From contig CAZDXN010000002.1 in the NCBI GenBank assembly GCA_964509695.1, forward strand, positions 6,621 through 70,620: DNA of 64,000 nt, in the 5' to 3' direction. A program made the position numbers and the translations under genes. The notes under the pieces are model-generated. The model did no database searches. It had not been told where the DNA came from and saw only the letters and a list, made by a program, of their open reading frames with translations. This document shows, one piece after another, positions 1-64,000 of this stretch; position 1 is the first letter of the stretch; the number at the start of each line of letters is the position of its first letter. Origin of the DNA: an uncultured Pseudomonadales bacterium (GTDB taxonomy: Bacteria > Patescibacteriota > Microgenomatia > UBA1400 > MFAQ01).

Positions 1-19
1 TTACGCTGTTGCACTTAGT

Positions 20-367
20 TTGAAGTTACCGTTCTATGCTGTTGGGGTGGTAGTGGGCTTAGTAAGTCTTCTCTTGTCATTTGAGAGCCTTTGGAGTGTC
101 GATCTAAAGACAGAACATTTGGATGACGTCTATTTGTTGTCGATCGTGATTGGTTGGATGATGACTTTGTTTGGCTTCGTGGTCTCTTTTTGGCCGGTAG
201 CCCCTTTTATGGGGGGACTCTTGTTAACGGCTTGTTTTTACTCATTGCTTGGAATATTGGAGCAAAGATTGGTAAACAAGATGGGGGCAGCGAATTATTT
301 GGAATTTTTAATTTTTAATTTGATTATTGTCCTGATTGCTTTTTTTACAGCGTCCTGGAGGGGATGA
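20..367 (+). CDS. small polytopic membrane protein, function unknown; the frame is open back to position 2, so the start may lie upstream of the window
   Basis: The ORF-track protein is almost entirely hydrophobic helices (FYAVGVVVGLVSLLLSF, IFNLIIVLIAFFTA). No family motif recognised. Confidence 0.4.
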   Translation: MKLPFYAVGVVVGLVSLLLSFESLWSVDLKTEHLDDVYLLSIVIGWMMTLFGFVVSFWPVAPFMGGLLLTACFYSLLGILEQRLVNKMGAANYLEFLIFNLIIVLIAFFTASWRG

Positions 368-506
368 TTAATTTTCAATTTTCAATTTTCAGATTTAGAG
401 TGACGAAGTGGGGTAGTGGCCTATAATGGTTTAAGGCCTATAATTAACGGTGTTTTCACGAATTCCTATAGTTTTCACGCCCACCAGCTGGCGAGTTGGC
501 GTCTGT

Positions 507-515
507 TGTGGATAA
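507..515 (-). promoter_or_regulatory. perfect DnaA-box consensus (TTATCCACA read on the minus strand)
   Basis: The plus strand reads tgtggataa. It sits between two copies of the palindrome ccagctggcg (484-493 and 524-533). A one-mismatch box (tgtagataa) is at 937-945. Confidence 0.3.
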
Positions 516-1137
516 CTGCTAATCCGCCAGCTGGCGGAGGCACGAATAGGTTTAATTGATGCAGAATGATATGGTCGGGAAGGTAGGAGCCCCGACTCTC
601 AATTTATTTGAATTTTGCCTTGTATTCTGTTCTCTTCTCGGGAACTGACGCTGCTATTATTCAGAATTAATTTCTGGTGATTAATTAAATGACCCCGTTA
701 ACACTCCTCTACCATTGGGGAGTTATCCCTTATCTGTTGTTTGTAGGTATAGACGCTATGTCGTGGAATGTAGGATTCACGACGTAATGAAGATTGATGG
801 TGTTGGGAGAAGTGGTCTTTATATCTTTGTTAATAGCGGATAAAATCCCGAAACCTTTCGTTCATTAATCATTCTGTGACCATAAGCCCCGGATTCTTTT
901 TGCTACTCCGATGGTATCCGCTCTAATAATTGTATTTGTAGATAAACCCGAATCTTTTGCGCTTTAATCAATTGAAGTATTTGATTTGTATGATTAACTA
1001 GTCACGGAATATTGTTGAAGCCTTTTTAGAGCCATTGTACGGGCTTGGAGCCGTGATTTAGCCTCAAAAATCCCGTCGTCCCACAACATTGGCCGAAGGT
1101 TTTGAATGTCTCGACGGGACGTTGACAATTGTCTTGT

Positions 1138-1196
1138 CGTTCCCGCGGAAGCGGGAATCTATACAAATAGATTCCGGGTCAAGCCCGGAATGACAG
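1138..1196. repeat. MITE-like double-hairpin repeat (GGAATCTATA / ATAGATTCC...GGAATGAC family)
   Basis: Hairpins ttcccgc-ggaa-gcgggaa and attccggg-tcaag-cccggaat are joined by ctatacaaatag. The same architecture occurs at 21148, 22296 and 22388. Confidence 0.7.
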
Positions 1197-1327
1197 ATTA
1201 ATATTCTTTAACTTACGATTACTTGGAAATAATTATTGTTGTAATATTATGGGCTTGGTACCTTTTGTTTGTGTTTTGATGTCGTACATTCTATGATGGA
1301 GCTGGTGAGGTTTTACTCCCCTACTAA

Positions 1328-2272
1328 ATGGCAAAGACAAAAGCTGACGATGTTTCATTGGAAAGATTAATTAATCGATACTTGTCATATATCGAAATCG
1401 AGAAGAACTATTCTCCTTATACTATAGAAAAATATAAACACTATCTTGAAACCTTCCAGAAGTGGTTTCTGAAACATTACCAGCAAGAATACATTCAGAG
1501 ACTGACATCGGAAATAGTAAGAAGCTATCGAATATTTTTGTCACATCATGAGAACGATCAAGGTCGAACAATGTCGATTTCAACTCAGAGTTACTACATC
1601 ATTGGATTGAGGGCGTTTTTGCGATATTTGGCTAGAAAAGGAATTAAGTCACTGGCGCCAGAAAAAATTGACTTGCCCAAAGCTGAAAGTCATTCTCTAA
1701 AGTTTCTTTCCCGAGAGCAGGTAGAGCGATTGTTAGAGATGCCAAACTTACAGAAAATTGAAGGATTGCGCGATCGGGCGATTCTTGAAGTATTGTTTAG
1801 TACGGGACTGCGGGTTTCGGAGATGATGAAGCTTGATCGGGACAAGATTGATCTGAAGCAGCGGGAGTTTGGAATTATAGGGAAAGGCCGACGACCCCGG
1901 GTCGTTTTCTTGACAGAGCGGGCCGCGACTTGGTTGGAACGATATATGAAGAGTCGTGAGGATTCGAACAAGCCATTGTGGATTCGATTATCGGGTAAGA
2001 AAACGGATCCAACCAGTTCGAGTGAGAAAATGCGCTTGACGGTACGAACAATTCAGCGGATTGTCGAAAAATATCGTCTCATGGCCGGTCTTCCTGTCAA
2101 GGTTTCTCCCCACGTATTGCGCCATTCATTCGCAACCTCTCTCCTTCAAAATGGAGCTGATCTTCGGAGTGTTCAGGAAATGTTGGGGCACAAGAATGTG
2201 TCAACGACCCAAATCTATACACACGTCACCAACCCTCAACTAAAGCAAATACATGATAAATTTTTGAAATAG
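1328..2272 (+). CDS. site-specific tyrosine recombinase, XerC/XerD family
   Basis: N-terminal SAM-like core-binding domain. C-terminal catalytic motifs GLRVSE, HVLRHSFATSLLQNGADLRSVQEMLGH and IYTHV (R-H-R-Y set). Confidence 0.85.
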   Translation: MAKTKADDVSLERLINRYLSYIEIEKNYSPYTIEKYKHYLETFQKWFLKHYQQEYIQRLTSEIVRSYRIFLSHHENDQGRTMSISTQSYYIIGLRAFLRYLARKGIKSLAPEKIDLPKAESHSLKFLSREQVERLLEMPNLQKIEGLRDRAILEVLFSTGLRVSEMMKLDRDKIDLKQREFGIIGKGRRPRVVFLTERAATWLERYMKSREDSNKPLWIRLSGKKTDPTSSSEKMRLTVRTIQRIVEKYRLMAGLPVKVSPHVLRHSFATSLLQNGADLRSVQEMLGHKNVSTTQIYTHVTNPQLKQIHDKFLK

Positions 2273-2333
2273 GATCTGAGAGAGGCTGGTTGACTTACTA
2301 TAAATGAATCGATTTATTTATAGTTATAGTGGG

Positions 2334-2786
2334 TTAGCGGAGGGAGTTTCTGGCGGACCGTGCTTTTTGACGTTGATATTTTTCCTTGCCGGCCAAATGC
2401 CAGTCGGTGCTGCGGCCAGGAGGTAGTTTGTCCATGATTTCCTCAAACCTATCGAGAAGTGATCCCCAGTTTCCTTCTTCGATGAGCATTTCGATGATTT
2501 TCTTTGTTCGCGGTTTGGCGTTTTTTTCCCACGAAGCGACCCCACCAATGGTTGAAAACGATACATGTAATATTCTGGCGATCTCAATGGGCCTCTTTCC
2601 CCTACCCAAAAGAATGGCTATCATGAAACGTTTGGTTAACATTGTCTGTTCGGTCTGGGTAAGGATATCGGTAAAAAAATCTGAGACGTCTGAGGTGGAT
2701 TTGAGTCGAGAAATTGATTCCCAGAATTGGATAAACATTTCTGATTCTATAGTTTTGTCTAGCTTTTTTCTTGAAACCTGTGCCAC
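2334..2786 (-). CDS. TrpR / YerC-YecD-like DNA-binding protein
   Basis: LTQTEQTMLTKRFMIAILLGRGKRPIEIARILHVSFSTI resembles the Trp-repressor-like HTH family. Confidence 0.55.
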   Translation of the reverse strand: MAQVSRKKLDKTIESEMFIQFWESISRLKSTSDVSDFFTDILTQTEQTMLTKRFMIAILLGRGKRPIEIARILHVSFSTIGGVASWEKNAKPRTKKIIEMLIEEGNWGSLLDRFEEIMDKLPPGRSTDWHLAGKEKYQRQKARSARNSLR

Positions 2787-2840
2787 TTAATCAAGTATAA
2801 ATGAATCGATTGATTTTGACAAATAAATGCTAGTGGGGGC

Positions 2841-3263
2841 TTAGGTTATTTCCAGAAAGATCTTGCGATGAGTTGGGATCATTGGCTGGGGTGGTTCAAA
2901 GTAGAATTTTTGTTTTTCTGATTCCTTTACCTGTGATTTGACTACTCTAACTAAATAAACTAAATGAATTACGTGCCCACGTGGTTCTTGAAGATCCTCA
3001 TCGAGTTGAAGCAGCTTGAATTGCTCACAAGCAAGATTGACATTGACTTCTTCCTTGGCGATACGTTTGATACTTTCAGCCACGGTTTCATTCAGGAGTA
3101 GAAAACTACCAGGGACGTGCCACATTCCGACATATGGATCTTTGTCTCGTTTGGTAAATAGAACCCCCCCCACTTCGTTTTTTATCCAGAGGTCAATTGC
3201 AATTCTGGGTGCGAGTTTGAAACTTTCGACGAATTGGGCGTAGGGTAGTTTTTGGACTGGCAT
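2841..3263 (-). CDS. NUDIX-family hydrolase; start placed at the internal Met MPVQKL because the ORF-track 5' extension overlaps gyrA
   Basis: Degenerate Nudix box PGSFLLLNETVAESIKRIAKEEVNV. The ATG at 3263 lies 2 nt from the gyrA stop. Confidence 0.5.
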   Translation of the reverse strand: MPVQKLPYAQFVESFKLAPRIAIDLWIKNEVGGVLFTKRDKDPYVGMWHVPGSFLLLNETVAESIKRIAKEEVNVNLACEQFKLLQLDEDLQEPRGHVIHLVYLVRVVKSQVKESEKQKFYFEPPQPMIPTHRKIFLEIT

Positions 3264-3264
3264 G

Positions 3265-5913
3265 TTATTTCTTTTCTTCGAGAATTTCGGTGTCGGAGAC
3301 GGTCGCGACTGCGGCGACGCTGTCACCCGATTTTCCAAAGCGCATCAAGATCACCCCTTGAGTGGAGCGTTGGAGCTGAGGAATATTTCTGATGGGGAGT
3401 TTGATCGCTTGACCCTCCCGGGTCGTGATTAGAAGTTCAATATCCTTTTCGGTGATACTAAGGGCGTTGGCGATCAGGCCGGTTTTGTCGGCAATTTCGG
3501 CGACCTTGACCCCCTGCCCGCCACGCTTTTGGGTGGGATATTGGGTTAGCGGGGTTCGTTTCCCCATCCCCTTCTCGGTGACGATAAGAAGGTCGGTGAA
3601 GATTTTTTTCTTTTTATTTTCACTTATAGTTGTGGGATCAAAGCTCTTCATGGCGACGACGTAGTCTTCTGAGGCCAACATAATTCCGCGAACTCCCATG
3701 GTGTCCCGACCGGTAGCCCGAACGTCCCCTTCCGGGAATCTGATTGATTTCCCGTGTTTGGTGACCAGTAAAATATGGTCGGTTCCGACGGTGCGATTAA
3801 CCCAGACCAATTGATCACTCTTCTCCAGTTTTAGGGCAATTAATCCGTTGTTTCTAATGTTTTGGTAATCCCCTATTTTGGTACGTTTGACAGTGCCGTC
3901 TTTGGTTGTAAAGAAGAGGTAGAATTTGTTGGAAAAAACTTCTTTGTTGACAGGAAGAAGTGATTGAATGGTTTCATCGGTTTCGATATTGATGAGATTG
4001 ATGATCGCCTGCCCCTTGCTGATTCGGCTTCCTTCCGGCAATTCCCAAGTCTTTAAACTAAAAACTCGGCCTTTGCTGGTAAAAACCAAGAGTGAATCGT
4101 GAGTGTTGGCGGCGGTAAGAAGACTAACTTCATCGGTATCCTTAACAGTCATACCGGCGACACCTTTGCCTCCCCTTCTCTGGCTCTTGAAGGTATCGAT
4201 GGGCATGCGTTTGATATAACCGGTTTTGGTTAGGGTGATAATGGTTTCTTCGTTGGGGATCAGATCCTCTTCGGAGAACTCGCCAACAGCATTTTTGTAA
4301 ATTTTGGTTTTTCGGGGATCACCGTAAATTTCAGAAAGTTCTTTGAGTTCGTCTTTGATTATTTGAAGTACCTGTTTCGGATTCTTTAGAACAGTAATGA
4401 GGAAGATAATCCGTTTCATCAGCTCGTCATACTCACCCTGAAGTTTAGCTCGCTCGAGGTGAGCCAGTTTCTTGAGTTGCATTTCTAGAATTGCTAAAGA
4501 TTGAAGTTCTGAGAAATCAAATTTGCTCATTAGGTTCGTCTTGGCCGCTTCGGTGCTCTCACTTTCTTTGATGGTTTTGATGACTTCGTCGATGACGTCC
4601 AGGGCCTTGAGCAAACCTTCCAGGATGTGGGCGCGCGCCTTGGCGTCCTTCAACTCGAATTGACTGCGACGGACGATAACCAGCTGACGGTGTTGACAAT
4701 ACTCGACGAGCATTTGCTTGAGGTTCATCAGGTGCGGAATTCCCTCGGAACTGAGGGCGACCATATTTCCAGGGAAACTACTTTGGAGTTCAGTGTGTTT
4801 GTAGAGGTTGTTGAGAACGCTCTTGGGTTTGGCGTCGCGCTTTAATTCGACGACGACGGTCATCCCCTTTCGGTCCGATTCGTCACGGAGATCAGAAATA
4901 CCGTCGAGCTTCTTCTTCTTCACCAGATCGGCGATGTGGGTGATGAGCTTGGCTTTGTTGACCTGATAAGGTAATTGGGTGATGACGATTTGGAAACGAC
5001 CACTCTTTTTTTCAATAATTTCGGCCACTCCCCGATTGACGATGCTGGCTTTGCCAGTGAGGTAGAGTTTTTTGATTTCGTTTTGGTCGAAGATTTGGCC
5101 GGCGGTTGGGAAATCGGGACCCTTGATGTGCTCGACGAGTTCTTCGATTTCGATGTTGGCTTCCAGCTTGCCAACTAAGACTTTGCTGTCAGCGGTTTCT
5201 AGGTCTTCCTCTTTTATTTCTCCGATTCCGGTGATGACGCTTTTATCAATTAAAGTGCTAATTGCCTTGACGACCTCATTGAGATTGTGGGGTGGAATTT
5301 TGGTGGCCATACCGACAGCAATGCCGTCCGAACCCATTAACAATAGGTTTGGAAGTTTTGCCGGTAATACTGTTGGTTCTTGCTGACTGCCATCAAAGTT
5401 GTCAATAAAATCAACCGTCTTTTTGTCGATGTCCTCAAGAAGAGGCTCGGCAATTTTGGAAAGACGAGCTTCGGTGTAACGCATAGCGGCGGGCATATCA
5501 CCATCGACGGAACCGAAGTTGCCCTGTCCATCAATCAGAGGGTAACGCATGGAAAAGTCCTGAGCCAAGCGGACCATGGTCTGGTAAACTGCCTGATCGC
5601 CGTGGGGGTGGAACTTACCCAAAACTTCTCCGACGACACGAGCCGACTTTTTGTAGGCCGATCGATAGGTTAGACCCATTTCCTTCATTGCGAAGAGAAT
5701 GCGGCGGTGAACCGGTTTCAAACCATCGCGGACATCGGGCAGGGCTCGGGCGACGATGACGGACATGGCGTAGTCGAGGTAGGACCGCTCCATTTCCTCG
5801 ATAATCTTGACCGGTTTGATCTGACCATAACTGGTCTCCTGCATACCCCAAGATTGTTCTATGTCTGATTCTTCGAGGGCCTCGACTGTTAGCTTCTTTT
5901 CTTCGTTATCCAT
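3265..5913 (-). CDS. gyrA: DNA gyrase subunit A
   Basis: 882 aa. [18 protein letters not shown], the active-site region AAMRYTE and C-terminal beta-pinwheel repeats. Confidence 0.97.
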
Positions 5914-6424
5914 GGCGAGCTACCCCTTCTTTGATAATTTTTTCGGCTTCTTCTTTTCCCTGCCAGCCGGAAACCTTGACCCACTTGCCGGGTTCGATTG
6001 ATTTGTAATTTTCGTAAAAGTGTTTGATTCGGTCTTTGACAATGGCGGGGAGATCATCAAGAGTTTCGATTTCTTTGTAAAATGGGTCGACCTTGACCTT
6101 GGGTAAGGCGATTATTTTGGGGTCAATCCCCTCTTCATCTTCGGTAATTAGCGTGCCGAGGAGCCTAACTTGGACGAGACAGCCTTGGAGAATCGGCTGG
6201 GAGGAAACGACCACGATGTCGAGAGGATCTTTGTCTTCGCTTAGGGTTCCCGGAATGAAGCCGTAGTTGAATGGGAATGAAAAGGCGGTGTAGTTAAAAC
6301 GATCGACTTCGATAATACCAAGTTCCGGGCGGTATTCATATTTTGCATTCGAGCCAATCGGGATTTCGATGATGGCATTATAAAGGCCGTCTTCGGCGGT
6401 GGCACTGATTTTTTTGAGGTCCAT
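5906..6424 (-). CDS. ppa: inorganic pyrophosphatase (family I)
   Basis: [29 protein letters not shown] motifs. Confidence 0.9.
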
Positions 6425-6463
6425 TTTTATTTAATATTCTATTAATTTGTAATTATTTTATTT

Positions 6464-6497
6464 CTATAGATTCCTACGCGAGTACGCTCGCAATGAC
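6464..6497. repeat. single unit of the ATAGATTCC-hairpin-AATGAC repeat family
   Basis: ctatagattcctac-gcgag-tacg-ctcgc-aatgac, in the ppa/gyrB intergenic region. Confidence 0.55.
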
Positions 6498-6503
6498 GGT
6501 TGG

Positions 6504-9141
<2,638 letters not shown>

Positions 9142-9167
9142 CTTTTTTTATATTGTACAGTTAAGTT

Positions 9168-10874
9168 ATGGACCTTATTAGTGTATTGGCTGAGGGTGGG
9201 AAGTTGACGGCGGACCAGGTCGCCAAAGCTCGGGTGGAAATTGCCAGTTCTGCAAAAAGTCAGCTGGATATAGTCAAAGAACTAGGAGTGACCGATGAAG
9301 AGACACTATCAAGGGCGAGAGCTGACGTTTGGGGAATCCCCTATTTTGACCAAGACAGTTTGGTCCTCTCTCCGGAGCTACTTAATCTGGTGCCAAAGTC
9401 AGTCGTAGATACTTATAAGGTGGTTCCCTTTTCTCATGATAGTAAAAATGGTGTTTTGACGGTGGTAATGAGTGATCCTCAAGATCTTTCGGCAATTGAT
9501 TTCTTGGAAAAGAGATCTGGAATGAGAGTCGGGGTCATGATGACCTCGGTGACGAGGTTGGCGGCATTGATAGATCAAAATTATGCCCAGAGTTTGATTG
9601 GAGAGGTGACTGAGGTTTTGAAAAAGGGAGAAGAGGAAGAAGAAGAAACATCGGGGGTAATTACGGCCGAGTCGATGGCTCGGATCATCAAAGAGCCAAA
9701 GATCGTGGAGATTGTCAAGAAAGTTTTGGAGTATGCTATTAAATTTCGAGCGACCGACGTCCACATAGAGCCTTTGGAAAACATAACCAGAGTCAGATAT
9801 AGAATTGACGGAATATTGGAGGAAAGACTTCGGCTGGATCGGCAGTATCATGCCGCTTTGGTTTCCAGAATCAAAATATTGGGTGGAATGAAGATTGATG
9901 AGAAACGGATGCCTCAAGATGGAAGATTTGCTTTTAAGTCGGATCAGGGCGAGGTCGACCTTCGCATCTCTAGTCTTCCGACAGCTCATGGGGAAAAGAT
10001 TGTGATGAGGCTTTTACCAAAAAGTCAAAAAATTCCGACCTTGCAAGAATTGGGTCTGAGGGGAAAGGCGTTGAAGAATTTGGAAGAAGCGGTTCTAATT
10101 CCCCACGGGATTATTTTGATCACCGGTCCGACCGGTTCTGGTAAGACGACAACCCTTTATTCACTGATCAGCAAGATTAATACTCCAAAGGTAAATATTG
10201 TCACCCTCGAGGATCCGATTGAATACCAAATGCATGGGGTGAACCAAGTTCAGATCAACCCTCAGGCGGGTCTAACCTTTGCTTCGGGGTTGCGATCTTT
10301 TCTACGTCAGGACCCGAATATCATCATGGTTGGCGAAATTCGCGATGAAGAAACGGCAGAACTGGCGATTCAGGCTTCGCTGACTGGTCACTTGGTTTTT
10401 TCAACACTGCACACGAACTCTGCGGCGGGGGCACTCCCCCGCTTGATTGATATGAAGGCGGAGCCGTTTCTTCTGGCTAGCTCGATGACGGCGATAGTAG
10501 CCCAGCGTGTTTTGAGAAAGATTTGTGAGAATTGTAAAACTGCGTATGTTCCAGATCCGACAGTTGTGGCCGATCTGAAGGCTATCTTGGGCGACTATTA
10601 CCAAAGCCTTGTCAAGGGGGCGGAATTTTCACTATCTAAAGGGAAGGGCTGTGACCAATGTGGACAGTCGGGCTATTTTGGAAGAGTGGCAATTTTCGAG
10701 GTTTTACCGGTCTCCTCTAATGTTGCGAAGATGATAATGCAGAGGTTGGACGCGGCGACAATTGAAAAACAGGCTGTTACCGAAGGAATGCTATTGATGA
10801 AGCAGGATGGATACATCAAGGTTCTTGAGGGTCTGACTACGATTGAGGAGGTATTAAGAGTGGCGCAGATTTAG
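9168..10874 (+). CDS. pilB: type IV pilus assembly ATPase (GspE/PilB family)
   Basis: N-terminal MshEN/T2SSE_N-like domains, Walker A GPTGSGKTT, Asp/His boxes and the tetracysteine CENC...CDQC. Confidence 0.9.
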   Translation: MDLISVLAEGGKLTADQVAKARVEIASSAKSQLDIVKELGVTDEETLSRARADVWGIPYFDQDSLVLSPELLNLVPKSVVDTYKVVPFSHDSKNGVLTVVMSDPQDLSAIDFLEKRSGMRVGVMMTSVTRLAALIDQNYAQSLIGEVTEVLKKGEEEEEETSGVITAESMARIIKEPKIVEIVKKVLEYAIKFRATDVHIEPLENITRVRYRIDGILEERLRLDRQYHAALVSRIKILGGMKIDEKRMPQDGRFAFKSDQGEVDLRISSLPTAHGEKIVMRLLPKSQKIPTLQELGLRGKALKNLEEAVLIPHGIILITGPTGSGKTTTLYSLISKINTPKVNIVTLEDPIEYQMHGVNQVQINPQAGLTFASGLRSFLRQDPNIIMVGEIRDEETAELAIQASLTGHLVFSTLHTNSAAGALPRLIDMKAEPFLLASSMTAIVAQRVLRKICENCKTAYVPDPTVVADLKAILGDYYQSLVKGAEFSLSKGKGCDQCGQSGYFGRVAIFEVLPVSSNVAKMIMQRLDAATIEKQAVTEGMLLMKQDGYIKVLEGLTTIEEVLRVAQI

Positions 10875-10928
10875 AAGTTACGAATCTACGAATTTAGGAA
10901 TTTAAGAAAAAAGAAAGAAGAATAAAAA

Positions 10929-11993
10929 ATGGGGAAGATAAATGATTTGTTGAAAATTGTTCTCGATAGCGGATCGTCTGATCTGCATTTGGTGGTGGGT
11001 TCACCGCCGACCTTACGAACTCACGGAAAACTAAGTTTTGTCGAAAATGAAATCGCTCTTGATTCCGCTACGGCGGCGCAATTGGTGATGGAGACCATGA
11101 AGCCGGACCAGAAAGAGCTTTTTTTGAAGCAGAAGGAGTGGGACTACTCCTATGCAATTCCCGGAGTGGCTCGTTTCCGGGTCAATGCCTATACCCAGAA
11201 GAGTACTGTCGCGGCGGCGTTTCGTTTGATACCGGAGATAATCCCGACAATCGACGACCTTGCCTTGCCGACAATTTGCCATACGTTCGCGCAGCTTCAT
11301 CAGGGGTTCATTCTAGTGACCGGACCGACAGGTCAGGGGAAAAGTTCAACCCTGGCGGCGATCCTAGAAGAAATTAACGCGACTAGGGCTGAGCATATCG
11401 TAACGATTGAGGATCCGGTCGAGTTCGTCTATCAAAACAAGAAATCGATCGTTTCGCAAAGGGAACTTGGCGGCGACACAGATTCATTCACCAGAGCCTT
11501 GAAGTCGGTTCTGCGAGAGGACCCAAACGTAGTCCTAGTGGGTGAAATGCGGGATTTGGAAACGATGAAAGCGGCGATGACGACAGCTGAGACGGGACAC
11601 CTGGTCTTTGCCACCTTGCATACAAATAGTGCTTCGCAAACAGTTGATCGGGTAATCGACTCATTCCCGCAGGAACAACAGGAGCAGATTAGATCTCAGC
11701 TGGCGACTTCACTGGAGGCGGTATTTTCTCAGCGATTGATACCGACTAAGGATGGCAAGCGGGCAGTGGCGGTGGAGGTGATGGTGTCGACTCCGGCGGT
11801 GAAAAGCAATATTCGCGAAGGAAAGACTCATCAGATTGATAACATTATTCAAACTAGTGCCGAGGTGGGCATGATTCTTTTGGAGTCGAGTTTGGCGAAT
11901 TTGGTGAACCGAGGGATAGTAGATAAGGACGTGGCGTATAAATATGCCAATCACCCGTCGGTGTTGGCCAGACTTATCGGAGAATTGAAATGA
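10929..11993 (+). CDS. pilT: twitching-motility retraction ATPase
   Basis: SDLHLVVGSPP, Walker A GPTGQGKSS, VGEMRDLET, TGHLVFATLHT. The TGA stop overlaps the pilC ATG. Confidence 0.9.
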   Translation: MGKINDLLKIVLDSGSSDLHLVVGSPPTLRTHGKLSFVENEIALDSATAAQLVMETMKPDQKELFLKQKEWDYSYAIPGVARFRVNAYTQKSTVAAAFRLIPEIIPTIDDLALPTICHTFAQLHQGFILVTGPTGQGKSSTLAAILEEINATRAEHIVTIEDPVEFVYQNKKSIVSQRELGGDTDSFTRALKSVLREDPNVVLVGEMRDLETMKAAMTTAETGHLVFATLHTNSASQTVDRVIDSFPQEQQEQIRSQLATSLEAVFSQRLIPTKDGKRAVAVEVMVSTPAVKSNIREGKTHQIDNIIQTSAEVGMILLESSLANLVNRGIVDKDVAYKYANHPSVLARLIGELK

Positions 11994-13192
11994 AAAGATT
12001 TAGCTATCGTGTCATTGGCGAATCGAATAAGCAGGAAGGAGGATTGGTCGAAGCTAACAATTTGCCTCAGGCGGCAGCCATCCTCAGGGGGAAGAAGATG
12101 ACGATTGTTTCTCTTCGAGAACTTAAGGGAAGTACCTTTGACGAACTCTTTGCATCGGTCGGAAAACCGAAGTTCGAGGAAATCTCAAACTTCACTAGAC
12201 AGCTTTCGACGATGATCGCCTCCGGCCTGCCTTTGGTCGAGGCATTGCGGATATTGAAAGATCAAAGTAAGCCGAAAATGGCGGCGATAATCGAGAAGGT
12301 TTTGGCCGAGGTTGAGGGAGGGTCTTCGCTTGGAGCGGCCTTGGAAAAGACCGAGGGAACCTTCAATAGTGTCTACGTGGCCTTGGTCAAGGCGGGAGAG
12401 TCGGCCGGGATGTTGGATGAGATCATGAGCAAGATGGCTGATACTTTGGACAAACAACGCGAGTTTCGAAACAAAACCAAGGGGGCCTTGATCTATCCGG
12501 CAATCGTGTCGGTTGGAATGGTTTTGGTGGCGACAGTCATGATGATTTTTGTGGTCCCCAAAATGACCCAAATGTACAAGGACTTTGGAGCCAAATTGCC
12601 CTTGCCGACCCTGATTCTGATTGGGATTTCTGATTTTATGGTCAATTACTGGTATCTCCTTTTCGGATTATTGGCAGTGGGGCTGTTTTTTTTCCGTCGT
12701 TGGGCAAAGACACCGGTTGGGGTGTTGATAGTGGAACAGACTATTTTCAAAATTCCGGTCTGGGGAGTGCTCAAGAAGGATGTGATGCTGGCTGAATTTT
12801 CCCGGACGATGGGAATGCTCTCTTCGGCGGCGATTCCGATTCTGGACGGTTTGAGAATCGTGGCCGATACTCTGGGGAGTCAGATATACGGCGACCAGAT
12901 CCGGCGAGCAGCCAATCGAGTGGAGAAAGGTTCGACTCTGGCGGATGCAATCGCTACGGCTTCTGAATTTCCGCCAATATTGTCGCAGATGATCGCTGTA
13001 GGAGAGCAAACGGGAAAGGTTGATCAGATATTGGGAAGATTGGCTGACTTTTATGAATCTCAGTCGGAGCTGAAGGTAAAAGCCCTAACCACGGCAATCG
13101 AGCCAATTATTATGGTAGTTATGGGAATTGGAGTTGGATTTTTGGTGATGGCGGTGATCATGCCGATATACAATTTGACGAACCAGTTCTAG
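11990..13192 (+). CDS. pilC: type IV pilus platform protein (GspF/PilC family)
   Basis: Two T2SSF repeats and three TM segments. Position between pilT and the pilin gene. Confidence 0.9.
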   Translation: MKRFSYRVIGESNKQEGGLVEANNLPQAAAILRGKKMTIVSLRELKGSTFDELFASVGKPKFEEISNFTRQLSTMIASGLPLVEALRILKDQSKPKMAAIIEKVLAEVEGGSSLGAALEKTEGTFNSVYVALVKAGESAGMLDEIMSKMADTLDKQREFRNKTKGALIYPAIVSVGMVLVATVMMIFVVPKMTQMYKDFGAKLPLPTLILIGISDFMVNYWYLLFGLLAVGLFFFRRWAKTPVGVLIVEQTIFKIPVWGVLKKDVMLAEFSRTMGMLSSAAIPILDGLRIVADTLGSQIYGDQIRRAANRVEKGSTLADAIATASEFPPILSQMIAVGEQTGKVDQILGRLADFYESQSELKVKALTTAIEPIIMVVMGIGVGFLVMAVIMPIYNLTNQF

Positions 13193-13224
13193 AGAGGTGG
13201 GTAAGATTAGGCATAAATTGCCAT

Positions 13225-13253
13225 TTGACAAGGATGGTATAAGTGTCTACATT
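13225..13253 (+). promoter_or_regulatory. candidate sigma70-type promoter for the major pilin gene (TTGACA-17 nt-TACATT)
   Basis: Hexamers read directly at 13225-13230 and 13248-13253, about 40 nt upstream of the pilin ATG. Confidence 0.35.
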
Positions 13254-13291
13254 GGATACAGAGACCAATTATTATAAATTGTCTAAATAAA

Positions 13292-13885
13292 ATGAAGCTT
13301 TTGAGGTCAAGAGGTTTTACAATGATTGAGCTATTAATTGTGATTGGTGTCTTAGGAATTTTGGCCACTGGTCTTTTGGCGGCGGTAGATCCGTTTGAGC
13401 AGTTGAAGAAAGCCAGAGATACGAATAATCGTCAGGCAGCTGTTTCCCTGCAAACGGCGTTTATTCGCTACTATGCAACTCACGGCCAACTCCCATGGGA
13501 TCTGGCAACTTTACCGGATGCAGATTGTGCTCCTAGTCTCTTTGGTGCAGGTAGAGCAGTGGGTTCCTTGGTGAATGTTGCTGGTATGAAGGACTGTGTG
13601 ACTTTGTTGGAGAACGATGGAGAACTGAAAAGTGGTTTCGTAACCGCGTTGGGTGACGTGGTGGCTGGCTCAATGAATGTTAACTCTCCTACTGTAGGAA
13701 GTGCAACGGTTTGTTTTCCGGTATCCAGTAAAGCAATCTTTGCCGAGAGTAATACGAAGTTTACTATCTCTGGTGCGGATCGAACCGCTGAGGACCCTCC
13801 CGCGTGTACTGATGCATCGAAGGCTGCTCTTAGTGGGCAAAAAGTTTCTGATAATCCGCCTAGTTGTTATCTTTGTATTAAATAG
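13292..13885 (+). CDS. type IV (major) pilin with a class III signal peptide
   Basis: Leader MKLLRSRG|FTMIELLIVIGVLGILA (G-F-T-x-x-E). Own promoter candidate and a strong downstream terminator. Confidence 0.8.
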   Translation: MKLLRSRGFTMIELLIVIGVLGILATGLLAAVDPFEQLKKARDTNNRQAAVSLQTAFIRYYATHGQLPWDLATLPDADCAPSLFGAGRAVGSLVNVAGMKDCVTLLENDGELKSGFVTALGDVVAGSMNVNSPTVGSATVCFPVSSKAIFAESNTKFTISGADRTAEDPPACTDASKAALSGQKVSDNPPSCYLCIK

Positions 13886-13907
13886 CTCATCTAGTGTATT
13901 TTCCAAG

Positions 13908-13936
13908 GACGGCCTTACGGCCGTCTTTGTGGTTTT
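13908..13936 (+). terminator. rho-independent terminator after the pilin gene
   Basis: gacggcc-ttac-ggccgtc followed by tttgtggtttt. Confidence 0.7.
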
Positions 13937-13957
13937 AATCTGATATAGTAATCGTAA

Positions 13958-14752
13958 ATGGTTTTGGGGTTAATATTTTTACTTGGGTTAGTTATTGGAA
14001 GTTTTCTGAATGTGGTGATTTATCGGACCACTCACGGAACCTCTCCCCTTTCCGGTCGATCGGTTTGTCCTAAATGTAAAGAGAAGATTTCCTGGAAACA
14101 TAACATTCCCTTGATTTCTTTTTTCCTGCTGCAGGGGAAATGTGCCAATTGTAAAACGAAGATTAGTTGGCAGTACCCTGTGGTTGAATTTATGACCGGG
14201 ATAATGTTTGTTTGGTGGTTTCTAGTGGGTAGAAGCTTCTTTCTGTTGTTTGGAGAGCCGTGGAGTGTACTACAGCCTGTCTTTTGGCTCGTGGTGGGGA
14301 TGCTGCTCTTGGTAATTTTTATCACCGATCTTCGATTTGGCTTAATCCCCGATCAGGTCAGTCTTCCCCTGTTTGTTCTCGCTTTGGGATATCGATTGGG
14401 TTTGGTGACGAGTCAGCAAATGCAAAGCTCGGATTTGGTCAACGCGGTAATTTCCGGTTTGGTGTTGATGCTGTTTTTTTACAGCCTGTGGTACTTCACC
14501 AAGGGACGCGGGTTTGGGTTTGGGGATGTAAAATTGGCTCCCTCTTTGGGACTACTGTTGGGTTGGCCGAGAACTTTGGTTGGTGTGTTTATTGGCTTCC
14601 TTCTTGGAGCGGTGGTGGCTGTTGTCTTGTTGATACTCGGTCGGAAGAGGTTCGGTCAGACGATTCCTCTTGGTCCATTTTTGGTTTTGGGGACTGTCGC
14701 GGCTTTGTTGTGGGGACAGCAGTTGTGGTCTTGGTACTTTGGGTTGTTATAA
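13958..14752 (+). CDS. pilD: prepilin peptidase (A24 family)
   Basis: N-terminal Zn-binding CPKC...CANC. Polytopic membrane domain with the FGFGDVKL aspartate motif. Confidence 0.9.
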   Translation: MVLGLIFLLGLVIGSFLNVVIYRTTHGTSPLSGRSVCPKCKEKISWKHNIPLISFFLLQGKCANCKTKISWQYPVVEFMTGIMFVWWFLVGRSFFLLFGEPWSVLQPVFWLVVGMLLLVIFITDLRFGLIPDQVSLPLFVLALGYRLGLVTSQQMQSSDLVNAVISGLVLMLFFYSLWYFTKGRGFGFGDVKLAPSLGLLLGWPRTLVGVFIGFLLGAVVAVVLLILGRKRFGQTIPLGPFLVLGTVAALLWGQQLWSWYFGLL

Positions 14753-15246
14753 TGAAATTAATGGTTATTAAAAGTCGCGGCTTTACGCTGATGGAACTTA
14801 TGATCGTGGTGGCGATCATAATGATATTGGCGGCAGTAGGATTCTCAAATTATGTTTTTAGTCTGAAGAAGTCCCACGACGCGGCTCGGAAGAGCGATTT
14901 GGCGACGATAGCCAAGGGCTTGGAAGCTTTTGCTAATGATTTTACGGACTATCCCGATGATGACGACGCGGGAGGCATAAAGGCCTGTGACTCTGGGGCG
15001 GGTCTGGTCGCTTGTTCTTGGGGTGATCCGATGACGGCTAAGCCAAATGGAACGGTTCAAACGTATCTAATCAAGATCCCCAAGGACCCGGTGGACGGGC
15101 AGTATTATTACTATATAAAGACCACTGATGGTTTTGAATTGTATGCAGGCTTGGAAAATACCTCGGATCCAAGCTATAAGTTGACAGGAATTTCTTGTGG
15201 TGATTTAGAATGTAGTTATACACTTACCCAAGGAGGAGTGAAATGA
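14752..15246 (+). CDS. pilin-like protein (minor pilin / pseudopilin)
   Basis: The real start MKLMVIKSRG|FTLMELMIVVAIIMILAAV overlaps the pilD stop (ATAATG). The upstream part of ORF 14260-15246 is an out-of-frame overlap of pilD. Confidence 0.75.
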   Translation: MKLMVIKSRGFTLMELMIVVAIIMILAAVGFSNYVFSLKKSHDAARKSDLATIAKGLEAFANDFTDYPDDDDAGGIKACDSGAGLVACSWGDPMTAKPNGTVQTYLIKIPKDPVDGQYYYYIKTTDGFELYAGLENTSDPSYKLTGISCGDLECSYTLTQGGVK

Positions 15247-15677
15247 AAGAACTCAAAACTTATGGATTCACGCTGATTGAGCTGGTCATAGTGATGGCGA
15301 TCATTGCTACCTTGACGGCTTTGGCCACTTTTAATTTCTCTCAGGCCAGAGTGAGGGCACGGGATATCCAGAGAAAAAACGAACTGAAGGCCATTCAAAA
15401 CGCCTTGGAGCTGTATAAAAATGACAAAATGCCACAGGAATATCCGGCAACAGCCGATCTCGAGTCAGCATTGGTGACTACGTATATGCCGAAATTGCCT
15501 GTGGACCCGAAGGAGAAGGCGGCTGACAATAGTTGGATGGACTATGCCTACGCGTGGGTCGACAGCTTGCACTACACCCTTCAGGCTTGTCTGGAAAATA
15601 CAAGTGATCCGGATAAGACGGTAACCCCCTGTGGACCAACTAGTGAGGGATATATTTATCAATTAACTCAACCTTAG
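15243..15677 (+). CDS. pilin-like protein
   Basis: MKELKTYG|FTLIELVIVMAIIATLTA. ATGA overlap with the previous gene. Confidence 0.75.
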   Translation: MKELKTYGFTLIELVIVMAIIATLTALATFNFSQARVRARDIQRKNELKAIQNALELYKNDKMPQEYPATADLESALVTTYMPKLPVDPKEKAADNSWMDYAYAWVDSLHYTLQACLENTSDPDKTVTPCGPTSEGYIYQLTQP

Positions 15678-15688
15678 AATAAGAATCT

Positions 15689-16129
15689 ATGAAGTTAAGA
15701 AGTTACGAATCTGAGAAAAAGGGGTTTACGCTGTTGGAGTTGTTGGTGGTGATAGGGATCATTGCTTTGCTGGTGGGTATTGCGACAGTAAGTTATAGCG
15801 CGGCTCAAGCGAGAACTCGTGATGCGCGCAGACGGGCCGATCTGAATTCGATGAAGGACGCTTTGGAGCAATATTACTCGGCTACTAGTTTTGTTTATCC
15901 AGCAACTTGTAGTACGGCCGCAACGGATTTCCTGAAAAGTTCTTGGCCGGTGGATCCGGGGGCGACGATGTCCTATGACGACTTTTGCGATGCTGATAGC
16001 TATTACATTTGCGCAACAATGGAAGTGACAACTGCAGGAAATGCTTCTGCTGCGGCCACTGACGCTGATGGAACTGGTCTGGTTTGGGACAGCAACGGGG
16101 CTTATTATTGTGTGGGAAATCTACAATGA
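15689..16129 (+). CDS. pilin-like protein
   Basis: MKLRSYESEKKG|FTLLELLVVIGIIALLVG. Confidence 0.75.
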   Translation: MKLRSYESEKKGFTLLELLVVIGIIALLVGIATVSYSAAQARTRDARRRADLNSMKDALEQYYSATSFVYPATCSTAATDFLKSSWPVDPGATMSYDDFCDADSYYICATMEVTTAGNASAAATDADGTGLVWDSNGAYYCVGNLQ

Positions 16130-16142
16130 TTAATAAGAAGCT

Positions 16143-16523
16143 ATGAATCTACGAATTTACGAATTTAAGAATAAAGGGTTTACGTTTATTGAATTGTTGG
16201 TGTCGGTGACGATCATGGCGGTGATGATGGCGGTGGCAATTGTGTCTTATTCGAGTACCAATGTGAGGAGCAGAGACACGAAACGAAAGGCAGATATGGA
16301 GACAATTCGATCGGCCTTGGAGATTTGCAGATCGAATACCGGTGAGTATCCGGCGGTGATTTACAATTCGGTGGTCTGCAGTGACACGACGGTTACACTC
16401 CAAAATACTCCCACCGATCCCAAACCTCCTGCTGTTTATGTTTACACCCCTCTAACCACCACAACGTATACCCTGACTTGCACCTTAGAGCTGGCTGGAA
16501 CCTGCTCGTATTCAAATCCATGA
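16143..16523 (+). CDS. pilin-like protein
   Basis: MNLRIYEFKNKG|FTFIELLVSVTIMAVMMA. Confidence 0.75.
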   Translation: MNLRIYEFKNKGFTFIELLVSVTIMAVMMAVAIVSYSSTNVRSRDTKRKADMETIRSALEICRSNTGEYPAVIYNSVVCSDTTVTLQNTPTDPKPPAVYVYTPLTTTTYTLTCTLELAGTCSYSNP

Positions 16524-17017
16524 AGCCCGCCTACGTAGGATACTTCGGTGAGGTGAGGGGTTTTACCCTGATCGAGTTGCTGATTACGTCGACAATTATC
16601 ATTTTGTTCTCGGGATCGGCACTAGCGGCTTTTTTGAACTATCAGGATTTTAGAACTACGAATGACGCGGCGAACTCAGTAGCCGAGAGACTTCGAACGA
16701 TTCAGATCAAGGCGACTGCCGTAGAGATCCCCGCTGGTTGCGCAACTGTATCTAATTATGTTGTTAGTTACAGCGGCGCGAATTTAACCGTTACGGCCAC
16801 TTGCCCCGGAATTGGTTCTGTGGAAGTGCCCAGCTTGTCGTTGAGTCTAGTAAATAGTGTTTTCCAGAATTCGGGAACGATTACTTTTGACAGCCGGACA
16901 GTCTCGGCGACAGCGGGGCAGGTGGATATTTGTGGAAATAAAAAACTATTTAGAATTACAGTGAGTGGTTCGGCAAATGTGGGTAAACCAGTCAATGATC
17001 CGGCTGGTTGTCCGTAA
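16520..17017 (+). CDS. pilin-like protein; start moved to the ATG overlapping the previous stop
   Basis: MKPAYVGYFGEVRG|FTLIELLITSTIIILFSG. ATGA overlap at 16520-16523. Confidence 0.7.
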   Translation: MKPAYVGYFGEVRGFTLIELLITSTIIILFSGSALAAFLNYQDFRTTNDAANSVAERLRTIQIKATAVEIPAGCATVSNYVVSYSGANLTVTATCPGIGSVEVPSLSLSLVNSVFQNSGTITFDSRTVSATAGQVDICGNKKLFRITVSGSANVGKPVNDPAGCP

Positions 17018-17032
17018 CTGGTAAACTAAATC

Positions 17033-17425
17033 ATGATTAGAAGGAAGATGGGCGGACAGTTGATGGTAGAGATTTTAGTGGGATTGGGGGTGATTACAAT
17101 GGCTTTGGTGGCGAGCCTCGTCGCGGTGACTCACGCCTCGCGATTGGCTAGGGCGAGTAGGAACAAACTCGAGGCGACCAGATACGGAGAACAAGTACTC
17201 GAGTCACTGCGGAATACTCGCGACCAAGATAAGGCGCTTTTTTTCGCAAATGCGACCTGCCCGATGTGTGAGTCGTTTGTGGTTGGAACTGTCTATGGGT
17301 GCACTTTTTCGGTGTGTGAGTTTTCTCCTACTCGTGCTGACGTGACGGTGAAAATAACCTGGAGCGATGGTGATAGTAACGCCTCTATTTCTATACCGAC
17401 GGTGTTAACTCTGTATGATCTATGA
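17033..17425 (+). CDS. divergent pilin-like protein
   Basis: MIRRKMGG|QLMVEILVGLGVITMALVA keeps the Gly, the Glu at +5 and the hydrophobic helix. Confidence 0.55.
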   Translation: MIRRKMGGQLMVEILVGLGVITMALVASLVAVTHASRLARASRNKLEATRYGEQVLESLRNTRDQDKALFFANATCPMCESFVVGTVYGCTFSVCEFSPTRADVTVKITWSDGDSNASISIPTVLTLYDL

Positions 17426-17982
17426 TTAAAAAACTCAAAAACTCAAAAACTCAAAAACTCAAAATTGGCGGTTTTACGCTGATGGAACTAATAGTGGCGG
17501 TGGGGATTATTGGGCTGTTGGCGGCGACGGGGGCGGCGATTTTTTTCCGATCACTTCGCGGTTCATCTCAAACCGAGATCAGGCAGACTTTGGATGGGAG
17601 GGTGCGACTGATTACCAGTAGTTTGTCCCGCTTCTTGCTAGAGGGAGAAATCTTCTCTCTTGATAGTCTGGATAGAACGAGCTGTTTATTGTCCGGACAG
17701 GTTAGTGGGGATTCTTTGGAGGTAGTTGGTTTGGATAATTCGATTTCAACTATATCGGTGACAAATGGTGTGATTTCGTCTGCGTCAGCAGAGATTAACC
17801 CGGAGAGCGTGACCGTGGAACACCAGGGAGTTTTGGGATACTATTTTATTTGGTACTGTGGCAATGGAGTGCCAGATAGGTTGGTGATGAAGTTTTCCGC
17901 GACGTATTCCGGTCAGCAGGGGGATACGGGGGTGAGTGGTGATTATGATATTGAGGTGACGATGAGGAACAGTGGGCAGTAA
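17422..17982 (+). CDS. pilin-like protein
   Basis: KLKIGG|FTLMELIVAVGIIGLLAA. The leader is encoded by a 4x tandem aaaactc heptamer (17430-17460). Confidence 0.7.
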   Translation: MIKKLKNSKTQKLKIGGFTLMELIVAVGIIGLLAATGAAIFFRSLRGSSQTEIRQTLDGRVRLITSSLSRFLLEGEIFSLDSLDRTSCLLSGQVSGDSLEVVGLDNSISTISVTNGVISSASAEINPESVTVEHQGVLGYYFIWYCGNGVPDRLVMKFSATYSGQQGDTGVSGDYDIEVTMRNSGQ

Positions 17983-18033
17983 TTTAGTAGTGACACGGTG
18001 CCACAGTGACACGGGGTATTGTAGAATGAAATT

Positions 18034-18783
18034 ATGAAGCGTTCTTCAAGTTCTGGTCAGGCGGCTCTGATATTGATTATGATCATGGCGGTCGTGGGGG
18101 CGGCGTCTGTGGGCGTGGCCAGTCGGTCGGTGGAGAACTTGCGTTCGAGTGAGATTGAGGGGACCAGTACTCAGTCGCTCAAGGAAGCTGAGTCTGCTCT
18201 AGAGCTGGCTCTTCAGACCGGTGGCGATATATCTTCCGATAACTATTCGGCGCAGTTTACGGTTGGTGGTGGAGATGGTTTTGTATCAGATCAGGTTGAG
18301 GCGGGCGATGTAGTGCAGGTTTCATTGGTTGGGGCGGCGGGAGTGACCGGAATGAATATTTATTGGAATTCTGGTGCGGCAGTCAAGGTTGAGGTTTTGA
18401 ACTCCGGTGGTGGAGGCGCTTACTCAGTAAAATACTATACTGCGGATCAGGATGGAATCAGAAGGGACTTGAACAAGTTTTCCAGTCCTTCGGGAGGTAG
18501 CTCGCTTTTTAAGGGAAAAACTTTTGGAAATAGACTAACCATTAATCCGTTTTCCCCGCCAGCGGGGCAAACAGCGCAGATGGTGAGGATCACTCTACTC
18601 TATCAGGGTAGTTTGGTTGGAGTTGAGCCTATCGGTGGGACTTTGGTTGGACAGATGGTGACTGTAAATGCGGCTGGTACCGCAGGAGATTCGACCACAA
18701 CCTTGGAGTTAAATAAATTTTCAGATAGAGTTCCGGTTGTCTTTGACAATGTATTATTTACTAACGGGAGTTTAAGTCAATAA
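18034..18783 (+). CDS. PilX-N-like pilus-associated protein
   Basis: N-terminus SGQAALILIMIMAVVGAASVGVA followed by a Gly/Ser/Thr-rich beta-type region. Position inside the pilus locus. Confidence 0.45.
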   Translation: MKRSSSSGQAALILIMIMAVVGAASVGVASRSVENLRSSEIEGTSTQSLKEAESALELALQTGGDISSDNYSAQFTVGGGDGFVSDQVEAGDVVQVSLVGAAGVTGMNIYWNSGAAVKVEVLNSGGGGAYSVKYYTADQDGIRRDLNKFSSPSGGSSLFKGKTFGNRLTINPFSPPAGQTAQMVRITLLYQGSLVGVEPIGGTLVGQMVTVNAAGTAGDSTTTLELNKFSDRVPVVFDNVLFTNGSLSQ

Positions 18784-18787
18784 GAAT

Positions 18788-19798
18788 ATGCCTGCTTTTT
18801 TTGGATTGGATATTGGAAGTAGTTCGATAAAACTAATACAACTTTCCGGAAAAAATATTTCTTCGGCGGTGATTTGTGCTAATCCCACCGGAAAAATCGG
18901 CGTTGACTTGGTTCCATCTGAGCAAAACTCTCTAATTGATGCCGTTAAGGCCATGCTGGTGACGAATAAAGTCAAGAATAAGAAGGTGGTGGTCTCGATT
19001 CCGGAATCGTTGGTCTATACGCGGGTGATGAGTTTTCCGGTAATGTCGTCACCGGAGTTGGCGACGGCGATTAGATGGGAGGCAGAACAAGTAATTCCCT
19101 ACCCGATTGACAAATTGGAACTTTCTTGGGTAGTGATGTTTAAACCAAAAAACAGTTCGAGTACTGAGAAGATGAAGGTCTTGGTAGTGGCCGTGCCTAG
19201 CAAAATTTCTAATGCCTATGTTAACTTTCTGGACTTGCTTGGTTTGGAAGTGGTCCGTGTCGAAAATGAAACAGTATCTCTGGTGAGGAGTTTGCTGATA
19301 GCCAGAAAGGTTGTCGGTGTCAGTTTGATAGTAGACATTGGGTTTAATAATACCAAGATGGTGATAGCAGACACGCTTCAAATTTATACAAACTATCTTT
19401 CTACCTTGGGGGGAATGGCTTTTACGAGGATTATAGCGGAAGCCTTTAAACTGGCTGTTGGTCAGGCCGAGGAATACAAACGAACATATGGTTTGGATAA
19501 GACTCAGTTTGAAGGGAAGCTCTATGCGGCTATGGAACCGGTACTTTCCGGTCTGGTGGGAGATATCAAAAAAGTGGTTGCTAGCTATCTCTCGACTTAT
19601 CCAGATCGAAAGATTGATAGACTGATCTTGGCCGGGGGAGGTGCTTATTTGAAGGGGCTAGTCCCCGTGTTGACCGCTCAGACCGGATTGGAAGTGGGTA
19701 TCGGGAACGCCTTTGAGGGGTTTAAGGTTCTCGAAAATATCAGAAGTCTTGGTACGGTGTACGCTGTGGCGACTGGGTTAGCGACCGAGGAGGAATAA
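18788..19798 (+). CDS. pilM: type IV pilus assembly protein PilM (actin-like ATPase fold)
   Basis: FFGLDIGSSSIKLIQL, the LIVDIGFNNTKMV phosphate motifs and LILAGGGA. Confidence 0.8.
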   Translation: MPAFFGLDIGSSSIKLIQLSGKNISSAVICANPTGKIGVDLVPSEQNSLIDAVKAMLVTNKVKNKKVVVSIPESLVYTRVMSFPVMSSPELATAIRWEAEQVIPYPIDKLELSWVVMFKPKNSSSTEKMKVLVVAVPSKISNAYVNFLDLLGLEVVRVENETVSLVRSLLIARKVVGVSLIVDIGFNNTKMVIADTLQIYTNYLSTLGGMAFTRIIAEAFKLAVGQAEEYKRTYGLDKTQFEGKLYAAMEPVLSGLVGDIKKVVASYLSTYPDRKIDRLILAGGGAYLKGLVPVLTAQTGLEVGIGNAFEGFKVLENIRSLGTVYAVATGLATEEE

Positions 19799-20337
19799 TG
19801 AAAATAAATATTGTCCGGCAGGACTCTCTAAAATTTCGTAAAGCGGCTCGAATCAGGACTATTAATGCGATAGTGACGATCGGCAGTATCAGTCTTTTTG
19901 CTCTTTCGGTATTCATAACATCAGGTCAATTTATTTATTTGGGTTTTCGCAGCCGTCAGCTGTCCGATCAGATTAAAACTTTGGGAGACCTATATAACGC
20001 TAGAAGCAAAGACCAAGTCGAGTATATTGCGATAAAAAGAATAATTGACAGGGTTGATCAAATTCAAAGCAGCAGGTTCAAATACCGGGATTTTTTGAAT
20101 GTAATTTATAGGCTATTGCCGAGTAACGCCAAGTTATCCAGTGTTGATTTTGGTAAACCCGGAGTGGTGGTGGTTGGGATCAGACTGCAAACGCTTGATG
20201 ATTATGACGCGATTTTGGTGAATATAAATAACGGTCAGTTGGATAATGATTTTTTGTTTTCGGCGGCGGCTCAACCAAACCTACGAATGGATAAGGCAGG
20301 ACAATATCTGGTCACGTTAGAATTAAAGATAAAATAA
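19798..20337 (+). CDS. PilN-like bitopic pilus alignment protein
   Basis: Single TM (IVTIGSISLFALSVFITSG) and a coiled region. Coupled to the pilM stop (TAATG). Confidence 0.5.
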   Translation: MKINIVRQDSLKFRKAARIRTINAIVTIGSISLFALSVFITSGQFIYLGFRSRQLSDQIKTLGDLYNARSKDQVEYIAIKRIIDRVDQIQSSRFKYRDFLNVIYRLLPSNAKLSSVDFGKPGVVVVGIRLQTLDDYDAILVNINNGQLDNDFLFSAAAQPNLRMDKAGQYLVTLELKIK

Positions 20338-21110
20338 TGACAACTACACAACTTGGTACAGAAAAGGTCTTTGGATTCATCTTACCTACTGGCGCTAATG
20401 GTCGGTTGGTGAAGCAAACGGTGATGGCGTTTTTGATGGCTGGGTTTTTGCTTTCTTTGTTCGTCTTTTTTATCGCTCCTAGGTTTTCAGAATTGGCGGT
20501 TGAAACCAAGAAGGTAAAGGATCTGGAGATGAAGAGTGATAATTTGACTAAGAGTCTGGATGCTTTGGACAACTTTCGTCAAAATGTAAGTGGTTTGGCT
20601 CGCGAAAGTGTCTATTTGGCTGTTCCGACGAAGTTTGATCCGGGGTATATATTGCTTTCTTTGAGAAAACTGGCTACTGAGAACCAAGTAAACTTGGTAA
20701 CATACAGTCTGGCTGGAGGAGAACTAAAGGAAGTTGCCGATAAAAAGTCTATCATTGGAGCTGTTCCTCACTTGGTCAAGGTAGAGATTTCAGGAACACC
20801 TCTAAATCTAATTAATTTTGTTGATACTCTCGATCACTATCTACCGGTTGTTTCGGTGGCCGACTTATCAATTTCAGAGGTTTCCCAGGTGATTACTAGC
20901 GGCGCTAATTATTCTAAGCTTACAATGAGTTTGAATTTTTACCATATGCCTTTATCCTTGGCTTCTGCAGAGCTGTTGACGGGAAAATTGCTGACCCAAA
21001 AAGATATTGATACAATCAATTCCTTGAGCAAATACAAACGCTTGGGGAGTTCTTCTTCGGGGGTAGGCGTTCCTGCCGGATCAGGCAAGGAAAACATCTT
21101 CGGGTTTTAG
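20337..21110 (+). CDS. PilO-like bitopic pilus alignment protein
   Basis: Single TM (VMAFLMAGFLLSLFVFFIA) followed by a coiled coil. Call rests on position after the pilN-like gene. Confidence 0.4.
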   Translation: MTTTQLGTEKVFGFILPTGANGRLVKQTVMAFLMAGFLLSLFVFFIAPRFSELAVETKKVKDLEMKSDNLTKSLDALDNFRQNVSGLARESVYLAVPTKFDPGYILLSLRKLATENQVNLVTYSLAGGELKEVADKKSIIGAVPHLVKVEISGTPLNLINFVDTLDHYLPVVSVADLSISEVSQVITSGANYSKLTMSLNFYHMPLSLASAELLTGKLLTQKDIDTINSLSKYKRLGSSSSGVGVPAGSGKENIFGF

Positions 21111-21147
21111 TTTTGGGCCAACCTCCTAGGTTGTCCAATTTTTTTCT

Positions 21148-21206
21148 GTCATTCCCGACCTGATCGGGAATCTATTTGAATGGATCCCCGCTTTCGCGGG
21201 GATGAC
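21148..21206. repeat. MITE-like double-hairpin repeat (GTCATTCC...GGATGAC termini)
   Basis: gtcattcccga-cctga-tcgggaatctatttgaatggatccccgc-tttc-gcggggatgac. Near-identical to the core of the 92-bp units at 22238-22447. Confidence 0.75.
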
Positions 21207-21248
21207 AATTGCCTGAGAGGATGACCCTGGTAGGATATAATCTTTGAT

Positions 21249-21881
21249 ATGGATCTTTATCAGGGAATGACAAAAGGCAACACTGTTCTACTTGTAATCG
21301 ACCCCGTCAACTCTTGCGCTCACGAAAAATGTGAAACACCGGAGTGGAACATCCATTTTTCAAAAATAAGGGAAATGCTTCCTAAATTAGCGAAATTTAT
21401 TTCTGACTACAGAAAAAAGGTCGGTGGAATGGTCGTCTTTATCACAATCACCCCCTGGAACAAGGAAAATTTGCCGGATAACATTAACGAGCTATATAAA
21501 GATCCGAAAGCTTTATACTACTCCGACGATAACACGGGCTTTGACGAACAGTTTTATTGTGTCAAACCGGAAAAAGAGGATTTGGTTTTTGTGAAAAATG
21601 CCTATGACGCCTTTACTAACAAGGAGGTGGTGGCGGAGTTTGAAAAACGGGGAATCAGATACGTAGTCATGGCTGGAATGTTTACTGATGGATGTGTGTT
21701 GGCAACAACAGTGAATGGATTCTCTAGGGGATATAACTTTGTGATCCTTAAAGATTTGATTGAAACCACAGACGACCCGAAACGCCAAAGACTGCAAAAA
21801 CTTCTGACCAACTATACTTTCCCAGTATTATACGGAAAAACAATTGCGGCAAGGGAGTTTTTGGATAGTTGGAGGAGGTAG
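21249..21881 (+). CDS. isochorismatase-family cysteine hydrolase
   Basis: VLLVIDPVNSC and MAGMFTDGCVLATTVNG (catalytic Asp...Lys...Cys arrangement). Confidence 0.75.
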   Translation: MDLYQGMTKGNTVLLVIDPVNSCAHEKCETPEWNIHFSKIREMLPKLAKFISDYRKKVGGMVVFITITPWNKENLPDNINELYKDPKALYYSDDNTGFDEQFYCVKPEKEDLVFVKNAYDAFTNKEVVAEFEKRGIRYVVMAGMFTDGCVLATTVNGFSRGYNFVILKDLIETTDDPKRQRLQKLLTNYTFPVLYGKTIAAREFLDSWRR

Positions 21882-21892
21882 ATTTTATTTGT

Positions 21893-21920
21893 ATAGATTC
21901 CCGATTAGATCGGGAATGAC
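21893..21920. repeat. single unit of the ATAGATTCC-hairpin-GGAATGAC family
   Basis: tatagattcccgat-tag-atcgggaatgac, abutting the 3' end of the GIY-YIG gene. Confidence 0.65.
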
Positions 21921-21924
21921 ACTG

Positions 21925-22212
21925 TTAATTCAAATCACCAGATAGGTCGCTCCAATCGGGGTTTGTTTTTTCGATTAGTTCGATTTTCCATTTTCGATTC
22001 CATTTTTTCAGCTGTTTTTCTCTTGCGATTGCTTCGGTTGGATTATTGTATTCTTCGAAATACACCAAACTATGTACTGTGTATTTTTCGGTGAATCCCT
22101 TTATTAAATCTGCTTGGTGAAGGGAGACTCTTGTTCTCAGGTCCCCCGTTATCCCAATGTACAAAGTCCCATTTTTGTAACTTGCCAGGATATAAATGAA
22201 ATATCTCTTCAC
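21925..22212 (-). CDS. small stand-alone GIY-YIG nuclease-domain protein (UPF0213/COG2827 type)
   Basis: YFIYILASYKNGTLYIGITGDLRTRVSLH...REKQLKKWNRKWK. Confidence 0.85.
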   Translation of the reverse strand: MKRYFIYILASYKNGTLYIGITGDLRTRVSLHQADLIKGFTEKYTVHSLVYFEEYNNPTEAIAREKQLKKWNRKWKIELIEKTNPDWSDLSGDLN

Positions 22213-22237
22213 GAGATTATTGTACTTTTTTTGTATA

Positions 22238-22447
22238 GATCCCCGCTTTCGCGAGGATGACCTTGTGGTTTAGAATGTTGGTGGAGAAAACGCTGTCATT
22301 CCCGACTTGATCGGGAATCTATTTGAATGGATCCCCGCTTTCGCGAGGATGACCTTGTGGTTTAGAATGTTGGTGGAGAAAACGCTGTCATTCCCGACTT
22401 GATCGGGAATCTATTTGAATGGATCCCCGCTTTCGCGAGGATGACAA
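22238..22447. repeat. tandem direct repeat, 92-bp unit x about 2.3, each unit carrying the double-hairpin MITE-like core
   Basis: Units start at 22238, 22330 and 22422. Copies 1 and 2 read identical. Confidence 0.9.
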
Positions 22448-22454
22448 ATATGGA

Positions 22455-22748
22455 TTAGTTTTCGGTGGGGGGGTCGAAGGTCGGAGCCTCTTCTTTGGAA
22501 GAGATGGTACGGTTGCCTTCGTCGACGACGTCGATGTTGACGCGGATACCTTTTTTGATGGCGATGATGCGGCCAATTTGACGAATAGCCTTGATGACCT
22601 TGCCGGATTTGCCGATGACGCGCCCCATGTCTTCGGGGTTGACCTTGATACTAAGGCTGGTCGTGCCATTTTCCTCGGTCTCGTTGATAACCACGTCTTC
22701 GGGGTGATTGACGATGTTGGGGACGATATACTCAAGAAGCTGTTTCAT
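22455..22748 (-). CDS. KH-domain RNA-binding protein (YlqC/UPF0109)
   Basis: DMGRVIGKSGKVIKAIRQI (GxxG KH motif). Conserved position next to rpsP. Confidence 0.85.
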   Translation of the reverse strand: MKQLLEYIVPNIVNHPEDVVINETEENGTTSLSIKVNPEDMGRVIGKSGKVIKAIRQIGRIIAIKKGIRVNIDVVDEGNRTISSKEEAPTFDPPTEN

Positions 22749-22749
22749 T

Positions 22750-23010
22750 TTAGTGGTTCGATTGGCTCACCATCTGCGATTTGGCCATCAGACTTTTGAC
22801 GGTAGGGGTGGGCTGGGCTCCTTTCGCAAGCCATGATTGGTAAAGGACCTTGTCAATCTTGAGTTGGTCAACTGGTTGGTGCGGGTTGTATGAGCCTAAC
22901 TGTTCGATGATGTTTCCGGTGAGCTTTTCACGGTCGAGAGCGACGACGACACGGTACTGACGGTGGTTGATTTTGCCGACCGGGGTAAGTTTGATTTTCA
23001 ACATAGGCAT
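22750..23010 (-). CDS. rpsP: 30S ribosomal protein S16
   Basis: MLKIKLTPVGKINHRQYRVVVA...GSYNP. Confidence 0.9.
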   Translation of the reverse strand: MPMLKIKLTPVGKINHRQYRVVVALDREKLTGNIIEQLGSYNPHQPVDQLKIDKVLYQSWLAKGAQPTPTVKSLMAKSQMVSQSNH

Positions 23011-23012
23011 GA

Positions 23013-23696
23013 TTATACCACCTGCTGGGCCTTTTTGGCTGCTTGCTGTTCTGCTTCCTGTTTGCTTCTCCCTTTTCCCCGTCCAGTTTCTAGGTCGTTC
23101 ACAAAAACGGCGACCTCGAAGATTTTCTCATGATCAGGGCCCTCCTGATTGACGACTTTGTAGACCGGGGAGACCAAGCCTTGGCTTTGAATCTTCTCCT
23201 GATAGAGAGATTTGGGATCCTTTAGCTCATTTTGAGTCAGAATTTCCTTGGCTTGGGGAATGATGAACTTGGCGATAAAATGGGAGGCATGTTCGAGACC
23301 ACCGTCCTTGAAGATGGCCCCGATCAAGGCCTCAAGGGAATTTTCGAGAAGTGAGGGATTTTCCCGACCGCCACCCATAGCCTCGCCCTTGCTCATGTGA
23401 AGCTCTTCTCCTAGTCCAATAAGCTTGGCGACTCGACTAAGTGATTCGGTGCGGACGATGGCGCTTCTGGCGGCCGTCAGGAAGCCCTCGGGGTCGTCAG
23501 GGCGGCTTTCGTAGAGGAAGTTGGTGATGACCAACTCTAGGACAGCATCGCCAAGAAACTCAAGGCGCTCATTGCTCTCTTTGACACCTCGTTCGTTCAG
23601 GCTACTTCTGTGAGTGAGTGAGGTAACTAGGATAGTTTGATCCTTGAAGATATAGTCAATTCTTTTTTGAAGGTCGTCGTGGTTACTGGGATTCAT
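23013..23696 (-). CDS. rnc: ribonuclease III
   Basis: NERLEFLGDAVLELVI signature plus a C-terminal dsRBD (GPDHEKIFEV...GRGKGRSKQEAEQQAA). Confidence 0.93.
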   Translation of the reverse strand: MNPSNHDDLQKRIDYIFKDQTILVTSLTHRSSLNERGVKESNERLEFLGDAVLELVITNFLYESRPDDPEGFLTAARSAIVRTESLSRVAKLIGLGEELHMSKGEAMGGGRENPSLLENSLEALIGAIFKDGGLEHASHFIAKFIIPQAKEILTQNELKDPKSLYQEKIQSQGLVSPVYKVVNQEGPDHEKIFEVAVFVNDLETGRGKGRSKQEAEQQAAKKAQQVV

Positions 23697-24063
23697 TGGT
23701 GGTTTCTCGATTGGTAAGAGCCAAAGCGGTGGCGAGGGCGCCGTTGACGAAGCTGCTGCTGCTGGCGCCGCCGTAGCGCTTGGCGATCTCGACGGCTTCG
23801 TCTAAGACGACTTTTGTAGGAACTTCTGGTTTATAAATCAGTTCGTAAAGCGCCAGTCTCATTACCGAGAGATCAACCCGGTTGATTTGGGACAAAGGCC
23901 ACTCGGGAGCGCATTTCTTGATGATTTCGTCGATCTCCTCCTGATGACTGAGAGAGTTTATGGCCAGCTGGTTGTCGACAAGCTGAGGGAGAAATGATTT
24001 AGCAAAGATCTGTTTGAAAGCTTTGATGCGATTGAGGTGACGAGGGTCGGCAGCAGTTTTCAC
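23683..24063 (-). CDS. nusB: NusB-like antitermination factor
   Basis: Size, helical composition, and the RLALYEL and DEAVEIAKRYG motifs. Confidence 0.75.
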   Translation of the reverse strand: MKTAADPRHLNRIKAFKQIFAKSFLPQLVDNQLAINSLSHQEEIDEIIKKCAPEWPLSQINRVDLSVMRLALYELIYKPEVPTKVVLDEAVEIAKRYGGASSSSFVNGALATALALTNRETTNESQ

Positions 24064-24078
24064 TTAGGAACGAGCTAA

Positions 24079-24228
24079 TTATTTGTGGCAGTTTTGGCAG
24101 AGAAAATGAGCCAGTTTTGGTTTCCCGCAATTCTTGCAGGTGAGGTATTTTTTTGCCTCGAGCTTGATTTGGGAGCGTCTCTTCCCCTGTCTTCTGGTGG
24201 ATAGTTTTCTCTTTGGTGTTGCGGCCAT
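24079..24228 (-). CDS. rpmF: 50S ribosomal protein L32; below the ORF-track size cut-off, translated by hand
   Basis: MAATPKRKLSTRRQGKRRSQIKLEAKKYLTCKNCGKPKLAHFLCQNCHK. Basic N-terminus plus a CxxC...CxxC zinc ribbon. Confidence 0.85.
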   Translation of the reverse strand: MAATPKRKLSTRRQGKRRSQIKLEAKKYLTCKNCGKPKLAHFLCQNCHK

Positions 24229-24294
24229 ATGTGGTTCCGCCAGAGGCGGATGACAAGTCAGTTTTAGTAATATATTTTAACTGACTAGTCAATT

Positions 24295-26304
24295 TTACCA
24301 AGTGAGGAGCGCCTTGGCAATGGCCGGAGCCTCCTTTTCGTTTTGGGCGATAAGATCAAGAGCGACTTCCCTAGCTTGACCAAAAAGTTTTTTGTTCCAA
24401 AAGTTCTTGAGTCTAACCGGTAACCAGCCGTGCTGTCTGGTGCCAAACAGTTCACCACTACCCCGGAGACGGAGATCCATTTTGGAAAGCATTAGTCCGG
24501 AATGATGTGTCTGGAGTAGGACTAATCGATCCTCCTCTTCCTGCTCGTCTTTGGTGGGAACGAGAAGGCAGTAGCTTTGGCGCTCTCCCCTCCCCACGCG
24601 ACCGCGAAGCTGATGGAGGGAAGCGAGTCCGAAACGCTCGGCTGAATGAATGATAATGACATCTGCTTCCGGAATGTCGATGCCGACTTCGATGATACTG
24701 GTACTAACGAGAATAGCCTGTTTGGCTTTTTTGAAACTTGCCATAGCCTCCCCTATTTTTTCGATGGCCATTTCACCATGGATCATAAAAATTGGAGAAT
24801 TCATATGATATTTTTTTTGATATTCTTGATAGGTTTTTTCGACTCCGTGGGTACTTTTTGATTTTTCTGATTCATGAATATGAGGACAGACCACAAAAAT
24901 CTTGCTCCCGGATGTGAGTTGGTCTTTGATCCATGAAGTGCTGTTTTGGTAGCGAGTTGGAGGAACGACCCAAGTTTTGACGGGAAGACGATTTTTTGGT
25001 TTTTGGGAAAGGGTAGAAATACTGACTTCACCGAAAATGCCCAGAGCCAAAGTGCGTGGAATTGGAGTGGCGGTTAGATTGAATAGATGAGGAGAAGGAT
25101 TTCGTTTGACGAGGACTTGTCTTTGTTCGACCCCGAACTTGTGTTGCTCATCAATGGCCACAGCGGCAAGAGGAATAGTTAAGTTTTGAGGAAGCTGATT
25201 TAAAAGAGCGTGGGTTCCAATAAATATGGTAGGTCTTTTGGGAATTTTTTTGAGAGGTTTGGTTCCGGTGACGAGAATGACTTGGGGTTTGGGCAGGCCG
25301 AACTTGAGGAAGGTCAGATAATGCTGCCGGGCGAGAATTTCGGTGGGAGAAAGCAGAGCAAATGAATAATGGTTGGCCAATAATTGGGCGGCATAAAAAT
25401 AAATGACGACGGTTTTACCCGAACCGGTTTCTCCCTGGATGAGGCGGTGAGTAAAACGGCTTTTGGTAAGATCAGAGTAGCCCGCCCGAATTGCCTTTTG
25501 TTGACCTGCGGTTAAGGTAAAAGGCAAGGCCTTGATCAAACAGTGATGGAGTTTTTGGTCAATCGTGATTGCCGGAGCTTGAGGGAGTTTCTTGAGTTCA
25601 ATTTGATTATTTAAATTGATGGCCAGGTGGTGGTTGAAAGCCAGTCGCAGATCGGCGGCGTTATGGGTCAAAGGATTTTTTGGGAAGTGAATCGAATTTA
25701 GACTGTCGGCATAAGTCATGAGTTTCAAGGGACCAGTAATTGAAGAGTCGAGCGGATCTCTGATCGAGAGCGATGTCAGCGCTAGGTGAATTTTTTGACG
25801 TAAGAAACGGGAGGTGAGTTTGGCGGTGAGCGGATAGATGGGGACCAAGCCATGGGTGTGAATTGAGGTCTGCCCCACCCGTTCGATGATTGGGGCAATG
25901 ATGGTCAGTTTGTCAGCCCAGAACGAAGTCTTGCCGGCAATCAGATACTTTTCTCCGGGAATGATGACTCGTGAGATGAAGCTGTTGTTGAACCAGGTAA
26001 GCTTGATTTTGCCTGTTGAATCGACCGCTTCCGCTTGGGTAATCAGTTTGCCGGATTTAGAGGTAAAATGTTTTGGTTCGCCGATGGTGGCGGTAAAGCT
26101 GACGTCTATTTTGACTGCCAGCTGGTTGATTGGAGTAGAAATACGATAGTCCAAGTATCGACAGGGGTAATGATGGATCAGGTCGTGGATGGTGGTTAGA
26201 TCGAGGCGAGCGAGAATCTTTTGGTAGGACGGTCCGATGCCAGCGATTTGGTCCAGAGAATCGGCCGGAGATTTCCGATTATCAGCCATAAAATAACGGC
26301 GCAA
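24295..26304 (-). CDS. recG: ATP-dependent DNA helicase RecG
   Basis: Wedge/OB N-terminus, Walker A GETGSGKT, the DEQHKFG box and helicase C motifs (QLRGRVGRG). Confidence 0.92.
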   Translation of the reverse strand: MRRYFMADNRKSPADSLDQIAGIGPSYQKILARLDLTTIHDLIHHYPCRYLDYRISTPINQLAVKIDVSFTATIGEPKHFTSKSGKLITQAEAVDSTGKIKLTWFNNSFISRVIIPGEKYLIAGKTSFWADKLTIIAPIIERVGQTSIHTHGLVPIYPLTAKLTSRFLRQKIHLALTSLSIRDPLDSSITGPLKLMTYADSLNSIHFPKNPLTHNAADLRLAFNHHLAINLNNQIELKKLPQAPAITIDQKLHHCLIKALPFTLTAGQQKAIRAGYSDLTKSRFTHRLIQGETGSGKTVVIYFYAAQLLANHYSFALLSPTEILARQHYLTFLKFGLPKPQVILVTGTKPLKKIPKRPTIFIGTHALLNQLPQNLTIPLAAVAIDEQHKFGVEQRQVLVKRNPSPHLFNLTATPIPRTLALGIFGEVSISTLSQKPKNRLPVKTWVVPPTRYQNSTSWIKDQLTSGSKIFVVCPHIHESEKSKSTHGVEKTYQEYQKKYHMNSPIFMIHGEMAIEKIGEAMASFKKAKQAILVSTSIIEVGIDIPEADVIIIHSAERFGLASLHQLRGRVGRGERQSYCLLVPTKDEQEEEDRLVLLQTHHSGLMLSKMDLRLRGSGELFGTRQHGWLPVRLKNFWNKKLFGQAREVALDLIAQNEKEAPAIAKALLTW

Positions 26305-26312
26305 GAGTAGAA

Positions 26313-28997
26313 ATGACCAAGATTAGGGATCCAATGAAGATCAAGATGGTGAAAAGTTTCCGTTTCTTTCTTGAGAATAGCATTGGTTTGATTATATCAA
26401 ACGCGGAGGCTAAGATAGAGTTAATGATTCAGGGAAGGTATCGCCGAAGAAGGTTTAGGTGGCCAAGTTTATCAAAGTTTCGCTTTAAGCTGAATTTGGG
26501 GAAGTGGTTGTTTTTTTTGGTGGTTCTGGGGTTTTTGTCCCTTGCCGGCTTGGTTATTTGGTTTTCGCGGGACTTACCCGATCCGAATAAGATCGTCAGA
26601 GACAGTGGCTACTCTTCGGTAATTCTGGATCGAACTGGAAAAGAGGTTTTGTACGACATCTTTGTTGACCAAAATAGAAAATTTACTCCCTTGGCTGATG
26701 TCCCCGACTATTTGAGAAAGGCGACGATTTCAATTGAAGACAAGGATTTTTACAAACACGGTGGATTTGATCCCTTAGCTGTCTTTCGTATCACCAAGAA
26801 CCTGATAATCAGCCGTCGTTTGATCGGTGGCTCGACCCTGACTCAGCAATTGGTAAAGAACGTTCTGTTGACGAATGAGCGGACGGTTACTCGGAAAATC
26901 CGGGAATTTGTCTTGTCACTTCGGATTGAAAAGAGATTTACCAAGGACGAGATTTTGCAAATGTATCTTAATGAGGCTCCCTACGGCGGAACGTCCCGTG
27001 GCGTGTCTAGCGCGGCGCAGATGTATTTTGGCAAGGAAGCCCGCGATCTTAATTTGATCGAGAGCATAATTTTGGCGGGTATTCCACAGGCGCCAACAAG
27101 ATATTCCCCCATACTATCGAGCCATTCGAAAGCATATATTACCCGGGCGCGGGAGGTGGCTAGGAGAATGCGTGAAGATGGATATATCGACGCCGCAACG
27201 GAAAAACAAGTGGTAGAGTCCTTGGACAAAGTAGAGTTTCGACCGAATTCAGCGAGTTTGCAAGCGGGCCATTTTGTAATGTATGTCAAACAGCAGCTGG
27301 ATGACCTATTTGGTTCGGGAATCATGGATTCTGGTGGGCTTAAAGTAACCTCAACGCTCGATCTGCCTTTACAAATGGCGTCCGAGAAAATAGTCGCTGA
27401 AGAAATTGCAAAAGTGGAAAAGACTTTGCAGATTAGTAATGGCGCCAGCGTGATCATCAATCCGAATAACGGTGAGATATTGTCAATGGTGGGTTCGCGA
27501 GGATATTTTGATAAGGATATAGACGGTCAGGTGAATGTGGTCACCAGACTGAGACAACCGGGGTCTTCGATCAAGCCTTTGGTGTACGCGACTGCTTTTT
27601 CAAAAGGATTTACTCCGGCGACAATGCTAGCCGATGTGGTGACGGAGTTTCCGGGAAAAGACGAGAAGACGCCCTATATTCCAAAGGATTATGACGGTAA
27701 AGAAAAGGGTCCGGTGAAGCTGAGGGAGGCTCTGGGGAGTTCGTTGAATGTACCGGCGGTAAAACTACTGGCTTTGACTGGTGTTCGTGATGTTTTGATG
27801 CAAGGAGCGAAGATGGGGATTGCCAGTCTAGATCCTTCGGTGGAGACACAATTAAGATTGGGTTTGTCGATTGCTTTGGGCGGTGGTGAGGTCCGCCTCT
27901 TGGATTTGACATCGGCCTACGGCGCTTTTGCCAATGGTGGCATGAAGGTAAACCCGATTGCTATTTTGAAGGTGGAGGACAAAGCGGGTAAGGTGATATA
28001 TGAAAATAAGACAGTTTTTCCCGACCGAGTAATCGATGAAAAAGTAGCTTTTTTGATCAATCAGGTCCTGTCTGACAACAACGCCCGCCTGCTTACCTTT
28101 GGGATAAATTCATATTTGAATCTCGGTAGCCGCGCGGTAGCTGTAAAAACCGGAACCACTAACGATATGCGAGACAACTGGACTTTGGGTTGGAGTCGTG
28201 ATGTGGTGGTTGGGGTGTGGGTGGGAAATAATAATAATAGTCAAATGAAAAATGTCGCCAGCGGTGTCTCCGGAGCGGCGCCGATTTGGCGACGGGAAAT
28301 GTTGGAAGTACTCTCGAAAATTCCTGATCGTCCATGGGATATTCCCAAGGGTATAAATCAAGTTGAGGTGGATAAAATTTCAGGCTATCCTGCCCATGAT
28401 GGTTTCGAAAGCTATAAAGAGTGGTTTGTGGATGGAACGGTTCCGACCGGAGATGACCCGATCCATAAAAGAATTCAGGTATGTAAGGGGCAAACGGAGA
28501 AGTTGGCGAATGCTGCCGCTGTGGCTTCTGGAAACTATGACTGGAAAGAGATAATTGTGGTGGCCGAAAAAGACCCATTGACCGATCGTGATTTGTGGCA
28601 GAGGGCAATCGACGGTTGGGTGGCGACTAAGTCGGCCGATCCTCGCTTTAAAATTCCGACCGAATACTGCGAAAGCAATAATTCGATCGGAGTAAATATT
28701 ACCAATCCGACTTCTAAAAACAAGTTTTCGAGTGATGGATTTGAGGTTAGGTTTGACGTATTTTCCGATAAACAGGTTGATTGGACCGAGGTATATTTAG
28801 ACGATTCCTTGAAACAACGGATTACGGCTCAACCGTATCGATTGAGTATTTCATCCCTGACAAACGGAAATCATAAAGTACGAGTGGTGGTTCACAATAC
28901 CGATAACCAGCAAGCGGAGCAAACGACCGAATTTGCCATCAATGAGGATTGGCTCTCCCCTACTCCTTCTGCATCCTCTTCAGCAACGACTCCTTAA
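26313..28997 (+). CDS. class A penicillin-binding protein (glycosyltransferase + transpeptidase); the true start may be a downstream Met
   Basis: GT51 motifs SIEDKDFYKHGG and GGSTLTQQL. Transpeptidase motifs SSIKP (SxxK) and KTGTT. TM helix WLFFLVVLGFLSLAGLVIW. Confidence 0.9.
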   Translation: MTKIRDPMKIKMVKSFRFFLENSIGLIISNAEAKIELMIQGRYRRRRFRWPSLSKFRFKLNLGKWLFFLVVLGFLSLAGLVIWFSRDLPDPNKIVRDSGYSSVILDRTGKEVLYDIFVDQNRKFTPLADVPDYLRKATISIEDKDFYKHGGFDPLAVFRITKNLIISRRLIGGSTLTQQLVKNVLLTNERTVTRKIREFVLSLRIEKRFTKDEILQMYLNEAPYGGTSRGVSSAAQMYFGKEARDLNLIESIILAGIPQAPTRYSPILSSHSKAYITRAREVARRMREDGYIDAATEKQVVESLDKVEFRPNSASLQAGHFVMYVKQQLDDLFGSGIMDSGGLKVTSTLDLPLQMASEKIVAEEIAKVEKTLQISNGASVIINPNNGEILSMVGSRGYFDKDIDGQVNVVTRLRQPGSSIKPLVYATAFSKGFTPATMLADVVTEFPGKDEKTPYIPKDYDGKEKGPVKLREALGSSLNVPAVKLLALTGVRDVLMQGAKMGIASLDPSVETQLRLGLSIALGGGEVRLLDLTSAYGAFANGGMKVNPIAILKVEDKAGKVIYENKTVFPDRVIDEKVAFLINQVLSDNNARLLTFGINSYLNLGSRAVAVKTGTTNDMRDNWTLGWSRDVVVGVWVGNNNNSQMKNVASGVSGAAPIWRREMLEVLSKIPDRPWDIPKGINQVEVDKISGYPAHDGFESYKEWFVDGTVPTGDDPIHKRIQVCKGQTEKLANAAAVASGNYDWKEIIVVAEKDPLTDRDLWQRAIDGWVATKSADPRFKIPTEYCESNNSIGVNITNPTSKNKFSSDGFEVRFDVFSDKQVDWTEVYLDDSLKQRITAQPYRLSISSLTNGNHKVRVVVHNTDNQQAEQTTEFAINEDWLSPTPSASSSATTP

Positions 28998-30945
28998 TTT
29001 TATTCACCTCGTCTTGGGTAAGGTTTCTCTTTGAATCGTTGAAGTGAATGGTGAAAGTGTGTTTGTTTATAAGCGAAGTTCGATAAATGACTTTGGTGAT
29101 GAGCTTGCTCTCCTGTTTAATTAATTGAAGTATTTTTCCAATGGATTGATTTGACTGGATGGTGATGTCCTCGATCATGTCAGGATAATCGGAGATTGGG
29201 GTATAGGTGTAATTTGTATTGGCAAGCTCGGAGATAACTTTAAAATCAAGATTAGCCAGGTAAACATTGTCGGTCAAACCAAAGCTGGTTTTGATGGTGG
29301 GGTTGATCGCGCCGTAAATACCGAGGAAGTGCTTGTCAGAATAAATCTCCGCTGTCTGGTTTTTTTGCCAGGGATTTGAGTCTTTAGTTAGGAGAACAAA
29401 ACTAACGTTGGTGAGATGTAACGATTGGAGTATGGCTTCGAGGTAACCTTTGGCGTGGCGGTAATTGAGGCCTTGGGTGGCTATGGCTAAGATGGGATGT
29501 TCTTTTGGAGAATAGATATTTGAAAGCTCGAAAATATGGATGGGGAGATCTAACTTGCCTTGATTTTTTTCGAGGTCCATTAGCAGACTAGGAATTAAAC
29601 TTGGACGCATATATTCAAATTCGTTTGAAAGTGGGTTTGTCAAAATTACGGAGTGATCTCGCGCCATGAGAACTCTTTCAAACAGCTCTTTGCTTACTAG
29701 TGAATAGTTAAAAATTTCAGTGAAGCCAAGGTCGGAAAGATATTTTTTGGTTTGGTATTCCCAATCAAGAAGTGGATCTGAAGTAACGGAGAGATTGGCA
29801 GTGATTGGGAGTTTGCTCTCGAGGCGGAAGTAGCCATAGACTCGAGCAATCTCTTCGGCTAAGTCCTCAGGAATGGCAACGTCATGAAGGCGCCAAGAAG
29901 GAACGACGGCTTCAAATGAGGTGGTTGAGATTTTTTTTACAGAAAACCCGAGATTGGTAAGAATTGTGGAAGTCGTTTTTGAGTCGAAATCGTAGCCGAT
30001 CAGACGGTTGAGTTGTTTGAGATCCAACTTGATTGTTTTCGGAATAGGTTTTTGGAAATAGTAGTCAATTGAATCACCCGCTACCACGGCGGAAGCGTGT
30101 TTTACCAGAAGATTGACTCCTTCAATCAGTGTCGGAATGACCAGACGTGAGTCGGGTTGCTTCTCGAAGATTTGGGCGGCGAGAGTTCGCTCTTGGGTGT
30201 AGAGCGAGGTGCGTCTGATTTTTTTTGGATTGTAGGTCTGGACAAAAAGAACGGCTCTTTTGGTTCCCTCATCGATTTCGGAGAGCTTCCCTCCCATGAT
30301 GCCACATAAGTCAATCAGCCTACCCCTGCCGTCTTCGATAACAATATCACCACCTCTTAACTGGTGGGTTTTTCCATCTAAGGTAATTAATTTTTCACCC
30401 GCGCGGCTCTCTCGAAGGATCAACTGCTGACCAAGAATTTTATCGTAGTCAAAAATGTGGACCGGTTGGCCAAAACAAAGGGTGAGATAGTTGGTGATGT
30501 CGATGAGGTTATTGAGTGGTCTGACCCCGGAGAGTTCGAGCTGATCTTTGATTTCTTTGGGTGAATCCTTGACGGTCAGCTTGTCCAGAACAATAGCGGC
30601 GAAATGAAGAATTAGACCTTCGTCTTTGATGATTACTTCTAGGGGTAGTTTGCCGCCTTTTCTTTCGGGAAGAGCGTTGGGTTTGATGTTATAAGGACTG
30701 TTGATAAGTTTCGCTTTGATTCCAAACAAGGGCAAGATGGCGGCGGCTTCACGGGCGATGCCAAAGGCAGAAGCGGTATCAACGCGATTGGTGATCACCT
30801 CGATATCGTAGACGTAGTCATCCGCTAACCGGTGAAGATGATCGACAGATGGCCCGCATAGTGTCAATGCCTCGGCTATTTTTTCGGGAGTCGCCTGGGT
30901 ACTAAGGTATTTTCTTAGAGTCGAATCGGGTATCTTTATGTCCAT
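28960..30945 (-). CDS. pheT: phenylalanine--tRNA ligase beta subunit
   Basis: 661 aa with B3/4, B5 and FDX-ACB-like domain order. Directly downstream of pheS. Confidence 0.9.
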   Translation of the reverse strand: MDIKIPDSTLRKYLSTQATPEKIAEALTLCGPSVDHLHRLADDYVYDIEVITNRVDTASAFGIAREAAAILPLFGIKAKLINSPYNIKPNALPERKGGKLPLEVIIKDEGLILHFAAIVLDKLTVKDSPKEIKDQLELSGVRPLNNLIDITNYLTLCFGQPVHIFDYDKILGQQLILRESRAGEKLITLDGKTHQLRGGDIVIEDGRGRLIDLCGIMGGKLSEIDEGTKRAVLFVQTYNPKKIRRTSLYTQERTLAAQIFEKQPDSRLVIPTLIEGVNLLVKHASAVVAGDSIDYYFQKPIPKTIKLDLKQLNRLIGYDFDSKTTSTILTNLGFSVKKISTTSFEAVVPSWRLHDVAIPEDLAEEIARVYGYFRLESKLPITANLSVTSDPLLDWEYQTKKYLSDLGFTEIFNYSLVSKELFERVLMARDHSVILTNPLSNEFEYMRPSLIPSLLMDLEKNQGKLDLPIHIFELSNIYSPKEHPILAIATQGLNYRHAKGYLEAILQSLHLTNVSFVLLTKDSNPWQKNQTAEIYSDKHFLGIYGAINPTIKTSFGLTDNVYLANLDFKVISELANTNYTYTPISDYPDMIEDITIQSNQSIGKILQLIKQESKLITKVIYRTSLINKHTFTIHFNDSKRNLTQDEVNKIKESLLKRMQKE

Positions 30946-30978
30946 TTGTTATTGGTCTAATTGGTCAAATTTGTCAAA

Positions 30979-31986
30979 TTAGAATTGATTTAATATGCGG
31001 AGATCGGTGGTGTAGATATTGCGAATATCGGGAAGATTGTATTTCATGGAGAGAACTCGTTCGACTCCCCAACCGAAGGCAAAGCCGGAGTATTTTTTCG
31101 AATCGACGCCTCCATTTTTTAGGACGTTGGGGTGGACCATACCCGCCCCGCCCAATTCGACCCAGCCGGATTTACAGAGGCGACATTTTTCGTCATTTTT
31201 TATCCGTCCGGATCCGGCGCAAATGCCACAAGTGATATCAATCTCGAAGCTTGGTTCGGTGAATTGAAAGTGGTGCGGTCGTAAACGGACGCGCCTGTCC
31301 TTACCGAAGTAGTTTTTTACAAAATAGTCCCCCACCCCAATCAAGTGGGTAATGTTGATGTTTTTATCAATCAGTAATCCTTCAAATTGGTGGAACATGG
31401 GAGTGTGAGAGACGTCGATTTGCCGGCGGTAGGTCTTACCAATATTGATCATTTTGATTGGGGGGGTCTTCATAGTTTCCATCTCTCGGAGTTGGCCATT
31501 GCTGGTATGAGGAGTAAGGACGGTGTTTTCGGAGATGTAGAAAGTTTCCTGATCGTCGCGGGCGGGGTGGTCCTTGGGGATGTTGAGTCCTTCGGCGGCA
31601 TACCAGTCGGTGTCAATTTCCGGGTAGCGGCGGCGAATGAAACCAATCTTGGAAAAGATATCGCTGATTTCCTTGATGGCTTGGGTGATAAGGTGTAGAT
31701 GCCCGATGGGGGGAAGGATCCCTGGAATGGTGACGTCAAAAGATTCTCTTTCAGATTTTTGATTTATTTCATTTCGTTTTTCCTCGACAATCTGGACTGC
31801 CCTTTGTTTCTGGGAATTGAATTCTTTGCCTAACCTTGCTTTGTCTAATTTGTCTAATTGGTCAAATTTGAGATTGAAAACACCGTTTCGACCGAGACAT
31901 TCAGTCTCGGCTTTTTCAAGATCTGAAAGGGAGTTGATCGAAGTGACTTTTTTGACTAGATTTTTGATTTCGTTTTCGAGATACAT
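30979..31986 (-). CDS. pheS: phenylalanine--tRNA ligase alpha subunit
   Basis: Class II motifs HPARDDQETFY, FQFTEPSFEID and GWGVERV. Confidence 0.93.
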   Translation of the reverse strand: MYLENEIKNLVKKVTSINSLSDLEKAETECLGRNGVFNLKFDQLDKLDKARLGKEFNSQKQRAVQIVEEKRNEINQKSERESFDVTIPGILPPIGHLHLITQAIKEISDIFSKIGFIRRRYPEIDTDWYAAEGLNIPKDHPARDDQETFYISENTVLTPHTSNGQLREMETMKTPPIKMINIGKTYRRQIDVSHTPMFHQFEGLLIDKNINITHLIGVGDYFVKNYFGKDRRVRLRPHHFQFTEPSFEIDITCGICAGSGRIKNDEKCRLCKSGWVELGGAGMVHPNVLKNGGVDSKKYSGFAFGWGVERVLSMKYNLPDIRNIYTTDLRILNQF

Positions 31987-32001
31987 ATTGCTTTTATCTT
32001 A

Positions 32002-32024
32002 ACAAAAACCCCGCAACTGCGGGG
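32002..32024 (-). terminator. rho-independent terminator after rplT (minus strand)
   Basis: The minus strand reads ccccgc-agtt-gcgggg followed by tttttgtt. Confidence 0.7.
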
Positions 32025-32052
32025 TCTAAATACTATTTAGATCGGGCCGCAG

Positions 32053-32409
32053 CTATTTGGAGGTGGTAAATTTAAAGACTGAGGAAAAGACTTCCGGGAA
32101 CTTGACGGCCAGTGTGGAGAGACTTTTCCGATTGAGGCTGACTTTCTTCTCGACCAGGGCGTTGATGAACTTGCTATAAGAAATGGCACCGTCTTGAAGT
32201 TTGAGGGAAGCGGTAATTCTACCGATCCAGAGGGTTCGAAAGTCGCGTTTCTTGATCTGTCGGCTATTGTAGGCGTATTGGCCAGCGTGAAGATAGGCTT
32301 CCTTTGCCACTTTGTAGAGGCGGCGTTTGGTCATGCGATAGCCCTTGTTGGCGCTGAGGATTTTTTTGTGAGCGGCACGCCTCACGATTCCGGTTTTGAC
32401 TCTTGGCAT
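32053..32409 (-). CDS. rplT: 50S ribosomal protein L20
   Basis: MPRVKTGIVRRAAHKKIL...YRDRRQ-like basic N-terminus. infC-rpmI-rplT operon order. Confidence 0.95.
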   Translation of the reverse strand: MPRVKTGIVRRAAHKKILSANKGYRMTKRRLYKVAKEAYLHAGQYAYNSRQIKKRDFRTLWIGRITASLKLQDGAISYSKFINALVEKKVSLNRKSLSTLAVKFPEVFSSVFKFTTSK

Positions 32410-32447
32410 ATTTATTTATTTATCATTAAACATTTAATATAGCTCAT

Positions 32448-32645
32448 TTAGAGGTGGAGCATAGAGCGGATTTTTTTGGCGAGGACTCCGGTAACTTCGA
32501 CGTATTTGCGGTAACGTCTGATCATTTTTGAACTCTTCTTGCGGCGCAGATGTCTCATGGTTGGCATGCGACGCATGACTTTGCCGGTAGCTGTTATTTT
32601 GAATCGTTTGTAGACGATTTTTCTGGTTTTGTTCTTGGTTTTCAT
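32448..32645 (-). CDS. rpmI: 50S ribosomal protein L35
   Basis: 65 aa, very basic, KTKNKTRKIVYKRFKITATGKV. Confidence 0.9.
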   Translation of the reverse strand: MKTKNKTRKIVYKRFKITATGKVMRRMPTMRHLRRKKSSKMIRRYRKYVEVTGVLAKKIRSMLHL

Positions 32646-32668
32646 GTTGTTATTTTCCTTCGGCAGGC

Positions 32669-33178
32669 TCAGGACGATCGTTTTGGTTTGATTGTGGCCA
32701 GCATGAGCTTGCCAAGCATTTTTGGTTCTTGCTCGATTGAACTTATATCAGCAAGACTTTCTAAGGCTTTAGCCATGATTTTTTCACCGAATTCCTTTTT
32801 GGTGATTTCACGACCCTTGAATTTTACCACGAGGCGGACTTTATCGCCATTCTTGAGGAATTCCTTGACGCGGTTGAGTTTGATAAAAAGGTCGTTTTCG
32901 GCCATAAATGGATGAAGAATGATCTCTTTGGTTTCTTGAGCGGAGGCGGCTCCGGCACGGTCCTTTTTGTTTTCTTGGTATTTGAACTTGGAAAACTCGA
33001 TTAGTTTGACTACCGGTGGACTAGCCTTTTCGGCTACCTCAACGACGTCAACACCCAGAACCTTGGCTTTTTCGAGAGCCTCTTTTAGGGTCATGACCCC
33101 GAGTTGAGCGCTGTCTTGACCGATAACCCGAACAGTTTCGGATTTAATATATTGATTGATGCGGTGAAATTTTCCCAA
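32669..33178 (-). CDS. infC: translation initiation factor IF-3; start codon uncertain, as infC often uses an atypical start
   Basis: INQYIKSETVRVIG...LGVDVVEV... and a C-terminal domain GDKVRLVVKFKGRE. Confidence 0.9.
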   Translation of the reverse strand: MGKFHRINQYIKSETVRVIGQDSAQLGVMTLKEALEKAKVLGVDVVEVAEKASPPVVKLIEFSKFKYQENKKDRAGAASAQETKEIILHPFMAENDLFIKLNRVKEFLKNGDKVRLVVKFKGREITKKEFGEKIMAKALESLADISSIEQEPKMLGKLMLATIKPKRSS

Positions 33179-33227
33179 GGATTTTCTTAATTTGAACTAT
33201 CTGGCCTTAATTTTAGCAAAAAAAACC

Positions 33228-34091
33228 TTAGAGGACAATCCCCTCTCGTTTTTCCTCCCCCTTGAAGGGCAAGACATACATGTCCTGACCAAAATCGCTA
33301 ATTCCAACAAACTCGGCTCGGCCGGAGACAATCTCTTCCATTGGTTGACACTGACGGCAACCGTTGGTGGGACATTTGAAGCGTTCCAATTGTCTGGCTA
33401 ACTTTATTTGCTTGGCGACCTTAAGAATCTTTGTCTCCGCTTCTTTGAGGTCCGGCAGGGTTTTTTCGGTGAGGCTATCGTTCATTTCCAGATACCAGTA
33501 ACTGGCCTTGGCCACCTTTCTCTTTTGGCAGTGGTGGACCAGAAGATGGTAGATCGGAAGTTGCATTGATTTTTCGTCCTCCTCGCTCTTGCTGGTTTTG
33601 AAATCGATGATGTGAACCGAGTCGGATTCAGAGAGGTACTCGAGCCAGTCGATTTTGCCGCAGAGAATGATATTGTCCTCCTCGGAAAGCCAGAAATAGG
33701 GCAGTTCCATGTCAATTTTTACAGCCAAATTTAATAGGGGTCCTGGGTTATCGTCGAGGCGCTTGAGCATATTTGTTCCCCGTTGTTTGTAACGATATTC
33801 AGTTTCGATGTCGAAAAAACCACCTCGGCGGCCGGTGACTTTGGTCCAGACGTTTTCGAATTTGGGGTAGAGGGGTTCATGGAAACGGTTTTTGGTAGGC
33901 AAAAAAGAGAGGGACTCGATGACTTCGTGAACGACAGAGCCCAAGGATAGAGGTGGAGACACCAGCTGAACCTTGTGATTGTTTTTGGGGTCGCGATAGA
34001 CATTTTTCAGAAAGTAGGCTCGAGGGCAGGTTAGAAAATCAGAGATCGATGAATGAGAGACCCAGGTGGCGGTGTATTTATCTTTGGCCAT
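33228..34091 (-). CDS. PD-(D/E)XK nuclease with a Cas4/AddB-like 4-Cys cluster
   Basis: N-terminal Cys in LTCPRAYFLK, GKIDWLE...IIDFKTS (D...D-x-K) and C-terminal CPTNGCRQCQ. Confidence 0.65.
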   Translation of the reverse strand: MAKDKYTATWVSHSSISDFLTCPRAYFLKNVYRDPKNNHKVQLVSPPLSLGSVVHEVIESLSFLPTKNRFHEPLYPKFENVWTKVTGRRGGFFDIETEYRYKQRGTNMLKRLDDNPGPLLNLAVKIDMELPYFWLSEEDNIILCGKIDWLEYLSESDSVHIIDFKTSKSEEDEKSMQLPIYHLLVHHCQKRKVAKASYWYLEMNDSLTEKTLPDLKEAETKILKVAKQIKLARQLERFKCPTNGCRQCQPMEEIVSGRAEFVGISDFGQDMYVLPFKGEEKREGIVL

Positions 34092-34114
34092 GAGATTACT
34101 ATAGCAGTCGGTTT

Positions 34115-35479
34115 GTGTTTGGGGTATACAATTGGAACTATATAAGAGAAATACTTAGGGCAGATCAGACGAAGATGTATCGTAGAGCAAAGGAAGTACT
34201 TCCCGGCGGGACCGACTCTAATTTTCGGGCTTGGGGCGAAAACACTGTTTATATTGATCGGGGCCGTGGTTCCCATATTTGGGATTTGGATGGCAATGAA
34301 TATATCGATTTGCGAATGGGCTATGGACCGGTGATTCTGGGGCATGCCGACGAGCGGGTTGACGACTATGTGAACGAGCGAATGCGTCGGGGGGTTAGCT
34401 TCTCACTGACATTGGAGGACGAAGTTTTGGCAATGGAACTTCTGTGTGAACTTAACGGTTGGCCGAAGAAAGCGCGGATGACCGTTTCGGGGACTGAGGC
34501 GACGATGCACGCGATGCGGGTGGCCCGGGCTGTGACCGGCAGGACGAAGATAGTCAAATTTGAGGGCCAGTACCACGGGGTTCACGATTATGCACTGGTG
34601 AGTGTGACTCCCAATCCGAATCAGATGGCTGGGTTGGGATCTATCGAGAACCCGGTTGCTTTGGCTTGGGGCCGGGGAATTCCGGAGGCGGTGACGAGAA
34701 CAATGATTCCGGCCCGGTATAACGCGCTTGATGTCTTGCACCGGATCTTTGAACGTGAGGGGAATGATATTGCCGCGATCATTGTCGAGCCGGTACTGGG
34801 CAATGCCCAAGGAATAATGCCGCAACCGGGATTTCATGAGGCGATTCGGGCATTGACGAGGGAGTTTGGGGCGCTCCTCATTTTTGATGAGGTAAAGACG
34901 GGATTTCGCTTCGGGAGAGGTGGGGCGGCTGAGTACTTTGGGATAACGCCGGATTTGGCCACCTACGCCAAGGCGATGGGCAATGGATATCCAGCGGCGG
35001 CGTTTGCCGGGACTGAGGAGGCAATGAGCGTCCTTCCGGATAAGGTGAGTCATGGTGGCACGTACGCAGGAAATCGAGTGGCGGCGGCGGCGACAGTGAA
35101 GACGCTCTCGATTCTTCGAGATACCGACGCCCTAGAAGTGATTCGGAAGACGGGTGAACAGATTCAGGCGGGTCTATCCGAAGTAATTGGGCGACGGGGG
35201 TTGCCGCACGTGTTTACCGGTCACCCCTCGATGTTTGGAATAATATTTGCCGAAAAGGCGCCGACTGAGTACCGTCAGTGGGCGGACACCGATCATGAAT
35301 TGTATGATGCGGTGGCCGTGGGGATGCATGAGCGCGGGGCGATGCCCGAGCCGGATTCGAGGGAACCGTGGTTTGTCTGCGAAGCCCACGCAAAGGGAAA
35401 TGATGTTGACCAAATTGTGTCAATTTTTGCCCAGTCTCTCGACGCGGCACTTGAGAGTCGGGTCCGTAGTCGGATGTAG
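34115..35479 (+). CDS. class III PLP aminotransferase (glutamate-1-semialdehyde aminomutase-like); start codon uncertain
   Basis: SGTEATMHAMRVARAVTGR, and FDEVKTGFR with the PLP lysine. Noticeably GC-richer than its neighbours. Confidence 0.8.
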   Translation: MFGVYNWNYIREILRADQTKMYRRAKEVLPGGTDSNFRAWGENTVYIDRGRGSHIWDLDGNEYIDLRMGYGPVILGHADERVDDYVNERMRRGVSFSLTLEDEVLAMELLCELNGWPKKARMTVSGTEATMHAMRVARAVTGRTKIVKFEGQYHGVHDYALVSVTPNPNQMAGLGSIENPVALAWGRGIPEAVTRTMIPARYNALDVLHRIFEREGNDIAAIIVEPVLGNAQGIMPQPGFHEAIRALTREFGALLIFDEVKTGFRFGRGGAAEYFGITPDLATYAKAMGNGYPAAAFAGTEEAMSVLPDKVSHGGTYAGNRVAAAATVKTLSILRDTDALEVIRKTGEQIQAGLSEVIGRRGLPHVFTGHPSMFGIIFAEKAPTEYRQWADTDHELYDAVAVGMHERGAMPEPDSREPWFVCEAHAKGNDVDQIVSIFAQSLDAALESRVRSRM

Positions 35480-35484
35480 TGATT

Positions 35485-35560
35485 TGGTGGGCCCGATTGG
35501 ATTCGAACCAATGACCTTTTCAATGTCAATGAAACGCGCTACCAACTGCGCCACGGTCCC
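35485..35560 (-). tRNA. tRNA-Val (anticodon GAC), CCA encoded
   Basis: Hand-folded cloverleaf: GGGACCG/TG/GCGC-AGTTGGTA-GCGC/G/TTTCA-TTGACAT-TGAAA/AGGTC/ATTGG-TTCGAAT-CCAAT/CGGGCCC/A/CCA. One A:G mismatch at 4:69. Confidence 0.8.
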
Positions 35561-35716
35561 TTCAGGACATATATTTTACAATTAAAGCCTTGATTTGCCT
35601 ACCAACACCTGTTTTATAGAACTTTTACTGAATACATTATCTTTCCCTACCTCCGCCAAAGAAGGAACTTGGATAACCTCTGAGGTTGTCCGACTTACAG
35701 TCAGAAAGAAAAGATT

Positions 35717-35752
35717 TGTATAAATTGCTTCACGAATACGTTCGCAATGACG
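35717..35752. repeat. degenerate unit of the hairpin-AATGAC repeat family
   Basis: tgtataaattgcttca-cgaa-tacg-ttcg-caatgacg. Compare 6464-6497. Confidence 0.4.
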
Positions 35753-35759
35753 TGGGAGT

Positions 35760-36326
35760 TTAACCTGCTGATCGGGAGGTGGAGTGTTCACCGCTCATCA
35801 TGTAGGAAGTACCACCCTTTTTGGTGTTTTCCCAGAAGGCGCCACCTTTTTGGGCAGAGCGTTTTTTGAAAACAGAGAGCCAAGAGTTGGCTTCGGTGAC
35901 GTTTTTCCTGATCAGAGCGATGATTTGTTTGATGTGTTCGAAGAAGGAGACGTGATAAATACCCGGAGTGACAACTTGGGCTTGAATCGCACCAGTGACA
36001 TTCTGGTCATACTTGACGATCTGTTTGGCAAGGGCCTGAAGTTCGTGTCTAATTTCCTCAATTTGCTTCTCAATTTGCTTGTCTTTGGCGGAGTAAACCT
36101 GCTCCCATTCTTTGAGCCGGGCTTGGTGAAACTGGGCAACACGCTGTTTCTCGACTTCTTTTTGGCGGTTAAATTCGGCGAAGGGATTGGCACCAAAGGG
36201 AGATTCAAAGCGATTCCCCATCGGGGATGCCTGATTGTTCTTTAGGGTCTCGAGGAAGTTGTTGACCTTGGGAAAGGTGGATTTTGTGCTGGAGCTGGTT
36301 TTGCTAGTACTGCCTAATTGGTTCAT
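35760..36326 (-). CDS. hypothetical coiled-coil protein
   Basis: 188-aa ORF with a Ser/Thr-rich N-terminus and a charged coiled-coil centre (KQIEKQIEEIRHELQALAKQI). No catalytic motif recognised. Confidence 0.5.
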   Translation of the reverse strand: MNQLGSTSKTSSSTKSTFPKVNNFLETLKNNQASPMGNRFESPFGANPFAEFNRQKEVEKQRVAQFHQARLKEWEQVYSAKDKQIEKQIEEIRHELQALAKQIVKYDQNVTGAIQAQVVTPGIYHVSFFEHIKQIIALIRKNVTEANSWLSVFKKRSAQKGGAFWENTKKGGTSYMMSGEHSTSRSAG

Positions 36327-36340
36327 GCTGTCCTATAATA

Positions 36341-37132
36341 TCAAAGTTTTAAGAGGGTGTCAACGGCCTTGCGTTTCAGGAGAATGCTTTCGAGATACGG
36401 TCGGTTCTCGGTTTTGACATCGGCGGCTCCCTGAAGTGATTTTACCTCATCTTCTGATACTGTCAATTTCATGTCCTTGGCAATGGCAAAAAGGAGAAAG
36501 TCGAGTGTCAGACTCTCGGTGGCGGTCTTTTGATACTCTTCCCGAAGCTGTTCCGCGGTCCTGTTTATAGATTTGAGATAGTCGGTGACGGACAAATTTA
36601 GAGTTTCGGTTTGACTGACGAGACGGCCGAGGGAGCGGTTCACTTCTTCGCTAACAAGGGCTTCGGGGATGTCCATTTTGACTGAGTTGAGGAGGGTGTC
36701 GAAAACAAGCTTGAGTTTTTTGTCGTCGTTTTCCGACTTGGCCTTGGCGATGGCGACCGTGATTTTGGTCTGATAATCCCCTAGTTCGAATTCGGGATAG
36801 AGAGGAAATTCGAGGGTAAAAATCCAATCGGGTTTACTTGTATCTTCTTTGGTGAGGTGGGGGTTGGCGATTACTTTGAGTTTCAAGTCCTTGACGGCTT
36901 GATCAATGGCGTGTCCCAGAAGATGGGTTATGGTTTTTTCTTTTAATCTCTGTGGGTCAAGGCTGTTTTTGACGAGATTTAGTGGCGCTTTTCCCTTGCG
37001 GAAGCCTTTGACGGTAGTTTCTTCTGCGAGGTGGGCCAGAGTGTGCTGTAGTTGCTGCTCGACCTCTTTACTGGGGACGATGATAGTTACAATTGCGGTG
37101 CTTTTTTCTTGTTTCTCGAGTTTGATTTCCAT
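36341..37132 (-). CDS. tig: trigger factor, short form (ribosome-binding N domain plus C domain, no obvious PPIase domain)
   Basis: TF signature VKGFRKGKAP in the N domain. 263 aa. Confidence 0.7.
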   Translation of the reverse strand: MEIKLEKQEKSTAIVTIIVPSKEVEQQLQHTLAHLAEETTVKGFRKGKAPLNLVKNSLDPQRLKEKTITHLLGHAIDQAVKDLKLKVIANPHLTKEDTSKPDWIFTLEFPLYPEFELGDYQTKITVAIAKAKSENDDKKLKLVFDTLLNSVKMDIPEALVSEEVNRSLGRLVSQTETLNLSVTDYLKSINRTAEQLREEYQKTATESLTLDFLLFAIAKDMKLTVSEDEVKSLQGAADVKTENRPYLESILLKRKAVDTLLKL

Positions 37133-37140
37133 GCAGGCGA

Positions 37141-38889
37141 TTATACAGTAAGTATTTGAGCTGTTAAAATATGAGGGCTAAGCCGAGGTGGCGAAATTGG
37201 CAGACGCGCATGGTTTAGGACCATGTGGGGAAACCCTTGGAGGTTCAAGTCCTCTCCTCGGCACAATAGAGTACTTTTTAAGTAGCTTTTCAAATTATCC
37301 CGATTTGACGAGCTATTTTTAGGTTCAAGCGGTCCATTTTTATCATTACTACCTTTTGCAACCTCTTTTAACTTCAAAAAGATAAATCTAGGCTGATATT
37401 CAAGTTTTTGATCTAGTAAGATCGGGTTCAAGCCGATTGCCTTGAATATCACTTTTTTGTCCTCAGAATCGCCAGATTCAAACCGTTCTTTAGCAAGTAA
37501 CGCAAACTCAAAGGAGTCTTTGGCGACTTCAGACCAATCATCACCGTTATTATTTGCTTGGGCTAATTGTCTGGCAATTTGCTCTTTCTCCATCATAAGC
37601 TCGCGTTTTCTGTCGGCAAACTCCGAGTCAGATAGGAGGCTTCCGTCATTCTCGGGTGAGATCTTCAGGGCGATCAGATTGTCGATCCTGCGATTTACAC
37701 CATCCAAGGCGCTTTGGAGGGCTTCTAAGCTGGTTTTGTTAACCTCCTGATACTTATCCTTCGTTTCATCGAGTGCTTCATAAGCCCAGTCGATAAATTC
37801 TTTATCTTCAATCTCAAAGTGAGACAAATCACTCGAAAACTGACCTTCAAGCTTGGAGGTTGATATGTAGGGCTGACTGCATTTTATTTCACCCTTTTTT
37901 GTACAGCTATAGTAACCAAATATTTGCTCCGTTCCATTCTTATATTTCTTTTTATGTTCTTGGGCTGTAATGCAGTAATGACACTCGCCACATTTCATGA
38001 TGCCATTGAGAGCAAAATCATGTTTTTGCAATCTGGCCTTGGATCTTCCATCTAAAATATCTTGCAATAAGTTGAATTCCGCGTCGGTAATCATGGCTTG
38101 ATGTTGCCCTTGATAGAGTTTGCCGTTATAAATAAATCTGCCGGTGTAAAACGGATCACGCAATATTCGGTGCATCCAACTTTTCACAATAGGTTTACCA
38201 GATTTAGTACTCCGTATTCCGAGGATCTTGGCTTCCCGCATGAGCGCTTCAACGCTATAGTTGCCAGTTAGTGCTAGGTCAAATAACTTTCTCATGAGCG
38301 GAAAGTACACAGGATGAGGTGATATGTCTCTTAAGCCTTGCGGTTTCTCATGGTTATTTCTATATCCTGGTCTCGCTTTGCCCGGAAATACGCCTCGTTC
38401 TGCTTTAAGTTTTAACGCCTCAGTTACATTGACGCTTTTATTGTCGTTTTCAAGCTTGGCCTGCGTACACAGCAGGTTAAGCATAAATTTATCGCTTGGA
38501 TTATTCCGAAATGACTGATATGGGGTCACGACTTCGAGTAACTTGCCTTGATCCATTAGATAAATGATGCGACCGGTATCCACAGTATTTCTGGATAAAC
38601 GAGATGGATTAAGCAGTACGATAGTATTTACGTCTCCGTCCTCGATCATTTGTATGAGTTTTCCAAATACTGGCCTACCTGGGACTTTTGCTGTTCGTTG
38701 CTCTTGCAAGGGTTCACCAATAAGTTCCACGCCTCGCTGTTTTATGAGTGAAGTCAGGTTTGTTATTTGATCTGGAAGCGATTGGATTTGTCGTTCATCT
38801 GACTCACTACTTTTACGACAATACATCATGTAGCGTGGTGACACAGGAAGTTGTGTATTGTTTTGATTTTTATATTCTGTCAGACGCAT
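37141..38889 (-). CDS. large serine recombinase (integrase); start placed at the Met preceded by AAGGAG
   Basis: Resolvase domain YCRKSSESDERQ (catalytic Ser) and NPSRLSRN. Recombinase domain, zinc ribbon CGECHYC...YYSC and a C-terminal coiled coil. The last roughly 40 codons run antisense through tRNA-Leu. Confidence 0.85.
   Translation of the reverse strand: MRLTEYKNQNNTQLPVSPRYMMYCRKSSESDERQIQSLPDQITNLTSLIKQRGVELIGEPLQEQRTAKVPGRPVFGKLIQMIEDGDVNTIVLLNPSRLSRNTVDTGRIIYLMDQGKLLEVVTPYQSFRNNPSDKFMLNLLCTQAKLENDNKSVNVTEALKLKAERGVFPGKARPGYRNNHEKPQGLRDISPHPVYFPLMRKLFDLALTGNYSVEALMREAKILGIRSTKSGKPIVKSWMHRILRDPFYTGRFIYNGKLYQGQHQAMITDAEFNLLQDILDGRSKARLQKHDFALNGIMKCGECHYCITAQEHKKKYKNGTEQIFGYYSCTKKGEIKCSQPYISTSKLEGQFSSDLSHFEIEDKEFIDWAYEALDETKDKYQEVNKTSLEALQSALDGVNRRIDNLIALKISPENDGSLLSDSEFADRKRELMMEKEQIARQLAQANNNGDDWSEVAKDSFEFALLAKERFESGDSEDKKVIFKAIGLNPILLDQKLEYQPRFIFLKLKEVAKGSNDKNGPLEPKNSSSNRDNLKSYLKSTLLCRGEDLNLQGFPHMVLNHARLPISPPRLSPHILTAQILTV
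37182..37263 (+). tRNA. tRNA-Leu (anticodon UAG), class II long variable arm, no encoded CCA
   Basis: GCCGAGG/TG/GCG-AAATTGGCAGA-CGC/G/CATGG-TTTAGGA-CCATG/TGGGGAAACCCTT/GGAGG-TTCAAGT-CCTCT/CCTCGGC/A. Acceptor stem perfect. Confidence 0.9.
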
Positions 38890-39079
38890 AAGTACTCCTT
38901 TCTTCAATCTCGGCATTATTCCGTTTATTCTGTGAACGCTTCTGCTTTGGTCTGATAAGAACTTCCATCATGTTGAGAAAATGATTTGCCAATTCGGTTG
39001 CCTCCTCATCGTTGAGAGTGATTTCATATTTGTCTTTATATAGCTTCTTAAACTTATCTAAATACTCTTTACTAATCAT
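38870..39079 (-). CDS. small hypothetical protein upstream of, and overlapping, the recombinase start
   Basis: MISKEYLDKFKKLYKDKYEITLNDEEATELANHF... Operon position suggests an excision/directionality-type accessory role, which is inference only. Confidence 0.35.
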   Translation of the reverse strand: MISKEYLDKFKKLYKDKYEITLNDEEATELANHFLNMMEVLIRPKQKRSQNKRNNAEIEERSTYASDRI

Positions 39080-39101
39080 GGCTGTACTCTTAAATAAACT
39101 A

Positions 39102-39178
39102 CAACTATAGTTACAGAATAGCAATTATAGTTGCAGTTGTCAAGCGTTTTTCAAGGCTAAATTACAACTATAGCTATA
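39102..39178. promoter_or_regulatory. three copies of a palindromic operator-like motif in a divergent promoter region
   Basis: CAACTATAGTTACAG (39102), CAATTATAGTTGCAG (39122) and CAACTATAGCTATAG (39164). AACTATAGTT is a perfect palindrome. Confidence 0.5.
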
Positions 39179-39198
39179 GTGAATTTTAGGCACAATAA

Positions 39199-39495
39199 AT
39201 GTCCTATAACTTGATGAAAATGAGATTCTTTGATAAACTATCGTCAAATTACGAGTGCTATACTACGATTATGAATATGATTCCAGATGAAAAAAGTCAA
39301 AAGGCTTTCGGCAAAAACTTGAGATTAGTAAGAGAGGATAAAAACCTCTCTCAAGAAGAAGTCGCAACGCTGAGTAAAATTTCTACCACGCACTACGCAG
39401 GTATCGAACGCGGGGAAGAAAATCCCACTTTTTCAGTGATCGAAAGCATCTGTAAAACACTCAAAATCAAGTCTTCTCAAGTGCTTCCATTTTAA
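39199..39495 (+). CDS. XRE-family helix-turn-helix regulator; the true start may be the internal MNMIPDEK
   Basis: FGKNLRLVREDKNLSQEEVATLSKISTTHYAGIERGEENPTFSVIESICKTL. Confidence 0.8.
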   Translation: MSYNLMKMRFFDKLSSNYECYTTIMNMIPDEKSQKAFGKNLRLVREDKNLSQEEVATLSKISTTHYAGIERGEENPTFSVIESICKTLKIKSSQVLPF

Positions 39496-39559
39496 TTTTT
39501 GCTCACAGGGGAAACTTCCTGTATACTCTCAACTAAATCCTGCCTATTAAGGTCGGATT

Positions 39560-42151
39560 ATGCCAAATATAACCATCTTCCATTCAGTTATCTTCAATTA
39601 CGTAACATCTTTCCTTGTTTCTTTGAGTCCCTACATTGTTCCGTTAAAGGTAGTGCTTCTGGCTCTATTGTTTCTGTATGGTTGTTATCAATTATTCCGG
39701 ATCTATCTGATTACCAAGCAGCTAAAAGAGAAAAGTATTCTTTTTGAACTCCAACCACTCAAGAACACTGAGCAATCTTCCTATACCACTCAACAGTTAT
39801 TTGCCATTTTACATGGACTGGCCAAACAACGCACATTTTTGCACAGATTTTTTGATGTCACTAAAAACTACGCTTTCGAAATCGTCTCTACTAAAGATGG
39901 AGGTATCACGTATTACACCCGCATTGGTGAAGATGAGGCTGATTTGGTTAAAAAAACGCTACTATCATACTTGCCGGGAATCAGTGTTAAAGAAACAACT
40001 GATTATCTCGAGCAACTCACAAACCAGCACAAACGAATTTCAAACTATAAACTTGCCGGACATTTTGCCTACCCGCTCAAGCATCAGGACGATTTAACAC
40101 TCCACGATCCGATAGCCTATCTCACGGGTAGCATGACCAAGCTTAGCGAAGATGACTTGATTGCTTTTCAGGTAGTACTCTCACCGCTTCGCAAATCTAC
40201 TCTTTCCGCCGTTTCGCGCATTTCACATCTGATTTATTCAGGTAAAGATTTAGTCTCAAATATTCGTGATGAAGCCAGCTCAAATCCTTTTACGGCAGTA
40301 CTCAAGCTAATATTTCTCCTTATTGTCCGAATTGTTATGCTCCCGATCGGCATTCTGGTATTTATTGCCACAGATGGTCGGGAAGGTCCGGTGTTACGAC
40401 TTCCCACAGACCAATTACCACTAAAAACCATAAATCCGTACCAGCAGGAATTAGAACAAATGGTAAAGGGTAAGCTCGATCAACAGCTCTTTACTACCTC
40501 GATTCGTCTGATGGTAGCAAGTAATAACTACTCTGAACTGCGAAGGCGGGAGCGTGGTTTTCAGTCTGCCTTATCAACCTTGAATAATTCAGAATATCAG
40601 GCACTTGTCCCATCGTTTCGCTTACGAGTAAAATTCTTTGACCAAATAATGGAAGCTGTTTACAAACTGCGTATATTACTTCCTACTAGATCATTTATTC
40701 TCTCAGCTACTGAAATCTCCGATCTATATCACTTTCCCTATACCAGTACGACCAAAACTGAGGATTTGCTCAAGCAACATAGCAAAGAACTTCCGGCACC
40801 TCTTTCACTCAAACAAAAAACTGCTCTCGATATTTATTTTGCTAAAAATACCTATGGTGGGACTGAAACCAAAATTGGACTAACTGCTGATGAGAGAAGA
40901 AGGCATGTCTATATTCTTGGAGCTACCGGAACTGGTAAATCTACGATGCTGTTATCGATGATTAAACAGGATGTCGATAACAACAAAGGCTTGTGTGTTG
41001 TCGATCCCCACGGTGATTTGATCGAGCAAATAATCTCCGTCATTTCTCGGGATCGCATTGCTGATGTCGTTTACTTTAACCCCGATGACATTGGCTATCC
41101 GATGGGAATTAATTTACTTGAGTTAACCCCAGGACTGAGTGAAGAGGATACAATCCGCGAGAAAGAATTTATTGCCGAAAGTATTATTTCCGTCTTTCAT
41201 AAAATCTACTCCGATAAGTATTCCGGCCCTCGTATGGAGTACATCCTGAGAAATACTATCCATACGGCCTTTACGATTCCTGACGCAACACTATTTACCA
41301 TATACAAACTTCTTATAAATACTCACTTCAGAACGTCTGTTGTACGGAACCTTACAGACGAAAACCTCAAGGACTTCTGGAACTACGAGTTCAAAAAAGC
41401 CGGAGATTACCAAAAGGTAAAAATGATTTCCCCCATTACCAACAAAATTGGGCGGTTTCTGTTTTCGCCAACTGCCAAGAGAATACTTGAACAAGGTAAG
41501 TCTACGATTAACTTTGATACGATTATGAACGAAGGTAAAATCCTGCTCTGTAATCTTTCCAAAGGCAAGATTGGAGAGGACAATTCGGAAGTCTTTGGAG
41601 TACTTATTATGGCCAAAATCCAATTGGCCGCCTTAAAGAGAGCCAGGATGAAACAGGAAGATAGAAAAGACTTCTATTTGTATGTTGATGAGTTCCAGAA
41701 CTTTGCTACACCTGCATTCGCTCAAATCCTCTCAGAAGCTCGTAAATACAGATTAGGTGCGATTCTTGCTCATCAAACTACCTCACAGCTCGAAGATATA
41801 TCGCTGGTAAACATTACCCTGGCTAACACCGGAACAGTCATTTGCTTTAGGACGGCTAACCCAGAGGACGAGCGGGTGATCTTGCCACAATTTAGGCCAT
41901 ATGTTGAACAAGGTGAAATTGCCAGTCTACCCTCATATCACTTTTATATGAGACTTGGGGCACTTAATCCTGAAGAGCCGTTTTCTGGCTCAACAATTCC
42001 AGTTAAGATCGAATACAGTCAAAATAGGATGAATGAGGTTATTGAATCGTCGAGAAAATTGTACGCAAAAAAATTCACTCAATCAGTTGAACAATCCAGA
42101 AAATCACAAGAAAAACAGACTTCTAAGAGGGTATATTCTGCTGTTCCATAA
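39560..42151 (+). CDS. type IV secretion coupling protein (VirD4/TraD/TraG-like ATPase)
   Basis: N-terminal TM helices, Walker A ILGATGTGKST, Walker B FYLYVDEFQNF, and LAHQTTSQL. Confidence 0.85.
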   Translation: MPNITIFHSVIFNYVTSFLVSLSPYIVPLKVVLLALLFLYGCYQLFRIYLITKQLKEKSILFELQPLKNTEQSSYTTQQLFAILHGLAKQRTFLHRFFDVTKNYAFEIVSTKDGGITYYTRIGEDEADLVKKTLLSYLPGISVKETTDYLEQLTNQHKRISNYKLAGHFAYPLKHQDDLTLHDPIAYLTGSMTKLSEDDLIAFQVVLSPLRKSTLSAVSRISHLIYSGKDLVSNIRDEASSNPFTAVLKLIFLLIVRIVMLPIGILVFIATDGREGPVLRLPTDQLPLKTINPYQQELEQMVKGKLDQQLFTTSIRLMVASNNYSELRRRERGFQSALSTLNNSEYQALVPSFRLRVKFFDQIMEAVYKLRILLPTRSFILSATEISDLYHFPYTSTTKTEDLLKQHSKELPAPLSLKQKTALDIYFAKNTYGGTETKIGLTADERRRHVYILGATGTGKSTMLLSMIKQDVDNNKGLCVVDPHGDLIEQIISVISRDRIADVVYFNPDDIGYPMGINLLELTPGLSEEDTIREKEFIAESIISVFHKIYSDKYSGPRMEYILRNTIHTAFTIPDATLFTIYKLLINTHFRTSVVRNLTDENLKDFWNYEFKKAGDYQKVKMISPITNKIGRFLFSPTAKRILEQGKSTINFDTIMNEGKILLCNLSKGKIGEDNSEVFGVLIMAKIQLAALKRARMKQEDRKDFYLYVDEFQNFATPAFAQILSEARKYRLGAILAHQTTSQLEDISLVNITLANTGTVICFRTANPEDERVILPQFRPYVEQGEIASLPSYHFYMRLGALNPEEPFSGSTIPVKIEYSQNRMNEVIESSRKLYAKKFTQSVEQSRKSQEKQTSKRVYSAVP

Positions 42152-42181
42152 TTAGCCTACCGGTAGGTTAATTCTTTTTTT
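42152..42181 (+). terminator. rho-independent terminator after the coupling-protein gene
   Basis: ttagcctacc/ggtaggttaa near-perfect palindrome followed by ttcttttttt. Confidence 0.6.
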
Positions 42182-42253
42182 AGTTTAGACCGATAGATAG
42201 GCATTTTCTATTTTTACTTTTACCTCTTATTCCTTATATATAAGGGAAGAGAA

Positions 42254-43060
42254 GTGATACAATCACTTCAAGCTGCCCAAACTACAACTATGGACGGCCA
42301 CAAACTAACAGACTCTCAAACAAATATTCTCCACTATCTCTATCGATTCCGGTTTCTTACCAGTATTCAACTGTCTAAAATTCTTAATCAAACAATCCGA
42401 TATACCAACTATCATCTCAAGGTACTCTCAGAAAAAAACTTCATCGCCAAACACTATAATCGAACACTCGGCCTCGCTAATCAACCAGCCGTTTACTATC
42501 TAGCCTCAGGAAGCATAAAGGCTTTACAAGATCAGAAAGATATAGACAATCAAGCCCTTAAACGCATTTACCGCGAAAAAAACCGTTCCCAACAATTTAT
42601 TGCTCACGCGTCATTTTTAGCCGATTATTTTCTATTCATAAGAGTCGATTCTGAAAAGTCACAACAAATACTTCACTTCTTTACCAAAACAGATCTATTG
42701 GCACATCCGTACTTTATTCATCCTTTGCCAGATGCTTATTTTGCCAGAGTAGATAAAATAAGTATGACAAAGCGCTACATGGTAGAAGTGGTCGAAGATA
42801 GTTCTCCGCGGTTTGCACTCCGGAAACGAATTGAGCAATACTGCGACTATATTGATGATGGAAAATTCACCGAGGTCACAGGCCATGATTTCCCAACCCT
42901 ACTATTTATCTGTCCAGGCTATGCCAGCTTAATCTATCTCAAAAAACACATTGCCCGCATATACGAAGAAACCTCACTTGATCAAGTTGATATCTACCTC
43001 GCTACCCGTGAGGGTGCATTTTCTGGCAGTTGGGAAAGGGTCGAAGCTGAAGATAGTTAG
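42254..43060 (+). CDS. replication-relaxation family protein (candidate relaxase-like / DNA-processing protein), GTG start
   Basis: N-terminal wHTH LTDSQTNILHYLYRFRFLTSIQLSKIL, typical of that family. Position after the coupling protein. Confidence 0.6.
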   Translation: MIQSLQAAQTTTMDGHKLTDSQTNILHYLYRFRFLTSIQLSKILNQTIRYTNYHLKVLSEKNFIAKHYNRTLGLANQPAVYYLASGSIKALQDQKDIDNQALKRIYREKNRSQQFIAHASFLADYFLFIRVDSEKSQQILHFFTKTDLLAHPYFIHPLPDAYFARVDKISMTKRYMVEVVEDSSPRFALRKRIEQYCDYIDDGKFTEVTGHDFPTLLFICPGYASLIYLKKHIARIYEETSLDQVDIYLATREGAFSGSWERVEAEDS

Positions 43061-43257
43061 TAATCTTCGCTACGGCCAAGAAACCGATTCAGTTCCTTAC
43101 GACCTTCTTCAGTTTGGCGAAACTCCCAAAATAGTTTTGAACCCTTGTTGCTTATGAAGGGTATGAACTCGGGTAGTTTGTCCATCTCGATTTTACGAAA
43201 CTCCTGTAATCTCATGTCTACTGTATAACCTTTAAAAACTGGTAGTATTCTGATCAT
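43057..43257 (-). CDS. hypothetical small protein
   Basis: 66-aa ORF, no motif recognised. Confidence 0.3.
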   Translation of the reverse strand: MIRILPVFKGYTVDMRLQEFRKIEMDKLPEFIPFISNKGSKLFWEFRQTEEGRKELNRFLGRSEDY

Positions 43258-43316
43258 ATATTTTTCCTTTCTTGGATACCCATCCGCGGGGTGGTTAGCC
43301 CCGCGGTAGGTAACTT

Positions 43317-43631
43317 TTATAACTTGGCACTTGGTACAACCTGACTAATTGGCTTCTCGCCGAAATATAAATCCCGCTCGATCCCTAACCCAAACCTACC
43401 CGTATAGCTTTGGAGTTCTTCGAGTGAGAACGAACCCCACTCATCATTCCAATCGCCGAAGATCGAGACATATCCGAAAAATTCCTTTGACTCCGGATCG
43501 TATTCCGTAGCGTACCAAGTCCCCGCACCAGTCGGATTAAAAAACTTCGCAACCACTATTGGATCTGCACTGTCCTCCTGTCTCCCTATCTTGGCGAACC
43601 TTGTTAGTAGTTCCTTGGTTAATAGCTTCAT
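43317..43631 (-). CDS. DUF2958-like protein, common on conjugative elements
   Basis: VAKFFNPTGAGTWYATEYDPESKEFFGYVSIFGDWNDEWGSFSLEELQS...GLGIERDLYF matches the pattern I recall for DUF2958. Confidence 0.6.
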   Translation of the reverse strand: MKLLTKELLTRFAKIGRQEDSADPIVVAKFFNPTGAGTWYATEYDPESKEFFGYVSIFGDWNDEWGSFSLEELQSYTGRFGLGIERDLYFGEKPISQVVPSAKL

Positions 43632-43727
43632 AATTTTTCACCTCCCTTTTTTGGCTCTCCCCGAAAATTAATTGTTGGGAAGCATGCCCATGCTTCCCAT
43701 ACCTGGGCAATTGAAAGCGGGGTGAAA

Positions 43728-43795
43728 TTTTGCAAGGGCAATCCCGCCCTGGCGGGAGCAGTTTATTGGAGGCGAAGCCGAAAACCCTTGCAAAA
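43728..43795 (+). ncRNA. candidate structured RNA element upstream of avd (closing helix plus two internal hairpins)
   Basis: ttttgcaaggg (43728-38) is the exact reverse complement of cccttgcaaaa (43785-95). It encloses tcccgc-cctg-gcggga and ggc-gaa-gcc. Confidence 0.3.
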
Positions 43796-43845
43796 AGAGG
43801 GGCAAGGCCCTTATTTGTTGCCGGTTATTTTGTCATAATGGAACC

Positions 43846-44190
43846 ATGGAAAAGTTTATCCTACATCAAAAAACCTATGATTTTATTCTTTATCTGTACC
43901 CCATCATCAACCGTTTGCCTAAAAATCATCGTCTTATACTCGGAAGGAAGCTTGAAGAATTAGCACTCGATCTTCTCATGTCTCTCATGAAAGCCAATAA
44001 AGCGCGGGAAGAAAAGAGAAAGCGGTTACAACTTGAAACATCGGACACGCTGGATTATCTGCGTATCGTGCTTCGGCTGGCGAAAGACACCCGTCTTATT
44101 AGTGTCAAACAGTATGCACATAGTGCCGAAAAGCTCAACGAAATCGGGCGCATGCTTTCCAGTTGGATGGGGTCAATCCGCAGTGTATGA
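43846..44190 (+). CDS. avd: DGR accessory variability determinant (Avd; four-helix-bundle / 23S rRNA-IVS protein family)
   Basis: 114 aa. N-terminus HQKTYDFILYLYPIINRLPKNHRLILGRKLEELALDLL. Basic helical protein immediately 5' of the TR. Confidence 0.85.
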   Translation: MEKFILHQKTYDFILYLYPIINRLPKNHRLILGRKLEELALDLLMSLMKANKAREEKRKRLQLETSDTLDYLRIVLRLAKDTRLISVKQYAHSAEKLNEIGRMLSSWMGSIRSV

Positions 44191-44221
44191 TACAAGAGGG
44201 AAAGATCAGTCAAAACGCAAC

Positions 44222-44341
44222 ACGCCTTTCTCCGCGGCGGCAATTGAAATAACACGTCCAACGCTGGGGCGTTTACAGCGAATCTGAACAACACGCCGGG
44301 GAATACGAACAACAACATCGGGTTTCGTTGCGCCAGCGATC
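44222..44341 (+). repeat. DGR template repeat (TR)
   Basis: 120 nt colinear with 49370-49489. It has 32 adenines and 11 in-phase AAY codons. Confidence 0.93.
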
Positions 44342-44540
44342 TTGCTCACTTTGCCCGTACCCGCAAAGTACGCGCCAGAACGTGTGGTATGTATTTACGG
44401 ATACATATCCGGGGTTTTATGGATCACAGCGGTCTTTTCCTTTCCGATAGTGGGTTTGGGAAAACATCATGCCTGTATTTTTACTATTCTCGACAAGCGG
44501 ATGGTAAAGTAAATGGGTGATAACAAGATAGGGTACGAAA

Positions 44541-44577
44541 GACAAACCCTGCGACAAAAGCGGGGTTTGTCGTTTTT
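44541..44577 (+). terminator. terminator-like hairpin plus U-tract ending 1 nt before the RT start codon (TR-RT spacer)
   Basis: gacaaaccctgc-gacaaaa-gcggggtttgtc (12 bp with one G:U), then gttttt, then ATG at 44578. Confidence 0.5.
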
Positions 44578-45669
44578 ATGTATACACACCTCTATGACCT
44601 GGAAAATTTATTGTATGCGTATGCGCAGGCACAACAGGATAATCGCTATAAGCGAAAGATTTGTGCGTTCACTTTTTCACTTGAGGAAAATCTCTTTGAT
44701 TTGAGGTGGGAATTGAGCCGGGGCCTCTATGTGCCGCGTCCGTATACCTACTTCATGCTTCATGATCCAAAGACGCGCAGCATCGCCGCGCCGAATTTTC
44801 GTGATAGAGTTGTCCAACATGCATTGGTCAATGTCATTCAACCTCTTTTTGAACGTCAATTTATTTACGACTCCTATGCTTGCCGCACGAACAAAGGCAC
44901 ACATTTTGCCGCCAAGCGACTGAAGAAGTTTCTCATGGCGGCTCGGTCTTTCCATGGCAAAGATACCCCAATCTATGTGCTTCAGTGTGACATTCGCAAA
45001 TTCTTCCAGAGTGTTTCTTGGGATATTCTTCTTAAGATTATCGGCAAAACTATTTCCTGCCAGAAAACAGTGTCTCTGATTAAGACGATCGTTACTACCC
45101 ACCACAATGTTGTACCTGCCCAAACACCTCTTTGTTCGCAATTATCACTTTTTTCTTCCAGTGAAAACCCTGCGGAAACAAGTATTTCAGTTGCGCAGAG
45201 AACAGGTTTACCGATCGGCAATCTGACGAGCCAGCTCTTTGCGAATGTTTACCTCAATGCGTTGGATCACTTTATTAAAGACCGCCTGCGTATCCGCTGG
45301 TACGGACGATACATGGACGACTTCTTTGTGTTGCACCACGACCGAGCGTATCTAAAACAGCTTTGCGACACGATTAATACTTTTCTTCAGCAGAAACTCC
45401 ATCTTTGCCTGCATCCAAAGAAATTAACGATTAAAAATGTTTCTAGCGGCGTGCCGTTTGTCGGATACCGGATATTTTACGACCATGTGCTGGTTCGGGG
45501 AAATACGCTTCGACGCATTGAGCGTAGCTATCGCTCTAAAGTAAAACAGGCCAAGCACGGCCGGTTGACCAGTCAAAAACTCGCTCAAACCAAGGCTTCC
45601 ATTATCGGTCATTTCAAGCACGCAAACAGCTACGGTTTGACCAAAAAGTTATTTGAGAAAAATGAATAG
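44578..45669 (+). CDS. DGR reverse transcriptase
   Basis: RT motifs include RYMDDFFVL (YxDD) and LPIGNLTSQLFANVYL, the [LIV]GxxxSQ signature that replaces the QG motif in DGR RTs. No maturase/X or endonuclease domain. Confidence 0.9.
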   Translation: MYTHLYDLENLLYAYAQAQQDNRYKRKICAFTFSLEENLFDLRWELSRGLYVPRPYTYFMLHDPKTRSIAAPNFRDRVVQHALVNVIQPLFERQFIYDSYACRTNKGTHFAAKRLKKFLMAARSFHGKDTPIYVLQCDIRKFFQSVSWDILLKIIGKTISCQKTVSLIKTIVTTHHNVVPAQTPLCSQLSLFSSSENPAETSISVAQRTGLPIGNLTSQLFANVYLNALDHFIKDRLRIRWYGRYMDDFFVLHHDRAYLKQLCDTINTFLQQKLHLCLHPKKLTIKNVSSGVPFVGYRIFYDHVLVRGNTLRRIERSYRSKVKQAKHGRLTSQKLAQTKASIIGHFKHANSYGLTKKLFEKNE

Positions 45670-45743
45670 ACGGTCTCTCTTGCAATTCTCGCGAATTGTT
45701 GATATTATTAGACTAATAAGTAGACTGATTTTAGACTAATTAT

Positions 45744-46958
45744 ATGGCCGTCACAATATCAAAAAATCCGTTCCGAACGCCGTTTTTATCCCACTTTATT
45801 TTTACTCCTGATCTATTACCGTTCTCTGATGAGGAAATTGTAAAGCGCGATCAAGATCTTGCCGAATTTGAACAGATTTTTTTGAACCCGGATATAGAAA
45901 AAAACCTGATCAGTAAAAATGAACTTTTGGCCTCCTATGCGATTTCCAAAGCTGAACATTCGACACTTACCTTGGCGGAAGCACAAAACGTCTATACCGT
46001 AGTGCTTGCCGCACAGGAGTATGTCTTTATTCGGGAAAAGTTAAACGCCGGCAAACGGCTCACGCAAAAAGATCACGACAAGTTGGAGTTTTTTAATATT
46101 GCGAAAACGTTTCGAGAGTTTAATCAAGTTCCGTTTTCCCTCGATATGCTATCCCCACATTTTATCCAAAACCTCCATGCCTCCCTTACGCAAGGTATGG
46201 ACGTGTTTAAAACATATCTTAGTGAGTTCACGGTGTACAAATCCGGTAACTGGCGGGACAATGATCGCATACGTGTGGGCGAGTATGCTCCCGCGCCGCA
46301 TATACAAATTGCCAGTGGTGTGGATGAACTTATCGCCTGGGTGAAAACGCATCCATCCCCCGTAGGAATTGCTATCTTTCATACTGCATTCTACGCATTG
46401 CACCCGTTTCACAACGGTAACAAGCGGATTTGTCGTATCCTGGAGCATTTGTTATTTCGGAGCATTGGCCTGAATCGGAAAAACCTCTACAGTACCTCTT
46501 ACTATTACCACAAAGAAAAACTCAGATATTATAAATATCTTCTTTACAGCCTCGAGCGCAACAACCTCAACCACTTTGTCAACTTCATTCAGGAATCATT
46601 AATGTTATCCATGCTTTCGGTGATCAAAATGAGCCTGGAATCAAAACGTCACGAGTATCTTACCAAACATACAACAGGTGATTTGATCTTACGGAATATC
46701 TTAAAGCCTTTGGTGAAACGTGAGGAACTACAGTTTAAACACCTTCTCAAACCTGTCGGTCATAAAATGGCACGACAAACTTTTGTGTCCAACTTAAAGC
46801 GCGCAGGGCAAGAAAACATTATCGTCAAAAGAGAGTCCGGGCGTTCTACCTATTACCGCCTGGCATTGATAACCCAGGAGGAAAACGTCGTTGCCCAGTG
46901 GCTGACATTTATCAAAGAACGGTTATCCTTTGTTCCCGATGATTTTCTTCTCGCATAA
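45744..46958 (+). CDS. Fic/DOC-family protein with a non-canonical active-site motif
   Basis: HPFHNGNKRICR versus the canonical HPFx[D/E]GNGRxxR. Confidence 0.7.
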   Translation: MAVTISKNPFRTPFLSHFIFTPDLLPFSDEEIVKRDQDLAEFEQIFLNPDIEKNLISKNELLASYAISKAEHSTLTLAEAQNVYTVVLAAQEYVFIREKLNAGKRLTQKDHDKLEFFNIAKTFREFNQVPFSLDMLSPHFIQNLHASLTQGMDVFKTYLSEFTVYKSGNWRDNDRIRVGEYAPAPHIQIASGVDELIAWVKTHPSPVGIAIFHTAFYALHPFHNGNKRICRILEHLLFRSIGLNRKNLYSTSYYYHKEKLRYYKYLLYSLERNNLNHFVNFIQESLMLSMLSVIKMSLESKRHEYLTKHTTGDLILRNILKPLVKREELQFKHLLKPVGHKMARQTFVSNLKRAGQENIIVKRESGRSTYYRLALITQEENVVAQWLTFIKERLSFVPDDFLLA

Positions 46959-47055
46959 CCTGTCGGTAGATTAGTGGCTTGCACTTGCGCTTGCATACCC
47001 CAGACATAAATACTACTATGATAATGTACGGGATTGGACATCAATCCTGGTTTTT

Positions 47056-47403
47056 GTGTACCGTCGGACACATATGAAAAACGAAGCCAATATACCCACT
47101 AAAATCGCCATTTTTCAAGGCAAAAAAGTGCGCAAGATTATTTTCAATAATGAGTGGTGGTTTGTAATAGTCGATGTGGTTTCCGCTCTTACCGATTCCG
47201 CACAACCCGATGGTTATGTTAAAGATATGCGACGTCGAGATAATGAACTTTCCAAAGGGTGGGGGCAAATTGCCACCCCCCTTTCTGTAGAAACTGCTGG
47301 TGGAAAACAAAAACTGAATTGTGCCAATACAGAAGGATTATTCAGGGAATTCAATTTAAACCCGTCGAATTCGATGGATTTAGGAATGAGGTTTACACTA
47401 TGA
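47056..47403 (+). CDS. Bro-N / antirepressor-like DNA-binding domain protein, possibly 3'-truncated
   Basis: FQGKKVRKIIFNNEWWFVIVDVVSALT...ANTEGLFR. The sequence becomes unrelated at the point where homologues normally continue. Confidence 0.5.
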   Translation: MYRRTHMKNEANIPTKIAIFQGKKVRKIIFNNEWWFVIVDVVSALTDSAQPDGYVKDMRRRDNELSKGWGQIATPLSVETAGGKQKLNCANTEGLFREFNLNPSNSMDLGMRFTL

Positions 47404-47413
47404 AAAAACTACC

Positions 47414-48247
47414 ATGACCACTCAAAAAACACACAAAATTTCGGTAAAAGGGATAGAAATCGTAATCTTTGTTAATGAAGAGTCTGACTATATTTCTCTG
47501 ACTGATATCGCTAAATTTAAAGACAAAGAACGAACAGAATACGTGATCCAAAATTGGATGAGAAATCGTGATACTATCGAATTTTTGGGAATTTGGGAAC
47601 ATTTGAACAATCCAAGTTTTAAACACATCGAATTCGATGTGTTTAAAAATAATGCAGGATCAAATAGTTTTTCCCTTACACCAAAACGCTGGATAAAATC
47701 AGTTAATGCTATTGGGTTAATTAATAAATCTGGTCGATACGGTGGCGGTACCTTTGCTCACAAGGATATTGCATTTGAGTTCGCGTCCTGGATCTCAGCA
47801 GAATTCAAACTCTACATCATTAAAGAATTCCAACGCCTGAAAAATGAAGAACAAAAAAAGATTGAATCTGGTTGGGATGTCAAACGAATTCTCACCAAGA
47901 TCAACTACAAAATCCACACTGATGCCATTAAAGAACATTTGATCCCTAAAAACATCTCTAGCAATAGGGCTAACATTGTCTACGCTAACGAAGCAGATGT
48001 ATTAAATGTAGCCTTGTTTGGCAAAACTGCTAAAGAATGGCGAGACGAAAACACCAGTAAAGATGGGAATATCCGTGATTTTGCAGATGTCACTCAACTG
48101 GTCGTGCTGGCTAACCTGGAGGGGATGAACGCCGAGCTTATCCGCCAAGGCATGATGCAACCTGACCGACTGGTACAACTTAATCAGATTGCTATTGTCC
48201 AGATGCGGTCATTGCTTGATAATAGCAGTGTAAAGAAATTACTATGA
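47414..48247 (+). CDS. KilA-N domain protein
   Basis: YISLTDIAKFK...NWMRNRDTIEFLGIWEHLNNPSFK...GRYGGGTFAHKDIAFEFASWISAEFKLYIIKEFQRLK. Confidence 0.8.
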   Translation: MTTQKTHKISVKGIEIVIFVNEESDYISLTDIAKFKDKERTEYVIQNWMRNRDTIEFLGIWEHLNNPSFKHIEFDVFKNNAGSNSFSLTPKRWIKSVNAIGLINKSGRYGGGTFAHKDIAFEFASWISAEFKLYIIKEFQRLKNEEQKKIESGWDVKRILTKINYKIHTDAIKEHLIPKNISSNRANIVYANEADVLNVALFGKTAKEWRDENTSKDGNIRDFADVTQLVVLANLEGMNAELIRQGMMQPDRLVQLNQIAIVQMRSLLDNSSVKKLL

Positions 48248-49395
48248 CAAAAATTATTGAGCGATTGAAGCACTACCTCTTTACCCCCCGTTTCCACTTT
48301 TCGCGGTTTCAATTTAATCTGGTCGCCCTTCTTTTTATCACCGTCGGTTTCATTACCGGCACGTATCTCACGCTCAAGGGCATCACGAGCATCTTTGCGC
48401 TCAATGATACAAATAAAACCTGGACGTTTAATACCGCCAATGCCGGTAGCTACACGTATGATTCAACGCTGGTCACGGTGGATGATACAGGAGCGCATTC
48501 GGTGGCCAACAAACTCACCAATCCCGCCTTTGCGTCGGATAATTCCTCCTGGAGTACGGGAGCGGTGCCAGCCTCTGGCTGGGTGGAAGTGCCGGGCAAC
48601 AGCACGTACTCCACAACAAACTTTTTGGCCATGAAATATGAAGCCAAATGTGCGGCGACCTCTGACGCCACAACAGGCTTGACCAGTCCTGACTCGGGGT
48701 ATCACACGTACTCGGATAGCACCACCACCTGTACGTCAGGCAACAGCAAACAAGTCGTCTCGGTGGCCTCCGGCTACCCGATTGCCAACGTTTCACAAAC
48801 CAACGCCATCACCCGCTGTAGTACGGTATCCTTAAACGGCAACGCTGCGCACCTTATTACCAACGCCGAGTGGATGACGGTAGCTCGAAACGCCGAAGCC
48901 CAGGCGGGTAACTGGAGTTTGGGAAGTGTGGGAAGCGGGTATCTTTTCGCCGGACACAATGACAACGCCCCGGCCCTGGCGCTTGCTGCCTCAACCACCG
49001 ACACCGGCAACAATGCCTGCGCCTACACCGATACGGCAGGAACAACGGAAGCGCCAAGTAGCTGTCCCACCAATACCGGCAATAACACGTCCGGGACTGC
49101 CGGCAATCAAAAGCGCGTTTTAACGCTCTCAAACGGCGCATACATTTGGGATATCCCCGGCAACGTCTGGGAATGGACCAATGATACGATTCAAGGCAAA
49201 GACCAGCCGACCAATGCCTCTCCGGGCTTTGCCTGGCGGGAGTTTACCGCGCTGACCACCTACGGCACGCTCACCTACGACAAAGTCCGTCCTTTGGCGA
49301 GTACGTACGACGCCACGTACGGCGTAGGGCGCATGTATTCCGACGGAACTTCCTCTAATACCACCGTCTACGCCTTTCTCCGCGGCGGCGCTTGA
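48244..49395 (+). CDS. DGR target protein, N-terminal part as read with the standard code: TM anchor plus FGE-sulfatase/C-type-lectin-fold domain, ending at a TGA inside the VR
   Basis: TM FNLVALLFITVGFITGTYLTL. GNVWEWTND (FGE/CLec signature). Ends ...YAFLRGGA-TGA. Confidence 0.8.
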   Translation: MTKIIERLKHYLFTPRFHFSRFQFNLVALLFITVGFITGTYLTLKGITSIFALNDTNKTWTFNTANAGSYTYDSTLVTVDDTGAHSVANKLTNPAFASDNSSWSTGAVPASGWVEVPGNSTYSTTNFLAMKYEAKCAATSDATTGLTSPDSGYHTYSDSTTTCTSGNSKQVVSVASGYPIANVSQTNAITRCSTVSLNGNAAHLITNAEWMTVARNAEAQAGNWSLGSVGSGYLFAGHNDNAPALALAASTTDTGNNACAYTDTAGTTEAPSSCPTNTGNNTSGTAGNQKRVLTLSNGAYIWDIPGNVWEWTNDTIQGKDQPTNASPGFAWREFTALTTYGTLTYDKVRPLASTYDATYGVGRMYSDGTSSNTTVYAFLRGGA

Positions 49396-49489
49396 AATGA
49401 CGCGTCCGTCGCTGGGGCGTTTACAGCGAGTCTGGGCGGCACGCCGGGGGATACGGGCGGCTACATCGGGTTTCGTTGCGCCAGTGATC
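49370..49489 (+). repeat. DGR variable repeat (VR)
   Basis: Gap-free match to the TR at offset 5148. 17 substitutions at TR adenines and 1 at a C near the 3' end. Encodes ...GYIGFRCASD. Confidence 0.93.
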
Positions 49490-52400
49490 CCGTAGCCATC
49501 TCTCAATCTTTCTCCTCTTCTTCCGGCCGCGCCGGCGGCGGAAATACCGTTACTATAGGCTCTATTTCAGACGGGAAAATCTACCAAAGTGTGAACGTCG
49601 GCGATACCTCCACGTATGATTTCTCGGCCTATGTCTATGACGCCACCACCGGCAACGTCGGCGGGACGGTGACATCCTCTATCGCCCAGCTCTACTACAA
49701 CGGCGCAACCATCGCAACCACATACACCGATGCGGGTTCGGGCTGGTGGAAACTGACGGGGACGTTGACCGGCGCCAACGCCTCCCGCGAGTACGGCGTC
49801 TTGGTCAAAGCCGGGAAAACCGTGAAGGTTGATGATTTTACGTTATCCAAACAAGGTACCTACAGCGTCTATACAACAAGCGCCTATTCCAACGCGCAGG
49901 TCAATACTTGGGATACGTTTTGCGAAGGGACACTGGTTGGTTCCACCTGCACCACGGACTCGACCGCCACCGGTAACGCGGCAATCAAGTACCAGCTTTG
50001 TACCGATGACGGCTCCACCTGCCAATCCGGTTCGTCTTGGAAATACTGGACAGGGTCTGCGTGGGCTGCGGCGACTGACACCACAACGACAGTCAACAGT
50101 GCTGCCCAACTGACACAATCTGCGATGCAGGCGCTCCCGATTACCTCCCAAAAAATTTCGGTGAAAGCGATCTTGACGTTTGGCGGGAGTGATACGCCAC
50201 TCCTCCCCCACGTTTCGATAGGACTGACCACGGATACCACGGCTCCAACGACCAATGCTTCAGCAATCGCCATGACCCGCTCAAGCGGCGGAACGAGTAT
50301 GTCCAGTAACGACTGGAGCAAAGGCTCATCACCATACTTTTCCTGGACGGCTGGGGCGGATAACGCGGGCGGATCTGGACTCAAGGGGTACTGTTTATAC
50401 TTGGGAACTGATTCTGCGGGAGCACCATCGACAAGTAAGGGACTTTTGGGCACTTCGCCCGTTTCCACAACCGGTACTACCTGCCAGTTTATCGTCTCGG
50501 CAACCAGCGTCGATCTGGCTACCAGCGGCTACATCGGGACGGCACTCACCACCTCCAGTTCACCGTACTATTTTAATATCAAAGCTGTGGATAACTCTGG
50601 AAATATTTTTTCCGGCACGAGTGTCCAGTTTCAATTCCGGTTTGACAACACCGTGCCGACAAATACATCCTACATCTCCTGTGCGTCCGGCTCGTTTTCC
50701 AACGTGGCGGATATGAATTTTAGCTGGCCTATTTCCGGAAGCGCTGCCTCTTCCGATGCCAATGCCGGACTTTTAGGCTGGCAGTACCAGATCAACTCGA
50801 CGTCGGGAACGTGGCTCGGGACAACCACGGAGGCACTCCTTGGAGTGACCAACTATATTCCCTCTTCGGCCACGTCCCGCACCCTGTCGCAATCCCAGGA
50901 TGGCAGCTCCATCGTCACCGGAACCAACGTGGTGTATTTCCGCACGGTGGACGCGGCGGGCAACCCATCGGCCGACTCTACCATCCGCACCTGTAACCTC
51001 TCGTATGGCGGAGCTGCTCCGTCATTTGGCGGGACGGATACCGTGACGGTGACACCCACCACGTCGACCGCAAACTCATACGCGCTTTCCTGGCCGGCAG
51101 CTACCGCCACATCCGGTCAAACGGTAGCCCATTACTACTACATGGTCAATACTTCGCCTCCAAGCACGCTTGCCACCCTTCAGGGAAACGCGTCCACCTA
51201 TATCGACAACGGAACCACAAGGACTGTCTCTGCTGCGGCTCTTCCGAGCGTGAACAAGGGAAGCAATACGGTGTATGTGGTGGCGATTGATAATGCAAGT
51301 ACGCCCAATTACTCGCCCAGTAACGTCATTTCCGGCACGTTTACCTTGAGTTCAACCGATCCGGACAACGTTGGGAGTCTGGTGGCTTCCGACAGCAGTA
51401 TCAAATCGTCATCCCAGTGGAACGTCACGCTGACCTGGGTTGCACCCACATATCAAGGAGCAGGAAACCTAACGTATCTGGTCAAACGGTCAACAGATAA
51501 CAGCACCTTTACGCAAGTCGGAACCTCAACAGGTTTGTCCTATGTGGACAACGCTCCCTCATCAGCGCTGTACTACTACAAAGTGTATACCAAGGACGGC
51601 GCCAGTGCTCAAAGTTCGGGAACAAACGCCGTATCGATAACGCCGACCGGAAAATGGACGAGCGCACCGAGCCTTTCCACCGGTCCGGATGCCGGCAGTC
51701 TCACGACCAAAAAAGCGACGATCACCTGGACAACGTCCCGGTCTGCCGATTCAAAAATCCAGTACGGAACAACCTCGGGAAGCTACGGATCGGTCGAGCC
51801 GAGTAATTCATCGCAAGTCTCTTCCCATTCGATTCAGTTGACCGGTCTCAATCCGGGCACCACCTATTATTACAAAGCCAAATGGACTGACGAAGACGGC
51901 AACACGGGTACATCTGGTGAGAAAAGTTTTTCGACAACCTCGGCCCCAACCGTGAAAGACGTTTTGGCCAAAAGCATCGGACTGACGACGACCACGATTC
52001 AATACACCAGTCTCAACGCCAGCAAGGTGAAGATTTATTACGGCACCACCACATCCTTTGGCGGATCAAAAGAGGTGTCCACCTCGACCTCGGAAACAAC
52101 CTATACCACAGAACTCACGGGGTTATCTGACGGCACGAAGTATTACTACAAGATCAATACTTTTGATTCTGATAGCACGGAGTACGAAGGAACAACGCTC
52201 GACTTTACCACCCTGCCCCGGCCAAAAATTACCAATGTCCGTATTCAGCAAGTCGCCAACACCGCGCAGTCCACCATTCTCATTACCTGGACCACCAACA
52301 CCGACGTGTCTTCCATCGTCACCTACTACCCCGAAGGCCAGACCGGGTACGCCAGGGATGAAGTCAACGTGGCGCTCACCCGCGGTGACCACCGGATGAT

Positions 52401-52905
52401 TGTGCGGGGTCTTCTGCCGCAAACGGATTACCTGCTCGTAGTGAAGGGTCGGGATAAGATTGGCAACGAAGCGGTGAGCGACTCCCAACGGCTGACCACC
52501 GCTACCGATACCCGACCGCCACAGATTTCAGACCTGCATGTGGAGGGAAGTAACATTCCGGCAGTCACTCAGACTGCCCAAGAACAAACCGCCCAGCTCA
52601 TCGTGTCCTGGAATACCGACGAGCCTGGTAGCTCTCAAGTAGAGTTTGGCGAAGGGACGGGAACGACGTATGCCCAAAAAACCCAGGAGGACAGCAATCT
52701 GACGTTCAATCACATCGTCATTATCTCCAATCTTACGCCATCAAAAGTGTATCATGTGCGATCCGTCTCCAAAGACAAGGCTGGAAATATCGGCAACTCC
52801 ATTGACACGGTCACGATTACCCCCAAAGCGACGGAAAATGCGCTTAACCTTGTCATCACGAATTTACAGGGGGCCTTTGGCTTTTTAGGAGGCTTGAAAA
52901 AATAA
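49396..52905 (+). CDS. in-frame continuation of the DGR target: rest of VR, jelly-roll/CBM-like region, Ser/Thr-rich region, four Fn3/PAP-N-like repeats. The ORF track starts it at GTG 49591.
   Basis: Same frame as 48244-49395 with no stop in 49396-49590. Four repeats of the type ITWTT..S...V.YG......H...L.GL.P.T.Y.Y......D..GN span about 51700-52840. Confidence 0.75.
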   Translation, partial: NDASVAGAFTASLGGTPGDTGGYIGFRCASDPVAISQSFSSSSGRAGGGNTVTIGSISDGKIYQSVNVGDTSTYDFSAYVYDATTGNVGGTVTSSIAQLYYNGATIATTYTDAGSGWWKLTGTLTGANASREYGVLVKAGKTVKVDDFTLSKQGTYSVYTTSAYSNAQVNTWDTFCEGTLVGSTCTTDSTATGNAAIKYQLCTDDGSTCQSGSSWKYWTGSAWAAATDTTTTVNSAAQLTQSAMQALPITSQKISVKAILTFGGSDTPLLPHVSIGLTTDTTAPTTNASAIAMTRSSGGTSMSSNDWSKGSSPYFSWTAGADNAGGSGLKGYCLYLGTDSAGAPSTSKGLLGTSPVSTTGTTCQFIVSATSVDLATSGYIGTALTTSSSPYYFNIKAVDNSGNIFSGTSVQFQFRFDNTVPTNTSYISCASGSFSNVADMNFSWPISGSAASSDANAGLLGWQYQINSTSGTWLGTTTEALLGVTNYIPSSATSRTLSQSQDGSSIVTGTNVVYFRTVDAAGNPSADSTIRTCNLSYGGAAPSFGGTDTVTVTPTTSTANSYALSWPAATATSGQTVAHYYYMVNTSPPSTLATLQGNASTYIDNGTTRTVSAAALPSVNKGSNTVYVVAIDNASTPNYSPSNVISGTFTLSSTDPDNVGSLVASDSSIKSSSQWNVTLTWVAPTYQGAGNLTYLVKRSTDNSTFTQVGTSTGLSYVDNAPSSALYYYKVYTKDGASAQSSGTNAVSITPTGKWTSAPSLSTGPDAGSLTTKKATITWTTSRSADSKIQYGTTSGSYGSVEPSNSSQVSSHSIQLTGLNPGTTYYYKAKWTDEDGNTGTSGEKSFSTTSAPTVKDVLAKSIGLTTTTIQYTSLNASKVKIYYGTTTSFGGSKEVSTSTSETTYTTELTGLSDGTKYYYKINTFDSDSTEYEGTTLDFTTLPRPKITNVRIQQVANTAQSTILITWTTNTDVSSIVTYYPEGQTGYARDEVNVALTRGDHRMIVRGLLPQTDYLLVVKGRDKIGNEAVSDSQRLTTATDTRPPQISDLHVEGSNIPAVTQTAQEQTAQLIVSWNTDEPGSSQVEFGEGTGTTYAQKTQEDSNLTFNHIVIISNLTPSKVYHVRSVSKDKAGNIGNSIDTVTITPKATENALNLVITNLQGAFGFLGGLKK

Positions 52906-52909
52906 CATT

Positions 52910-53671
52910 ATGACCAACGCCACGATTCATATTGCTCATGTTTCCAAATCATTCCACGTCGGAGTGCAGGATGTGCCGGTACTGAGAGATATCTCCTTTG
53001 AGGTATATCCCAATGATTTCTGCGTCATTTTTGGCCCATCGGGGTGCGGCAAATCCACGCTCCTGCATACGATTTTGGGGCTGGAAGCGCCAAGTGCGGG
53101 AACCTGCACGTTTCTTTCTCAAAATTTGTATGAGGGCATGGATGAGGACGAGCGGAGCGATTTTCGCAAAAACCACGTGGGCATGGTTTATCAACAGCCC
53201 AACTGGATTAAGTCGCTCACTGTTTTAGAAAATGTGGCCTTTCCATTGATACTGATGGGGAAACCAAAGGGTGAAAGTTTGGAAAAGGCAAACGCCATGC
53301 TCGAGGTCATGGGGATGCGTGACTGGTCGGGGTACGCTCCGACGGAACTCTCGAGCGGTCAGCAACAAAAAGTGGCTCTGGTTCGGGCGCTTGTGACCAA
53401 TCCCGAAGTCATTATTGCCGACGAACCAACCGGAAACCTGGATTTTGAATCGGGTCAGGAACTCATGCAGTTGCTCGTCACTCTCAACAAGGAACAGGCA
53501 AAAACGGTTCTCATGGTCACCCATGACTTGGAATACTTAAAATTCGCCAAAACGGTGGTCAAGATGTTTGACGGCGCCATCGCCGGAGAATACGCGGAAA
53601 AAGACAAAGAAACGTTACTGAAAGAGATTAAAGGGAAACGAGGGAACGGAAATATAATATGCCAACGCTGA
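52910..53671 (+). CDS. ABC transporter ATP-binding protein (MacB/LolD/FtsE-like)
   Basis: Walker A GPSGCGKST, signature LSSGQQQ, Walker B IIADEPTGNLD. Confidence 0.9.
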   Translation: MTNATIHIAHVSKSFHVGVQDVPVLRDISFEVYPNDFCVIFGPSGCGKSTLLHTILGLEAPSAGTCTFLSQNLYEGMDEDERSDFRKNHVGMVYQQPNWIKSLTVLENVAFPLILMGKPKGESLEKANAMLEVMGMRDWSGYAPTELSSGQQQKVALVRALVTNPEVIIADEPTGNLDFESGQELMQLLVTLNKEQAKTVLMVTHDLEYLKFAKTVVKMFDGAIAGEYAEKDKETLLKEIKGKRGNGNIICQR

Positions 53672-55698
53672 AAGAAAAAACCACCATATCTTTCATCAAC
53701 CTTAAAACCGACTTCTGGAAGCTGGCGACATTTGTGCTGCTTCTCATCGTGTATCTTCTGGCCAAGATGGCAACGTCTCTCGTCTTCATGTTGGAAACAA
53801 AAACCCACGGACTCGGACAAAAACTCACCAAAAACTCATTCTTTGCAAAAGTCTTGCTCAAATCAAAGAACGCGTATGACCGCATCACCGTTATTTTGGA
53901 TCATCAACAACCCGGATCCATTTCCAGAATCGAACTCATCGAACTTTCGTTGCGGAACATGAAATCAAAAAAAACACGGACGTATATCACCATCGGCGGC
54001 ATGACGATTGGTATTGGCACGATTGTTTTTCTCGTTTCCCTGGGCTATGGGGTGGAACAGCTCGTCGTGACCCGCGTGGCCAGACTCGAGGAGATGAAAC
54101 AAGCGGACGTTTCTCCTCAAGCCGGAGGAAAAGTAAAGATTACCGATAAGACGCTCTCCAATTTTAAAGAAATTCCATCCGTAGATATGGCGCTTCCCTT
54201 GATCGCGGTCGTGGGACGGGTCAGTTATTTAAACTCGGTCACGGACATGGCGGTGTATGGCGTCACGACCGATTATCTTAAGCAATCCGCCATTAAACCG
54301 GTGGACGGAAAAGTGTTTGAGAGTAACGACCTTTCTTTTGACGTGTCTCACCTCAAAGGGCAGGTAGCCGGCGTGTCAACGGACAGAAAAACCGGGACGA
54401 TAGGTGAAAAAATCCAGGACGTCGATTTTACCATTGATCCGGGAACGTGGATTCGCGTCCGCGAGAATCCGTCAACGACTGGCAAAATTATTGGGTATAC
54501 CAAACGCGTGGAAGGGTCTCCGCAAGGAGAAGAAATCTGGGGAGGGAAATATGAATCAGATACCGGCGTGGGGACATTTGGAGAAACGGAAGACGGAAAA
54601 ACGATCGGGAAATGGATACAATCTGACGTGCTGCTCTGGAAAAGCGAAAAATGCGATCCGGCCACTCAAGGTGACTGCGAGGGTGGAAAGTATTTGGTGG
54701 CCCGAGGTGAGGACAACAAGCAAATTCAAAAAACAGGATATATTGCCGAAATAGGGATCAAACTCTCCGGTGTCAACTTGAGTGAGCCGAAAGTTTTGGG
54801 AGTAACTACGGACGCGTCGGGTAGCGCACAGGTAAATTGGGTCGAGATTGCGTCGGAAGCGGGCATTATGAAACCGCCGGATACAAAAACCGTTGATCTT
54901 TCCACGTCTGCCAAACGCGAGGCGGTGGTGAATCGGGCCATGCTCTCGGTGTTGGGCATTAAAGAGGCTGAAGCCCTTGGTAAAAAGTTTATGACCTCGT
55001 TTGTGGTGGTTGGCGATCTGTTAAGCGACTCCACGGCAAATATCGAATCGTCTCAAGCGGAATACACGATTGTCGGCGTGATCCCCGAAGAAAAAACACC
55101 ATTTTTTTACGTGCCATTTCTTGATCTCCGGAGTTTAGGCATTGCGAATTATTCCCAAGCCAAAGTGGTGGTGAAAGATCAAAATGAACTTGTCAAAACC
55201 AGACGGCAAATTGAGTCCATGGGGTATATGACCCGCTCGGTAGCTGATACCGTAGCGCAAATCAATTCGTTGTTTGCAACGGCAAGAACCGTGCTCATGT
55301 TGCTGGGAATGGTGGCGCTTTCCGTTGCGGCACTGGGGATGTTTAACACGCTCACCGTTTCTCTCCTGGAGCGTACACGGGAAGTTGGCCTGATGAAAGC
55401 GATGGGCATGAAATCATCAGAGGTGCAGGAATTGTTTTTGACAGAATCGATGATTATGGGATTTTTCGGCGGAATTTTGGGAATCATGCTTGGCGGGGTC
55501 TTAGGAATACTCGTCAGCATCATGCTATCGTTCTTTGCCGTTATCAAGGGTGTGGGGTTTGTGAACATTTCCTATATCCCTCTCCCGTTTATTCTCGTGA
55601 TTATCTTCTTATCTCTATTGGTGGGATTGGTGACCGGTATTTATCCGGCACGAAGAGCGACAAAAATATCAGCATTAAATGCGTTGCGATACGAATAA
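53659..55698 (+). CDS. MacB-like ABC permease (large extracytoplasmic domain plus C-terminal FtsX domain)
   Basis: 679 aa. TM1, then an extracytoplasmic region of about 430 aa, then three C-terminal TMs with REVGLMKAMGM. Overlaps the ATPase gene by 13 nt. Confidence 0.8.
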   Translation: MPTLKEKTTISFINLKTDFWKLATFVLLLIVYLLAKMATSLVFMLETKTHGLGQKLTKNSFFAKVLLKSKNAYDRITVILDHQQPGSISRIELIELSLRNMKSKKTRTYITIGGMTIGIGTIVFLVSLGYGVEQLVVTRVARLEEMKQADVSPQAGGKVKITDKTLSNFKEIPSVDMALPLIAVVGRVSYLNSVTDMAVYGVTTDYLKQSAIKPVDGKVFESNDLSFDVSHLKGQVAGVSTDRKTGTIGEKIQDVDFTIDPGTWIRVRENPSTTGKIIGYTKRVEGSPQGEEIWGGKYESDTGVGTFGETEDGKTIGKWIQSDVLLWKSEKCDPATQGDCEGGKYLVARGEDNKQIQKTGYIAEIGIKLSGVNLSEPKVLGVTTDASGSAQVNWVEIASEAGIMKPPDTKTVDLSTSAKREAVVNRAMLSVLGIKEAEALGKKFMTSFVVVGDLLSDSTANIESSQAEYTIVGVIPEEKTPFFYVPFLDLRSLGIANYSQAKVVVKDQNELVKTRRQIESMGYMTRSVADTVAQINSLFATARTVLMLLGMVALSVAALGMFNTLTVSLLERTREVGLMKAMGMKSSEVQELFLTESMIMGFFGGILGIMLGGVLGILVSIMLSFFAVIKGVGFVNISYIPLPFILVIIFLSLLVGLVTGIYPARRATKISALNALRYE

Positions 55699-55780
55699 TC
55701 TGGTTCTCAACAAACGAATTTGCATTCCTTGATCTTGTCTGATATACTAACGATCAGTTCTTTGGGAAACTCAAGAACTC

Positions 55781-55807
55781 TGCCACCATCATAGGGTGGC
55801 ATTTTTG
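55781..55807 (+). terminator. rho-independent terminator after the ABC operon
   Basis: tgccacc-atcatag-ggtggca followed by tttttgt. Confidence 0.65.
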
Positions 55808-55833
55808 TACATGACCATTCAAGGAGGTGAATT

Positions 55834-56166
55834 ATGAAAAAGATTATTGTCCTAAACGCACTCATTATCATTTCACTGCTTCTGGCAGTTCCCGTGTATG
55901 CGGCATCAGCCGATGTGACCAAGATTGAAACATTTATCAAAAGCGCCATTCAGGTGTTAGTCACGCTTGCCGGTCTTATTTCCGCCGGGTTCTTTGTCTG
56001 GGGCGGGGTCGGATACATGACGAGTTCCGGCAACCCGGAAATGCTTGATCGTTCCAAAAAAACCATTTGGTATTCAGCGATTGGTTTAGCGGTTGTACTT
56101 GGAGCATTTGTTCTCACAAACATTGTCTCTGATTTAGCAACCGGAGCATTCGGGGTAACGCCGTAA
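55834..56166 (+). CDS. VirB2/TrbC-like conjugative pilin
   Basis: Signal peptide ...VPVYAASA, then two hydrophobic helices around GYMTSSGNPEMLDRSKKTI. Strong SD aaggagg 7 nt upstream. Confidence 0.65.
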   Translation: MKKIIVLNALIIISLLLAVPVYAASADVTKIETFIKSAIQVLVTLAGLISAGFFVWGGVGYMTSSGNPEMLDRSKKTIWYSAIGLAVVLGAFVLTNIVSDLATGAFGVTP

Positions 56167-56195
56167 CCCCCTCAATCTTTGGCCTATGAATCACT

Positions 56196-57488
56196 ATGAA
56201 ACGAATCGTATTGGCACTCAGCACCATACTGATACTCCTTCTTGCACCCTCAGTGGCATATGCCGCAACGAATGCACCCTCGGAGGTAACGGCGTTTACG
56301 AGTGACGCCCTTTCCATCATTACGATGATTTCGGGCGCAGCAGCGGTCTTTTTTTTAATTCGCGGCGGATACGTCTACATCACCTCAACGGGTCGGCCTG
56401 ATGCACTTGAAGATGCAAAGAAAACGATCCGCAACGCTTTACTCGGACTCGTACTCGTCATTGCAGCCAACGGGATTGTGTCCCTACTCCAAGGGGCGCT
56501 AGTAGGCAATGGGGACGCTGGCACGATAACGAATCTCCCATTAACCCAAATTGAAAGCGTCCCGCCAAACGAGGGATTAACCCAAGTTCTTATCGATGCC
56601 GTCAATGGCTTTATCCAAAACATCGTTGAAAGCTCAACCAAGCCTATTGTAGATGGCATCATGAGCTTTCTATCAACCACGCCGACACTTTTAACCAATG
56701 CAACTATCGTCAAGTTCTGGCTGATTATCCTAGGAATTACCGACACCTTGTTTGTCCTGGTGATAGCGCTTCTGGGACTGCAGTTTATGAGTGCTTCTAC
56801 CTTTGGTTTTGAAGAAATTGAGTTTAAACATCTCCTGCCCAGGATTGGACTTGCTTTTCTGGCTGCGAATGTTTCACTGTTTCTTGCCGACTATGCCATC
56901 CAAGCCAGTAACGCCTTGGTATCTGGGGTTCTCTCGGCCACCGGCGGTCTGAGCCAAGCCTGGATAAGTAATGCAATAACTGTATCAAATCTCACCAACG
57001 GTACGGCGCCGTTTATTATCCTGATTTTTCTGCTTATTTTTCTGATTATTTCCATTGTTTTACTCCTTATGTATATCAGCCGGTTGATTGTCATTTCACT
57101 CGGGGCAGTGCTTTCACCCTTGGTATTTCTGTTATGGGCAATGCCCAAAACTTCTGACTTTGCGGAAATGGCCATCAGGGGCTATTTTGTGTCCGTGTTT
57201 ACGATTTTTGTACATGTGGTCACCATTCAACTGGCTGCAGCTTTTCTTACCTTACCAGAACAGACCGGTAATTCGCTCATTTCCATTGCGGTGGCAATAG
57301 GCCTTCTGTTAACGCTTCTGAAAATCCCCACCTTTTTGATGCAACTGATTCTTTTTTCGTCCCGCGTCGGATCGGTAAAGCAAATGGGCAACCACATTAT
57401 CAATGTCATGAGCGCAGACAGCGCCGGTAACACCGTCAGCCACGGAATGAAATCAGTTAAAACCCCCAGAAAGTCGGTTGACCTATGA
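56196..57488 (+). CDS. fusion of a VirB2-like pilin module to a VirB6/TrbL-like polytopic channel protein
   Basis: The N-terminal roughly 100 aa are paralogous to the 55834 product (YITSTGRPDALEDAKKTI vs YMTSSGNPEMLDRSKKTI). At least 6 further TM helices follow. Confidence 0.6.
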   Translation: MKRIVLALSTILILLLAPSVAYAATNAPSEVTAFTSDALSIITMISGAAAVFFLIRGGYVYITSTGRPDALEDAKKTIRNALLGLVLVIAANGIVSLLQGALVGNGDAGTITNLPLTQIESVPPNEGLTQVLIDAVNGFIQNIVESSTKPIVDGIMSFLSTTPTLLTNATIVKFWLIILGITDTLFVLVIALLGLQFMSASTFGFEEIEFKHLLPRIGLAFLAANVSLFLADYAIQASNALVSGVLSATGGLSQAWISNAITVSNLTNGTAPFIILIFLLIFLIISIVLLLMYISRLIVISLGAVLSPLVFLLWAMPKTSDFAEMAIRGYFVSVFTIFVHVVTIQLAAAFLTLPEQTGNSLISIAVAIGLLLTLLKIPTFLMQLILFSSRVGSVKQMGNHIINVMSADSAGNTVSHGMKSVKTPRKSVDL

Positions 57489-57967
57489 GAACCACAATTA
57501 TTCCGGCACAAATTACCACGGTCGAGGACAAAATTGCTGGATCGCTCAACATGACGCAAATTTTGATCATGATCGTGCCGATTTTGTGGACGGCCCTAGT
57601 CTATGCCGTATTTTATCCAAGCACCAAGATTGTTCCGTATAAATTTGTACTGGTATTTGTTGTCACTGCAATTTGTTTTATTTTGGTGCTAAGAATCAAA
57701 GACAAAATTATCGCCGAATGGCTGGGGGTACTGACCAAGTACCGGATGCGCCCAAAATATTATTTGTTTAATAAAAACACGTTAGTAAACCGTACTCTGG
57801 ACATGCCCGACATTCCATTTGAAATTAATCTTGCCAAAAAACATACAGTTAAGCCTGTTCCGGCTAAAACTAACGAGATCAAGCTGTCAGATCTGGTAAG
57901 ACTTGCGCATCTGGTTGATTCCGGGAGAATCGCTTTGCGATATCAATTTAAAAAGAGACTGGTATGA
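57485..57967 (+). CDS. PrgI / VirB3-like small membrane protein
   Basis: IPAQITTVEDKIAGSLNMTQILIMIVPILWTALVYAVFY and a second TM. Located just upstream of the VirB4-like gene. Confidence 0.55.
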   Translation: MRTTIIPAQITTVEDKIAGSLNMTQILIMIVPILWTALVYAVFYPSTKIVPYKFVLVFVVTAICFILVLRIKDKIIAEWLGVLTKYRMRPKYYLFNKNTLVNRTLDMPDIPFEINLAKKHTVKPVPAKTNEIKLSDLVRLAHLVDSGRIALRYQFKKRLV

Positions 57968-58584
57968 AAAATATATTTAAAAGATTATCCAAAGTAAGCA
58001 GCCGCCAACAAATTCAGATCAAAGAAGTGGTGGATAATATCCTGGTACTTCCAGGTAACGAATACCGGCAAATTCTGGAAACCTCGTCGGTGAACTTTGA
58101 GCTCAAAAGCGAAGACGAACAGGACGTAATGATTGATAGCTTCCAAAACTTTCTCAATGCGCTCCCTTGTCAAATTCAAATCTTAGTCCGGGTAAGAGAA
58201 ATCGATATTGATAAATACGTTGAGGATATTTCTAAAACTAAGGAAAAAGAAACCGTTACGGCGTATAAAAGACAGATTGACGGCTACTGCGCCTTTGTTA
58301 AAAAGTTAGTCTCCGGTAACAAGATTCTTTCCCGGCGCTTTTACATTGTTGTGCCATACAAACATACTGACCGCCACCAAGATTGGAAACTGATTAAAGA
58401 ACATTTAGCCCTAGAAAAAGACATCATTATCAAAGGCTTGGAACGGATGCAAATGAAGGCCAGATCGTTATCAGGACTGGAAATTCTTAACCTTTTTTAC
58501 ACCTTCTACAACAGCGAAAGCATGAAAACCCAAGCGCTGACCAAAGAAACCGTAGAAGCATTTCTGAAAAACAACTATGTTTAA
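57964..58584 (+). CDS. T4SS-associated hypothetical protein, translationally coupled to the VirB4-like gene (8-nt overlap)
   Basis: 206 aa, no NTPase motif. Call rests on gene order only. Confidence 0.4.
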   Translation: MKNIFKRLSKVSSRQQIQIKEVVDNILVLPGNEYRQILETSSVNFELKSEDEQDVMIDSFQNFLNALPCQIQILVRVREIDIDKYVEDISKTKEKETVTAYKRQIDGYCAFVKKLVSGNKILSRRFYIVVPYKHTDRHQDWKLIKEHLALEKDIIIKGLERMQMKARSLSGLEILNLFYTFYNSESMKTQALTKETVEAFLKNNYV

Positions 58585-60376
58585 CATCAAGAAAAAAATT
58601 AACAATCTAAAACCAGTTAAATCCTGGAAAAGACGGCAAAAGAAAAAGGCGCTCAGAAACCAAGCTGTCAAAATTGCCTTTGGCGAGCAAGACCAGTTGG
58701 ATCTCATCTCGTATGCCGGACTTAAAGAAGAATCAAGCTATTTGCAGATTAACGACCGTTATGTGCGAACCCTGTTTGTATCCGGTTATCCATACATTGC
58801 CTCAACCGGCTGGCTGTCGATGCTCATTAACTTTAACCACGATATTGATATCAGCTACCACATTGAACAGGTTGATCCCATGATTGCGCTTCCTAAACTC
58901 AATAGAAAAATTACTGAGCTCGAATCCACTAAACGTACCATGCTTAAAGAAGGACGGGTCATTGGCAGCGAAATTACCGATCCTCTTGAATCGGCCATGG
59001 AACTCAAAGACAAAATCCAGCGGGGTATGGAAAAGCTCTTTCAAATCTCTATCTACATGACGATTACCGCTGAAAATCTCAACGAATTAAACAAAACCAC
59101 CAAACTGTTGGAAACGGTGATGCAAACCAGGCTATTTTATATAAAACCAGCCACTTTCCAACAAATAGAAGCCTTGCAATCAATTCTCCCCAGATCAGAA
59201 AATAAATTAGCCCAGAAGCGAAACTTGGACAGTTCCAGCACTGCCTTAACTTTCCCATTTGTCTCTTCGGAGCTCGTCCAAGAATCCGGTATTCTGTACG
59301 GCATTAACAAATCAAATAATTCACTGGTTATTGTAGATCGCTATAGTTTAAATAACGCCAACTCGATTATTTTTGCTCAATCTGGATCCGGTAAAAGTTA
59401 TACCGCCAAGGTCGAGATATTGCGACACCTCATGCAAGGCACGAAAGTGATCATTATTGATCCTGAACGCGAGTATAAACAGTTGGCAGCCAGTGTGAAC
59501 GGCACATATATTAAACTTTCCAGCACTTCCAAAGAAAAAATAAATCCCTTCGCGTATTCAAGGCGAGCAGTCACCGACGAAAATAACCTATCCGAGCAAA
59601 TTCAGGATCTCACCGAGCTAATATCTCTCATGGTAGGCTCGCTCACTTCAGAAGAAAGGGGTGCGGTGGATAAAGCCTTACTTCAAACATACAAAAACTT
59701 GGGTCTGACTCCGAGAAAAAATGCTAAAACACCGGAACAACTTGCGTATCCTCTCCTCAAGGACTTTTATAAAACTTTGAAGGCCATGAAGCAGAAAGAC
59801 CTCTGCAACCGGCTCGAACGATTTGTAAAGGGATCGCTCTCTACCGTTTTTGACTCACAAACGAACATTAAGCTGGATAACCGGCTGATTGTTTTTGATA
59901 TTAAGGATTTGAATGAGTCACTGCGGTCAATCATGATGATGGTTGTTGCAAATTTCGTTAATAACGAAGTTAAGCAAAATCCCCAAAAGCGAATGCTCGT
60001 TATTGATGAAGGATGGATGCTTCTTCAAGAACCGGAAAGCGCCAGATTTATCTCGGGTCTAGTCAGACGGGCCAGAAAATATTATTTGGGAGTAACGATC
60101 ATTACTCAGCAAGCTAATGACTTTTTAAATCAAGAATATGGTAAAGCCATCGCTAGCCAATCATCATTAAGAATTCTGATGCGCCAGGACACGACCACAA
60201 TCAAAAAAGTAGCCGATGAGTTCCATCTTTCCGGCTACGAACAACATTACTTACTAACGTGTGATCGGGGTGAGGCGCTTCTGATTGCTGATCAAAATCA
60301 TGTCGCGGTAAAGGTGGTAGCTTCGGATGAAGAACACCCACTTCTGACAACTGATCCCCGGGAAGTGTATATCTAG
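58577..60376 (+). CDS. VirB4/TraE/TrsE-like conjugation ATPase
   Basis: N domain RYVRTLFVSGYPYIASTGWL, Walker A FAQSGSGKSY, Walker B MLVIDEGW, and ITQQANDF. Confidence 0.88.
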   Translation: MFNIKKKINNLKPVKSWKRRQKKKALRNQAVKIAFGEQDQLDLISYAGLKEESSYLQINDRYVRTLFVSGYPYIASTGWLSMLINFNHDIDISYHIEQVDPMIALPKLNRKITELESTKRTMLKEGRVIGSEITDPLESAMELKDKIQRGMEKLFQISIYMTITAENLNELNKTTKLLETVMQTRLFYIKPATFQQIEALQSILPRSENKLAQKRNLDSSSTALTFPFVSSELVQESGILYGINKSNNSLVIVDRYSLNNANSIIFAQSGSGKSYTAKVEILRHLMQGTKVIIIDPEREYKQLAASVNGTYIKLSSTSKEKINPFAYSRRAVTDENNLSEQIQDLTELISLMVGSLTSEERGAVDKALLQTYKNLGLTPRKNAKTPEQLAYPLLKDFYKTLKAMKQKDLCNRLERFVKGSLSTVFDSQTNIKLDNRLIVFDIKDLNESLRSIMMMVVANFVNNEVKQNPQKRMLVIDEGWMLLQEPESARFISGLVRRARKYYLGVTIITQQANDFLNQEYGKAIASQSSLRILMRQDTTTIKKVADEFHLSGYEQHYLLTCDRGEALLIADQNHVAVKVVASDEEHPLLTTDPREVYI

Positions 60377-60378
60377 CC

Positions 60379-60984
60379 ATGAATCCAAAGTTAGTTTTTG
60401 CCCTCTGGTCGTTTCGCAAGGAATTAAAATACGTTCTTCTGGCATTTATTACCCTACTGATGCTCCCTGTGTTTGCAGTGGTTCTTCTCACTCAAGTTGG
60501 AATCAACCTAATTTCTGATAAACTCGTCGATCAAAATCCCCAAACTCAAAGTATTCAGATTAAAGATCCTGCTACCGGTGAGGTGGTCAAAGAGATTAAG
60601 CCGACCATAGTTTGGCCAACCAAAGGAGTCATTACCCTAGAATTTGGTGAGACAAGCATGTATCAGATATTTCATACCGGCATCGATATTGCCGGGAAAC
60701 TCAACGATCCGGTTAATCCGGCCATGGACGGCACAGTGATCTTCGCCGGAGAGATCTTCTGGGGATATGGTAAGCACATCATGATTGATCACGGAAACAA
60801 TATAACGAGCACCTATGCTCATCTAGACAAGATTTACGTCTACAAAGGCCAGAAAGTAACTATTACTGACACCATTGGGAAAGAGGGACAGACGGGTTGG
60901 GCCACAGGACCACATCTACACTTTGAAACAAGAATATATGGGATTCCAGTAAATCCGAGAGTATTTTTGGGATATGGAAATTGA
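60379..60984 (+). CDS. M23-family peptidoglycan endopeptidase (T4SS cell-wall hydrolase role inferred)
   Basis: N-terminal TM. HTGIDIAG and GPHLHFE zinc-ligand motifs. Confidence 0.85.
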   Translation: MNPKLVFALWSFRKELKYVLLAFITLLMLPVFAVVLLTQVGINLISDKLVDQNPQTQSIQIKDPATGEVVKEIKPTIVWPTKGVITLEFGETSMYQIFHTGIDIAGKLNDPVNPAMDGTVIFAGEIFWGYGKHIMIDHGNNITSTYAHLDKIYVYKGQKVTITDTIGKEGQTGWATGPHLHFETRIYGIPVNPRVFLGYGN

Positions 60985-61031
60985 AGAATTGTGGTGTCAA
61001 TTTATATATTTAATCCGTCAAGTAAAAACAG

Positions 61032-61061
61032 TTGACAGCTAGTGATTAACTCATGTATAGT
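61032..61061 (+). promoter_or_regulatory. candidate promoter TTGACA-18 nt-TATAGT, placed so the transcript would be leaderless or nearly so
   Basis: Hexamers at 61032-61037 and 61056-61061. The ATG of the LexA-like gene is at 61070. Confidence 0.4.
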
Positions 61062-61069
61062 GATAATCT

Positions 61070-61696
61070 ATGCATCAGATACAGGAAAAAATATTAGAAC
61101 TCGCTAAGACAAAAGACATCTTGGATCTTGGTATCCGACCGCTCGGTCGAGAAATAGGTATCGATCAACCCCAACTCGTAAAACATCATTTGAATCAGCT
61201 TCAGAAAAAAGGACTCATCAAGGCTAGATCTCGTTCCGATATTCAACAAATTCTTCAGCACAGCTCTTCTCTCCAACCATCGTTTGTAGAAATACCTGTG
61301 GTAGGTGCCGCTAACTGTGGTCCTGCTACGCTTTTTGCAGATGAGCATGTAGAAGAATATATTACAGTTTCCGAATCATTCTTGAAGAAGAAGGATAATG
61401 TTTTTGCACTCATTGCCAAGGGAGACTCCATGAATAGGGCTCAGATCAACGGCAACAACATTGAGGAGAATGATTATGTCGTGGTTGACGGCAATGCAAA
61501 AACTCCAAATTCTGGCGATTACATCCTATCTGTGATAGATAATTGCGCTAATATCAAAAAATATGCACGAACAAAGGATGGCAACATAGCCTTACTTTCC
61601 GAATCTACATCCAACCATCCACCCATTTACATAGGGGAAAATGACCAGTTCATAGTGAACGGCAAAATAATACAAGTTATAAAAGGAGCAAAATAA
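61070..61696 (+). CDS. LexA/CI-like repressor (wHTH plus S24 self-cleaving peptidase domain)
   Basis: N-terminal wHTH (LVKHHLNQLQKKGLI). S24 motifs: VVGAANCG, AKGDSMNRA (Ser) and ANIKKY (Lys). Confidence 0.8.
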   Translation: MHQIQEKILELAKTKDILDLGIRPLGREIGIDQPQLVKHHLNQLQKKGLIKARSRSDIQQILQHSSSLQPSFVEIPVVGAANCGPATLFADEHVEEYITVSESFLKKKDNVFALIAKGDSMNRAQINGNNIEENDYVVVDGNAKTPNSGDYILSVIDNCANIKKYARTKDGNIALLSESTSNHPPIYIGENDQFIVNGKIIQVIKGAK

Positions 61697-61697
61697 T

Positions 61698-62201
61698 ATG
61701 TCATACAAAAACAAAACTTATGTAGCTTTTGATGGAGACACTGATATGTGGGCGTATAGGCTAATGACGGCATGGAAATCTAATGAAAATATGGATTTCA
61801 ATTTTTATAATGCTCATGACCTAAATTCCGCGCGCGACACTAGTACAGAAGAATCGATAAAATCACAGCTCCGAGAGAGGATGGCAAATGCCAAGCAAAT
61901 GGTTTTGTTGGTTGGAGAAAAAACAAAAAATCTTCGTAAGTTTGTACCATGGGAAATTGAGCTAGCAAGAAAGAAAGATGTATCGATTATTGTTGTTAAT
62001 CTCAACGGAGATCGTGAGTATGACTCTACGCTCTGTCCATCTGCTGTGGGCACTGAAGTCTATACAATGCATGTGTCTTTTAATGCAAAAATTATCCAGT
62101 ATGCCTTGGACAATTTTCCTTCTAGATATCAAGATCATAAAAATGAGTTTCCGGGAAATTATTTTTATAAAGAAACTGTTTATAAAGAACTGGGTCTATG
62201 A
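61698..62201 (+). CDS. TIR-like domain protein (DUF1863 / ThsB-like)
   Basis: KTYVAFDGDTD...FNFYNAHDL...RDTSTEESIKSQLRERMANAKQMVLLVGEKT...FVPWEIELA. Paralogue of the 63055 product. Confidence 0.6.
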   Translation: MSYKNKTYVAFDGDTDMWAYRLMTAWKSNENMDFNFYNAHDLNSARDTSTEESIKSQLRERMANAKQMVLLVGEKTKNLRKFVPWEIELARKKDVSIIVVNLNGDREYDSTLCPSAVGTEVYTMHVSFNAKIIQYALDNFPSRYQDHKNEFPGNYFYKETVYKELGL

Positions 62202-63052
62202 CAAGCATATTAGCTTATAAAACAACTTTACTTTCTCGACAAACCTTGATTAAATTTGTTACTGCTTTTGTACAGTCGTTTGGTACTCTCGCAATTGCAC
62301 TAGGTGTTTTAGATATATTGTTTCCCAACACACTTGGGTTGAAATACCATGGCCTAGTGACTTTTACTACAGCATCTTTGGTATGGGCTGTAATTAGTAT
62401 TCATCCTCGATTTGAAATTTCTCGTCGGCTTTTAGTGCCGGACACCATAATCAAAATTAAAGTAGGAGATTTATTTAAGGAAGATGCTGATCTCATTATT
62501 GGTATGAACGACACCTTTGACACGGAAAAAGGAAACATCATCAAAGCAAAATCAATCCAAGGTCAATTTTTAGCAACAGTTTATAATGATGACACATCTA
62601 GATTAAACACAGATTTAACTACAGCACTTAACGGCATATCAGGGACTCGTGATAGTCAGAAATCTCAAGGAAAGAAAACACGTTACCCTATCGGTACAGT
62701 TGCAACTCTGACGGCAGGAACAAAAAAGTATTACTGCTCCGCGTACAGTTATATGGGAAACGATCTTAAAGCACAATCAGATATTAAAAAACTTTCCACG
62801 AGCTTAGATATGCTCTGGGGAGAAATTAGGCTAAAAGGTCAGCGAGGAAAAGTAGCAATGGCAGTTCTCGGATCGGATTTAGCAAGAATTGGTACAGCGT
62901 CACATTCTAATTTAATAAAGCTTATTGTTTCCTCATTCTTGTTGGCGTCGCGTGAAAGCCCTATCAGCGAACAATTAACGATTGTAGTTTATCCAAGCAA
63001 TCTGGAAAAGGTGAATATGTTGGAGTTAAACGATTTTTTACAAAACTTTTAA
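62198..63052 (+). CDS. two-TM plus Macro-like domain protein (type II Thoeris ThsA-like effector candidate)
   Basis: TM helices FVTAFVQSFGTLAIALGVLDILF and GLVTFTTASLVWAVISI. These are followed by IKIKVGDLFKEDADLIIGMNDTFDT, which resembles the macro-domain N-terminal strand and binding loop. Confidence 0.5.
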   Translation: MTSILAYKTTLLSRQTLIKFVTAFVQSFGTLAIALGVLDILFPNTLGLKYHGLVTFTTASLVWAVISIHPRFEISRRLLVPDTIIKIKVGDLFKEDADLIIGMNDTFDTEKGNIIKAKSIQGQFLATVYNDDTSRLNTDLTTALNGISGTRDSQKSQGKKTRYPIGTVATLTAGTKKYYCSAYSYMGNDLKAQSDIKKLSTSLDMLWGEIRLKGQRGKVAMAVLGSDLARIGTASHSNLIKLIVSSFLLASRESPISEQLTIVVYPSNLEKVNMLELNDFLQNF

Positions 63053-63054
63053 AT

Positions 63055-63612
63055 ATGGCATACAGAAACGGCACTTATATTGCGTTCCATGCAAACGACA
63101 CTCCCAACCCAACGGAGTCTGATATGAAATACTACAACACCTTGAGAATGTGGAAGGTGCGGGAGGACAGCGACTTCAGTTTTATAAATAGTCACGAAAA
63201 AACCGGATCAGTACGGGATACTAGTCAAAAAGAAACGCTTAAACGATCTCTAAGAGAGCGTTTGAACAATTCAAAAAACATGATTCTAATCATTGGCAAT
63301 ACCACTTACCAAGATACAGATTGGGTTCCATTTGAAATAGAACACGCGGTAGATGTCTGCAAAATTCCGATAATCGCTGCTTACCCTGCATACACATCAA
63401 TACTCGCTCCTTCAGAGTTGTCTAATTGGTGGCCTAAATCTTTGGCGGATAGAATAAATAATCGAACAGCTCATGTTATTCATATTCCTTTTAAACAGAA
63501 TCCTATTACGACTGCTGTTTCCCAGTTTAATTTTGATAATTTTCCGCTTGGTGAAGGATTGGGATATTACAATCGAGAAGCTTATATAAACTGGGGGTTA
63601 ATTAATAATTAA
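63055..63612 (+). CDS. TIR-like domain protein (DUF1863 / ThsB-like), second copy
   Basis: GTYIAFHAND...FSFINSHEK...RDTSQKETLKRSLRERLNNSKNMILIIGNTT...WVPFEIEHA. Confidence 0.6.
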   Translation: MAYRNGTYIAFHANDTPNPTESDMKYYNTLRMWKVREDSDFSFINSHEKTGSVRDTSQKETLKRSLRERLNNSKNMILIIGNTTYQDTDWVPFEIEHAVDVCKIPIIAAYPAYTSILAPSELSNWWPKSLADRINNRTAHVIHIPFKQNPITTAVSQFNFDNFPLGEGLGYYNREAYINWGLINN

Positions 63613-63618
63613 TAACAT

Positions 63619-64000
63619 ATGGCATTTGATGAATCAAAATATCGAAAAGGTTATTCAATCGGAGTTGGAGGAGTTGTAATACACGACAAAAAAGTTCTTC
63701 TTGTTAGGCGTGTTCGAGGTGAAGACACCGGTGAGTGGGCAATCCCCGGAGGATTTGTTGAAAAAAAAGAAAAAATAGAAGATGCGATAGCTAGAGAAGT
63801 TGAAGAGGAAACTAACATCAAGGTTAAAGTAGAAGGATTGATAGCCGTAAGGAATAGACTTTATAAAGATGAAAATAGTGTGTATTTCATATTTCTCCTT
63901 AAATCGACTACTGAGAAATTAGAATTAGAAAAATCAGAAGTAGACAAAGCAAAATTTTTCACTTTAACTGAAATAAAAAAACTTAAATGCTTACAGACCC
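63619..64000 (+). CDS. NUDIX hydrolase, 3'-partial (runs off the window; absent from the ORF track)
   Basis: Hand translation gives MAFDESKYRKGYSIGVGGVVIHDKKVLLVRRV...WAIPGGFVEKKEKIEDAIAREVEEETNIKV. Nudix box Gx5Ex7REVxEExN. Confidence 0.75.
   Translation, partial: MAFDESKYRKGYSIGVGGVVIHDKKVLLVRRVRGEDTGEWAIPGGFVEKKEKIEDAIAREVEEETNIKVKVEGLIAVRNRLYKDENSVYFIFLLKSTTEKLELEKSEVDKAKFFTLTEIKKLKCLQT

Follow-up and report, generated by a model that had tools for sequence, protein, structure and literature searches.

A diversity-generating retroelement template carries an in-frame stop codon at the conserved tryptophan of its target gene in a Candidatus Collierbacteria genome

We identified a diversity-generating retroelement (DGR) whose template repeat (TR) carries an in-frame TGA at a conserved tryptophan codon, so that the variable repeat (VR) templated from it splits one long target gene. 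The element lies in the window, the 64,000-nucleotide stretch of DNA that we analysed, and the claim of a TR-templated stop dividing a single reading frame, made in the initial annotation, is fully supported. We propose, at a probability of roughly 0.85, that this DGR diversifies its target and would in addition toggle it stochastically between ON and OFF states. Switching on top of diversification was one of three readings offered at the outset and is the best supported of them, given an ON allele found with the same TGA template in another assembly and the VR alleles of relatives whose TRs carry a TAA. The features of the element and its neighbors are collected in Table 1.

Table 1. Coordinates of the DGR, its target gene and adjacent genes in the window
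Feature	Position	Strand	Description
bAvd accessory variability determinant	43846..44190	+	114 aa, intact; PF22296 83.6 bits, profile positions 1-106 of 107
TR	44222..44341	+	120 nt, 32 adenines; between avd and RT
TGA within TR	44245..44247	+	in phase with target frame; codon is TGG in 41/42 distinct related TRs
DGR reverse transcriptase (RT)	44578..45669	+	363 aa, intact; Pfam RVT_1 78.7 bits
Fic	45744..46958	+	inserted between RT and target; Pfam
Small Bro-N-like ORF	about 47056..47403	+	inserted between RT and target; Pfam
KilA-N	47414..48247	+	inserted between RT and target; Pfam; TGA stop overlaps target ATG as ATGA
Target, 5' part	48244..49395	+	383 codons + TGA; N-terminal membrane helix and most of FGE/C-type-lectin-fold domain; from ORF list
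VR	49370..49489	+	substitutions relative to TR adenines span 49390-49462
In-frame TGA, codon 384	49393..49395	+	at conserved Trp position; putative OFF state; TGG in L186
Target, 3' part	49396..52905	+	1,169 codons + TAA; FN3/Ig-like repeat region; same frame, without other stop
ABC ATPase + MacB/FtsX-type permease	52910..55698	+	directly 3' of target; Pfam

On sequence grounds, the element is an active DGR of a Candidatus Collierbacteria genome: the RT is adjacent to the TR, which lies 237 nt upstream of it, an Avd gene is present, TR and VR differ almost exclusively at TR adenines, and ongoing mutagenic retrohoming is evident from two assemblies of the strain that, downstream of 35492, differ in the VR alone. 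There are 18 TR/VR mismatches, 17 at TR adenines and one a C/T difference near the 3' end, with no non-adenine mismatch inside the mutagenised tract. The VR 3' end is conserved, A-poor and invariant except for that one position (C at 44337 in the TR, T at 49485 in the VR), a difference that recurs across relatives; only weak inverted repeats were found downstream of it, and the TR and VR are the only copies of the repeat in the window. The Avd-TR-RT arrangement is common to more than 60 relatives, and every RT relative of 50-88% identity has an Avd gene and a same-type TR as its neighbors.

Translation of the window confirmed that positions 48244-52905 of the plus strand form a single frame of 1,553 sense codons whose sole internal stop is codon 384, the TGA at 49393-49395. 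As the initial annotation had noted, this is the eighth full codon of the VR and nearly all diversified codons are lost from the truncated product, codon 383 being the only one upstream of the stop. Translated in phase with the target, the two repeats give A-F-L-R-G-G-N-TGA-N-N-T-S-N (TR) and A-F-L-R-G-G-A-TGA-N-D-A-S-V (VR). The assignment of the stop to the conserved Trp of the RGGxW motif also held, with the codon aligning to the Trp of "LRGasW...GFRCAaD" in human SUMF2 (1y4j) and the position being TGG in 46 of 47 related VRs, and likewise in related TRs.

Restoring the Trp gave the first 460 target residues a match to PF03781 FGE-sulfatase at 31.1 bits (Pfam; cut-off 23.3). We modeled the structure of P0008, a 77%-identical homolog standing in for the window protein (mean pLDDT 70.5, core above 85), and its best Foldseek matches were TaqVP (5vf4), Mtd (1yu0-4) and TvpA (2y3c), with probabilities of 0.99-1.00. 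The model supports assignment of the target as a predicted C-type-lectin/FGE-fold DGR variable protein with its VR in the C-terminal RGGxW...GFRCA segment of the domain. In homologs the frame continues past the junction without a break, as in P0001, P0136 and P0153 and at about 20 loci. The gene is evidently maintained, because the 1,104 codons 3' of the stop have a dN/dS of 0.04 (window versus L161) and about 20 relatives possess unbroken ORFs of some 1,500 codons in which the VR is internal. An identity look-up with the window's 383-aa product returned no match; one with the Avd protein returned matches.

Such matches included a metagenome-assembled genome (L186, GCA_016183355.1) and Logan assemblies of two runs (L187 and L188), all three belonging to the window's strain and encoding an identical bAvd protein. 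Their TRs are identical to that of the window, TGA included, which confirms in four assemblies that the TR carries the stop in phase with the target and rules out an assembly or consensus error at the TGA. Between 35493 and 54190, the window and L186 are identical at each overlapping base except 17 VR positions (49379-49463), 16 of them at TR-adenine sites, and the only other differences form a cluster at 35428-35492; the order of Fic, Bro-N-like and KilA-N genes is also called in L186. Since the two differ only in the VR downstream of 35492, VR turnover must be far faster than point mutation. The L186 VR has TGG at the stop codon together with about 20 adenine substitutions relative to the TR (20 of 22 TR/VR mismatches are at TR adenines), and its target is one 1,553-aa protein, MBI2325855.1. 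A TGG in the VR beside a TGA template, which had been proposed as a check by read mapping, was thus found by assembly comparison.

Because the near-identical L186 combines a TGG VR with the same TGA template, we read the window as the OFF allele, and L186 as the ON allele, of one pair. These are the two VR alleles found for the strain, both from assemblies, and neither has a Cys codon (TGC/TGT) at codon 384. As in contingency genes, ON and OFF alleles occur on an otherwise identical background with a local mutational mechanism, here with one allele per state. The L186 ON allele was probably produced from the TGA template. In principle its TGG could be older than the TR mutation; this is unlikely because about 18.7 kb is otherwise identical, yet the VRs are one whole retrohoming apart.

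We propose the following mechanism for the combined diversification and switching. DGR reverse transcription misreads template adenines only, so the third base of codon 384 would be redrawn each time retrohoming covers it. A G at this base would give Trp and the full-length, 1,553-aa membrane-anchored protein (ON), an A would give a stop after 383 residues (OFF), and a C or T would give Cys, probably yielding a non-functional protein. An OFF allele would be reversible by the next retrohoming event. Because 27 of 64 adenines pooled over the two VR alleles were kept, with 31 changed to G and 6 to C or T, each event at codon 384 would have roughly even odds of giving ON or OFF. A substitution rate of about 50% at template adenines is described for DGR RT-Avd (PMC6182149) and matches the adenine retention of 0.51 across this family.

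The window's TGA is a singleton among 42 distinct related TRs; as the other 41 have TGG, the TGA would be derived, from a G>A change in the invariant Trp codon. Six distinct related TRs have a different stop, TAA at a Leu codon five codons upstream of the Trp, and occupy four or five distinct positions in the RT tree (L001/L167, L014, L081, L116, L163 and the L165 group). In the L165 species, VR alleles of a single TAA template read TGA, TAG, TAA, TGA, TAA, TAA with a frameshift, TTA and two further Leu codons, or no fewer than six independently arisen stop alleles against three full-length Leu alleles and none of another kind; every allele has its own diversified VR. The L081 target, of about 1,597 codons, has a templated TGA as its sole break. 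These sister DGRs share with the window the RT clade, target architecture and genomic neighborhood, a template stop near the VR 5' end, targets broken by the templated stop alone, and coexisting ON and OFF alleles; they differ in the stop itself and its position. To encode Leu, the TAA must undergo A>T at its second base, which is expected to leave about 11% of alleles ON, whereas the window has CTC at the Leu codon and TGA at the Trp codon, where A>G, the substitution seen most often in the window strain, gives Trp. TAA appeared depleted among templated stops (0/5, p about 0.02), as would fit selection for leaky stops, until TAA alleles in the L165 species refuted this.

Choice of TR codons has been said to exclude nonsense outcomes (PMC4372165; PMC10907252), and a nonsense-capable TR codon had been flagged as contrary to DGR design. 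This stood in part: a full stop codon in the template is unusual, but in a control set of unrelated TRs roughly 45% contain AAG, AAA or AGA, none of which is a stop in its VR, and we rejected the broader idea that any nonsense-capable TR codon is exceptional. Complete stop codons lying inside the target do appear special to the window's DGR family. Viral contigs scanned for a TGA or TAA in their TRs gave no matches. We tentatively suggest, as a possibility rather than an expectation, that template stops are selected in this CPR family, forming an RT-driven phase-variation switch that would keep a costly giant adhesin mostly OFF and produce rare ON cells, each with a new binding site, and that TGA replaced TAA as the switch codon in the window TR. 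As a separate observation, the closest relatives of the window carry the TR TAA; the window TR is without it and has its TGA five codons downstream.

We considered whether UGA at codon 384 is instead decoded as Trp, through near-cognate tRNA-Trp or some dedicated mechanism, at a frequency high enough to make the window allele effectively ON. UGA is the leakiest bacterial stop and near-cognate readthrough inserts Trp, the residue needed here, and the frame stays open for 1,169 codons past the stop. Against this, TGA ends 10 of the 46 long ORFs in the window, and the other nine, among them a 253-aa ABC ATPase whose L164 homolog is also 253 aa, cannot be extended into longer genes, several having ATGA overlaps; global reassignment of UGA (tables 4 or 25) was rejected since TGA ends these nine genes and reading it as sense merges no other ORFs. 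The tRNAs found in the window, tRNA-Val(GAC) and a doubtful tRNA-Leu(TAG), include no suppressor; at 49300-49750 Rfam gave nothing above noise for a SECIS or other recoding RNA, and the 100 nt after the stop do not fold better than shuffles (z = +0.66). A conserved recoding signal could not persist after the stop because that hypervariable stretch is rewritten at every retrohoming, TGA, TAG and TAA each occur at the templated site in relatives, a pattern that no single recoding fits, and the isogenic ON allele has an ordinary TGG. Decoding of the TGA as Trp, the second of the original readings, is thus unsupported as a code change, and frequent readthrough is very improbable; near-cognate readthrough at a low level may occur. 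An assembly or consensus error, or a separate 383-aa protein followed by an independently started 1,104-aa protein, has almost nothing to recommend it, even though gene callers list the halves apart on the source contig (P0154, 383 aa; P0140, 1,104 aa) and many database homologs begin within or just past the VR. The TR base is identical in four assemblies, and reads of TR and VR should not be confusable because the two differ within 3 nt on both sides of the codon. The stop sits within a folded domain at an invariant Trp, the nearest downstream in-frame start is a GTG 65 codons on within conserved coding sequence, and intact homologs are the norm. Fetching the contigs of homologs that "start" in the VR traced them to a contig end inside the VR (L161), 1-nt VR indels (L162, L164) or templated stops (L163, L165), and the possibility that homologous targets end at the stop, with a separate gene downstream, was rejected on the continuous ORFs of about 20 relatives.

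Decay of the element, the third original reading, fared better as an account of origin than of outcome. It holds that TGG>TGA is very recent TR damage, that the window VR is the first damaged copy and the L186 TGG a pre-mutation VR, and that the gene is to be lost. A TGA unique among 42 TRs fits a recent and possibly transient mutation, the strain is known from a single allele of each state, and the literature on codons avoiding nonsense outcomes cited above points the same way. However, the RT, Avd and the 1,552 other target codons are intact, non-adenine mismatches are absent from the mutagenised tract, and the low dN/dS extends downstream of the stop. The TR mutation is also older than the split between the window and L186, and a TGG allele left unrewritten since before the mutation is improbable because at least one full retrohoming event postdates that split. 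Sister elements have retained their TR TAA over deep RT divergence with targets intact and switching ON and OFF. A recent TGG>TGA origin therefore stands, but self-inactivation does not, given the intact components and the coexisting ON allele, and we regard decay as unlikely.

Like canonical DGRs (BPP-1 Mtd, Treponema TvpA, Thermus TaqVP and the CPR/DPANN DGRs), the element in the window pairs Avd, RT and TR with adenine-specific TR-to-VR mutagenesis, an AAY-rich template, an invariant VR 3' end, and a VR at the RGGxW...GFRCA end of a C-type-lectin/FGE-fold domain. It departs from them in having an internal instead of a C-terminal VR, with about 1,130 residues of FN3/Ig-like repeats beyond it, and in the template TGA at a structurally invariant Trp, by which retrohoming would decide expression as well as the sequence of the binding site. 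Classical phase variation by slipped-strand repeats, invertible promoters or intragenic invertons likewise gives stochastic, heritable and in principle reversible ON/OFF states of surface proteins through programmed local mutation, and OFF by premature termination resembles frameshifting repeat tracts. The predicted driver of the proposed switch in the window is templated reverse transcription rather than slippage or a recombinase, and each switch event would also redraw ligand-binding residues. We found no description of templated internal stops or DGR phase variation in the open-access literature.

DGRs have so far been understood as systems that diversify a binding site yet keep the protein safe; the proposed switch would add expression switching to their outputs and provide a reverse-transcriptase-based route to phase variation. 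Related elements have kept a template stop over long evolutionary distances, with targets intact or truncated in wild populations. Templated stops may offer a simple reason why metagenome annotations contain many DGR targets labelled "split" or "pseudogene", and gene callers and DGR surveys should continue translation past a stop inside a VR when the TR has a matching stop codon. In engineered DGRs, a template stop could serve as a built-in on/off selector. The host is an ultra-small CPR bacterium and the target lies within a conjugative type IV secretion island, so the proposed switch could be relevant to the control of attachment or mating in these episymbionts. An ABC ATPase and permease also directly follow the target in L162, L164, L167 and L170, and this conserved synteny suggests that the pair could be an export partner of the target.

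The complete diversity-generating retroelement (DGR) spans window positions 43846-52905. Its target gene for a giant surface protein runs from 48244 to 52905 and on translation comprises 1,553 sense codons with a single internal stop, a TGA at 49393-49395 (codon 384). The template repeat (TR) has one other copy in the window, the variable repeat (VR), from which it differs at 18 positions: 17 at TR adenines (14 A>G, 1 A>C, 2 A>T) and one C/T difference near the 3' end. In the target frame the TR reads GCC TTT CTC CGC GGC GGC AAT TGA AAT AAC... and the VR reads GCC TTT CTC CGC GGC GGC GCT TGA AAT GAC..., with the same TGA in phase at 44245-44247 of the TR. Translation thus confirms the one long frame of the initial annotation, which had translated part of it by hand, along with its coordinates and the TGA in both repeats.

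Features of the DGR and of the island around it (window coordinates)
Feature	Position	Strand	Remarks
tRNA-Val	35485-35560		island start
Large serine recombinase	37141-38916	minus	
VirD4-like coupling protein	39560-42151		
Replic_Relax, DUF2958			within island
bAvd	43846-44190		
TR	44222-44341		120 nt
Reverse transcriptase (RT)	44578-45669		363 aa, intact
Fic, small Bro-N-like ORF, KilA-N			inserted after RT, before target
Target gene	start 48244		
VR	49370-49489		
ABC ATPase and MacB/FtsX-type permease	52910-55698		downstream of target
T4SS pilin/TrbL protein	56196-57488		
PrgI			type IV secretion set, after pilin/TrbL
VirB4-like ATPase	58577-60376		
M23 peptidase			after VirB4-like ATPase
LexA/S24-type (LexA-like) repressor	61070-61696		island end
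Thoeris-like defence cluster ThsB(TIR)-ThsA(Macro)-ThsB(TIR)	61698-63612		far island end

In its lectin-fold domain the target has the stop where a conserved Trp belongs. Once that Trp is put back, the N-terminal 460 residues of the target score 31.1 bits with Pfam FGE-sulfatase, above the threshold of 23.3, and a phmmer search against PDB sequences aligned its fLRGGaW...GFRCAsD with vLRGasW...GFRCAaD of human SUMF2. The best Foldseek matches to the AlphaFold model of a homolog with 77% identity (P0008) were the three DGR variable proteins with solved structures: TaqVP, Mtd and TvpA. The earlier assignment of the stop to this Trp is borne out by the SUMF2 alignment and by the related loci that we fetched, where TGG fills this position in 41 of 42 distinct TRs and in 46 of 47 distinct VRs.

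Three explanations had been offered for the templated stop: an ON/OFF switch of the target, recoding or readthrough of TGA, and a recent TGG>TGA decay that inactivated the DGR. A search for exact copies of the Avd protein encoded in the window recovered three more assemblies of the same strain: two from Logan (L187 and L188, built from SRR12113422 and SRR12113420, respectively), both 100% identical to window 43263-47283, and a Candidatus Collierbacteria MAG (L186; GCA_016183355.1, contig JACPEU010000006.1) that overlaps window 35287-54190. The TR, TGA included, is identical in all three, which argues against an assembly or consensus error in the template. L186 differs from the window in two places only, a cluster at 35428-35492 beside tRNA-Val and 17 VR positions. 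Its VR reads GCC TTT CGC CGC GGC GGC GCT TGG GCT GGC..., with 20 of the TR adenines substituted, and the annotation gives its target as one protein of 1,553 aa, MBI2325855.1. With TGG in L186 and TGA in the window under one TGA template, one strain therefore has both ON (full-length) and OFF (truncated) targets. This pairing, which the initial annotation had suggested seeking in reads, was found between assemblies and supports the ON/OFF reading.

It is unlikely that the TGG allele of L186 predates the TR mutation. Outside the VR there are zero point differences in the ~18.7 kb of common sequence downstream of 35492, yet the two VRs are apart by a whole retrohoming event, so VR turnover must be much faster than point mutation. 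We infer from these comparisons that the TR mutation, common to four assemblies, is most probably older than many retrohoming events. The decay explanation holds for the origin of the stop, a TGG>TGA change in a family whose TRs almost all carry TGG, but not for inactivation.

Several details of the strain comparison stand apart. The 35428-35492 cluster comprises 22 mismatch or indel positions directly adjacent to tRNA-Val; an attachment-site variant, another hypervariable spot or an artefact of the contig end could each account for it. Codon 383 (49390-49392) is GCT in both VR alleles (AAT in the TR) and all downstream differs, which hints that the 5' end of the VR was partially converted or is shared by descent. 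A non-adenine T>G change (TR CTC, VR CGC) falls in the Leu codon at the VR 5' edge (window 49379, L186 ~14104); it also occurs in the VRs of L007, L100, L097 and L115, recurring in several independent elements, and may mark the 5' crossover or reflect slippage on CGC-CGC-GGC-GGC.

Decoding of TGA as sense fared poorly. TGA terminates 10 of the 46 long ORFs in the window, several as ATGA overlaps with the next gene, and none of the remaining nine can be extended into anything longer; as TGA is the ordinary stop of these nine, we rejected an altered genetic code. Local recoding is unsupported: the window holds no suppressor tRNA, no relevant Rfam family matched around the stop, and the RNA that follows shows no more stable a fold than shuffled sequence does. 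Because every retrohoming event rewrites that stretch, no conserved signal could persist there. Two separate genes are likewise rejected, since homologs run through the junction uninterrupted. One homologous protein (P0001) aligns across it (query residues 4-1348), and ~20 related loci have continuous ORFs of ~1,500 codons with the VR internal; homologous targets do not end at the stop. Against the closest relative, L161, the 1,104 codons downstream of the stop give dN 0.037, dS 0.96 and dN/dS 0.04; the 3' part has been translated for essentially all its history. Many database proteins "start" within the VR; in the contigs fetched these reflect a contig end (L161), 1-nt VR indels (L162, L164) or templated stops.

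Template stops recur in sister elements. In six other distinct TRs (L001/L127/L167, L014, L081, L116, L163 and the L165 group) the Leu codon of A-F-L-R-G-G, which lies five codons before that for Trp, is TAA. These TRs fall in four to five separate places on the RT tree, among CTC, CTT or ATC lineages, and the window's nearest relatives with known TR (L001 and L127; RT identity 82-88%) are both TAA-type. At this codon the VRs carry TAG (L001, L116), TGA (L081, L163, L165) or TTA, Leu (L014), exactly as adenine mutagenesis of TAA predicts. The ~1,597-codon frame of L081 is broken solely by the templated TGA (VR stop at 4448). In the L165 species, a 90%-identity protein cluster contains full-length 1,566-aa proteins with three VR variants on 22 contigs and, among the members listed, 383-aa fragments on 61 contigs. 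Its distinct DNA alleles are TGA, TTA, TAG, TAA with a frameshift, TGA, TAA and TAA, each with its own diversified VR under one TAA template; the tally is at least six independent OFF alleles and three ON alleles, all Leu, with no other missense. Natural ON/OFF polymorphism from a template stop codon is thus well documented in a sister element. TAA-template related loci also include L170-L185; in L165 the TR lies at 3452 and the VR at 7941.

Third-position adenines are mutable in this RT family (ACA>ACC, TCA>TCG, TAA>TAG). The bRT-Avd complex substitutes ~50% of template adenines (PMC6182149); across the family's VRs, TR adenines stay unchanged in 51% of cases and turn into G in 23%, T in 15% and C in 10%, and in the strain's two alleles 27 of 64 are kept, 31 turn into G and 3 each into C and T. 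Taken at face value, these spectra give the TGA codon a stop in ~42-51% of events, Trp in 23-48% and Cys in 9-26%, odds that are rough because the spectra were observed after selection. A>G makes up 31 of 37 substitutions in the strain vs ~48% across the family, hence Gly-rich VRs and TGG as the main non-stop outcome.

The toggle may be under selection or merely tolerated. TAA at one codon is recurrent and long-persisting, and the L165 species has abundant stop alleles with non-Leu missense alleles absent; the window itself reads CTC at the Leu codon, in contrast to the TAA of its nearest relatives with known TR, and TGA five codons downstream. These points favour selection. On the side of tolerance, TGA at Trp is a singleton, and a twofold drop in productive events is a small cost to a system that mostly makes non-binders. 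Moreover, 9 of 47 distinct family VRs are frameshifted by 1-2 nt indels, in rough agreement with the RT indel rate of 0.1% per base that has been reported (PMC6182149), so in these populations the VRs look nearly as DGR output would without selection. Indel-frameshifted VRs occur in L001, L009, L098, L162, L163, L164, L167, L178 and others; in L167 two differing versions of the VR stand one after the other, which probably reflects assembly from a mixed population.

TR codons are said to prevent nonsense outcomes (PMC4372165, PMC10907252, bioRxiv 2024.11.15.621889), and the initial annotation held nonsense-capable codons to be contrary to design. That premise is too broad: in more distant DGR loci fetched as controls with the same RT query, weakly nonsense-capable codons (AAG, AAA, AGA; ~8% stop per event) are common, with none seen as a stop in its VR. 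But every full stop in the control TRs was either the natural C-terminal end of a target or an error in frame assignment, and against this control a stop codon inside the template is still special to the window's DGR family. We found no description of templated internal stops or DGR-driven phase variation in the open-access papers searched. The ON/OFF reading rests on direct comparative evidence and describes a known kind of system in a novel variant form.

The DGR and its target lie inside what looks like an integrative-conjugative-element-like island, from ~35485 to beyond 63.6 kb, with the same synteny in L164 and L167. The conserved ABC/MacB pair always directly follows the DGR target (window, L162, L164, L167, L170), suggesting a dedicated export or assembly partner. 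Given the conjugative neighbourhood, we speculate that the target may act as a surface adhesin in an apparatus for conjugation or attachment. ARAGORN predicts a tRNA-Leu(TAG) at 37182-37264 (+), within and antisense to the serine recombinase ORF, which may be a false positive or an integration-site remnant. Elsewhere, at 21146-22447, a 92-nt unit occurs three times in tandem and once more as a dispersed copy; it is made of two GC-rich palindromes (GTCATTCCCGAC..GTCGGGAATC and GGATCCCCGC..GCGGGGATGAC) and resembles a REP-like intergenic repeat. Short runs with 8-nt periodicity (GAATCTAC / GAATTTAC) at 10865-10921, 15682-15722 and 16136-16184 lie just upstream of pilin-like genes of a type IV pilus cluster (14770-17525), in which four genes have a common prepilin-type N-terminus.
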